This document shows positions 1-32,000 of a DNA stretch of 32,000 bases, one piece after another; the stretch's first letter is position 1; each line of letters starts with the position of its first letter. The translations under genes were made by a program, and so were the position numbers. A model generated the notes under the pieces. It did not search any database. It was not told the DNA's origin and saw only the letters and a list, made by a program, of their open reading frames with translations. The DNA lies in NCBI GenBank assembly GCA_964354495.1, contig CAYHAA010000003.1, positions 1 through 32,000 on the forward strand, written 5' to 3'. This stretch comes from an uncultured archaeon (GTDB taxonomy: Archaea; Asgardarchaeota; Thorarchaeia; Thorarchaeales; Thorarchaeaceae).

Positions 1-1107
1 GCGGGAGCAGAACTCGAGGATGAGGTCGTGGCTATTGCCAAAAAACATGGAATTCGTGTGATAGGCCCCAACTGTGTAGGTGTAGTCGATACTCACAGTC
101 ACATTGACACTTTCTTCCTACCTGAATACAGGTGTGGACGGCCAAGGCCAAGTAATGTCGCGAACATCTCGCTAGTGTCTCAGTCTGGCGCCTTCGCCGC
201 AGCAATCTCGGACTGGACTGCGGAACTTGGTCTTGGAATCAGTAAGCTGATTAGTCTGGGGAACAAATGCGATGTCGATGATGATGACCTTCTTGGCTAC
301 CTGGCAGAGGATTCAACCACTCAGGTCATTTGTTACTATACGGAAGGGTATGATGAACTGAAGGGTAGGACTTTCTTTGATACAGCCAAGAAGGTAACAC
401 CGTATAAGCCAATACTTGTCGTGAAATCTGGCAAGGGAAGTAAGGCTAGGGCAGCAGCAAGTTCGCATACAGGATCCCTTGCTGGCTCGGATAGGATTGC
501 GGACGCTGCATATGAGCAGTCGGGAGTCATCAGAGTGGACAACTTCGAGCACATGTTTGATGCAGCCAAAGCCTTGGCAATGCAGCCCGCAGCCAAGGGG
601 AATCGGGTTCTAATGATCACAAACGGAGGCGGTCTTGGTGTAATGACCACCGATGCGCTCGAGGCACTCAATCTTGCGATACCAAGTCCCTCCGAGGATC
701 TCAGCAAGAAACTCCACGAACGACTTCCGGCCTATTGCGCTGTTGGCAATCCGATTGATGTCGTGGGTGATACAGATGCATCAAGATACGATGCTGTATT
801 CAAGGAAGCAATCGAGAGTGGAGAATATGACATGTTTGTAGTAGGCATGCTCCTACAGACACCAAGTCTTGGTATGGATATCACAAATGTAATAGCGAAT
901 TATCAGCGCGTGTCCGGTCTGCCCTTCGTAGTGGTTTCCATGGGGGGTGCATTCACGACAAAAGCAGGAGAGATAATGGAGCTCATGGGAGTACCCACTT
1001 ATGCTACTGGCGAGAAGGCGGCTCTAGCGGCAGAGGCATTGGCAAAATATGGAGAAATCAAGTACGGAGATAAGTTCAACAAGACACTAATCTCTGATAA
1101 ACCATAA
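1..1107 (+). CDS. acdA: Acetate/acyl-CoA ligase (ADP-forming) alpha subunit, 5'-partial
   Basis: Frame is open from base 1. Motifs RVIGPNCVG, SLVSQSGA, SLGNKCDV, the phospho-His region AASSHTGSLAG, TNGGGLG and NPIDVVGD. Directly upstream of the beta subunit. Confidence 0.92.
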   Translation, partial: AGAELEDEVVAIAKKHGIRVIGPNCVGVVDTHSHIDTFFLPEYRCGRPRPSNVANISLVSQSGAFAAAISDWTAELGLGISKLISLGNKCDVDDDDLLGYLAEDSTTQVICYYTEGYDELKGRTFFDTAKKVTPYKPILVVKSGKGSKARAAASSHTGSLAGSDRIADAAYEQSGVIRVDNFEHMFDAAKALAMQPAAKGNRVLMITNGGGLGVMTTDALEALNLAIPSPSEDLSKKLHERLPAYCAVGNPIDVVGDTDASRYDAVFKEAIESGEYDMFVVGMLLQTPSLGMDITNVIANYQRVSGLPFVVVSMGGAFTTKAGEIMELMGVPTYATGEKAALAAEALAKYGEIKYGDKFNKTLISDKP

Positions 1108-1151
1108 AAGGAAAGAACAAAGTCAGGAATCTAGGCGAGGTCTGGATAGAG

Positions 1152-1886
1152 ATGAAGGAAGCAAAGAAGATCTTCAAGACTGCACTTGCAGAGGGCAGAA
1201 CATTCGTTCTGGAACATGAAGCCAAAGACATAATGAGAGCCTACGGTATTCCGGTACCTCCATACAGCACAGCCACAACTGCTGATGAAGCCGTAGCCAA
1301 GGCGAAGGATATCGGGTTTCCAGTGGTACTGAAGATTCTCTCCAAGGATATCTTGCACAAGTCTGATGCTGGTGGGGTCAAGATCAATCTCAAGAGTGTA
1401 GGCGAGGTCCGAAAGGCGTTCAATGAGATAATAGAAAATGCAAAGAACTATGGTCGTGAGAAAGGAATCGATGTGGACCTAAGCCGGGGTGTTTTCGTTT
1501 CTGACTTTGCAGATATGGGAACTGAGATTATTGTGGGTGTCACCAAAGACCCACAGTTCGGCCACGCACTGATGGTCGGACTCGGAGGAATATTCGTTGA
1601 AGTCCTCAAAGATGTATCCTTCAGATTGATTCCATTCACCGAATCTGACGCAAGAGAGATGCTGAAAGAACTCAAGGCGTACAAGATACTGGAGGGGATA
1701 CGAGGTGAGGCGCCCAGAGATGTGGATGCCTTGGTCAAGATTATGCTCTCAGTGTCAAAGATGGTTGAAGAGAATCCGGAAATCACTGAGCTGGACTGCA
1801 ATCCAACCTTTGTGTACAAGGTTGGAGAGGGTGCTCTTGTGGTCGACGCTCGAATTTTAATTGACAATCCAAACAAGAAAGGCTAG
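1152..1886 (+). CDS. acdB: Acetate/acyl-CoA ligase (ADP-forming) beta subunit (ATP-grasp)
   Basis: LEHEAKDIMRAYGIPVP, GFPVVLKILS..ILHKSDAGGV, EIIVGVTKDPQFG, ELDCNP, VDARI. Confidence 0.92.
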   Translation: MKEAKKIFKTALAEGRTFVLEHEAKDIMRAYGIPVPPYSTATTADEAVAKAKDIGFPVVLKILSKDILHKSDAGGVKINLKSVGEVRKAFNEIIENAKNYGREKGIDVDLSRGVFVSDFADMGTEIIVGVTKDPQFGHALMVGLGGIFVEVLKDVSFRLIPFTESDAREMLKELKAYKILEGIRGEAPRDVDALVKIMLSVSKMVEENPEITELDCNPTFVYKVGEGALVVDARILIDNPNKKG

Positions 1887-3079
1887 CCGCTAATCAGAGC
1901 ATAGAGAAGAATTAGCCCTCGTTTCAAATCAGAGTCCTCAAGAGGCGCTGCAGGGGACTCCGTTGTCTTGCTTGCTAAGAGAAGAAGCAATGCTGTTATT
2001 CGTGGCACCAGTCGTGCGTATTGCAGTAAGAAGTCCTTGTTTCCGGTCGAATCGACAATCAGGCTCTCTAGTCTTCTCGTGATGAATTGAATTCGCTCAT
2101 CAACGCCGTTGGCTGGACGCAGACCCTTGAAGATAGTGACCGCCGAAGACGCGTCTTTAAGAAAATCAGAGGACACGCCGACTCTCTCTATAATCTCCAT
2201 TGATCCGATAATGATAGACTCGTAGTGTTCTTCCTCTAGTCTATCAAGCTTCTGCTTGACTCCCTGAAGCTGTCCAAGCAGTTTTAGTGAGTTAGTCAAT
2301 ATTGAACGAGAGGCACCAGAGGTGGCAACTGCCAGCTTCCCAAGATAGTCGCTGTGAACTCTCTCAAGATTGGCAGCAACTGATGCATTTAGCTTCTTCT
2401 CAAAACCCGGAGAGAATGCCACTCTTGCGGCAAGAGGGAGAACAGGATGAGTTCCAAGTTTCCTTATCGCAGTCAGTGCCTTGTAGTCATTTGCGTCAAC
2501 ATAGAAGAGAAGAATGCGGGTAGTATCATATGCGGTTTCAAAATCATCCTCGGTCGTGACATTTCTGCCTTGACTCTTGCATGCAAAGGCGCAGAGAAGA
2601 ACCCATGTGGACAGCATGTCATTGCAGAGACTCTCCATCTCCTTCTGATTTCCAACCTCGTGCTCTTCAAGAAAACGCGATAGCTTTTCGGTGGCTGCTG
2701 AAATTCGCTGGAGCGTGTTCCCGCCCACACTGAGGTCTGCGATTGATTTGATGAAACTTCGGGCGTCACGGGAGGCAGGTCTGAGGATGAGCACGGGGTC
2801 CTGTCGAGTGACCGTCCACCATTTTGATGTAGAGGTGAGATAGTCGAGCAAATCAACGGCAAGAGTAACATCGGATTGGCCCGCAGTGGTTCTCGAATTG
2901 AGATGTGCATTCAATCGAGTAATCAATCGGAGGAACCTTGTGACATGAACGGAGAGTTTCTCACCTGCAAAGACACAATCTGTAAATCTGGCAACGATTG
3001 AATCGACCTGCGATTGTATACCATCCTCGAGCTGAGTTTTCACAAGACTACGGTACACATCAACTGGAGTTCTTGCCAA
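1883..3079 (-). CDS. Hypothetical protein with about four tandem AAA+ lid-like helical repeats
   Basis: 398-aa ORF with no P-loop. Recurring units such as LRLITRLNAHLNSRTTAGQSDVTLAVDLL and VLLCAFACKSQGRNVTTEDDFETAY. The repeat interpretation is by eye only. Confidence 0.6.
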   Translation of the reverse strand: MARTPVDVYRSLVKTQLEDGIQSQVDSIVARFTDCVFAGEKLSVHVTRFLRLITRLNAHLNSRTTAGQSDVTLAVDLLDYLTSTSKWWTVTRQDPVLILRPASRDARSFIKSIADLSVGGNTLQRISAATEKLSRFLEEHEVGNQKEMESLCNDMLSTWVLLCAFACKSQGRNVTTEDDFETAYDTTRILLFYVDANDYKALTAIRKLGTHPVLPLAARVAFSPGFEKKLNASVAANLERVHSDYLGKLAVATSGASRSILTNSLKLLGQLQGVKQKLDRLEEEHYESIIIGSMEIIERVGVSSDFLKDASSAVTIFKGLRPANGVDERIQFITRRLESLIVDSTGNKDFLLQYARLVPRITALLLLLASKTTESPAAPLEDSDLKRGLILLYALISG

Positions 3080-3152
3080 CGACGAACTGTCTCCTGCCTA
3101 TGAACCCTGCTGACTTATCTTATAAAAGACTGTGTCATGATGATATGAAACC

Positions 3153-3920
3153 TCATTTTCCATATCTGCGGGATCGCATACCATAGGACCTGAGCGCTCT
3201 CCAGATATCTATCCTTCTCACTGCAGGCCAGTAGATCTGAGCAAAGTATAGCTCAGAGTAGGCAGACTGCCAGAGAAGGAATCCTGAGAGGCGTTCCTCG
3301 CCAGAGGTTCTGATGATGAGGTCAGGATCGGGTATGCCGCTCGTGTAGAGGTTCTCCTCAATCACATCTTCAGTGACTTCAGATGCGCTCATCTGCCCCG
3401 TTTCTATCCTCTCTCCAATGGCTCGCACGGCATCTACAAGCTCGGCTCGCCCCGAGTATCCAATGGCTATGTTGAGAATGTGATCTTTGTAGTCCTTTGT
3501 ATCCTCTTCTGCAGCATGAATCGCATCCTGAACTTCCTTTGGCAAGAGATCCACTCGTCCGATTGCACTGATTCGCACCTTGTGACGATGAACATCTGGG
3601 TTCCCAACGACTTCACGGAATTTCTCCTTGGCCAAACTCATTATCTGATTGACCTCTTCCTTGCTTCGTTGAAAGTTCTCAATCGAAAAGGCATAAATCG
3701 TGCAGACTTTGACATTGGCCTCCCAGAGAATACGAAGCACCTCCAATACTTTGGCAGCCCCCTTCTGATGGCCAAACCAGGGAACTTCCATTCCGTGCTT
3801 CTTCGCATACCTACGATTTCCATCCAAGATTATTCCGACATGCTTGGGTGCGAGCTTCTTGTCTAACTGTCTGTATAGGAAATATTCGTACAGTCTATAG
3901 ACAGGGCCGGCCAAGTTCAA
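3153..3920 (-). CDS. uppS: cis-prenyltransferase (undecaprenyl-diphosphate synthase family)
   Basis: PKHVGIILDGNRRYA, GHQKG, YAFSIENFQRS, PDPDLIIRTSGEERLSGFLLWQSAYSELYF. Confidence 0.96.
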   Translation of the reverse strand: MNLAGPVYRLYEYFLYRQLDKKLAPKHVGIILDGNRRYAKKHGMEVPWFGHQKGAAKVLEVLRILWEANVKVCTIYAFSIENFQRSKEEVNQIMSLAKEKFREVVGNPDVHRHKVRISAIGRVDLLPKEVQDAIHAAEEDTKDYKDHILNIAIGYSGRAELVDAVRAIGERIETGQMSASEVTEDVIEENLYTSGIPDPDLIIRTSGEERLSGFLLWQSAYSELYFAQIYWPAVRRIDIWRALRSYGMRSRRYGK

Positions 3921-3994
3921 TTAGTAACACTCTCTGCAGTGAGAGTATCTGAAAAATGACCCCTAATAGAGTTGACGTTGTTTGAGCAAGTGTT

Positions 3995-4366
3995 CTAGAT
4001 CATCTGAGCAATCTTCTCAGCAGCTCGCTTCATGTCTAGGAATATGAGCCCGAGTTTTGCATTGGCAGTGGTAGATACTGTTAGGCACGCATTCATACCT
4101 GCCTGAATCACCAGAAGCCAGCCATCCACACCCTTGATATTCACCTGTTCGAGGTTACCCTTTCCAAGCTCGATAGCGGCCTTCTCACCGAGAGTCAACA
4201 TCGCTGCGGTCATAGCAGCAACCTTCGCCTCATCCACATCCGTTGGAAGAGCAGAAACTATCGGGAGTCCTTCAACACTCACAATGGCACAAGCTTCAAT
4301 CTCAGGAATACTTCCCTGTAGTTCATTGAGAACTCCTTCGAGTGTGTTTTCACGGGACTCTCTCAT
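3995..4366 (-). CDS. Roadblock/LC7 (MglB-like) domain protein
   Basis: IEACAIVSVEGLPIVS..DEAKVAAMTAAMLTLGEKAAIELGKGNLEQVNIKG..LGLIFLDMKRAA pattern; 17 nt downstream of mglA. Confidence 0.9.
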   Translation of the reverse strand: MRESRENTLEGVLNELQGSIPEIEACAIVSVEGLPIVSALPTDVDEAKVAAMTAAMLTLGEKAAIELGKGNLEQVNIKGVDGWLLVIQAGMNACLTVSTTANAKLGLIFLDMKRAAEKIAQMI

Positions 4367-4383
4367 CTTGTTTCACCTGTAAT

Positions 4384-4956
4384 TCACTTGTACATCCTTT
4401 TGAGTATGACCTCTCGCGCTATTGCTTGGAACGCCCTTTTAACTCCTACACCTTGGACTGCAATGGTCTCATAGATGGGAACGTTGCCTCCAAGGCCGAG
4501 CAAGTCGAGCATCTCGTCACGCGACATTCTATTGGGTAGGTCTCTCTTGTTGAGCATAACCACTATGGGAATCTCACGCCCTAGAGCGTCTCCTAGGAAC
4601 AGCTTCAACTCTTCAAAACTCTCAGTGTTCTCATCACGTTGATCGGGGGATGAGTCAGCGACAAAGAGAATTCCATCCGTGCCCTGTAGGACGACCTTTC
4701 TCTGATGGCGGTGCCGTTTCTGTCCAGCCACGGTGAACACATCAAAGAGGACACGGCCTCCAGCCGACATCGGAACGTAGTCAAAGAACAGGGTTCTATT
4801 CGTTTCATCCTCAATCGCAGTGAATTCGCCCTTCTGGAGACCCTCCACTTTTCCGTACATCCAACGAAGTGCAGTGGTCTTTCCACCAAGTGAAGGACCA
4901 TAGAATACCAGCTTCAGATGGATTCTGCCCTTGTCATCCTTGCGAATTGCTAACAC
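4384..4956 (-). CDS. mglA: MglA-family small GTPase
   Basis: G1 KLVFYGPSLGGKTT, switch I ETNRTLFFD, G3 TVAGQ, DGILFVADS, G4 NKRD, G5 ETIA. GTG start. Confidence 0.9.
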   Translation of the reverse strand: MLAIRKDDKGRIHLKLVFYGPSLGGKTTALRWMYGKVEGLQKGEFTAIEDETNRTLFFDYVPMSAGGRVLFDVFTVAGQKRHRHQRKVVLQGTDGILFVADSSPDQRDENTESFEELKLFLGDALGREIPIVVMLNKRDLPNRMSRDEMLDLLGLGGNVPIYETIAVQGVGVKRAFQAIAREVILKRMYK

Positions 4957-5189
4957 CTCATTCTTTCACTGCTAGCCCGGACATGTTTCCAGATGGACCT
5001 TGGATTCTTGTCCGAACTGAGGTCCATGTTCTGGGAGGTTTGTTGAGTTAAAAATCTAGCCTAATAAAAGCCTTTGTGGCATAACAGGGCTTCATGGAGG
5101 CAGCCTCAATACAACTCACAGTACATGGTAATATGAACTGAATAGTGATAGCTGTGATTCCTGTTAAATTGTGTGTATTACTTGGAAAT

Positions 5190-5225
5190 TCACACACGTT
5201 CAAGCTGGGCCAGAGCTGATTTAAT
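5190..5225 (-). repeat. Diverged direct-repeat copy of the last 12 codons of the Roadblock gene 5914..6393
   Basis: Minus strand reads ATT AAA TCA GCT CTG GCC CAG CTT GAA CGT GTG TGA (IKSALAQLERV*), versus LKSALAELERV* at 5914-5949; 28/36 nt identical. Confidence 0.85.
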
Positions 5226-5268
5226 AAATGAATAATGTGTCTACAGACGGGAATAGGAGGAATCAAAT

Positions 5269-5871
5269 CTGCATACTCCAGATGCAATAGATGACCTGCA
5301 GACTGGAAAAGACGAGGCGCAGGCAATCCTACGCCCCATTCTGATATCTTTCGGATTGGCAATAATTGGACTAATCTACATACTAACAATTCCTCTCAGA
5401 TGGTTACCCGCTGCCTACCTGATTCCGGGTTACTCACTGGTAATTGTGGGTATAGGAGGACTATTACTCTTAGTGCGTCTGACGGTTCGACGAATATCAC
5501 CAGATACAGAGTTGGATCTCACACTAGCAATTATCAATGCCGCAGGATTTGTGATTCTCCTCTTTCCTCTGACACCAACAAGAGGATACGTGGAGCCGGG
5601 GCAGCCCTTCGGGTTTATACTTGGCTTTCATACCTCATTGTGGCCTCTGTTTGTGGCAGCGGGCGTTTCAGTACTACTAGTCACGAGGTTGTTGAGAAGA
5701 ACTACAGGGCGAGAGAAACCACTCTTCATGATTGCCAGTTTTGTTCTAGGTTTCATTACGATAGCACTATGCTGGTTTCTACTTCCTATTCTGAACGAGA
5801 TAACTCCTTCTCACATTGCAGGACTCGTCATATTCGTTCAAACTCTGATATTGCAGTTGTCTAAGCTTTGA
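5269..5871 (+). CDS. Hypothetical multi-pass membrane protein; start uncertain (CTG 5269 or TTG 5356)
   Basis: About 5-6 hydrophobic segments. Frame open from 5257. AGGAGG at 5255-5260 lies 8 nt before an in-frame CTG at 5269. Confidence 0.65.
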   Translation: MHTPDAIDDLQTGKDEAQAILRPILISFGLAIIGLIYILTIPLRWLPAAYLIPGYSLVIVGIGGLLLLVRLTVRRISPDTELDLTLAIINAAGFVILLFPLTPTRGYVEPGQPFGFILGFHTSLWPLFVAAGVSVLLVTRLLRRTTGREKPLFMIASFVLGFITIALCWFLLPILNEITPSHIAGLVIFVQTLILQLSKL

Positions 5872-5913
5872 GATGCTCTTCCGTGTAGACTTGAAGTGAG
5901 ATGTGAGCGGTTT

Positions 5914-6393
5914 TCAAACACGTTCAAGTTCTGCCAGGGCTGACTTGAGGTCTTCCTCATCAAGCTCGGCATCCTTGGGAGACAATGGCTCTACGGCCAG
6001 GAATTTGGCGAGCTCATCGGCAAGCTGCACGCCCTGTTTCTTCATTACGAGGCGAATCAGACCAATGTTGACCTCTGCCTCCGATACAACACAGAGTACA
6101 CCTTTTCCACAGGCCGAGGCGAAAATCTTGCCCTCTGAGAATTCAGATGTGACTATCTCAAGCTCCCCAATCTGCAGGTTCTTGCCCTGCTCCTCACTTG
6201 CACAGAAGACCGCACTGGCAATGGCTCCGATGCTGTCCACATCCACGGGGTAGTAGGACAACTTGGATACATTGGCAATTGTGAGTCCTGTCTTATCTAC
6301 AAGTATGACCTTCTTGATGCCTTTGTCTTGACGGATGATCTCGGTCAGTATCTTATCGAAGGCTTTTGGATCACTCATTCCAGTAAACTCCAT
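5914..6393 (-). CDS. mglB: Roadblock/LC7 MglB-like protein with acidic C-terminal helix
   Basis: VILVDKTGLTIA..SIGAIASAVFCASEEQGKNLQIGEL..NIGLIRLVMKK core, then the tail AELDEEDLKSALAELERV. Confidence 0.85.
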   Translation of the reverse strand: MEFTGMSDPKAFDKILTEIIRQDKGIKKVILVDKTGLTIANVSKLSYYPVDVDSIGAIASAVFCASEEQGKNLQIGELEIVTSEFSEGKIFASACGKGVLCVVSEAEVNIGLIRLVMKKQGVQLADELAKFLAVEPLSPKDAELDEEDLKSALAELERV

Positions 6394-6693
6394 TCAATCA
6401 TTGTTCTTGAGGACGACTAATATTAGGCCCTCTTTGACTTCCGGTGCGATGTTGATCTGACCCTTATTGGTGTCCAGGGTCAGGAATGACAGCGTCCCCT
6501 CCCGAAGCTCCCTCACTGCGTCGAGGGCTTTACCCACGAGAGAGGTTATGATTGCAGCGACGCTCTCCGTCGTTTCAGGGTCCAGATCACTGCTAAGTGG
6601 AAGACCCTCCATGGTGGTCACCACGACTCCACGAACACCTTCCTGTGCTTTGAGCCTTGACAGGATGGACTGGAGTTTTTCTTGTGTGATCAC
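6394..6693 (-). CDS. Roadblock/LC7 protein (short, dynein light chain roadblock-like)
   Basis: 99 aa; LSRLKAQEGVRGVVVTTMEGLPLSS..EINIAP..LILVVLK-type pattern. Its TGA directly abuts the ATG of the next Roadblock gene. Confidence 0.88.
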   Translation of the reverse strand: MITQEKLQSILSRLKAQEGVRGVVVTTMEGLPLSSDLDPETTESVAAIITSLVGKALDAVRELREGTLSFLTLDTNKGQINIAPEVKEGLILVVLKNND

Positions 6694-6791
6694 CGCACGG
6701 AATCCTCGCTACTTTCAGCTGTGCACTAACAACAACTACGCCGCAGTTGACTATTTTAGACTTGTGGAGATATGTTGCTGTGCGACGTGCA

Positions 6792-6805
6792 AAAATGCGC
6801 ATTTT
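6792..6805. promoter_or_regulatory. Perfect 14-bp palindrome, possible transcription-factor operator
   Basis: AAAATGCGCATTTT, about 100 nt upstream of the Roadblock gene starting at 6693. Confidence 0.35.
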
Positions 6806-6830
6806 GAACTGATATTCCGGTGTGTTACAC

Positions 6831-6868
6831 GGGAAAAGAAGAGAGCCGTGCATCACTTGAGCACGGCT
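6831..6868 (-). terminator. Hairpin plus pyrimidine tract downstream of the Sec23/24-like gene
   Basis: Minus strand AGCCGTGC-TCAAGTGAT-GCACGGCT (8-bp stem, 6844-6868) followed by CTCTTCTTTTCCC, about 30 nt after the stop codon. Confidence 0.6.
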
Positions 6869-6896
6869 GCCCAGTCCACAGATCACTAATGAGGTG

Positions 6897-8525
6897 TCAT
6901 TTCTCATCCTCGTCTTTCTTGAAGAGCGCTTTTGAGCTCCGTTTCATCTGAGCCAAATTCTCAGTGAATGCCTCGTCAGCCGCGCCTGAGGGAGCCGCTG
7001 CAGGATGGGCCTTTAGCATCTCCTCTTGTCGCTGAATCTCCATGTCTTCAGTATTCAAGGCATCATCAGCCTTCTGAAGCATAGCCTGAACGGACTTTGG
7101 AGCCGCCCCTGCTTTTCGTTTCATCGCAGACCTGAAGGATGCTATTCGTTCCCGACCCTTCTCACGTTGACCACTGAACGACTCCTCACCTGCCTTTTGG
7201 GTCACAAAAGTGGCTCCGACAGTTGGATCGAGGGTCGCCATGATTTCGGACTCTTTCTTTGAGACCTTAAGTCTAGTCGTGAGTGCGCGTACTCTTCGAG
7301 CGCCTTCTCCATCGGTGTATGTCACTTGGACTTGGATTGGAACTTCGGATTCTTTGATCTTCGTGTTGGGCTCTACCTCGAAGTAGAGCTCATGGTTTGC
7401 CCCCACCACCCCAATCTTGCTCTCACTCTTTTCCTTCAGAGTGTCGATCACCGCCCTTGATACACCCGAGACATCCTTGATCGAGATGCCAGGCGGAGTC
7501 ACAAGGCGTACCTCAACATCACGGCCCAACATCGAGGCACCAGCAAGTTCAGAGATACTTCGGTCAAGCTCGTTGGGAGTAACGTAGTACATCTGGCCTC
7601 CTGTGGCCTCGGGAAGGAGACCTAGTGTCTTTAGCTCCATGCCTGCGCCTGAGGCAATACCGACAACATCGACCGCGGCTCCAATATCGAGGAACATCTT
7701 TCCCAAATCTTGGTAGTACGTGTTTGCAGGAGTGACCTGATAGCCCTCGAGTGCACCAATTCCCTCATTTGCCAGACCATCAGTCAGGAGTACCACTCTT
7801 CCAACATTACGGTGTTTTGCAATAATGTACGCCATTGCAACTGCAGGACCAAGGGCAGTCCCGCCCTTGTCTCGAAGGGTCTGAATGTGCCCCTTCAACT
7901 TCTTGGCGTTCTCTCCAACGTTAACAAGTCGAATCTTATCGAGGAGACTCTTGGTTGACTCGATGATGGCATCAAGACTAGCAAAGGATGCCTGTGGTAG
8001 TTGTACAGACTCACCGGTCTCCAAGTTTCGAGCGACGATACTACTCTCGAACTCGATGAGACCAAACATCGTTTCCGGAGCGTTTGAGGCAAGACTGTCA
8101 ATGGATGTGTTCAGGCTGCGCTTGACCGCGGCAAGATTGGCGCCGCTCATAGAACCCGAAACGTCGATGAGTGCAAGGAAGGATTTTCCACCTGCAGACA
8201 CGACACCAGTGTCAGAGTCAGTCTTGATTCGTGGCGGTTCCACGACGAAGTCTGTGTCATCTCCCGCAACAACGATCTCGCCTTCAATGATGTTCAGAGT
8301 TCCACAGAATGGACAATAGAAATGCTTGCCAACCTTTGGATCCTCCTGAATCTGATCTACACTGAGTAGGAAACCGTTACACTTGTGACAGGCGATGGGT
8401 TTCCCCACTATCTTGGTCGTTTCATGGGCGAGGTGACTAAACTCTACACGTAGAACATAAGGAATGTCACTCAGAACATCTTTCGACGCTGGAAAGGACT
8501 CTGAGCTAGTTCGCAACATAGGCAT
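6897..8525 (-). CDS. Sec23/Sec24-like protein (zinc finger, vWA trunk, beta-sandwich, helical region)
   Basis: PIACHKC..FYCPFCGTLN zinc finger; vWA motifs FLALIDVSGSM, GGTALG and VVLLTDG; VPIQVQVTYTDGEGARRVRALTTRL resembles the Sec23/24 beta-sandwich. Confidence 0.78.
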   Translation of the reverse strand: MPMLRTSSESFPASKDVLSDIPYVLRVEFSHLAHETTKIVGKPIACHKCNGFLLSVDQIQEDPKVGKHFYCPFCGTLNIIEGEIVVAGDDTDFVVEPPRIKTDSDTGVVSAGGKSFLALIDVSGSMSGANLAAVKRSLNTSIDSLASNAPETMFGLIEFESSIVARNLETGESVQLPQASFASLDAIIESTKSLLDKIRLVNVGENAKKLKGHIQTLRDKGGTALGPAVAMAYIIAKHRNVGRVVLLTDGLANEGIGALEGYQVTPANTYYQDLGKMFLDIGAAVDVVGIASGAGMELKTLGLLPEATGGQMYYVTPNELDRSISELAGASMLGRDVEVRLVTPPGISIKDVSGVSRAVIDTLKEKSESKIGVVGANHELYFEVEPNTKIKESEVPIQVQVTYTDGEGARRVRALTTRLKVSKKESEIMATLDPTVGATFVTQKAGEESFSGQREKGRERIASFRSAMKRKAGAAPKSVQAMLQKADDALNTEDMEIQRQEEMLKAHPAAAPSGAADEAFTENLAQMKRSSKALFKKDEDEK

Positions 8526-8709
8526 GATATATTCGCCTCCAAAATTACTCAGCCATTCTTTGCACGAGGCGTTTTAAGTCAATCGACGACTCTCGCTCTA
8601 TCAAAGATGGGCTAACTCGGCATGTCCATGACCATCACACAAGATATATAGACTCCAGCACTCAAGACCGAGATAGTCATTCGAGACCTCCAAGGAGGAT
8701 AACACGTAG

Positions 8710-9081
8710 ATGGTGGATCAGGCTAAGATTGAACAGGTTGTTGCGGAAACCATGGCTAGTAATGCCGAACTTCAGGGCATAATCGTCTGTGATGCAAGGG
8801 GCAAGGTGCTCTTTGGACATACAATCACAGGGGGAATCAAGCACTCTGATGTTGCCGACCTTGCAGTGAAGATTGCATCCAACTCCTCTCAGCTGGCAGC
8901 TGGGCTCGATAAGGGTGGTCTCAGAGAAGTGAGTATAGCAGCTGACCATGGCCTTGTTATAATCCTAGGCGACGTGAAGCTTGTGATGGCCGCAGTAGCT
9001 GGAGAGGGCGCTCGAGAGTCTATGGGACTGCTTAAGATGGCTCTTCGGCGTTCATTACTCTCTATCCTAGGGAAGAAGTGA
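8710..9081 (+). CDS. Roadblock/LC7-like protein
   Basis: LQGIIVCDARGKVLF..LDKGGLREVSIAADHGLVII..MGLLKMALRR pattern; GGAGG at 8695-8699; TATA-like GATATATA near 8643-8650. Confidence 0.72.
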   Translation: MVDQAKIEQVVAETMASNAELQGIIVCDARGKVLFGHTITGGIKHSDVADLAVKIASNSSQLAAGLDKGGLREVSIAADHGLVIILGDVKLVMAAVAGEGARESMGLLKMALRRSLLSILGKK

Positions 9082-9248
9082 AACTTAGGCCACCAGAGTT
9101 ACACTTTTCTGTCCTTTGTTGAATTGAACACAGGACGTATAGACCAATATCTACATGTAGCTTAGGTATTACTCTGGTCATACCAACGGTATTCAGGACT
9201 GTGTAACATCCCAATAACACATAACCTGACACACCTGAATGACCGAAT

Positions 9249-12200
9249 TTGCCGGGAAGGTTGCGAGACTTGGTACACATCGAGAAGCTAGTATGCAAGG
9301 GCTTCAAATCATTTGGCCGAGACTCTGTCACCATCAAATTCAATCCTGGCTTCACGTGCATTGTTGGTCCAAACGGCTCGGGCAAGTCAAATGTCGTAGA
9401 CGCCATTCTCTTCGTTTTAGGACAACTCAGTGCCAAGACTCTGCGTGCAACAGTCTTCTCGGATTTGCTCTACTCGCCACCAAAGCCAAACATGCCACCG
9501 AAAGCAAAGTCTGCAACAGTTGAGCTGCATTTCGATAATACTGACAGAAAACTGCAGATTGATGCCGATAGGGTGGTCATTGAGAGAGAACTGGATGATA
9601 CAGGCAAGTCTGTCTGTCGTATAAACAACAAGACTGTAACCAGAGGTGCTGTCATCGATGTGCTTGGTGCTGTTGGGGTGGATCCAAACGGGTACAACCT
9701 TGTGCTTCAGGGCGAGATCGCTCAGATGGTGAAGGTAAGCCCCGCCGAGCGACGAAAGATGATTGAGGAGATTGCGGGCATCTCCGCATATGATGAACAA
9801 AAGGAGCGAGCTCTCAAGAAACTGGCAGAGAGCGAGAGTAATCTGGGAAAGGTTGATGCTCAATTACAGGAACGTCGGCGCCAACTTGAGAAACTGCAAG
9901 AAGAACGGTCGGATGCCCTCCGCCACAAAGGAATGAATGCCCAGATACAGAAGCACAGAATCGACATACTTGCCTGGAGCATAATCAAGGGCAGACTCAG
10001 AATAGATGCCATTAAGGAGACTCTCACTGAGAGAGCAGAGGAGGCAAGCAATCTTGCAAAGGAACTTGTCGAAGTTGAAACGGGAATCACTGCGACGGAC
10101 ATAGAGATTGATACTATCGACCATGACATAGACCAGATAACGGGAGGAGACTCTGCTAAGATATCAGAGCAATATGGTATAGTTTCTGCTGCAGTGAGCC
10201 ATGTTCGCTCCAATCTTGAGCGTGCACAGGCAGAGCATGATAGAGCCAGTAGTGAAAAGACCGGGTTACTCAAGGAGTTAGGGTCTGTCCAGAGTGAGAT
10301 GAGCAATAATGAACGCCTCATGAAAGGAAAGATAGAGCAGTTTGACAAGCTCGAGAAGGAGATATCGAGCACAGCAGCTCAAGTCATACGTCTTGAGGAG
10401 ATGTCGGAGAAGGAACAGGCTGCCTATTACGAAACAACTCTCCGCTTGCAGGATCTGAGTACCCAGCTTCGAGCCCTAGACGAGGGAGTTTCGGAGATAC
10501 GCTCATCAATAAAATCTGATAATAGGGAACTTGGACTTGCCTATGAAGAGTCTAGAGACTCCACTGATGGTCTTGAGAAGGCAGAACAGGACCTGAAGGA
10601 GCTGAAACAAGTCATTCCTGAAAGACGGCAAGTGCTAGAGAAAGACGAAGCGCTGGAAGAGTCCAAGAAGAAGAAGTATGAGGAGGTCACTGGCCACCTT
10701 ACAACCGTTGATGCGGAGGTGGATGAGAGTGCACATATCGTGGCGTCGACAAGAGAAGAACTGATTAGAGTTCAGGCTCGCCAAGATGCTCTCAAGGAGG
10801 CAGAGGACGCGTTCTTGAAGAAGCAACGCGCAATTGCCAAGGTGTTGAAGCTAAGGGATAGTGGGGAGATTGGTGGAATCCATGGTACTGTCGCTGAGCT
10901 AGGTACAATAGACCCGGACTATGCGGTCGCGATGGAGATAGCAGGAGGCAGCAGACTATCGTATATTATCGTCGAGAACGATGATACAGCAACAGCATGT
11001 GTAGAGATCTTGAAACGTGATAGAGTGGGGCGAGCGTCGTTCATTCCACTTGATAAGATTAAGACCCAGCCACCAAAGAAGCTACCAACTGATAATGGAG
11101 TCATAGATTTCGCACTGAACCTGGTCAAATTTGAACCAAGGATGCGACCAGCCTTTGAATTCGTGTTCTCTGACACCATAGTGACAAAGGGATTCGACAC
11201 TGCTAAGCGCCTTGGTTTCCGAGGTCAGCGCGCAGTATCGCTCGAAGGAGACCTCATAGAGCGGTCAGGCCTAATGACTGGAGGACACTACCAGAGAGGT
11301 GGAGGAGGTCTCTCGCTTCAGGTAGAAGACACTAGCCCAGAGATAGCGAAACGGCTTCAGGGACTTGAAGATATTCTCACAGATTTGAGGAGTAAGCAGA
11401 GCGTCCTACGAGATGAGAAGAGAACTCTGGAGAGAGAACTCCAAGAACTATCTAAGTCGAACTACCGCGCAAGGCTGGAACTGGAAAAGCTCGAAGACCG
11501 GATGGATGAACAAGAGAATAGGTCAAAGACACTACAGGAGAGAATCAAGAAAGCCAGTCTGACGATAGAAGAGCTTGAAACCCAAATCAAAAGCCTTCAG
11601 GTACGTGATGAGGAACTCACGGTTCAACGCGAGAGAGTCATGGCGCAGCGTGATCAGTGCAACGAAGACCTCACAAAATCCGATTCTGCGAAGCTCTACC
11701 AAGACACTAGGGATCTGAAGCAAGTCCAAGAACAATATCAGAAACAGCGAGAGAAACTTCAGAGCGAGATCACATCTTTGAGAGTCGCTCTCGATGAGCG
11801 GCTTGGCCCGAAGGCAATTGAGATAGAGTCGAAGATTCAGGCACATGACTCAATACTTCCAGGTCTCGAAGAAGAGGTCAAGAGGCATGAACTAGGACTG
11901 GAAGAGAGAGAGAACGAATTCCTCAAGCTGAAGGAGAAACGGGAACAAATCGATGAGGCAGTGAAGGACAAGAGGGTACATCAGCTTGAACTGAAAGAAA
12001 CTGTGAGGAATTACAGACTACGTCACGAGGAGATTCGAGAGGCTCAGACCTCAAATGAGAAGGCAGTCTACAGGTTGCAGACGGAACAGAATCGTCTAGA
12101 GACCGATATTGTTGGATTTGCTGCAGACTTGGAAACCCACACCGCAGTTGATGAGGCACTCGAAGAGAGAAAGGATGCAAGGGAACCTACCTATCGGGAG

Positions 12201-12860
12201 TTGGAAGAACGCGATGAGAAGATCAAAGAGATAGAGAGAGAGCTCGAGGCGATGGGACCTGTCAACCTGAAATCACTCACAGACTATGATCTTGAACGGG
12301 AGAAATATGATGAGATTGTAGACAAGAAGACCAAATTGGAGGAAGAGCGAAAGGAGATTCTTGCGTTCATGGAGGAACTGGAAGCAGAAAAGACTCAGAA
12401 ATTCCTCACGGTCTACAATGATATTGCAGACAACTTTGCAAAGGTCTTCGCGAAACTCTCTCCAGGTGGTGAAGGCAATCTCATGCTTGAGAACCCCGAA
12501 TATCCACTGATGGGCGGTATCACTGTAAGGTCAAAACCGCTTGGCAAGGACCTTGTGACACTTGATGCAATGAGCGGTGGTGAGAAGACTCTCACTGGCC
12601 TCGCCCTGATCTTTGCAATTCAGATGTACAATCCTTCGACCTTCTATGTGTTCGATGAGATTGATGCAGCACTGGACAATGTGAATGCTCACAATGTCGC
12701 GCAGCTTATTTCGGAGATGTCAAAATCATCACAGTTCATTGTAGTATCCCTCAGGGACACGACCGTTCGAAAGGCGGATCTTCTTGTTGGTGTAGCCAAC
12801 CAAGATGGAATTTCGAGGATAGTATCTGTTGATCTGGAGGAGGTCGGAGCTGAAACATGA
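9249..12860 (+). CDS. smc: Chromosome segregation protein SMC (start may be TTG 9270)
   Basis: KGFKSF, Walker A GPNGSGKSN, long coiled coils, hinge (GIHGTVAEL..GRASFIPLD..SLEGD), signature MSGGEK, Walker B/D-loop FDEIDAALD. Confidence 0.98.
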   Translation: MPGRLRDLVHIEKLVCKGFKSFGRDSVTIKFNPGFTCIVGPNGSGKSNVVDAILFVLGQLSAKTLRATVFSDLLYSPPKPNMPPKAKSATVELHFDNTDRKLQIDADRVVIERELDDTGKSVCRINNKTVTRGAVIDVLGAVGVDPNGYNLVLQGEIAQMVKVSPAERRKMIEEIAGISAYDEQKERALKKLAESESNLGKVDAQLQERRRQLEKLQEERSDALRHKGMNAQIQKHRIDILAWSIIKGRLRIDAIKETLTERAEEASNLAKELVEVETGITATDIEIDTIDHDIDQITGGDSAKISEQYGIVSAAVSHVRSNLERAQAEHDRASSEKTGLLKELGSVQSEMSNNERLMKGKIEQFDKLEKEISSTAAQVIRLEEMSEKEQAAYYETTLRLQDLSTQLRALDEGVSEIRSSIKSDNRELGLAYEESRDSTDGLEKAEQDLKELKQVIPERRQVLEKDEALEESKKKKYEEVTGHLTTVDAEVDESAHIVASTREELIRVQARQDALKEAEDAFLKKQRAIAKVLKLRDSGEIGGIHGTVAELGTIDPDYAVAMEIAGGSRLSYIIVENDDTATACVEILKRDRVGRASFIPLDKIKTQPPKKLPTDNGVIDFALNLVKFEPRMRPAFEFVFSDTIVTKGFDTAKRLGFRGQRAVSLEGDLIERSGLMTGGHYQRGGGGLSLQVEDTSPEIAKRLQGLEDILTDLRSKQSVLRDEKRTLERELQELSKSNYRARLELEKLEDRMDEQENRSKTLQERIKKASLTIEELETQIKSLQVRDEELTVQRERVMAQRDQCNEDLTKSDSAKLYQDTRDLKQVQEQYQKQREKLQSEITSLRVALDERLGPKAIEIESKIQAHDSILPGLEEEVKRHELGLEERENEFLKLKEKREQIDEAVKDKRVHQLELKETVRNYRLRHEEIREAQTSNEKAVYRLQTEQNRLETDIVGFAADLETHTAVDEALEERKDAREPTYRELEERDEKIKEIERELEAMGPVNLKSLTDYDLEREKYDEIVDKKTKLEEERKEILAFMEELEAEKTQKFLTVYNDIADNFAKVFAKLSPGGEGNLMLENPEYPLMGGITVRSKPLGKDLVTLDAMSGGEKTLTGLALIFAIQMYNPSTFYVFDEIDAALDNVNAHNVAQLISEMSKSSQFIVVSLRDTTVRKADLLVGVANQDGISRIVSVDLEEVGAET

Positions 12861-13567
12861 TGGATGATGATGCTCCATTCTGGGCAACACCCCCCTACAT
12901 CCTCCTCACAGATGTCCTTCAACTGGACAAGGTAGAACCATGGAATGTCGATGTAGGAAAACTGGTTGTTGGATTCCTCACCGAGATGAAACGATTAGGT
13001 GATATTGATTTTCGCATTTCAGGAAATGCGCTCTACTCAGCATCCGTCATCTTCATGCGAAAAACACGAGAGCTTGTGCAGCTTGGTGTTCTTCCGCCTA
13101 GCGAAGATGGTGATAATGGAGAGCTTGAGATTCCACTCATCAGGCCGCCCTTCAGACTCACTAATAGACGTGTCACGCTCGAAGAACTGCTCGTTGCCAT
13201 GGATCTTGTCCTGAGCAAGGGAACAAGAGAACGGCTCGCCCCCACGAGACAGAAATATCGGGGTAAGGCAGACCCGTTGACCTTCTCAATGGATTCAGAC
13301 CAAGCAAACATTGAGGAAACTATTGCGGAAGTCTACGAGGACCTCCAGAGAATCGTGAAGATAGGCGAAATCGTCAAGTTCACCGATACACTCATGAATC
13401 ACACTCGCAAAGAGATTGTTCGAGTGTTCTTTTCTCTATTGTTTCTGTATGCCAGAAGTTTCATTGATATCTGGATGGAAGAGGATAACACAATCATGTT
13501 GAAGATACGCGAACCTCCCCAAATCAAAGAGGAGGAGGAAGCGGAAAAGCCCGAGATAAGACGGTAA
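12857..13567 (+). CDS. scpA: Segregation and condensation protein A (kleisin)
   Basis: EPWNVDVGKL, SGNALYSAS..MRKT, RRVTLEELL, C-terminal VRVFFSLLFL; ATGA overlap with smc. Confidence 0.92.
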   Translation: MMDDDAPFWATPPYILLTDVLQLDKVEPWNVDVGKLVVGFLTEMKRLGDIDFRISGNALYSASVIFMRKTRELVQLGVLPPSEDGDNGELEIPLIRPPFRLTNRRVTLEELLVAMDLVLSKGTRERLAPTRQKYRGKADPLTFSMDSDQANIEETIAEVYEDLQRIVKIGEIVKFTDTLMNHTRKEIVRVFFSLLFLYARSFIDIWMEEDNTIMLKIREPPQIKEEEEAEKPEIRR

Positions 13568-13577
13568 GGCGACGAAC

Positions 13578-14132
13578 GTGGACGAAGACATGATTACACT
13601 TGAGGCAGCGCTCTATGTCAGTGGCAGGGCACTGACACTTGAGGAGTTGTCCGATCTCATCGGTAAGTCACAATCGACAACACAGAAGATACTAGATAAT
13701 CTTGGATTCGAGTATAACCAGAGAGAGGGAGCGCTTGAGGTGGTGGCTCTTCCTCGAGATCGCTATGCAATGCAGCTGAAGCCGGAACTGACTCCTAGGG
13801 TAGGCAAGCTGATACCCGGGGGACTTCTCTCATTCGCAACACTGCAGACACTTGTCTTCATAGCCCTAAAACAGCCTATAATGCAGTCAGATCTTGTGAC
13901 ACAGAGAGGAACCCATTGTTATGACCATGTGAAAGAGCTGATTGAGAAGAAATTCATCGAGTCCGCACCTGAGGGGAGATCCAGACTCTTGACAACAACT
14001 CCTCTCTTCGCCGACTACTTTGGTCTGGACAGCGATAGAGTAAAGCTGAAGGCACAACTGAAATTCAAGATGAAGAAGATTTTTGAAGACCAAGGACAGG
14101 CGGGAGTATCAGAGGCTCAGGATGTCCTCTAG
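13578..14132 (+). CDS. scpB: Segregation and condensation protein B
   Basis: LEAALYVSG, TLVFIALKQPI, HVKELIEKKFI, TTPLFADYFGL; follows scpA. Confidence 0.95.
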   Translation: MDEDMITLEAALYVSGRALTLEELSDLIGKSQSTTQKILDNLGFEYNQREGALEVVALPRDRYAMQLKPELTPRVGKLIPGGLLSFATLQTLVFIALKQPIMQSDLVTQRGTHCYDHVKELIEKKFIESAPEGRSRLLTTTPLFADYFGLDSDRVKLKAQLKFKMKKIFEDQGQAGVSEAQDVL

Positions 14133-15142
14133 CAGACGCGAGGTACCGGCTCACCATATGGTACTTGAATCACCTTTCTTCCACCAATTGCAGTCTTCAA
14201 TAGAACTCTTGGAGGGCCCTTCCTTATTGTTCCAACGACCCGCGCATCCTTTGTGGTGGCATGCTTTTGAAGAACGGATATGATATCGTCAGTCCTGCTG
14301 GAGTCCACCGCCATCACAGCTCTTCCCTCACTACTCATATGTAGAGGGTTCAGACCAAGAACATCACAGAGGGACTGAACAGCTGGGCGTACGGGAATCT
14401 CGGCTTCTTTTAGCTCCATCTCCAATTTGGATTTGGAGGCAATCTCGTTCAATGCAACTGCAGTACCGCCCCTTGTTGGGTCTTTCATAGCATGAACACC
14501 GCCGACATCTAGACAGCCGCGGATTGGTTCCCAGAGAGGAGCCACATCACTAGTCAAGCTCGTTTCGAATTCCAGGCCCTCTCGATGTGCTAGAAGGACA
14601 GTCCCATGGTCTCCTATTGGTCCAGTGATTATGATGTCATCATTCGGTTGAGCACCACTATCAGACACGGGATGGTCAAGATAGACCTCGCCTATACCCG
14701 TCGTTGATATCACCAGTCCATCAAGTGTTCCTGGCGGCATGACTTTTGTATCACCAGCAATCATCGCAATACCGAGGGGCTCAATGATTGCGTTCAATGA
14801 CTTTAGAATGGCCTGAAGAGTTTCAATCTCCATACCCTCTTCAATGATTACCGTGTTTGTCATTGCCACAGGCCGTGCACCCATCACAGCAAGGTCGTTG
14901 ACAGTCCCACAGGCACTCAATGTACCCAGATTGCCGCCCGGGAAGAAGATAGGATGCACAGTATGTGCATCAGTGGTCACTATCAGATTGTGGCTCTGTA
15001 CTTGGAGAGTTGCTCCATCATCCATTTCATCAAGACCGATTGAACCTATCTTTCTCAGGCCAAACGATGGAATGACAATCTCTTCAAGCAATCGTTGCAT
15101 AATCCTTCCGCCAGCTCCATGAGCGGACTCAATCTTGGCCAT
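14129..15142 (-). CDS. hypE: Hydrogenase maturation protein HypE
   Basis: AHGAGG, TTDAHTVHPIFFPGGNLG, CGTVNDLAVMGA, MKDPTRGG, C-terminal PRVC ending in the reactive Cys. Confidence 0.97.
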   Translation of the reverse strand: MAKIESAHGAGGRIMQRLLEEIVIPSFGLRKIGSIGLDEMDDGATLQVQSHNLIVTTDAHTVHPIFFPGGNLGTLSACGTVNDLAVMGARPVAMTNTVIIEEGMEIETLQAILKSLNAIIEPLGIAMIAGDTKVMPPGTLDGLVISTTGIGEVYLDHPVSDSGAQPNDDIIITGPIGDHGTVLLAHREGLEFETSLTSDVAPLWEPIRGCLDVGGVHAMKDPTRGGTAVALNEIASKSKLEMELKEAEIPVRPAVQSLCDVLGLNPLHMSSEGRAVMAVDSSRTDDIISVLQKHATTKDARVVGTIRKGPPRVLLKTAIGGRKVIQVPYGEPVPRVC

Positions 15143-15246
15143 GTATTATCCTCCGATAGTAGTGTGTTTCAGGACTCGTTTCCGATGTATTTGAAGGGGA
15201 CTATCCGGACGTTGCGGAGAGTCAAGGAGTTCGCCACTAAGTAAGA

Positions 15247-15253
15247 TTTAAAA
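15247..15253 (+). promoter_or_regulatory. Probable TATA box of rps8e
   Basis: TTTAAAA about 47 nt upstream of the ATG at 15300. Confidence 0.5.
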
Positions 15254-15299
15254 CCACTCCACAGCGTGCGTCACTGAACAAATAAAGAGGTAGTCCGAA

Positions 15300-15677
15300 A
15301 TGGCCATCTGGCACTCAAGGTCCAATCGTACAAACACCGGAGCACGAATAAAGCGATTCAGAAGCAAAAGGAAGTATGAGATGGGCCGCACTCCTACTGA
15401 GACCCTCATGGGTGACGTCATGAGGAAAACGATAGATAGCAAGGGCAAGTCGAAGAAGCGACCAGCCTTTAGAGTGAAATATGTCAACGTGACTGATCCA
15501 AACAAGGCCGTCACTTTTCGTGCCGAAATCCAAGATGTTGAGATGAACCCCGCTAATATGGACTACCAGCGCAGAAAGGTCATCACGAGAGGCACAATCA
15601 TCAAGACGACCAAGGGTCGAGCCAAGGTGACAAGCCGTCCTGGTCAAGACGGTATACTCAATGCAATTCTGATCTAA
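15300..15677 (+). CDS. rps8e: 30S ribosomal protein S8e
   Basis: RKYEMGRTPTET, NPANMDYQRRKVITRGTII, AKVTSRPGQDGILNAILI. Confidence 0.97.
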   Translation: MAIWHSRSNRTNTGARIKRFRSKRKYEMGRTPTETLMGDVMRKTIDSKGKSKKRPAFRVKYVNVTDPNKAVTFRAEIQDVEMNPANMDYQRRKVITRGTIIKTTKGRAKVTSRPGQDGILNAILI

Positions 15678-15709
15678 TCGGACCAAAGTTGGTCTAGACC
15701 AATTTCACT

Positions 15710-16102
15710 TCATGCAGACGACTCTGCAATCTCAGCCTCAATGTTAGTGATGATGAAGTCTTTTCCCCCAGTTATCCGGGTGGAACTGCTCCCGCATTTT
15801 GAACACTTCATCGGAGCAAAGACAGCTAGTTGGGGTGGGAGGTCTCGGTCAACCTCAGAGTTCCCTTCAAAACCACAGTCATTGCACACTAATCGGCCCT
15901 TTATGTCTTTGATTCTGAGGTCAGCTCCCTCTAGAATAGTGTTCTTGCTTGCAATCTCGAAATTGAATGCCAATTGCTCAGGAATGAGAAATGTGAACTG
16001 GCCCAATTCAATATTGATGACAGTGACCTTGGTAGCATTGTTGTTTCTTGCAGCCTCAAGAGCAGTATCGACTATTGAACATGCAGCAGAGAACTCGTGC
16101 AA
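15710..16102 (-). CDS. hypA: Hydrogenase nickel metallochaperone HypA
   Basis: N-terminal MHE (TTG start), two CxxC motifs (CNDC, CSKC), GGKDFII. Confidence 0.95.
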   Translation of the reverse strand: MHEFSAACSIVDTALEAARNNNATKVTVINIELGQFTFLIPEQLAFNFEIASKNTILEGADLRIKDIKGRLVCNDCGFEGNSEVDRDLPPQLAVFAPMKCSKCGSSSTRITGGKDFIITNIEAEIAESSA

Positions 16103-16234
16103 TATCTCACACCTTGATGACTAGCTTCTGCCTTCAGTTAAGGCGTTTCTGTTGTGGTTATAGACTCCCCGACACTTTATATGAGTCAGTGCTGGAAGCA
16201 ATAACTGTCTTTTGGAAATAGAGGAGAAAACGTC

Positions 16235-16840
16235 TTGTCAAAGTCCGCTCGGTCCAACAAGAAAGAGAGTAAGGCGAAGAAGACTCCTGGCAAGTCCAGT
16301 CCTGCCTTACCGAAGTCCGCCAAGAGAGCAACTGATTCTAAGACAAGGGGCACTGTCAATGTCAAGAGGACATCGGAAAAGAAATCAACAGACAAGGTAG
16401 CAGGCGAGAAGAAGACATCAAGCAAGACGGCAGAGAAGGCCAAATTCAAGGAGAAAGCAAAAGGCAAAGAGGATGATCATATCCTCAAGGAGCTTCAGAC
16501 AGAAATACGGAGCGAGGATGAACAGGTCGCCCTTGGCGCGGTGGAACGATTGAGTCAGTTGAAGGACTCACGAGCCACGGAAACATTGATTCAAGGGCTG
16601 CATGACCGCAGGCAGATGGTCAGAATTCATGTTGCTGCCCAGCTGGGCGAAAGAAAGGACCCGAAGGCTGTTGACGCACTGATAAGATCACTTGAGGACA
16701 AATCTGTCTTTGTAAGACAGACTGTTGCTGGCGCTCTTGAGAACATAGGCAGCACAAAGGCAAAGAAGGCAGTCAAGAGAATCGAGGAGGAAGGCCTGCT
16801 TCTGGATGAACTTCCAGAAGGACACCGACTGACTGACTAA
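16235..16840 (+). CDS. HEAT-repeat (PBS-lyase-like) protein with Lys/Ser/Thr/Ala-rich N-terminal tail
   Basis: Repeats VRIHVAAQLGERKDPKAVDALI and VRQTVAGALENIG; GAGGAG at 16221-16226 before a TTG start. Confidence 0.8.
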   Translation: MSKSARSNKKESKAKKTPGKSSPALPKSAKRATDSKTRGTVNVKRTSEKKSTDKVAGEKKTSSKTAEKAKFKEKAKGKEDDHILKELQTEIRSEDEQVALGAVERLSQLKDSRATETLIQGLHDRRQMVRIHVAAQLGERKDPKAVDALIRSLEDKSVFVRQTVAGALENIGSTKAKKAVKRIEEEGLLLDELPEGHRLTD

Positions 16841-16933
16841 GAAACTACTTCGGAGTTGACTATGGCATAGCTCCGCTTATATTGTCGGAGTTGCCGTAGT
16901 ACACATAATATCTGAACCCAAGAGCTGACAAAG

Positions 16934-17476
16934 ATGGAACATGAGAAGGAAGTAGCAAAGCTTGAGTCCGCAATTAAGGACCTAGACCTTGATTACATGC
17001 GCGGATGGGTATCAGAAGACGAGTATAAGACTAGGGTAGCAAGCCTTCGACAGCAGCTTAAGAACGTTGGAGAACCGGTTCGGGAGCCTCCAATTGCCAA
17101 GAAAATAGAAGCATCCGAACTGCAATCTGCAAGACTATATCCGCCCACCGTTCAGAAGAAAGCTAGTGTTGATCCCGTCACGGCAGTCCAGAGAACGGTC
17201 CAATCTATGAGAAAGATCCCAATCGAGAGGATATCTCAAGAGTCTGGAGTTCCACCTCAAATTGTCACAAAGATCCTAGCAGACCTTCTTGATGGGCGGG
17301 AGATTTCTGGCAGAATCGACCATGATTCAGGCGATCTCATTCTTGGCACAGGTACAGGACCCGCACCGAAGACAATCCATGGTTGCCCGTATTGTAGGAC
17401 TGACCTAGAACGTGTGGCAGTCAAGGGTGAAACGATCACATGTTCCGTATGCAGAGAATCATTCATAGTCACATAG
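16934..17476 (+). CDS. Hypothetical protein: SHOCT-like helix, PCI-type winged helix, zinc ribbon
   Basis: GWVSEDEYKTRVASL; IPIERISQESGVPPQIVTKILADLLDGREISGRIDH; CPYC..CSVC. Confidence 0.65.
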   Translation: MEHEKEVAKLESAIKDLDLDYMRGWVSEDEYKTRVASLRQQLKNVGEPVREPPIAKKIEASELQSARLYPPTVQKKASVDPVTAVQRTVQSMRKIPIERISQESGVPPQIVTKILADLLDGREISGRIDHDSGDLILGTGTGPAPKTIHGCPYCRTDLERVAVKGETITCSVCRESFIVT

Positions 17477-17504
17477 CATAAGTTTGGTCTGGTGACACGT
17501 CCAT

Positions 17505-18776
17505 ATGGACCTTCTCGAGGCATGTCTACATGCGAATGGTAGGGAGGCAGTGAAAGCTGTCAAATCCCTGCTACCGTCAGTCAGAACATCAGCCATCTGG
17601 GCAATCATTATGCATGCCGCTGCCTGGCATGAAGAACGTACATATGATACATCACATGCCACAATTGCGGTCTATGCCATTCATCGGATGATTGAGAGTC
17701 TCGGTGAGCATTCTGGACTTGTGGCGGATAAGCCAACATCGAGAGCTTTCATTGACCTTCCTGATGAACAGAGAGCTGACCTTCAGGAACTACTGATAGA
17801 GCGATTGGCATACCACCTGGCAGATACTGACCATTGGCGCTTGGAACAAGGACCTAGGTATGATATTGAAACTCGTCTAGACTCCCGAGGGAATGCAGTT
17901 CAAGTCTATGTTCAGTCTATCAGAGAGAGAGTACAGATGAGTGCTCTCAAGGCAGCAGCTGTGCTGGGCGCCGGAGAAGATCAGACTATGCTCATCCGTG
18001 CCACATCTTCGATAGCTGCAGAGGAACCGGACAAGCTTGGTCATACGTTTATCATGCCTATCTCCTTGGTGAGCGAATTGCCTCCCTCAGAATACACCAG
18101 ACCACATATGGCATCATTATGGCACCTCACAGAGTTCTTGGTAAGGAAGATACCATCCAATGCCTCAGATGAATTCGGTATGGACGATAAGATAGGCAAG
18201 TTGGCCAGACCCACTGACCTGTCAACGAATAGAGACCTCTTCACAAACGCTGTGGTAAGTTATGGCACTCTGGGTCATAACGCAATCCTTGCTCACAGAA
18301 TATCTGAAGCAGCGCGGTTAGGACTAGTCAGTACAGAAACAATTCACTGGCTACTGAAGAAGCTTCAGAGAAATATTGGTGCAGACCTGATTAGCGTTGA
18401 AGATCTCACACTTGATAGTCTTGTGACTGGACGGGCTGGCACAGATTGGAGTGTTCTTCCGACAGAGATGGGTCTACCAAGCTCAAAAAAGGTCAGAGAA
18501 TGGTTCTCAGTAGAGTACGGTGATATCTGGGGTGCCATGTTCGACCTCAGGTCATCAACATTCGAGCGCAAGTTGCTCGATATGACTGAGCGGGACTGGC
18601 CGATAATCAGAATGATGCAGTATGTCATGGCTGCTATCACTGGTGATATGGAAGAGCCACATCCGATGATCTTCACTCAAGCTGCCTGGGGGCTCGTTGA
18701 TAATGGGCTCGTGCCAGGACGTCTTGCTGCATTGCAGACCCATAGACTGCTCAGAGAACAGCTGAAGGACAAGTGA
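17505..18776 (+). CDS. Hypothetical all-helical protein with repeated His motifs
   Basis: 423-aa ORF with SHATI, GHTFI, GHNAI and PHPMI at intervals of about 110-120 aa; family not confirmed. Confidence 0.6.
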   Translation: MDLLEACLHANGREAVKAVKSLLPSVRTSAIWAIIMHAAAWHEERTYDTSHATIAVYAIHRMIESLGEHSGLVADKPTSRAFIDLPDEQRADLQELLIERLAYHLADTDHWRLEQGPRYDIETRLDSRGNAVQVYVQSIRERVQMSALKAAAVLGAGEDQTMLIRATSSIAAEEPDKLGHTFIMPISLVSELPPSEYTRPHMASLWHLTEFLVRKIPSNASDEFGMDDKIGKLARPTDLSTNRDLFTNAVVSYGTLGHNAILAHRISEAARLGLVSTETIHWLLKKLQRNIGADLISVEDLTLDSLVTGRAGTDWSVLPTEMGLPSSKKVREWFSVEYGDIWGAMFDLRSSTFERKLLDMTERDWPIIRMMQYVMAAITGDMEEPHPMIFTQAAWGLVDNGLVPGRLAALQTHRLLREQLKDK

Positions 18777-18851
18777 GAGAGCGTGCGTGAAGGGGCGGTG
18801 CCCTCTCACTTGCCCCTGAGATAGGCTATTTGTCACCGTTCATTGTTAGCT

Positions 18852-18947
18852 GGACAGACTTGGACACCTGAGTGCTGTCCGCCCAGAAACGGCACTGGGC
18901 CCGACTCCGTGAGGACATAGTTCGTGCAGCATCATCCTCACAGGAGT
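18852..18947 (-). ncRNA. Candidate structured small RNA (three back-to-back hairpins)
   Basis: Stems at 18852-18880, 18881-18900 and 18904-18947; TATA-like TTATATA at 18968-18962 on the minus strand. No family recognised; strand uncertain. Confidence 0.3.
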
Positions 18948-18991
18948 GCTTTGGACCGGACTATATAAGCACCTGTCCAACTCTGCTCAAG

Positions 18992-20560
18992 TCATTTGCC
19001 GCTCTTGTCACCCTTTCTGTAGGACTCCGCAAGGAGGTCAGGGATGTAGCGCACCTTCATCTTCTCGTCCTTCATCATATCATTGATCTGGATTGTACAG
19101 AATGGACACTCTGTTGCGACCATGTCAGCGCCAGTCGCTAGAATGTACTCCTTCTTGGTGTTGGCAATCTTCTGCGACAGTTCGCGTTGTCCAGCACGGA
19201 CACCACCACCTGCGCCACAGCACCGGTTCTTCATAGGGTCATCGATGTATTTTACTCCAGGAATCATCTTCAGAAGCTCAATCGGCTGGCGGACGACGCC
19301 CTGGCCACGGCCCAGATGACAGGGCTCATGATAGGTGACCTTGAGCTTTATCCTGCCCTTGGGGGGAACTATGTTCTCTTTTCCTATGACGTCCAGCATG
19401 TACTCAGCTAGATCATACACCTTGAATCTCGGTGGCTCACCGCGTTTCTCCTCGATGATGGGGCGATGATCCTCCCGTAGAGTCTTCCCACAACCCGCAC
19501 ATGCAACCACTACGGTATCGAAGTTGTACTTTTCCATTGTATGCTCGAATATCTCAGTGACCCTCTCAACAGCGGCATGAGCTGTCTTGAGATCGCCTGT
19601 CCTAAAGGCAGGACTAGCGCAGCACCACTGCTCCTTTGGCACAATGACATCTATGTGATTACGATTCAGAACTTCAATCAGAGCCTTTCCAGTGTTCTGC
19701 ATTCTGTAGTCGATAAGACAACCCGTGAAGAAGGCGACCCTGCCACGAGGATTATCAACCAAGAATTCCTCGGACGGGATTTCAGCAAGAAGCGGCTTGT
19801 CCTTCTCAGGAACAGATCGCCCAGTCGCATTGATCTGATCAATGAAACCCTGTTGACCCTCTGCAAGAGGATATCCCGCCTCGACAGCCTTTGCTCTTAG
19901 GAGCTCGACTGCAAGCGAAGGAATCCTGATGCTCTTGGGGCAGATGTCCTCACACATCTTACAGGTTGTGCATGTGTAGACCATCTCATTCATTGCCATT
20001 GCAACACGGTCTTCTACATCTCGTGGATCAAGCTCCAATCGTGCCAATTGTCGAATAATCATGGGACCAGGATAGTCCCATGTCTCGTGGACAATAGGAC
20101 AGTTGGATAGGCAGGCGCTGCACTCGATACACTTACGAATCTCACGGACTTTCTCAATCTCTTCGGAGTGGATGATCTCAGGATGTTGAGCTGGTTTGCT
20201 ACGAGCCACATATGGCCGGATTCTGCGGAGACGATAGGAAACCTGAGACATATCGGTGACAAGGTCCTTTATGACCGGCATCTTCTCAAGAGGCTCAAGC
20301 ACAAGCTTCTCATCTGGTTCGACCTTGGTCCGGCACGCAATTCGCGCAGTCTTGTTGACACTTACTGCACAGGAACCACATTGACCACCTCTGCATTCCC
20401 ATCGGAAGGCCAGGCTTGAGTCGTATTTGTCTTGGATGAAAAGGAGTGCATCAAGAACCGTCATCCCAGGTTCGTATTCTACATCGAATTCTTGAAAATA
20501 GGGTTCATCGTCTTTGTCAGGGTTGTATCGGAACACACTCGTCTTGAAAATCTTCGCCAT
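18992..20560 (-). CDS. tfrB: Thiol:fumarate reductase subunit B-like (2Fe-2S, 4Fe-4S dicluster, two CCG domains)
   Basis: CRGGQCGSC..ACRT, CIECSACLSNC, CTTCKMCEDIC, WCCASP, CAGC, HEPCHL, RCCGAGG, CPFC. Confidence 0.85.
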   Translation of the reverse strand: MAKIFKTSVFRYNPDKDDEPYFQEFDVEYEPGMTVLDALLFIQDKYDSSLAFRWECRGGQCGSCAVSVNKTARIACRTKVEPDEKLVLEPLEKMPVIKDLVTDMSQVSYRLRRIRPYVARSKPAQHPEIIHSEEIEKVREIRKCIECSACLSNCPIVHETWDYPGPMIIRQLARLELDPRDVEDRVAMAMNEMVYTCTTCKMCEDICPKSIRIPSLAVELLRAKAVEAGYPLAEGQQGFIDQINATGRSVPEKDKPLLAEIPSEEFLVDNPRGRVAFFTGCLIDYRMQNTGKALIEVLNRNHIDVIVPKEQWCCASPAFRTGDLKTAHAAVERVTEIFEHTMEKYNFDTVVVACAGCGKTLREDHRPIIEEKRGEPPRFKVYDLAEYMLDVIGKENIVPPKGRIKLKVTYHEPCHLGRGQGVVRQPIELLKMIPGVKYIDDPMKNRCCGAGGGVRAGQRELSQKIANTKKEYILATGADMVATECPFCTIQINDMMKDEKMKVRYIPDLLAESYRKGDKSGK

Positions 20561-20573
20561 TCTATTAGCCTCC

Positions 20574-22262
20574 TCATGGTGGTGTAATCTTGGTGATCAC
20601 AAGAGACTCCTTTTGCAGTATCATCTTGCCATCCTCTCCCCTACGAATTACGATGTTGTAGTAACCTTTGTCACTTGGATCAGCATCCACACGATAGTGG
20701 GCCCCTCTACTGCCCTTTCTCAAGGCTGCTGCTTCAGCCACCATCCTTGCTGTAGTGACCATGTGAACAAACTCAATAGCTTGATGCCAGCCCGGATTGA
20801 ACCGCTTCACAGGAACATCGACCTTGATATTGGGAACGACCTCCTCCTCTATTCGGCGGAGCTCTTTGACCGCATACTGCAGATCCTCTTCTTTTCTGAA
20901 GATCTGGATCTTTTCCCACATGAGTTCCGTGAGCTCGCTTCTCGCAGCTGAGGGAGATACTCCTTCCTTTCGGTTGAGCATTGCTTCAAGGCGCTCAAAC
21001 TCCTTCACAATCTCATCACGATTCACACCAAGATGCTTTGTCTTCTTGGCAAACTGTGCGGCACTCTCTCCAGAGATTGCACCGAAGACCTGTGTGTCAG
21101 CTAGCGCATTTCCTCCGAGCCTGTTTCCGCCATGGACACCTCCAGTACATTCACCAGATGCATATAGCCCGGGAATTGTTGTGCCAGCATGTTCATCGAT
21201 CCTGATTCCGCCCATAAAGTGGTGGGCTGTTGGAGATATCAACATGGGCTCATTGCGAATGTCGACACCGGCATCTCCGAATTGCTCAACCATGCTCTCC
21301 AAGCGAAAGTCTATGATTGACTTCGGCAGATGGGCGATACTGAGATAGACGCCACCATCTGGGGTCCCTCGTCCCTCTTGGACCTCAGTCATTATTGACC
21401 GTGTAACTTGGTCACGCCCAGCAAGCTCCATTACTTCTGGATAGTACCGATTCATGAAGCGTTCACCCTTGGTATTGAGGAGTATCCCACCTTCTCCTCG
21501 GACTGCCTCAGTGACCAACCGACCCTTGGCAGACTCTGGTTTGACCATTCCAGTTGGATGGAACTGGATCATCTCCATGTCAATCATGTCACATCCGGCC
21601 TCATAGGCCATGCCATACCCATCGCCGACATCCAGTTGTGCATTGCTTGTGACCTTGTAGATTCGCCCTGCACCGCCGGTGGCCATGACCACGGACTTTG
21701 CGCGAAAGACAAGATAATCACCATATTTCAGGTCCACAGCGCACACACCAGAGATTGTCCCATCAGTCACGAGCAGCTTTGTAGCAAATACCTCATCAAA
21801 GACTCTCACAGATGTCTTTCTGATTGCCTCTGTCAGGGTGACCATGATCTCTGAGCCCGTTCTATCAGAAGCATATGCCGTTCTCCGCCACGTCTGCTTG
21901 CCAAAAGGTCTCTGAGCAATCTTGCCCTCAGGAGTCCTATCAAAGACAGCTCCCATGTCCTCGAGATCGAAGACTCTCTGTGCAGCCTGATTGACTAGAA
22001 TCTCTGCCAGCTTCTGGTTATTGAGATAGTTTCCACCAACGATTGTATCTTTGAAGTGGGTTTCAGGGTTGTCATCTGGGTCTACATTCCCTAGGGATAC
22101 GTTGTATCCGCCCTCAGCCATTGCCGTATGAGCCTTGCCGAGGAGCTCTTTGCTTAGCATGATGACATCAAGATTGTGTTCTGCAGCCTCAATTGCAGCA
22201 CGGCATCCAGCTCCGCCAGCACCTACAACCAGCACATCGCACATAATTGTCTTGTAGTCCAA
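20574..22262 (-). CDS. tfrA: Fumarate reductase/succinate dehydrogenase flavoprotein (TfrA-like)
   Basis: GAGGAG FAD site, AHTAMAEGG, QFHPTG, EAVRGEGG, HHFMGG, HGGNRLGGNAL, SRGAHYR; TTG start with GGAGG upstream. Confidence 0.9.
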   Translation of the reverse strand: MDYKTIMCDVLVVGAGGAGCRAAIEAAEHNLDVIMLSKELLGKAHTAMAEGGYNVSLGNVDPDDNPETHFKDTIVGGNYLNNQKLAEILVNQAAQRVFDLEDMGAVFDRTPEGKIAQRPFGKQTWRRTAYASDRTGSEIMVTLTEAIRKTSVRVFDEVFATKLLVTDGTISGVCAVDLKYGDYLVFRAKSVVMATGGAGRIYKVTSNAQLDVGDGYGMAYEAGCDMIDMEMIQFHPTGMVKPESAKGRLVTEAVRGEGGILLNTKGERFMNRYYPEVMELAGRDQVTRSIMTEVQEGRGTPDGGVYLSIAHLPKSIIDFRLESMVEQFGDAGVDIRNEPMLISPTAHHFMGGIRIDEHAGTTIPGLYASGECTGGVHGGNRLGGNALADTQVFGAISGESAAQFAKKTKHLGVNRDEIVKEFERLEAMLNRKEGVSPSAARSELTELMWEKIQIFRKEEDLQYAVKELRRIEEEVVPNIKVDVPVKRFNPGWHQAIEFVHMVTTARMVAEAAALRKGSRGAHYRVDADPSDKGYYNIVIRRGEDGKMILQKESLVITKITPP

Positions 22263-22438
22263 CTAGGGTCCTCCTGTGGAGCGCACTCCATTGGTGAGCG
22301 GTTCAGCTTGCGTGCTTCGTTTAAGAGTTACTATTGGGATTGAAAACAGCAGGCTGGATGAGAGATTCGTAGCTCGATGATGTAGTCTTGGTTCCAAGCA
22401 TTCTCATTCAAAGGCGAATTTCGGATATTGAGCAAAGG

Positions 22439-22458
22439 GCTTTGATAGCCCTCAAAGC
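22439..22458 (-). terminator. Possible hairpin immediately after the fumarase beta stop codon
   Basis: GCTTTGA-tagccc-TCAAAGC, 7-bp stem. Confidence 0.35.
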
Positions 22459-23067
22459 TCATTGCTTGATTCCTATCTTTGCGTACACGTCAGCTTTTCG
22501 ACTGGCGATGAGCTTGTCCATGTCAGCATGTACGCTATTGCCGTGAGAATCCATCGTTACAAGAAGAGGGCCAAACTCCTTGGCTGTGATGACCCATAAC
22601 GCTTCAGGCATTCCTAAGTCTTGCCACTCATAGGCCCTGACTTCCTTCAGACCCTTTGCCGCCAATGCGCCGCAGCCTCCTGTATAGCTACAATAGGCTG
22701 CTCCGACCTCCTTCAAGGCGCCGAGAGTCTTTGGACCCATTCCACCCTTACCGACAATAATCCGAGCCTTATACTTCCTGAGAAACTCATCCTCGAAGAG
22801 CTCCATCCTACGGCTTGTGGTAGGGCCAGCCGAAACAATCACCCATTTGCCTTTCTTCTGCCAGGCTATTGGGCCAACATGATATACAACGCTTCCCTCA
22901 AAGTCGACCGGAGGTTTCTCTCCCTTCTCGAACATCTTTAGCGCTCGTTCATGAGCTTCATCGCGAGCAGTATAAACGTGCTTGCCGGAAATATACACAA
23001 CATCCCCGACCTTGAGCTTTCGAGCGTCGGCTTCAGTGATTGGTGTGGTCAGATGATATTCAGCCAT
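22459..23067 (-). CDS. Class I fumarate hydratase / tartrate dehydratase beta subunit
   Basis: LKVGDVVYISG, TARDEAHER, SAGPTTSRRM, IVGKGGMG, DLGMPEALW, MDSHGNS. Confidence 0.92.
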   Translation of the reverse strand: MAEYHLTTPITEADARKLKVGDVVYISGKHVYTARDEAHERALKMFEKGEKPPVDFEGSVVYHVGPIAWQKKGKWVIVSAGPTTSRRMELFEDEFLRKYKARIIVGKGGMGPKTLGALKEVGAAYCSYTGGCGALAAKGLKEVRAYEWQDLGMPEALWVITAKEFGPLLVTMDSHGNSVHADMDKLIASRKADVYAKIGIKQ

Positions 23068-23068
23068 T

Positions 23069-23956
23069 CTACTTACCCTCCAATGGATGCGTCACATAGG
23101 TGACCTTCAAGTCTTTCGAGATTATTGCTTTGCTCTGCCGTGCTGCCCAACATTGCACAGCAACTCCTACCGGTAGACTGGCAGGATGTCGCATGGCGTA
23201 GTCAACCTTCACACCAAGCACTGTCGTGTCTCCACCTAGCCCCATGGGACCGATACCAGAGGAGTTGATTGCATCCATGAGTTCTTGCTCGATCTTTGCC
23301 ACCTCGGGTTCCGGATGTCTGTCATTCAGGGGACGAAGGAGCTGCTGTTTGGCGATCTTGATTGCGATATCAGATCCACCGCCGATTCCCACGCCAATGA
23401 TGTTTGGCGCACAGGCCTCACCCATATAGCTCATCACATTGTCTACTACAAGTTTCTTTACACCCTTGAGGCCGACCCCGGGCTTGAGCATGCCAACAAT
23501 AGACACATTCTCACTACCCCCGCCCTTTGGAAATGCTGTCACTTCGAGTGAGTCGCCATCTGTAATCTCCCAATTAATCCAAGGAATCTTCACACCTGTG
23601 TTGTCACCGGAGTTGCCTCCTGCAATTGGATTCACCGCATTGGGGCGAAGAGGAACCTCAGCTGTTGCCTTCCGAACTGCCTCTTCAATTGCATTCTTGA
23701 TCTCGCCAATAAAGGGGAACTTATGCCCCACCTTGACGTAAAAAATCATGATTCCCGTGTCTTGGCACATTGGAATCCCAGCCTCAGCAATCTCGATATT
23801 GGTGAGAATAGCTGATAGCTGGGTCTTCGCCATCTTGTTTGTTTCACGCTCTGCAGCCGCCTGCAGCGCCTCCTTCACATCCTTTGGGAGCTCCGTGGCA
23901 GCTTTCTTGAGCAGACGAAATGTCGTATCATGAATTACTTGGTATGGATCTTGCAT
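23069..23956 (-). CDS. Class I fumarate hydratase / tartrate dehydratase alpha subunit (Fe-S)
   Basis: PMCQDTG, PKGGGSEN, ACAPNIIGVGIGG, GIGPMGLGG, HPASLPV..CWAAR. Start placed at ATG 23956 rather than the ORF-track 23992. Confidence 0.92.
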   Translation of the reverse strand: MQDPYQVIHDTTFRLLKKAATELPKDVKEALQAAAERETNKMAKTQLSAILTNIEIAEAGIPMCQDTGIMIFYVKVGHKFPFIGEIKNAIEEAVRKATAEVPLRPNAVNPIAGGNSGDNTGVKIPWINWEITDGDSLEVTAFPKGGGSENVSIVGMLKPGVGLKGVKKLVVDNVMSYMGEACAPNIIGVGIGGGSDIAIKIAKQQLLRPLNDRHPEPEVAKIEQELMDAINSSGIGPMGLGGDTTVLGVKVDYAMRHPASLPVGVAVQCWAARQSKAIISKDLKVTYVTHPLEGK

Positions 23957-24071
23957 GTGATCAACTTCTGAAAAGGGTAATTGGGGTTCCAAGTGTGTTC
24001 CCCGTTGTGCCTCAGTCTGCGGCGCAGCTGTTAATCTGTGTTACTGTCGTACCACGGCGACTATATACGAT

Positions 24072-24596
24072 ATGATGCGCTACAGTACGAGAGGAGATGA
24101 GCACCGGATGGTTCTGGAGATCACAATCCCTTCGATCCTGTCTTTTGTTGTGACAACAACGCTATTGCTCATCTATGCAGTGCTTGATCTGCGCACACGC
24201 CTTGTTCCTAACCGAGTAATGATTGTAGGCGGGCTCACTGGGCTCGTCATTATCATCCTCACAGGTCATCTAGTCGACCAAGTGCTTCTGCACCTTTCAG
24301 CAAGCGTGTTCATGATCTTTGTGGCATATTTGCTCTTTCGGACAGGTGCGTTTGGAGGAGCTGACGTGAAGGCCGTGGTCACAGTAGCTATAGTGAGCCC
24401 CGGAATAGAGTTTGCAAGCTGGTCAAATCCTATACTTGAGGGCGTTCTAGGTTCAGGACTGCTTCTACTAGCTGTTCTTCTTGGTGCGTACCTCTTCTCT
24501 CGATATAGACCGAAGGAAGAGGGTGCAAGGGTCACTCCACTTGTTCCAATGGTACTAGCTGCATACATCCTGCTACAGCTTCTTGCAGTAGCTTAA
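24072..24596 (+). CDS. Peptidase A24 (prepilin/class III signal peptidase-like) membrane aspartic protease
   Basis: AVLDLRTRLVPN (first Asp), GAFGGADVK (GxGD-like second Asp), C-terminal PLVPMV; multiple TM segments. Confidence 0.8.
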   Translation: MMRYSTRGDEHRMVLEITIPSILSFVVTTTLLLIYAVLDLRTRLVPNRVMIVGGLTGLVIIILTGHLVDQVLLHLSASVFMIFVAYLLFRTGAFGGADVKAVVTVAIVSPGIEFASWSNPILEGVLGSGLLLLAVLLGAYLFSRYRPKEEGARVTPLVPMVLAAYILLQLLAVA

Positions 24597-24652
24597 TCGA
24601 TACGGTTCTGTGAAGTCCCTCAGCGTCTGCTAGCAGGTCCTAGAGTCTGTGA

Positions 24653-25003
24653 CTATAGCGTACTGATGATATCAGCAGGAATAGTGAACGCGTATAGAAT
24701 GGTCCATAGTACAACCCACAGCATGAGGTATGAGAAGAGTGAGTTTGTGATCATCTTCTGCATGCCCCCCAGTTTCTTTGGCTCAACGTCCAAAAGATAT
24801 CGAATGACATACAGACTCAGGATGTATATCAAGAAACCGAGCATGACACCTCTCGTGCCAGCAAGGACTTGCCCCCCAATTCCACAGATCAGTGCGCTGA
24901 TGATTGCAAAGAACATCTTGACATAGTACTGCAGGTCATTTGGCGACTGAGCCCATTTGCCAAACAAGCGGTTGAAGAAGTTCTTCAGCGGGGTAAGGTC
25001 CAT
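24653..25003 (-). CDS. EMC6/Rab5ip (OPTI)-like three-TM protein
   Basis: YYVKMFFAIISALICG, GTRGVMLGF, DVEPKKLGG..ITNSLFSYLMLWVVLWTILY follows the layout I recall for the EMC6/RAB5IF family. Confidence 0.7.
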   Translation of the reverse strand: MDLTPLKNFFNRLFGKWAQSPNDLQYYVKMFFAIISALICGIGGQVLAGTRGVMLGFLIYILSLYVIRYLLDVEPKKLGGMQKMITNSLFSYLMLWVVLWTILYAFTIPADIISTL

Positions 25004-25082
25004 TATCGCTCACCGGTCCAATAAACGGTGGTGCAATCGACTATGTTATAATCATGTCGGTCTGTTGGCAAGGCGAAATGAA

Positions 25083-27107
25083 ATGAAGGACTCTATGAGT
25101 AATATCGACATCAGACTCATCCTGCCTGAGTTACGTGAAGTAGGAGAGGGTTCGTTCATTAAGAATGTCTATCAGTATGGCAACATCTTTGTCTTGAAAC
25201 TCTACAAATCAGGCAGTGGAAACTATCAACTGCTCATAGAGCCTGGACGACGAATTCATCTCACAGAGTATAGCCGAAAAGCACCCCGCCAGCCTCCTCA
25301 TCTCTGCATGGTGTTGAGAAAATACCTGAGAGAAAAGAAGATTATCTCTATCAAACAACACGACCTTGACAGAATCGTCATTATCGAAGTGGGTGACGAT
25401 ACTGAGAGCTACAAGCTTGTTGCAGAGTTGTTTGGGTCGGGGAACATTCTTCTCTTGGACCCGAAAGACACCATCTTTACCGCGATGCACTACAAGAGAA
25501 TGCGAGACCGAAATATCGTCCCCAAGGAGCTTTTCGAATTCCCACCTCTCAGAGGAGAAGACCTGTTCGGTATTGATTCTGAGTCTTTTGGGAGTGTTTT
25601 GACAGACTCAAAGGCTAATATCGTAAGGACTCTGGCAAGCAGACTGAACATCGATTCGCTCAGTTGTGAGGAGATTTGCGCTCTATCATCAGTGTCCCCC
25701 AAAGTCATGATACCAGATATAGATAATCAGACACTCTCGGATCTCAAGAGAGGACTGACGGAATTCATTCAACGTCTTAAGGCAGGTGTTTCCATCCCCA
25801 ATATAGTGCTGGAGAGCGAGCCATCTGAGGAGGAAGAAGAGCCAGGCTATGTTGCCTTCTTGCCCTTCAAGTTCGAACTCCATAGGGAACTGCCTACTCA
25901 GACCTTCGATAGCTTCAGTCAAGCGATTGATCAGTTCTTCGGAGTTTCTGAGAGTGAGTTGGAGGACGAACAGGTTCAGGAGGCGCTATCTGGGGAACAA
26001 AAACGACTACAAGTAATCATCGACAAGCAGAGCGAGAGCATTGAGGGCCTGGTACTGAAGGCTGAGAAAATGCGGCTTGCTGGGGAACTCATCTATTCAT
26101 ACTTCACACCAATACAAGAGCTGCTTGAAACCGTGACAAAAGCGAGAGCAGATGGTATTTCATGGGATGAGATTATCCAGAGGGTAGATGAGGGGAAAAA
26201 GAGGGGGATTCCGTCAGCCACTCTGGTAGAACGAATAATGCCATCTCAAGGAGAAATAACTGTCAATCTAAAAGGTATAGCCGTCAATCTCGATGTCCGA
26301 CTAACAGTGCAGGACAATGCGTCTATGGCTTTTGACCAAGCAAAGAAGGCGGAGTCCAGAGTAAGCGGCGCAAGAATGCAGATTGAGAAGACAAAGGCAA
26401 AGATGGAACGATTAGAGGTAAGTATTGCAGAACCAGAAACAAAGAAGGTTCAAGCCAAGCCGAGGAAGAAGCGGTGGTACGAGAAGTTCAGATGGTTCAT
26501 CTCATCAGAGGGTTACCTCGTCATAGGAGGGCGTGATGCAAAGAGCAACGAGAGCCTGGCAAAGAATCAGATGAGCCCGAATGATGTCTTCCTCCATGCG
26601 TCGATTCATGGAGCACCGTATACAGTAATCAAGGTTCCAGATGAGCCCCCAAGCGAAAAGACTCTCAGAGAGGCTGCACAATTTGCAGTGACCTTCTCCA
26701 GAGCATGGCTAGATGGACTCTCAAGTGGGGACGCCTTCTGGGTCAATCCTGAGCAGGTCAGCTTCACTCCTCCCTCAGGGGAATATCTGCCATCAGGTTC
26801 AGTGATGCTCTATGGGGCCAAGAACTATCTTCGTAATGTACCAGTAGAGCTAGCTGTGGGGGTACTGCTTGAGGAGGAACATGCGATTCCGATCTCTGGG
26901 CCCCCGACGGCCATAGAGTCACAGACCGACTACTCTGTACGTGTAGAACCGGGTGGCACAAAGAAAGGCCAGATAGTAAAAGAGATTCTGGATCATCTCA
27001 AGCGCCTAGTCCCTGAAGATCAAGTGCACCTTGTCAGTGAAATCCCTCAGGAAGACATGATGCGTGTTCTTCCTTCCGGCGAAGGACGTATCATCGATAA
27101 GTCCTGA
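25083..27107 (+). CDS. rqcH: Ribosome quality control protein RqcH/Rqc2/NEMF (NFACT)
   Basis: MSNIDI, CMVLRKYL, HDLDRIV (DR motif), ELFGSGNILL, WYEKFRWFISSEG, GGRDAKSNE, LHASIHGAP, GEYLPSGS. Start moved to ATG 25083 to remove the overlap with the divergent gene. Confidence 0.95.
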   Translation: MKDSMSNIDIRLILPELREVGEGSFIKNVYQYGNIFVLKLYKSGSGNYQLLIEPGRRIHLTEYSRKAPRQPPHLCMVLRKYLREKKIISIKQHDLDRIVIIEVGDDTESYKLVAELFGSGNILLLDPKDTIFTAMHYKRMRDRNIVPKELFEFPPLRGEDLFGIDSESFGSVLTDSKANIVRTLASRLNIDSLSCEEICALSSVSPKVMIPDIDNQTLSDLKRGLTEFIQRLKAGVSIPNIVLESEPSEEEEEPGYVAFLPFKFELHRELPTQTFDSFSQAIDQFFGVSESELEDEQVQEALSGEQKRLQVIIDKQSESIEGLVLKAEKMRLAGELIYSYFTPIQELLETVTKARADGISWDEIIQRVDEGKKRGIPSATLVERIMPSQGEITVNLKGIAVNLDVRLTVQDNASMAFDQAKKAESRVSGARMQIEKTKAKMERLEVSIAEPETKKVQAKPRKKRWYEKFRWFISSEGYLVIGGRDAKSNESLAKNQMSPNDVFLHASIHGAPYTVIKVPDEPPSEKTLREAAQFAVTFSRAWLDGLSSGDAFWVNPEQVSFTPPSGEYLPSGSVMLYGAKNYLRNVPVELAVGVLLEEEHAIPISGPPTAIESQTDYSVRVEPGGTKKGQIVKEILDHLKRLVPEDQVHLVSEIPQEDMMRVLPSGEGRIIDKS

Positions 27108-27259
27108 ATTGCCTTCTCTAGAGCATATTTTGATGCACAATATGTTGTCACACTAACACAGACATGTTTAAAATCAAAGTAAGAGAAGTTCATCCTGAAC
27201 AGACGCTCCATGGGTTGCCTGAGTGTTTGGTCAACTCCTAGTGTAGTGAGGTAGAATTC

Positions 27260-27844
27260 ATGTCCGAGCCTTCTCATTCGATGTTTGTGAAAGACATCAT
27301 GACAGTCAACGTGGTGACTATGCCATTAGAGGCCTCTGTACTCGAAGTTGCAAAATCCATGTCGGACATGGATATCAGTTCTGTCATCATCACGGACGAG
27401 GATCGACCTCTGGGCATCATCACAGAGGAAGACATAGTCAGACGCGTAATTGTACAGGAGCGGGATCCAAAGACCACTCAGGCCTCTGAGATAATGTCTA
27501 CCCCAATCATCCATGTGGAACCTAGTACACCCCTCACTGATGCAATGCGGGTGATGGCCAAGAGCAGCATCAGACGTGTAGCAGTGCTGAAGAACAACTC
27601 CCTTGCTGGAATCATAACATCAAGGGACATTCTGCGCTGGTCCCCAGAACTCATTGATGTCCTTTCGGAGTCTCTACGGCTCAAGAGTGATGAGGCGGCA
27701 CAGAACAAGGTTGAAGAAGATGAAGATCTCATTGCATACGGAGGCGAGTGCGACAACTGTGGGGAGTACTCGGGGGACCTGGTTCTTGAGAACGGCGAGT
27801 ATCTCTGTGAGTCCTGTCGCGAAGGGTCGGAAGATACAGATTAA
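27260..27844 (+). CDS. CBS-pair protein with C-terminal zinc ribbon
   Basis: VKDIMT, GIITEEDIVRR, ASEIMS, GIITSRDILR; CDNC..LCESC. Confidence 0.88.
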   Translation: MSEPSHSMFVKDIMTVNVVTMPLEASVLEVAKSMSDMDISSVIITDEDRPLGIITEEDIVRRVIVQERDPKTTQASEIMSTPIIHVEPSTPLTDAMRVMAKSSIRRVAVLKNNSLAGIITSRDILRWSPELIDVLSESLRLKSDEAAQNKVEEDEDLIAYGGECDNCGEYSGDLVLENGEYLCESCREGSEDTD

Positions 27845-27893
27845 TCATCTTTAATTGTCCATCGAATATTATACTATACAAGAGGAAGATGTC

Positions 27894-28697
27894 ATGAAAG
27901 TAAGTCAGATTATGATTGAACCAGTTACAATCGATAAAGATGAGCGCTTGTCCTACGCTCTTGAGCAACTTGAGAAGAGAGGCATCGACAGACTTGTGGT
28001 CGTTCAGAACGGGGTTGTATCAGGTATATTGACTTACGCTGATGTAGCTGATAGATTAGGGGTGAGCAAGGTAGTGGCACTCTCAATCCAGAGACTCCAT
28101 GTGTCTAGTGCAATGACAGACACTGTGATAACGGTGGGTCCCGATGATGAGGTGACCGATGTTGCACAAATGATGGTGGAAAGAGGAATGAGTGGGTGCC
28201 CTGTTGTTGATCCCCAAGGTGCACTATTGGGTGTCATTACAAAGATGGAGATGGTGAAGCTCGTTGACAGGTTCGATAAAGTGAAGATTAAGGACCTCAT
28301 GACAACGAAGGATATTCTTCAGGTCAATCCTGTCGCGAGATTGGTCAAAGCAAGAGGTGACATGCTCGCAGCTGGTTTCTCCGGTCTTCCTGTCACGGAT
28401 GGCGGCCGAGTTCTCGGCCTTATCACTGAGAGATTGGTAGCATTGGCAATGGCAAAATTCACTGTAGAGGTGCCAGATAAACATCGATCGAATCAGGTGA
28501 GACAGATTCGAGTTGTCGACGCCATGCTTCAGCAACCACCGCTAGCCAGCCCAGATGATTCTATTGCATCGGCTGCTGCCAAGATGATAGAGGCAAAGCT
28601 GAACACGCTGCCTGTGGTGAGTAAGGGAAACAGACTAGTCGGTATAATCAGTGCAACTGACTTGACCCGCTTCGTGGCAAACAAGTTTAAGGTGTAG
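27894..28697 (+). CDS. Four-CBS-domain protein
   Basis: Four CBS motifs (GILTYADV, GVITKMEM, GLITERLV, GIISATDL). Start placed at ATG 27894 after GAGGA. Confidence 0.88.
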   Translation: MKVSQIMIEPVTIDKDERLSYALEQLEKRGIDRLVVVQNGVVSGILTYADVADRLGVSKVVALSIQRLHVSSAMTDTVITVGPDDEVTDVAQMMVERGMSGCPVVDPQGALLGVITKMEMVKLVDRFDKVKIKDLMTTKDILQVNPVARLVKARGDMLAAGFSGLPVTDGGRVLGLITERLVALAMAKFTVEVPDKHRSNQVRQIRVVDAMLQQPPLASPDDSIASAAAKMIEAKLNTLPVVSKGNRLVGIISATDLTRFVANKFKV

Positions 28698-28766
28698 AGT
28701 GCATCTGAATAACGTTGTATATCGTCAGTAGCGAGAACGCACTGACAGAGCCCGCGTGGTCGTCAT

Positions 28767-30089
28767 ATGACTGTTGATCTGGTTCTCAAAGATGGCATTC
28801 TGATAGTGAATGACAGAGAGTCAGTACGGTCTGTGGCGATTGATGAGGGCAAGATAGAGGGTTTCTATAAGCATGGCAAGGAGCCCAAGAGTAGAGTGAC
28901 TCTTGACAGCAGAGGGCTCTACGTCCTTCCAGGGCTCATAGACATGCATGTTCACTTACGCGACTTAGATCAGTCAGACAAAGAGGACTACGAGTCAGGC
29001 ACCATGGCAGCCGCCGCTGGCGGTGTCACGACAGTTGTCGACATGCCCAACTCGGTTCCTCCTGTTCTATCCAAAGATGTACTAGACAGGAAAATCGAGA
29101 GTGCTCTGTCGAAGCGTTATGTGAATATTGGATTCTATGCAGGAATTCCAAAGGACATCAAGAGTTTCGATGCGGCGATGGCACCAGACATTCTTGGATT
29201 CAAGGTCTATCCACATTCGCCGCTCACAAAAGGCACTGTCTATGATCGTAAGCGGATACAGGACTGTCTGAAACTTGCAAAGGGCCACAACCTCCCACTC
29301 CTCTTTCATCCAGACTCATCGAACAGGGAAGATATCGCGAAGAGCCAAGAGGAGTACTTTCGAATACACAGTTGCGAGAGTGAGGTGAAGTCACTTCAGT
29401 CGTTCCTAGACGCGAAGGTCGAATATGAGGCCAGACTGCATGTCTGCCATGTGAGCTGCGCTGCAACAGCCAGATTGATACTTGAGCATCGAGCTGAACA
29501 GACCTTGACCGCAGAGGTCACCCCCCATCACATGTTCCTCTCAGGCGGTGACTTTGCACATGATGATGGCCGGGCCAAGATGCTCCCCCCTCTGCGTTCG
29601 CCCTATGATGCCAAGATGCTCTCCCAAGCGCTCTGCACGAAATATGTGCTTGATTGCGTAGCATCAGACCATGCACCGCACACAGATGCAGAGAAGACAG
29701 CACCCTTCTTGGAGGCAGCAGCAGGCATCCCCGGACTTGAAACCACGTTGCCTCTTGTGCTGACAGAGGTCTTTGAGGGTAGAATGTCATGGATTGACTT
29801 CCTCAGATGTTGCTGTTCGGGACCTGCGGCGGTACTGGGTCTACCGAACAAAGGGATTCTGGCACAAGGATACGACGCAGATATCGTTCTTGTTCGCAGG
29901 CAGGAGTGGCATATCTCAGGGGCAGATTTCTATTCAAAAGCCAAGATCACTCCCTTCGAGGGCAGGCGAGTCCTTGCCCGGCCCGTTAGTACTATTGTTG
30001 GCGGAGAAATCGTCTATCAAGAGGAAGAATTCGTGGGCGGGCCCGGACTAGCAGGACAAGTGCCAGTGCGCAAACTCTATCAACTGTAA
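28767..30089 (+). CDS. pyrC: Dihydroorotase (class I, amidohydrolase superfamily)
   Basis: LPGLIDMHVHLRD, AAAAGGVTTVVDMPNS, LHVCHVS, EVTPHH, PPLRS, SDHAPH, GIPGLET. Confidence 0.9.
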   Translation: MTVDLVLKDGILIVNDRESVRSVAIDEGKIEGFYKHGKEPKSRVTLDSRGLYVLPGLIDMHVHLRDLDQSDKEDYESGTMAAAAGGVTTVVDMPNSVPPVLSKDVLDRKIESALSKRYVNIGFYAGIPKDIKSFDAAMAPDILGFKVYPHSPLTKGTVYDRKRIQDCLKLAKGHNLPLLFHPDSSNREDIAKSQEEYFRIHSCESEVKSLQSFLDAKVEYEARLHVCHVSCAATARLILEHRAEQTLTAEVTPHHMFLSGGDFAHDDGRAKMLPPLRSPYDAKMLSQALCTKYVLDCVASDHAPHTDAEKTAPFLEAAAGIPGLETTLPLVLTEVFEGRMSWIDFLRCCCSGPAAVLGLPNKGILAQGYDADIVLVRRQEWHISGADFYSKAKITPFEGRRVLARPVSTIVGGEIVYQEEEFVGGPGLAGQVPVRKLYQL

Positions 30090-30134
30090 GACAAATAACC
30101 GTGAATCGTCCCAGATAACCGGGGCTGAACTCAA

Positions 30135-30764
30135 GTGTCGCATGTGTATTCTGATGAAAACGGTACATACCTCGTGAAGCTGGCAAGACAGACAGTAGAT
30201 GGGTATGTCACTAAGAAGATTAAACCGGAAGTTCCAGATGATGTGCCCAAAGCTCTCACAGCCAAATCGGGCGTGTTTGTGACTCTAAACTCGATCACTG
30301 GAGAGCATGTTGAACTCAGAGGGTGCATCGGGCGGCCCTACCCGACTCAACCACTCGTGGAGGCCACAATAGATTCAGCAGTAGACGCATCTACGAACGA
30401 TCCCCGTTTTCCTCCCGTCACACAGAGGGAACTTGATAGCATCTTGGTAGAGCTGAGTATTCTCACCCCGCCGAAGAGGATCAATTGGTCAAAGCCCAAA
30501 GAACTCATGGACTCTGTGAAGATTGGACGTGATGGACTGATTGTATCAAGAGGAATGTGGCGTGGACTGCTACTGCCACAGGTGCCTGTGGAGTGGGGGT
30601 GGGATACAAAGCAGTTCCTAGAGCATACATGCAACAAGGCAGGCCTCCCTCTGGATGCTTGGAAGGATACAAAGACAGAGTTCATGTCCTTTCAAGCAGA
30701 GATCTTTGGTGAGGATACTCCCAAGGGAAGAATCCTGAGAGACCCCCAGCATCCGAGATGTTAG
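30135..30764 (+). CDS. AMMECR1-domain protein
   Basis: GVFVTL, LRGCIG, NDPRFPP, ELSILT, GRDGLIV, GLLLPQV, CNKAGL, FQAEIF. Confidence 0.93.
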   Translation: MSHVYSDENGTYLVKLARQTVDGYVTKKIKPEVPDDVPKALTAKSGVFVTLNSITGEHVELRGCIGRPYPTQPLVEATIDSAVDASTNDPRFPPVTQRELDSILVELSILTPPKRINWSKPKELMDSVKIGRDGLIVSRGMWRGLLLPQVPVEWGWDTKQFLEHTCNKAGLPLDAWKDTKTEFMSFQAEIFGEDTPKGRILRDPQHPRC

Positions 30765-30777
30765 TTGAGGCGAGTGT

Positions 30778-31635
30778 ATGAGTAGACTTCCTCCTGAGAT
30801 TATTGAAACCCTGAAGAGGTATATTGCTGAAGATGTAAGGTCTGGTGATCTCACCACGGAACTGACAATCCCTGCGGACAAGACGGCAATAGCGACAATC
30901 TATGCCAGAGAGGATGCAGTACTGGCAGGAATTGAAGAGATAGCGGCTATTGCAGAGTTTTCGGGACTCACCTATGAGATTCTAGCGTTCGAGGGGAACT
31001 GGGTGAGCCCTCAAGACCCAGTGATGCGGCTCAAGGGAAAGGCCAGGACCCTTCTTACCATCGAACGAGTGTGCCTGAACATCATCCAGCGAATGAGTGG
31101 GATAGCAACAAAGACCTACAAGATGGTGAGCTCCGCGAGAGAGGTGAATCCAAGCATCAGGGTTGCATGCACTCGAAAGACCACCCCAGGATTCCGGTTC
31201 TTCGAAAAACGTGCTGTCATCGTTGGAGGTGGTGACCCGCATCGCTATGCGCTTGATGATATGATCCTCATCAAGAATAACCATATCACTATTGCCGGTG
31301 GTGTTCATGCTGCAGTGACGGCTGCAAGGGAGGCGGTCTCTTTCAGCAAGAAGATATCATGCGAAGCCCGGACCCTGCAGGAAGTGGAGGAGGCTATAGG
31401 TGCTGGTGCAGATATCATCCTCCTAGACAACTTCAAGCCAAAGGATATCGGAGGCGTCATCGAGGTCCTTGAGCACAAGGGGCTCCGTAAGAAGGTCATC
31501 CTTGAGGTCTCCGGTGGAGTCAATGAAGAGAATGTCCGTGATTACGCACGCTACAGAATAGATGTGATCTCTTCAGGCGCCCTCACTCACTCTTATAATG
31601 CTGCAGATTTCAACATGCGTCTGTCGCTGAATTGA
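30778..31635 (+). CDS. nadC: Nicotinate-nucleotide pyrophosphorylase (quinolinate phosphoribosyltransferase)
   Basis: EDVRSGDLTT, ERVCLN..MSGIAT, CTRKTTPG, HRYALDD..LIKNNH, ILLDN, EVSGG, SSGALTH. Confidence 0.96.
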   Translation: MSRLPPEIIETLKRYIAEDVRSGDLTTELTIPADKTAIATIYAREDAVLAGIEEIAAIAEFSGLTYEILAFEGNWVSPQDPVMRLKGKARTLLTIERVCLNIIQRMSGIATKTYKMVSSAREVNPSIRVACTRKTTPGFRFFEKRAVIVGGGDPHRYALDDMILIKNNHITIAGGVHAAVTAAREAVSFSKKISCEARTLQEVEEAIGAGADIILLDNFKPKDIGGVIEVLEHKGLRKKVILEVSGGVNEENVRDYARYRIDVISSGALTHSYNAADFNMRLSLN

Positions 31636-31655
31636 TGCTAGTGAAGTAGGAAGGA

Positions 31656-31762
31656 TGGTGCCCCGACCGGGAATTTCAGAGGAATGGTATTCATCGCCTC
31701 TTTCGAACCCGGGTCTCAGGGTCGAAAACCCTAGATGCTGGGCCGAGCTACACCATCGGGGC
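31656..31762 (-). tRNA. trnE: tRNA-Glu(UUC) with encoded CCA and a 29-nt intron at position 59/60 (31673..31701)
   Basis: Acceptor stem GCCCCGA/TCGGGGC+ACCA; anticodon arm TAGGG-TTTTCGA-CCCTG; T stem CCGGG/CCCGG. Removing AGAGGCGATGAATACCATTCCTCTGAAAT restores the T loop TTCGAAT; mature length 78 nt. Confidence 0.95.
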
Positions 31763-31790
31763 CGTGTTTTCAGCGAGCTTGGTCATGCAG

Positions 31791-31798
31791 TTATTAAG
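31791..31798 (-). promoter_or_regulatory. TATA box of tRNA-Glu
   Basis: CTTAATAA on the minus strand, about 29 nt upstream of tRNA position 1. Confidence 0.65.
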
Positions 31799-32000
31799 AT
31801 TGTGCAGAGTGCTCTTGCAGCCTGTCCTCGATACTACTCTCTACATCGGTCGGGCAATCGCTTTCTCATCCGCCGGGCTCTCTCTCAGGCCTCGTGCCTC
31901 GCGTAGCACCGAACTGGGAGCGCCTCTCTCTGTTGTCGACTCTGTCGTGGGACTGACCTGAAGAAGAAACGACTTGAGATCAGAGTGTGTGGGGACTCCT

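Follow-up and report, generated by a model that had tools for sequence, protein, structure and literature searches.

The MglA-type GTPase and the four Roadblock proteins encoded at this locus probably represent an ancient Asgard switch, and the Sec23/24-like gene that now lies among them is best explained as a later and separate arrival in an ancestor of the Thorarchaeota family. The window analysed here is a 32,000-nucleotide stretch of DNA from a thorarchaeal genome that is 97.7% complete; the features discussed below are collected in Table 1. The six genes named in a preliminary description of the locus (one MglA GTPase, four Roadblocks and one Sec23/24-like gene) are real, with exact coordinates for all six open reading frames, and profile and structure matches bear out their identities. 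That description had further proposed that MglA and the Roadblocks act as one system, which is well supported, and that MglA could be the switch recruiting the Sec23/24-like protein, which the comparison of genomes does not support.

Table 1. Features of the MglA/Roadblock locus, with positions in the window
Feature	Position	Strand	Main evidence
UPPS (cis-prenyltransferase; context)	3153..3920	-	Pfam Prenyltransf 1.2e-76
Rbl1, full-length Roadblock/LC7, 123 aa	3995..4366	-	Pfam Robl_LC7 2.5e-16
MglA-family small GTPase, 190 aa	4384..4956	-	Solved MglA structures, E 4e-38
Variable spacer, mglA to Rbl2	4957..5913		No credible gene
Rbl2, MglB-like Roadblock, 159 aa	5914..6393	-	Pfam Robl_LC7 1.6e-9
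Rbl3, short dynein-LC7-type Roadblock, 99 aa	6394..6693	-	Pfam Robl_LC7 1e-17
Promoter-like motif upstream of Rbl3	6752..6767	-	Conserved; promoter function inferred
Sec23/24-like protein, 542 aa	6897..8525	-	Pfam Sec23_trunk 3.4e-11
Rbl4, divergent Roadblock, 123 aa	8710..9081	+	Ortholog profile vs 9jq8, 3e-21; Pfam sub-threshold 0.023
SMC-ScpA-ScpB (context)	9249..14132	+	Pfam SMC_N 1.9e-70, ScpA 1.3e-7, ScpB 3.2e-33

Judged from its alignment, the GTPase is a true MglA with every MglA-specific catalytic feature. The solved MglA proteins of Myxococcus xanthus and Thermus thermophilus are its best structural matches, with the next best, Arf, at just 7e-12. Its P-loop aligns as GPSLGGKTT and its specificity motif as NKRD, and no variation is seen at G20, G25, K26, T27, N136, K137 or D139 among 26 Asgard orthologs. 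The G3 motif, TVAGQ, lies opposite TVPGQ of M. xanthus MglA, with Thr replacing Asp and the catalytic Gln kept; T75, G78 and Q79 do not vary among the same orthologs. R54 and T55 align with R53 and T54 of the M. xanthus protein, the intrinsic arginine finger in switch I, and are respectively at least 90% conserved and invariant across the 26 sequences.

All four Roadblocks are confirmed by profile comparison, and they represent separate families of considerable age that have been conserved along with MglA. Rbl1, Rbl2 and Rbl3 score above the Pfam Robl_LC7 cut-off and Rbl4 below it, the Rbl4 ortholog profile matching solved Roadblock 7f8m (7e-11) in addition to 9jq8. Rbl1 lies 17 bp downstream of mglA, an order of genes found in most Asgard families with the cluster, and its ortholog profile matches the solved Asgard Roadblocks 7f8m (3.4e-32) and 9jue (4e-30), and MglB at 1e-5. 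Rbl3 and Rbl2 abut with no spacer at all. For the Rbl2 profile the best solved matches are MglB (1.5e-6) and then LAMTOR2, and the protein is also recognised by the NCBIfam MglB family (1.1e-4); it has a conserved acidic C-terminal helix in which L149, A152, L156 and E157 are invariant among 17 orthologs. The Rbl3 profile matches 7f8f at 2e-39 and the eukaryotic dynein light chain Roadblock at 7e-24. The structure 7f8f, a 94-residue Robl_LC7 chain, may be the Odin-RBLC7 of PMC10933270. Additional matches of Rbl2 to the LAMTOR3/MP1 family (Pfam MAPKK1_Int, 1.7e-7) and of Rbl3 to Pfam LAMTOR5 (1.4e-6) are above the cut-offs, but marginal.

The conserved unit consists of Rbl1-MglA-Rbl2-Rbl3 and a divergent Rbl4, whose transcription leads out of the cluster in the direction of SMC. 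The set is complete and clustered in seven Asgard families (f1, f2, f12, f16, f24, f8 and f4, f1 being the Thorarchaeota family), in each of which Rbl4 diverges from Rbl3; four of the five are clustered in f7 and f13, and partial clusters occur in f21, f5 and f14. That the five genes travel together in many Asgard families lends good support to the proposal that MglA and the Roadblocks form one system. Such genes are numerous in Asgard genomes, this one having about 26 matches to the Arf profile (which also matches other GTPases) and 12 Roadblock matches, and one might imagine that synteny throughout the locus is neutral or due to chance and that GTPase and Roadblocks do not cooperate. This is extremely unlikely, as the same four Roadblock orthologs surround the same MglA, with short spacers, in at least seven families with the complete set and two more with four genes, and the pairing of MglA with MglB is experimentally established in bacteria.

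Conservation extends into the flanks: UPPS adjoins Rbl1 in six families (f1, f2, f12, f13, f8, f4), and SMC-ScpA-ScpB adjoins Rbl4 in four (f1, f2, f12, f24), across a gap of about 170 bp. The ancient block carried by the window would comprise UPPS, Rbl1-MglA and Rbl2-Rbl3 on one strand, with a divergent Rbl4 leading into SMC-ScpA-ScpB. The orientation and closeness of Rbl4 to the SMC genes in those four families may also be taken to mean that the MglA/Roadblock module serves SMC-ScpAB. It would then be a positioning switch of GTPase type that acts in chromosome organisation or division, not at membranes or in motility, and to which the Sec23/24-like gene is irrelevant. In line with this, no archaellin gene was found in the 97.7%-complete genome, so that MglA seems to lack its classical motility targets here. 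However, SMC does not adjoin the cluster in f16, f8, f4, f7 and f13, where the Roadblock and MglA genes are still clustered, housekeeping genes are commonly found in long-range synteny, and we know of no link between SMC and MglA; we therefore regard a role in SMC function as quite improbable.

The reading that we prefer, an old MglA-Roadblock switch, would have as its functional core the MglA-type GTPase and four paralogous Roadblock proteins. By analogy with the bacterial system, the MglB-like Rbl2 and the LC7-like Rbl3 may form a platform that docks on the switch regions of MglA and, as MglB does, stimulates hydrolysis by positioning R54 and Q79, with nucleotide exchange possibly being tuned by the acidic C-terminal helix of Rbl2. 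Rbl1 and Rbl4 would then supply second-tier Roadblock dimers that stack on the complex or localise it, similar to MglC or to the second Ragulator dimer. We infer these pairings from gene order, and the GAP and GEF roles from the same analogies.

The resemblance to MglA-MglB(-MglC) of M. xanthus and T. thermophilus covers the GTPase family, the arginine finger, the catalytic Gln and the Thr in G3, as well as the adjacent Roadblock partner and the C-terminal helix that Rbl2 shares with M. xanthus MglB; the extra Roadblock paralogs recall MglC. Unlike the bacterial system, the cluster encodes four Roadblock families, one of them of the short dynein-LC7 type, rather than a single MglB homodimer, and its host is an archaeon in which an archaellin gene was not detected. 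With Ragulator-Rag, which is built on LAMTOR2/3 and LAMTOR4/5 heterodimers, it shares a set of four long and short Roadblock-fold subunits and a putatively associated small GTPase. Here, however, the GTPase is an MglA, not a Rag, and its 190 residues include no C-terminal Roadblock domain; the cluster has no gene for a LAMTOR1-like scaffold, and the best solved matches of Rbl2 and Rbl3 are MglB and dynein LC7, not LAMTORs.

Small GTPases and Roadblock/longin proteins number in the dozens in Asgard genomes. Their genes are rarely arranged in operons, so that gene order cannot match the regulators to the GTPases (PMC10933270). The cluster provides a rare matched set, one MglA with four defined Roadblock families conserved across much of the Asgard archaea, and two of these four Roadblocks have close solved homologs. 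Such a set could reveal whether hetero-Roadblock platforms like those of Ragulator or dynein LC7 existed before the eukaryotes.

The remaining gene of the locus encodes a protein which, by its profile matches and modelled fold, is a genuine member of the Sec23/24 family; the original report of Sec23/24 homologs in Thorarchaeota predates the Nat Commun 2025 paper considered below. In Pfam the domain order is zinc ribbon, vWA trunk, beta-sandwich and helical domain, with the beta-sandwich family slightly under its cut-off (1.7e-7) and a weak zinc finger match, and the family profile matches yeast Sec24 at 2.7e-19 over positions 44-470. An AlphaFold model (pLDDT 88) retrieves only Sec23/24 proteins among its top 46 Foldseek matches (E 1e-29 to 1e-20), with a TM score of about 0.7 by query and about 0.5 by target. 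The zinc-ribbon cysteines C46/C49/C71/C74 and a full MIDAS site (D121/S123/S125/T223/D249) are invariant.

Fold and domain order (zinc finger, trunk, beta-sandwich, helical) are those of the COPII components Sec23 and Sec24, and in Thorarchaeota a small GTPase is encoded nearby. The differences are considerable. The GAP arginine of Sec23 comes from its gelsolin-like domain. No gelsolin domain is present in the 542-residue thorarchaeal protein, the AlphaFold model of which ends in helices and reaches the TM score of about 0.5 by target only, and a Sec23-type arginine finger is consequently missing. The gene is the single match in the 97.7%-complete genome, where no second Sec23/24 paralog was found, and there is therefore no Sec23+Sec24 pair. 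Yeast Sec24 has a degenerate form of the MIDAS site that is complete and invariant here, the GTPase encoded next door is an MglA instead of Sar1/Arf, and the linkage is confined to one family. The protein belongs to the same family as the Asgard Sec23-like proteins of the Nat Commun 2025 study, all of which are likewise reported to lack the gelsolin domain (PMC11914678). This paper is the only one that a full-text literature search for Sec23 together with MglA in archaea returned; it makes no mention of a Sec23-like gene beside mglA and Roadblocks, and MglA appears in it once, as a clade of a tree.

The synteny across genomes separates the Sec23/24-like gene from the rest of the locus. It lies between Rbl3 and Rbl4 in the Thorarchaeota family only, where this position is kept in at least 14 genera despite divergence to about 54% identity. 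Even within Thorarchaeota there are exceptions: in G031 the cluster is contiguous and the Sec23/24-like gene is on a different contig, G030 (96% complete) has a contiguous cluster and no such gene there or elsewhere, and G393 (98% complete) has likewise kept the cluster with no Sec23/24-like gene. No linkage exists in the sister family, in Hermodarchaeota-type genomes or in any of the remaining Asgard lineages sampled; G166, G184, G349, G177, G138 and G167-171 have both loci, far apart or on separate contigs. Overall, the distributions of the MglA cluster and the Sec23/24-like gene across Asgard families are largely independent: in f21, MglA is present in 8 of 8 genomes and the Sec-like gene in 0 of 22, with a similar pattern in f13, f7, f3 and f14, and f9, f29 and f30 possess the Sec-like gene with only weak MglA matches.

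Transcription signals point in the same direction. The Sec23/24-like gene comes with a TATA-like element and a ribosome-binding site of its own, T-runs follow its stop codon, and it looks like a separate transcription unit. In the 203-bp gap that separates it from Rbl3 there is a motif, CCACAAG + TCTAAAATA, 59-74 nt upstream of Rbl3, which is found a single time in the window where 0 occurrences are expected and is kept in the Thorarchaeota genomes that have the Sec23/24-like gene and also in G031, where the gene is not at the locus. The insertion would date from the ancestor of the Thorarchaeota family, with the gene entering the gap from which Rbl3 and Rbl4 are divergently transcribed.

With these data one can weigh the idea that the Sec23/24-like protein is an effector which thorarchaeal MglA-GTP recruits, giving a proto-coat or membrane adaptor, with the Roadblocks acting as GAP, GEF and scaffold. 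The adjacency that has persisted across the family over large sequence divergence speaks for it, as does the eukaryotic precedent of Sar1 and Sec23; furthermore, in a yeast study, an Asgard Arf bound yeast Sec23 in its GTP form only (PMC11914678). In the same study, three Asgard Sec23-like proteins tested in yeast bound an Asgard Arf weakly and independently of its nucleotide state (PMC11914678), which argues against it. The retention within Thorarchaeota is not special, because UPPS and SMC on either side have been preserved equally well in the family. Four other genera do have a Sec23/24-like gene close to a different small GTPase or Roadblock gene: the gene immediately upstream encodes an Arf-like GTPase in G209 and a Roadblock in G177, and a gene within two positions encodes a Ras-like GTPase in genus g18 of f9 and a Roadblock-domain protein in G184. 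However, 4 of 22 genera with such a neighbour at most two genes away, against about 2 expected, is not significant. MglA brings an arginine finger of its own and needs none from a partner. Together with the unlinked genes in every non-Thorarchaeota lineage holding both, the three exceptional Thorarchaeota genomes, the independent distributions, the separate promoter-like element and terminal T-runs, the missing gelsolin domain and the single copy, this makes recruitment by MglA unlikely. MglA probably does not have the Sec23/24-like protein as an obligate effector or as its GAP, and the position of the Sec23/24-like gene does not show a primitive vesicle coat, since this gene carries a promoter-like element of its own and joined the locus in one archaeal family only. 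As a neighbour it is still a candidate partner, with the comparative data arguing against a proto-COPII machine. We give only a small chance to the related speculation that Thorarchaeota wired the Sec23/24-like adaptor to the MglA/Roadblock switch, with MglA-GTP or a Roadblock platform setting the site at which this gelsolin-less Sec23/24 ancestor assembles; if true, this would be the first GTPase-controlled assembly of Sec23/24 type outside the eukaryotes, working via MglA rather than Sar1/Arf.

Under the separate-arrival explanation, the Sec23/24-like protein would most likely be an independent zinc-ribbon/vWA adaptor, whose intact MIDAS may bind an acidic or phosphorylated motif of a partner, as in ArnB. 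After Sec23/24 and one bacterial vWA protein, the archaellum regulator ArnB of Sulfolobus (PDB 8s05) is the next fold match (Foldseek, E 6e-15), and it combines a vWA domain with complete MIDAS, a beta-sandwich and a helical domain; its MIDAS is occupied (PMC12852372). In the Arn system the zinc finger resides on a separate protein, ArnA, which also has an FHA domain, whereas in the thorarchaeal protein it is fused. Ser/Thr kinases also belong to the Arn system; in the window, neither an FHA nor a kinase gene was seen next to the Sec23/24-like gene.

The 957-base spacer between mglA and Rbl2 holds no credible gene, its open reading frames having no Pfam match and an odd composition, and it has no Rfam family and no conservation in relatives. 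Its length varies widely, from 15-100 bp in other families to 190-500 bp in most Thorarchaeota relatives and 1-3.9 kb in two relatives. The spacer is single-copy in the genome, and positions 5190-5225 within it are a diverged 36-nt copy of the 3' end of Rbl2 (5914-5949), with 28 of 36 positions matching.

The locus combines a widely conserved set of five genes, an MglA-type GTPase gene (mglA) and four Roadblock/LC7 genes (Rbl1 to Rbl4), with a Sec23/24-like gene whose place among them is a family-specific trait. All six genes named in the preliminary description were found in the ORF list at exactly the coordinates that it had claimed. An Rfam scan of the whole window returned nothing.

Genes of the MglA/Roadblock locus and its flanks, with Pfam matches
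Gene	Coordinates	Pfam match
Cis-prenyltransferase (UPPS), cluster flank	3153-3920	
Rbl1	3995-4366	Roadblock/LC7, 2.5e-16
MglA-family small GTPase	4384-4956	Small GTPase
Rbl2	5914-6393	Roadblock/LC7, 1.6e-9
Rbl3	6394-6693	Roadblock/LC7, 1e-17
Sec23/24-like	6897-8525	In order: Sec23_trunk, 3.4e-11; Sec23 beta-sandwich, 1.7e-7; weak Sec23/24 zinc finger
Rbl4	8710-9081	Roadblock, sub-threshold, 0.023
SMC-ScpA-ScpB, other cluster flank	9249-14132	

The Sec23/24-like protein was searched in 400 genomes of the phylum and MglA in 158 well-assembled ones, and about 70 loci were fetched for gene-order comparison. Rbl1-MglA-Rbl2-Rbl3 with a divergent Rbl4 occurs complete in the Asgard families f1 (Thorarchaeota), f2, f12 (Hermodarchaeota-type), f16, f24, f8 and f4; four of the five genes lie together in f7 and f13, and f21, f5 and f14 have parts of the cluster. 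In several of the Asgard families UPPS and SMC-ScpAB flank the cluster (loci L061-L063, L068-L070 and L073, besides the window), and the conservation of these flanks is unusually deep synteny for archaea. A 398-aa protein encoded at 1883-3079, for which Pfam and NCBIfam searches gave no match, is a conserved neighbour of UPPS across the Thorarchaeota family (47-70% identity).

By its sequence, the GTPase is an MglA: among solved structures it matches the MglA proteins of M. xanthus and T. thermophilus best (E 4e-38), and Arf comes next at 7e-12. In a residue-level alignment the P-loop reads GPSLGGKTT, R54/T55 align with R53/T54 of M. xanthus MglA (the intrinsic arginine finger), TVAGQ aligns with TVPGQ, comprising the MglA-specific Thr in G3 and the catalytic Gln, and an NKRD motif is present; all four elements are invariant or nearly so among 26 Asgard orthologs. 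Two Thorarchaeota genera (G000:C1:160263-168522, locus L065; G031:C21, locus L066) share a further arrangement, in which a second MglA paralog (51% identical, open frame of about 290 aa) is separated by about 7.5 kb from a Roadblock gene resembling Rbl1.

Ortholog profiles built for the Roadblock proteins and searched against solved structures assign Rbl1-4 to four different, old Roadblock families. The Rbl1 profile matches the Asgard Roadblock structures 7f8m (3e-32) and 9jue, and that of Rbl4 the solved Roadblock 9jq8 (3e-21). Rbl2, which alone of the four carries a conserved acidic C-terminal helix, matches MglB best (1.5e-6) and then LAMTOR2. Rbl3 matches 7f8f, a 94-aa Robl_LC7 chain (2e-39) that may be the Odin-RBLC7 of PMC10933270, and the eukaryotic dynein light chain Roadblock (7e-24). 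Querying the literature with the PDB codes of the more recent Roadblock structures gave unrelated papers only. Homology of the four Roadblocks to Ragulator was considered and rejected, since there is neither a Rag-type GTPase nor a LAMTOR1 and the closest matches are MglB and dynein LC7. In a Hermodarchaeota-type genome (G047), about 29 nt interrupt the Rbl2 ortholog (L063:9117-9145, minus strand). Without them the frame resumes exactly at the conserved junction between ...SYYPV and DVDGIGA..., so that they resemble a small intron of a protein-coding gene.

The sequence shows an MglA that brings its own arginine and glutamine for catalysis, together with four co-conserved Roadblock families, and the module is a variation on MglA-MglB. 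If MglA-MglB(-MglC) and Ragulator are taken as guides, Rbl2/Rbl3 would form a GAP platform for MglA, the C-terminal helix of Rbl2 may modulate nucleotide exchange, and Rbl1 and Rbl4 could be stacking or localising dimers. Bacterial motility outputs for the switch are unlikely here, because no archaellin gene was found in the host genome (97.7% complete). Asgard MglA-like GTPases and Roadblock structures have been published, in a paper that also finds the GTPases of Loki MK-D1 and Roadblocks generally not to share operons (PMC10933270); a Thorarchaeota MglA-MglB pair has been modelled (PMC13408092), and Roadblock and GTPase families are among the Asgard core genes (bioRxiv 10.1101/2020.10.19.343400). 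Our literature searches found no description of the five-gene cluster or of an adjacency between Sec23/24 and MglA/Roadblock genes. For experiments, the module is useful as a set of matched partners.

The product of the sixth gene, which is single-copy in the host genome, is a genuine Sec23/24-like protein. A profile of 26 sequences matches yeast Sec24 (2.7e-19, positions 44-470), and its AlphaFold model has high confidence (pLDDT 88, pTM 0.89). The best 46 Foldseek matches of this model are all Sec23 or Sec24 (E 1e-29 to 1e-20), with TM-scores of about 0.7 by query and about 0.5 by target, the latter being low because the gelsolin domain is missing. Both the family in Thorarchaeota and this missing domain have already been published (PMC11914678). 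The Asgard homologs share, without variation, all four cysteines of the zinc ribbon and a full MIDAS (D121, S123, S125, T223, D249), whereas yeast Sec24 has lost the last MIDAS Asp. Behind Sec23/24 in the Foldseek ranking come a vWA protein from a bacterium and Sulfolobus ArnB, in that order; a 2026 paper (PMC12852372) likens ArnB, a regulator whose MIDAS is occupied, to the Sec23/24 core. The Sec23/24-like protein is probably an ArnB-like, MIDAS-dependent adaptor acting independently of MglA. The closest near-identical contig is from isolate OWC2, where the protein is 95% identical.

The preliminary description had suggested that MglA could recruit the Sec23/24-like protein, in a candidate proto-coat or polarity system, and this proposal is supported in part. 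The module of MglA and four Roadblocks stands; the proto-coat draws on an adjacency limited to f1, and we regard such a coat as improbable. In f1 the Sec23/24-like gene keeps its place between Rbl3 and Rbl4 across at least 14 genera, with identities as low as 54%, and the UPPS and SMC flanks are kept equally well. Even within f1 the linkage is absent from three genomes: G031 has a contiguous cluster with the gene on another contig, G030 (96% complete) has a contiguous cluster and no Sec23/24-like gene anywhere in the genome, and the genome of G393 (98% complete) likewise has none. In the lineages sampled outside f1, gene and cluster never occur together, being, for example, 860 kb apart in G166, 120 kb apart in G184 and on different contigs in G349, G177, G138 and G167-171. 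Across families MglA and the Sec23/24-like gene are distributed largely independently of each other: in f21 MglA occurs in 8/8 genomes and a Sec23/24-like gene in 0/22, and f9, f29 and f30 have the Sec23/24-like gene with weak MglA matches only. Complex prediction for MglA and the Sec23/24-like protein, with alignments for both, scored 0.00 in two runs and counts neither way. A search for longer relatives fused to a GTPase or Roadblock found no such fusion, which is weak evidence; its sole match was a 1089-aa Kelch/ankyrin/vWA protein.

Outside Thorarchaeota, Sec23/24-like genes have mainly unrelated housekeeping genes around them. In 4/22 genera a gene for a small GTPase or a Roadblock lies within two genes, against about 1.9 expected from flank density, a difference that is not significant; it leaves a low probability for some general connection of GTPases with Sec23/24-like proteins. 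Two of these cases are Roadblocks, one directly upstream (G177) and one within two genes (a Roadblock-domain protein in G184). In G209 (f9) the gene upstream of the Sec23/24-like one (L153:7991-9655), on the same strand and 125 bp away, encodes an Arf-like GTPase (L153:7194-7865). Among solved structures this GTPase matches 8ouk and 8oul best, both entered as 'Arf GTPase', and the pair is the sole Arf/Sec23-like adjacency seen. In f9 genus g18 (L055:7122-8423; likewise L054, L056 and L060), genes for an Rce1-like CAAX prenyl protease and a Ras-family GTPase stand side by side just upstream of the Sec23/24-like gene, with a peroxiredoxin fragment in between. Locus L154 was dropped from the count when its apparent match turned out to be FeoB.

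Several features suggest that [Rbl3-Rbl2], [MglA-Rbl1], [Rbl4] and [Sec23/24-like] are separate transcription units. From the stop of the Sec23/24-like gene to the start of Rbl3 there are 203 bp, which include a motif, CCACAAG followed by TCTAAAATA (6752-6767), that is kept upstream of Rbl3 in Thorarchaeota genomes with and without the insertion; T-runs follow the Sec23/24-like stop codon, the gene comes with a TATA-like element and a ribosome-binding site of its own, and the mglA-Rbl2 spacer is variable. In a public wetland metatranscriptome, short contigs, mostly 90-95% alike, cover parts of mglA, the Rbl3/Rbl2 junction, the Sec23/24-like gene and Rbl4, and none spans both Sec23/24-like and Rbl3; they were not counted toward operon structure because the ends of transcripts are not visible in contigs and some of the material may be carried-over DNA.

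The mglA-Rbl2 spacer (4957-5913) measures 957 bp, against 190-500 bp in most Thorarchaeota relatives and 15-100 bp outside Thorarchaeota; two relatives have spacers of 1 kb and 3.9 kb, so the site is an insertion hot spot. It is single-copy in the genome, a plasmid search with it found nothing, and its ORFs have an odd composition and no Pfam match. Within it, 36 nt repeat the 3' end of Rbl2 in diverged form (5190-5225 versus 5914-5949, 28/36 identical). Elsewhere in the window, a 180-aa protein (16934-17476) with a PCI-domain match (7e-7) and a weak CdvA-like coiled-coil match adjoins a HEAT-repeat protein (16235-16840).

Follow-up and report, generated by a model that had tools for sequence, protein, structure and literature searches.

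A single-gene cassette bordered by an orphan copy of a Roadblock gene end in a variable slot of a Thorarchaeota GTPase locus

In bacterial pangenomes, transfer hotspots hold many unrelated gene sets between core genes while the neighbouring intervals stay constant. In Campbell-type insertion-duplication, as with a suicide vector, the insert ends up between two copies of the homologous segment, each a donor/recipient hybrid. In Streptococcus thermophilus, islands related to ICESt1 and ICESt3 at the 3' end of the fda gene comprise CIMEs and display tandem accretion (PMC5704250). Integrated elements with short att motifs in archaea, including Asgard archaea, span 8-40 kb, carry tyrosine integrases and in many cases lie at tRNA genes or AT-rich motifs (PMC11529989, PMC7253208); for instance, those of the Asgard lineage Atabeyarchaeia use an 11-bp att sequence (PMC11529989), and tRNA genes are the targets of SSV-type integrases (PMC7253208). 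The window analysed here, 32,000 nt of a contig from an uncultured Thorarchaeaceae archaeon (CAYHAA010000003.1, positions 1 to 32,000), contains an insertion of 724 bp (5190-5913) with one membrane-protein gene and a diverged second copy of the 3' end of the Roadblock gene next to which it lies.

The insertion sits in a eukaryote-like gene cluster of Asgard archaea, composed of an Arf/MglA-type GTPase, four Roadblock proteins and a Sec23/24-like protein. The nearest relative of the genome is the Thorarchaeota MAG OWC2 (G012), collinear over ~30 kb at 93% identity. The parts of the locus are the following:

4384..4956, minus strand: Arf/MglA-like small GTPase gene, lower flank of the slot (Pfam Arf 5e-14, Ras 7e-8)
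4957..5189: resident intergenic region, 93.5% identical to OWC2 over 232 nt
5062-5079: conserved promoter-like motif for the GTPase, with a putative TATA-like box on the minus strand
5166-5176: conserved motif AAATTGTGTGT, ~20 nt downstream of the Roadblock stop in empty-site genomes
5190..5225, minus strand: orphan (lower) copy of the Roadblock 3' end, IKSALAQLERV and stop; putative foreign arm
5195..5205 and 5919-5929: 11-nt core ACACGTTCAAG, the same in both copies; likely crossover interval
5220..5229, plus strand: TATA-like TTTAATAAAT over the end of the orphan copy, as read from the letters
5256-5260: GGAGG after the TATA-like box
5257..5871, plus strand: cargo membrane-protein open frame of 204 codons (ORF list)
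5872..5913: 42-nt foreign spacer from cargo stop to Roadblock stop (convergent genes)
5914..5949, minus strand: upper copy, the functional last 11 codons and stop of the Roadblock gene; putative resident arm
5914-6393, minus strand: Roadblock gene, 159 aa (Pfam Robl_LC7)
6394..6693, minus strand: second Roadblock gene, abutting the first; conserved upper flank (Pfam)
6897-8525: Sec23/24-like gene, next after the second Roadblock gene in the upper flank

The 159-aa Roadblock protein matches PF03259 at 1.6e-9, above the curated cut-off, and thus contains a Robl_LC7 domain; the GTPase protein is 95-99% identical in 19 same-genus genomes, and the spacing of the second Roadblock gene is constant in relatives. 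An Rfam search of 4300-6700 returned no match and a tRNA search of the window none either. The spacer at 5872-5913 lacks a counterpart in OWC2 and in the slot of any other genome, and TTTAATAAAT together with GGAGG could possibly serve as promoter and ribosome-binding site of the cargo gene. The low GC content reported by the initial annotation for 5041-5220 stands as a figure (0.40 over 5000-5199), but not as a mark of foreign DNA, since 5041-5189 is the promoter region of the resident GTPase and is also present in the empty-site relative OWC2; the insert itself has an unremarkable GC of 0.453, the 16th percentile of 724-nt windows of the genome.

Positions 5190-5225 and 5914-5949 form a direct repeat with 28 of 36 bases identical and the stop codon within both copies, figures that our recount of the initial annotation returned unchanged, and an automated repeat search of the window gave 5189-5222 against 5913-5946 at 82%. 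Read on the minus strand, the lower copy encodes IKSALAQLERV and the upper one LKSALAELERV, each followed by the stop, and the codon positions of the 8 mismatches are 1,3,3,3,3,1,3,3, again agreeing with the earlier split into six third, two first and no second positions. The in-frame stop five codons upstream of the lower copy is a TAG (cta on the plus strand, 5241-5243), and the 688 bp between the copies hold the one opposite-strand membrane gene described before, in the plus-strand frame 5257-5871. No other pair of direct 36-mers less than 1 kb apart reaches at least 28 matches in the window, and block shuffles of the window (n=20) gave a mean of 0.05 such pairs. A chance similarity could draw on the fact that a 28/36 match alone turns up in about one of 20 shuffled windows; the repeat, however, matches the borders of the insertion relative to OWC2 base for base and keeps register with the stop codon and the reading frame. 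A chance origin is improbable given the uniqueness of the pair, the shuffle mean and the coincidence of the borders, and the assembly artefact that had been feared can be dismissed because two independent contigs from two studies run gapless through both copies and the insert (Logan contigs X1, 2144 nt at 96% identity, and X5, 1568 nt at 98.4% identity). Further contigs (X7) cover the locus only in fragments, raw reads of X23 gave no alignment to it, and the contigs aligned to it held neither joints nor loose ends that would bear on excision. Taken together, we assign chance or an assembly chimera a next to negligible probability.

In OWC2 the site is empty, with a single Roadblock tail directly adjoined by the counterpart of 4957-5189. 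OWC2 aligns to window positions 1692-5222 and 5918-19999, the two pieces overlapping by 29 nt at the repeat, and the insertion there is the sole large insertion or deletion between both genomes in 30 kb. The alignment across relatives proposed by the initial annotation thus yielded both an empty site and, in other genomes, different cargo between the same flanks, and the empty site with its single tail bears out the claim that the repeat brackets an insertion. Which of the copies lies nearer to insert-free orthologs, a second test proposed there, was likewise determined: the upper copy matches the OWC2 tail at 33/36 and the orphan copy at 27/36. As the upper copy is the nearer one, the Roadblock-attached copy is by this comparison resident, and the orphan beside the resident intergenic DNA foreign, which overturns the earlier idea that an incoming 3' end displaced the resident one on the gene. 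Nor is the C-terminal helix of the Roadblock protein swapped, as had been suggested, since filled and empty states both encode LKSALAELERV, a peptide identical in 58 of 72 orthologs, and any exchange in the gene would be limited to its last 4 bases at most.

The orphan matches 24-29 of 36 bases in the tails of the 72 orthologs, none of them exactly, and resembles the gene end that an ortholog of another lineage would have. Its mismatch pattern (6/2/0 at codon positions 3/1/2) shows that it diverged as coding sequence, as the initial annotation had held for both copies; differences among true ortholog tails are distributed 76/18/6% over the same positions. These data bear on duplication in place, in which the second copy would derive from the target-site duplication of a transposition-like insertion, or from a tandem Roadblock paralog now reduced to a remnant, and would have diverged at the site. 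Direct repeats flanking the insert would fit such an origin, Roadblock genes are multi-copy at the locus, and at another locus of the genome (C3:41225-42970) a tail homology of more than 126 nt extends past the stop and looks like a decayed paralog. However, the copies here differ from each other by 22% while the flanks differ from OWC2 by 5-7%, and beyond 36 nt the homology ends and no more Roadblock sequence follows. Synonymous bias also speaks against random decay, under which at least 6 of 8 mismatches at third positions have p ~0.02; pooling the six loci with orphan tails described below gives 30/9/5 mismatches at codon positions 3/1/2 (chi-square p ~5e-6). A transposon or insertion-sequence target-site duplication was rejected, with no transposase family in the cargo (Pfam), no terminal inverted repeats at the borders (repeat search), and a repeat that is 36 nt long, 22% diverged and synonymously biased. 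We therefore consider duplication in place very improbable.

The cargo frame encodes a protein with 5-6 hydrophobic segments by hydropathy and hence 5-6 predicted transmembrane helices. Its homologs (59-66% identity) reside at unrelated loci in three genomes (G011, G020, G013) and on one metagenome contig, and all begin with MQAPE; the window has a CTG (5269) where they have ATG, its first canonical start being a TTG at 5356. The protein has no family in Pfam or Atlas and no match in the viral contig collection, and the metagenome homolog (66%) lies among the membrane genes of an unrelated cluster, where no Roadblock tail is close by. The cargo belongs to an orphan Thorarchaeota family. None of the other genomes of the genus carries it in the Roadblock-GTPase slot, and a common ancestral array for this cargo and that of the next relative (G006) was dropped, the two being linked only as distant paralogs (26% identity). 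As a probable recent, lineage-specific passenger, the membrane gene should not be read as part of the Roadblock/GTPase machinery.

The slot, defined as the interval from the Roadblock stop codon to the promoter of the Arf-like GTPase, is hypervariable. Among 78 Thorarchaeota loci ~45 are empty, and ~25 genomes are filled with ~18 different gene sets; within the genus, 6 of 19 genomes are empty and 13 hold differing cargo, in support of the variable cassette slot that the initial annotation had envisaged in the GTPase locus. On a Sec23 tree the empty state is widespread, the window groups with an empty genome as its sister, and its next relative contains unrelated cargo in the slot. As a control, neighbouring intergenic regions of similar size (Sec23-Robl99 and Sec23-Robl123b) are constant in the same genomes. 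With these properties the slot ranks among horizontal-transfer hotspots between core genes. The integrase noted as missing from the cassette is indeed missing there, and Pfam searches of one representative for each of ~20 ORF clusters from ~18 cargo sets found neither integrase nor transposase.

In several filled slots elsewhere, diverged duplications of a similar kind lie about this stop codon. They were found around the Roadblock stop in G008, G003, G022 and G010; G013 retains, at the border of the intergenic region, the decayed remains of a tail, and G018 and G001 possess an internal copy of tail plus intergenic DNA between cassettes. The remnants of G013, G018 and G001 are visible only with ortholog tails or a profile; a tail-peptide scan of the slots of other genomes, allowing up to 3 substitutions, returned the window's copy only, and a DNA scan of the slots with each genome's own tail was negative save for the window. 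Junctions in other genomes range from ~-38 to +85 around the stop codon, a scatter that reveals no single fixed site. On contig C391 of G020, which is a mosaic of regions from several places, a second Roadblock tail fragment of 104-125 nt was observed with cargo encoding a Zn-ribbon, a 98-aa and a 310-aa protein.

Such tail copies are not confined to the Roadblock gene. A genome-wide scan detected 11 tail repeats with at least 27/36 matches against 1 with reversed tails, and six of the 11 are orphan copies behind cargo, at the Roadblock locus and at five more genes. Four of these are conserved (NrdD, EtfA, a carboxyltransferase and an acyl-CoA dehydrogenase), and the fifth encodes 219 residues without family. 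At NrdD all 8 differences of the orphan tail are synonymous. The NrdD and EtfA slots vary among relatives, with orphan copies common across the genus, and in G003 NrdD is followed by a multi-cassette array in the order NrdD, ORF, copy, ORF, copy. Across loci the repeats measure ~20 to >126 nt, with no common crossover point shown. A 10-residue match of the tail peptide in a 1630-aa ORF (contig C31) had no DNA similarity and was judged to be chance. The site at the Roadblock gene is probably one of several recombination-prone gene ends in the genus.

With slightly better than even confidence, we propose that 5190-5913 is a single-gene cassette that entered where the 159-aa Roadblock gene ends in its stop codon, via a Campbell-type crossover. 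A small circular DNA or circularised fragment would have arrived from another Thorarchaeota lineage, carrying the membrane gene and ~36 nt from the Roadblock 3' end of the donor lineage. A single reciprocal crossover with the resident tail, in or beside the 11-nt core, would then produce the order of gene with resident tail, cargo, foreign orphan tail and resident intergenic DNA, and at other gene ends one-gene cassettes sometimes stand in arrays, with a tail copy after each. The OWC2 tail resembles the lower copy left of the core and the upper copy right of it, although the crossover is placed by a single informative base to the left and seven to the right. Within this reading, we lean moderately towards short-homology recombination by the host, and consider an unlinked site-specific recombinase the less probable, though still substantial, option. 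A point against is that a 36-nt arm at 78% identity with a perfect core of 11-16 nt makes a poor substrate for ordinary homologous recombination. Furthermore, no donor lineage came to light with IKSALAQLERV as functional tail or with the cargo gene beside its Roadblock gene (the closest homologs of the cargo being at other loci and 59-66% identical), neither a circular nor an excised form was observed, and the predicted circle or attP-like joint (upper-left flank, core and lower-right arm) was absent as a DNA pattern from the genome and viral contig collections.

The same mechanism might have run in the opposite direction, the cassette predating the split from OWC2, which then lost it by recombination between the copies. 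Whether the window lineage gained the cassette or OWC2 lost it precisely, the expected hybrid tail is the same, and that of OWC2 is indeed the hybrid expected from a deletion between the repeats; moreover, the strains behind X1 and X5, at 96-98% identity, also hold the insert, and the genus-wide orphan copies of NrdD and EtfA demonstrate that such structures can persist. Yet the cargo occurs in this slot in no other genome of the genus, the empty state is widespread while the next relative has unrelated cargo, and an intact, in-frame, ortholog-like orphan copy agrees with a recent arrival. We thus regard a loss in OWC2 as rather unlikely.

PF00589, the tyrosine recombinase family, has no match in this 97.7%-complete genome nor in OWC2, and no intI-type recombinase was detected beside the platform. 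Only two serine recombinases are encoded, both small (201 aa) and away from the cassette. An attC-like hairpin in the tail copies was considered and found unsupported: nine copies folded as DNA gave z-scores of -0.8 to +0.4 with one exception at -2.3, and the borders have no inverted repeats. The initial annotation's proposal of an att-like scar in a variable slot is largely right, and its direct-repeat bracket and empty site endure, but an action of integrase is not borne out, no tyrosine recombinase being detectable in either genome or in the ~18 cargo sets.

A decayed, CIME-like integrative element would have an attP that mimics the Roadblock 3' end and a recombinase located elsewhere or lost, so that cargo and two att sites remain and elements accreting in tandem at the att site would form arrays. 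This accords with direct repeats whose ends coincide exactly with a conserved gene's stop codon and which share an identical core, with the NrdD array of G003, where each ORF has its own tail copy, and the copies between cassettes in G018 and G001, with several different conserved target genes, and with the accretion scheme of streptococcal elements (PMC5704250); tyrosine recombinases do occur in the genus, if sporadically (8 of 28 genomes, mostly on short contigs). Against it stand the lack of any integrase or integrase fragment in the scanned cargo ORFs, the absence of PF00589 matches noted above, the variable repeat lengths and junctions, and the tiny size of the cassettes (0.5-4 kb). We judge such an element unlikely, though not remote.

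Beyond the single event, we advance with considerable reserve, and as rather improbable at present, that Thorarchaeota of this genus possess an undescribed gene-cassette system, in which small recombinase-free cassettes, many with only one gene, accumulate at the stop-codon ends of conserved genes (Roadblock, NrdD, EtfA, carboxyltransferase, acyl-CoA dehydrogenase) in integron-like arrays, a coding-like copy of the target tail coming after each. Its driver may be a recombinase outside the recognised families or an unusually permissive short-homology pathway of the host. The cassettes are marked by ortholog-like tail copies, have no visible recombinase and occupy several platforms in one genome. 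If a dedicated enzyme is responsible, this would represent a new archaeal counterpart of integrons or of att-site accretion; if host recombination is, very short and diverged homology would suffice for gene capture. Either way, orphan tail copies could serve as markers for gene flow between uncultured Asgard lineages, and cassettes at conserved gene ends offer a concrete, testable route by which Thorarchaeota may gain orphan genes.

How does this locus, finally, relate to systems already described? Its layout is that of Campbell-type integration, in that the repeat stops where the homology of donor and recipient stops, namely at the stop codon, but the event here is natural and the arm is very short and 78% identical. 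As in bacterial transfer hotspots, one interval holds many unrelated gene sets between constant neighbours; in contrast to these, the borders carry ortholog-like copies of the end of the upstream gene, which suggests a specific recombination route beyond mere tolerance of insertions. Archaeal and Asgard att elements likewise have a short identical core at both ends and filled and empty alleles in close relatives, whereas the target here is the coding end of a protein gene and the element contains no recombinase. Integron arrays are similar in their platform fixed beside a conserved gene, in the one short repeat after each single-ORF cassette, and in cargo that is mostly of unknown function, but they differ in their intI-type recombinase; besides, the cargo orientation here is mixed and the repeats are coding ends of host genes with no hairpin signal instead of structured attC sites. 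The resemblance to CIMEs and accretion comprises a conserved gene whose 3' end is the insertion point, flanking direct repeats that include this gene end, cargo without integration genes, arrays parted by repeat copies, and empty sites in relatives. Unlike those islands, however, the cassettes described here reside in an archaeal host, are 0.5-4 kb in size and often consist of one orphan gene, and are bordered by repeats of ~78% identity and variable length, with no cognate integrase or parent element found in the slot, the genome or its sister.

The 159-aa Roadblock gene and the Arf/MglA-like GTPase gene of this Thorarchaeota MAG (3.30 Mb, 51 contigs, 97.7% complete) are 957 bp apart, versus 188-233 bp in relatives in which the interval between them (hereafter the slot) is empty. 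A 724-bp cassette (5190-5913) occupies the slot, and the locus is arranged as follows:

6897-8525, minus strand: Sec23/24-like gene
6394-6693, minus strand: 99-aa Roadblock gene
5914-6393, minus strand: 159-aa Roadblock gene, with an acidic C-terminal helix
5257-5871, plus strand: cargo frame of 204 codons, 5-6 TM segments predicted
4384-4956, minus strand: Arf/MglA-like GTPase
3995-4366, minus strand: third Roadblock gene
beyond the third Roadblock gene in gene order, minus strand: UPP synthase

As the initial annotation had described, the last 11 codons and stop of the 159-aa gene (gene-attached copy, 5914-5949) recur in direct orientation as an orphan copy (5190-5225), with 28 of 36 positions identical and the stop codons in register. 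Six of the mismatches fall at codon position 3 and two at position 1, an in-frame stop lies 5 codons upstream of the orphan copy, and the 688 bp between the copies contain one plus-strand membrane-protein frame. No second pair of this kind occurs within the window, and shuffles yield 0.05 per window. Since Logan contigs from two different studies (sequencing runs X1 and X5) traverse both copies gap-free, at 96% and 98.4% identity, the repeat is real and not an assembly artefact.

The closest genome, MAG OWC2 (contig PRDH01000006), aligns collinearly with the window for 30 kb (93% identity) apart from one interruption: it lacks the insert, and window positions 1692-5222 and 5918-19999 align to adjoining OWC2 stretches that overlap by 29 nt, which are the repeat. 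To the left of the orphan copy, OWC2 tracks the resident intergenic DNA (93.5% identical) up to an 11-nt core, ACACGTTCAAG, and from this core onward it tracks the gene-attached copy (alignment A1). Of the eight positions that distinguish the two copies, OWC2 shares seven with the gene-attached copy and only one with the orphan; this one falls on the stop-codon side of the core. The resident tail is hence the gene-attached one (33/36 identical to that of OWC2), and in the orphan (27/36 overall) at least the 21 gene-proximal nt are foreign. The incoming segment had been suggested to displace the resident 3' end and to swap the C-terminal helix of the Roadblock protein; instead, the orphan is the foreign arm, and exchange within the gene reached its last four bases at most, with no change to the protein.

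The suggestion that both copies evolved as coding sequence fared better. Mismatches of the orphan (75% at position 3) are distributed like those among orthologs (76/18/6% at codon positions 3/1/2), its identity to any of 72 ortholog tails is 24-29/36, and true ortholog tails diverge from each other about as much, which shows that the orphan diverged under coding constraint. A target-site duplication, or a local copy decayed in place, is unlikely, because random decay would put at least six of eight mismatches at position 3 with a probability of ~0.02 by our own calculation, and because divergence is 22% between the copies but only 5-7% between the flanks and OWC2. The tail peptide LKSALAELER also occurs inside a 1630-aa ORF on another contig of the genome (C31:10002-10034), next to a 225-aa ORF of no known family; the DNA is dissimilar and the match is probably due to chance.

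Of 19 same-genus genomes, 6 have an empty slot and 13 a filled one, and the cargo is not the same from genome to genome, comprising unrelated small membrane proteins, a DUF6487 zinc-ribbon protein, a 390-aa protein without known identity, a SAM methyltransferase with a TetR regulator, a radical SAM/SPASM enzyme, a deoxynucleoside kinase, and a pair of 310-aa and 98-aa proteins. Across 78 Thorarchaeota loci, ~45 are empty (132-300 bp) and ~25 are filled with ~18 cargo sets, which include a CLC channel, an arrestin-like protein and a NosD-like protein; no integrase or transposase family was found in the slot cargo ORFs scanned with Pfam. Because two other ~200-bp intergenic regions of the neighbourhood are constant in the same genomes, the slot is specifically unstable, more than a tolerant spacer. 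A phylogeny of the adjacent Sec23-like gene places the window and the empty OWC2 as sisters, and the empty state is present across all clades. As the cargo is unique to the window lineage and the empty state widespread, gain in this lineage is more parsimonious than loss in OWC2 through recombination between the repeats, which predicts the same hybrid tail and is the less likely of the two.

No Pfam or Atlas family was found for the cargo protein, and the GC content of the insert is host-like. Three genus members and one metagenome contig have homologs (59-66% identity) at unrelated loci. These four all begin at an ATG (MQAPE...), where the window has CTG (5269-5271), and its first canonical start is a TTG at 5356, 29 codons downstream and within the first predicted TM segment. 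The gene may hence be weakly translated, shortened, recently disabled or dying. A TATA-like TTTAATAAAT at 5220-5229, overlapping the end of the orphan copy, and a GGAGG upstream of the CTG are putative expression signals. At L044 (G020:C188, 2328-2404), one homolog lies ~290 nt from a tRNA-Gly(TCC) gene, and its neighbourhood and that of the homolog in genome G011 have a conserved non-coding stretch in common; members of this family may reside in other mobile contexts.

When an empty-site profile (last 90 nt of the Roadblock gene, stop codon, intergenic region and first 30 nt of the GTPase gene) was searched against filled loci, many turned out to carry part of the site twice, once on either side of the cargo and in diverged form (profile positions; G and L numbers denote related genomes and slot loci):

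window: 59-98
G013: 53-98, with a decayed tail remnant LELERV* exactly at the intergenic border
G018 and G001: internal tail-plus-intergenic copy separating two cassettes
G008, G003 and L060: 98 to about 155-176
G022: 80-154
G010: 80-305

The stop codon lies inside or abuts most duplicated segments; their ends vary, and no single fixed crossover point emerges across the filled loci. In G010 (L097, L038), a duplication of the entire intergenic region, together with a diverged fragment of the GTPase 5' end, flanks the cargo; over 84 nt of the promoter portion the copies are 98.8% identical, and the arrangement mirrors the Roadblock-tail duplication in the window. G020 contig C391, otherwise a mosaic of other regions, holds a second, truncated Roadblock 3' end of about 104-125 nt (L129:6919-7028 and neighbours). 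Next to it lie a zinc-ribbon gene and both cargo genes (98 and 310 aa) known from the G010 slot; this stretch may belong to a long cassette array, or may be a slot segment that was transposed.

A new and unexpected extension of the Roadblock case came from a scan of the source genome, in which each of 2733 ORFs (150 aa or longer) was compared with the 5 kb downstream of it for a second occurrence of its final 33 nt and stop. At a threshold of 27/36, 11 matches were obtained versus one with reversed tails, itself a run-of-N artefact. Six loci remain once a run-of-N match, two tandem paralogs and two antisense artefacts are set aside; in each, an orphan tail copy ends on an in-register stop codon behind 0.7-4 kb of cargo. 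Five of the six lie outside the window (C, contigs of the source genome):

Roadblock gene: window 5914-6393, copy 5190-5225
NrdD: C1:228371-230200, copy 230935-230970, all 8 differences synonymous
EtfA: C23:4395-5594, copy 7203-7238
carboxyltransferase: C10:105413-109992 (whole span)
acyl-CoA dehydrogenase: C34:7368-10919 (whole span)
219-aa gene: C3:41225-41884, span to 42970

The five copies outside the window each cover at least the final 33 nt plus stop. The copies are coding-like, with pooled mismatches of 30/9/5 at codon positions 3/1/2, and no common hairpin was found among those examined. The NrdD and EtfA slots of relatives also carry orphan copies, with other cargo; that of NrdD in G003 is an array of one-gene cassettes with a tail copy after each (NrdD, 179-aa ORF, copy, 260-aa ORF, copy, 172-aa ORF, and onward). 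Separately, window 18833-19016, overlapping an intergenic region, and C3:40911-41033 belong to a repeat family whose members measure about 110-180 nt; OWC2 has 5 copies (76-85% identity) and G007 as many as 17. The family looks like a dispersed repeat or multi-copy RNA rather than a unique gene.

We propose that a circular molecule bearing a tail copy would recombine once, reciprocally, with the chromosomal tail, leaving the gene with its resident tail, the cargo, the foreign tail and the resident flank. The circle would derive, as a circularised fragment, from a lineage whose orthologous gene had the cargo downstream of it; this origin would explain the ortholog-like orphan, the repeats stopping at the stop codon (where between-lineage homology ends), their varying lengths, and the lack of a recombinase travelling with the cargo. 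Host recombination is favoured as the driver, since no tyrosine recombinase (PF00589) was detectable in the source genome (97.7% complete) or OWC2, and only 8 of 28 genus genomes have one (19 of the 27 relatives do not); a Xer-type recombinase thus appears not to be a core gene in the genus. An unlinked site-specific enzyme nevertheless stays in play, given the short, 78%-identical repeat arm and the array structure of the cassettes. The source genome encodes two 201-aa serine recombinases, on C22 and C24.

Homologous exchange between lineages may also move the filled slot: in the X1 and X5 strains the insert and Roadblock side (5033-6600) are ~1.6-2.4% diverged from the window, versus ~10% on the GTPase side (4400-5045), and these contig mismatch counts suggest that a recombination breakpoint lies within the GTPase promoter region, at about position 5040. 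The initial reading of an att-like, variable slot is largely right, save for the foreign nature of the orphan arm, the unswapped C-terminal helix and the integrase action, which is unproven. Repeat-bounded cassettes at gene ends are of a known kind, encountered here in an Asgard lineage.
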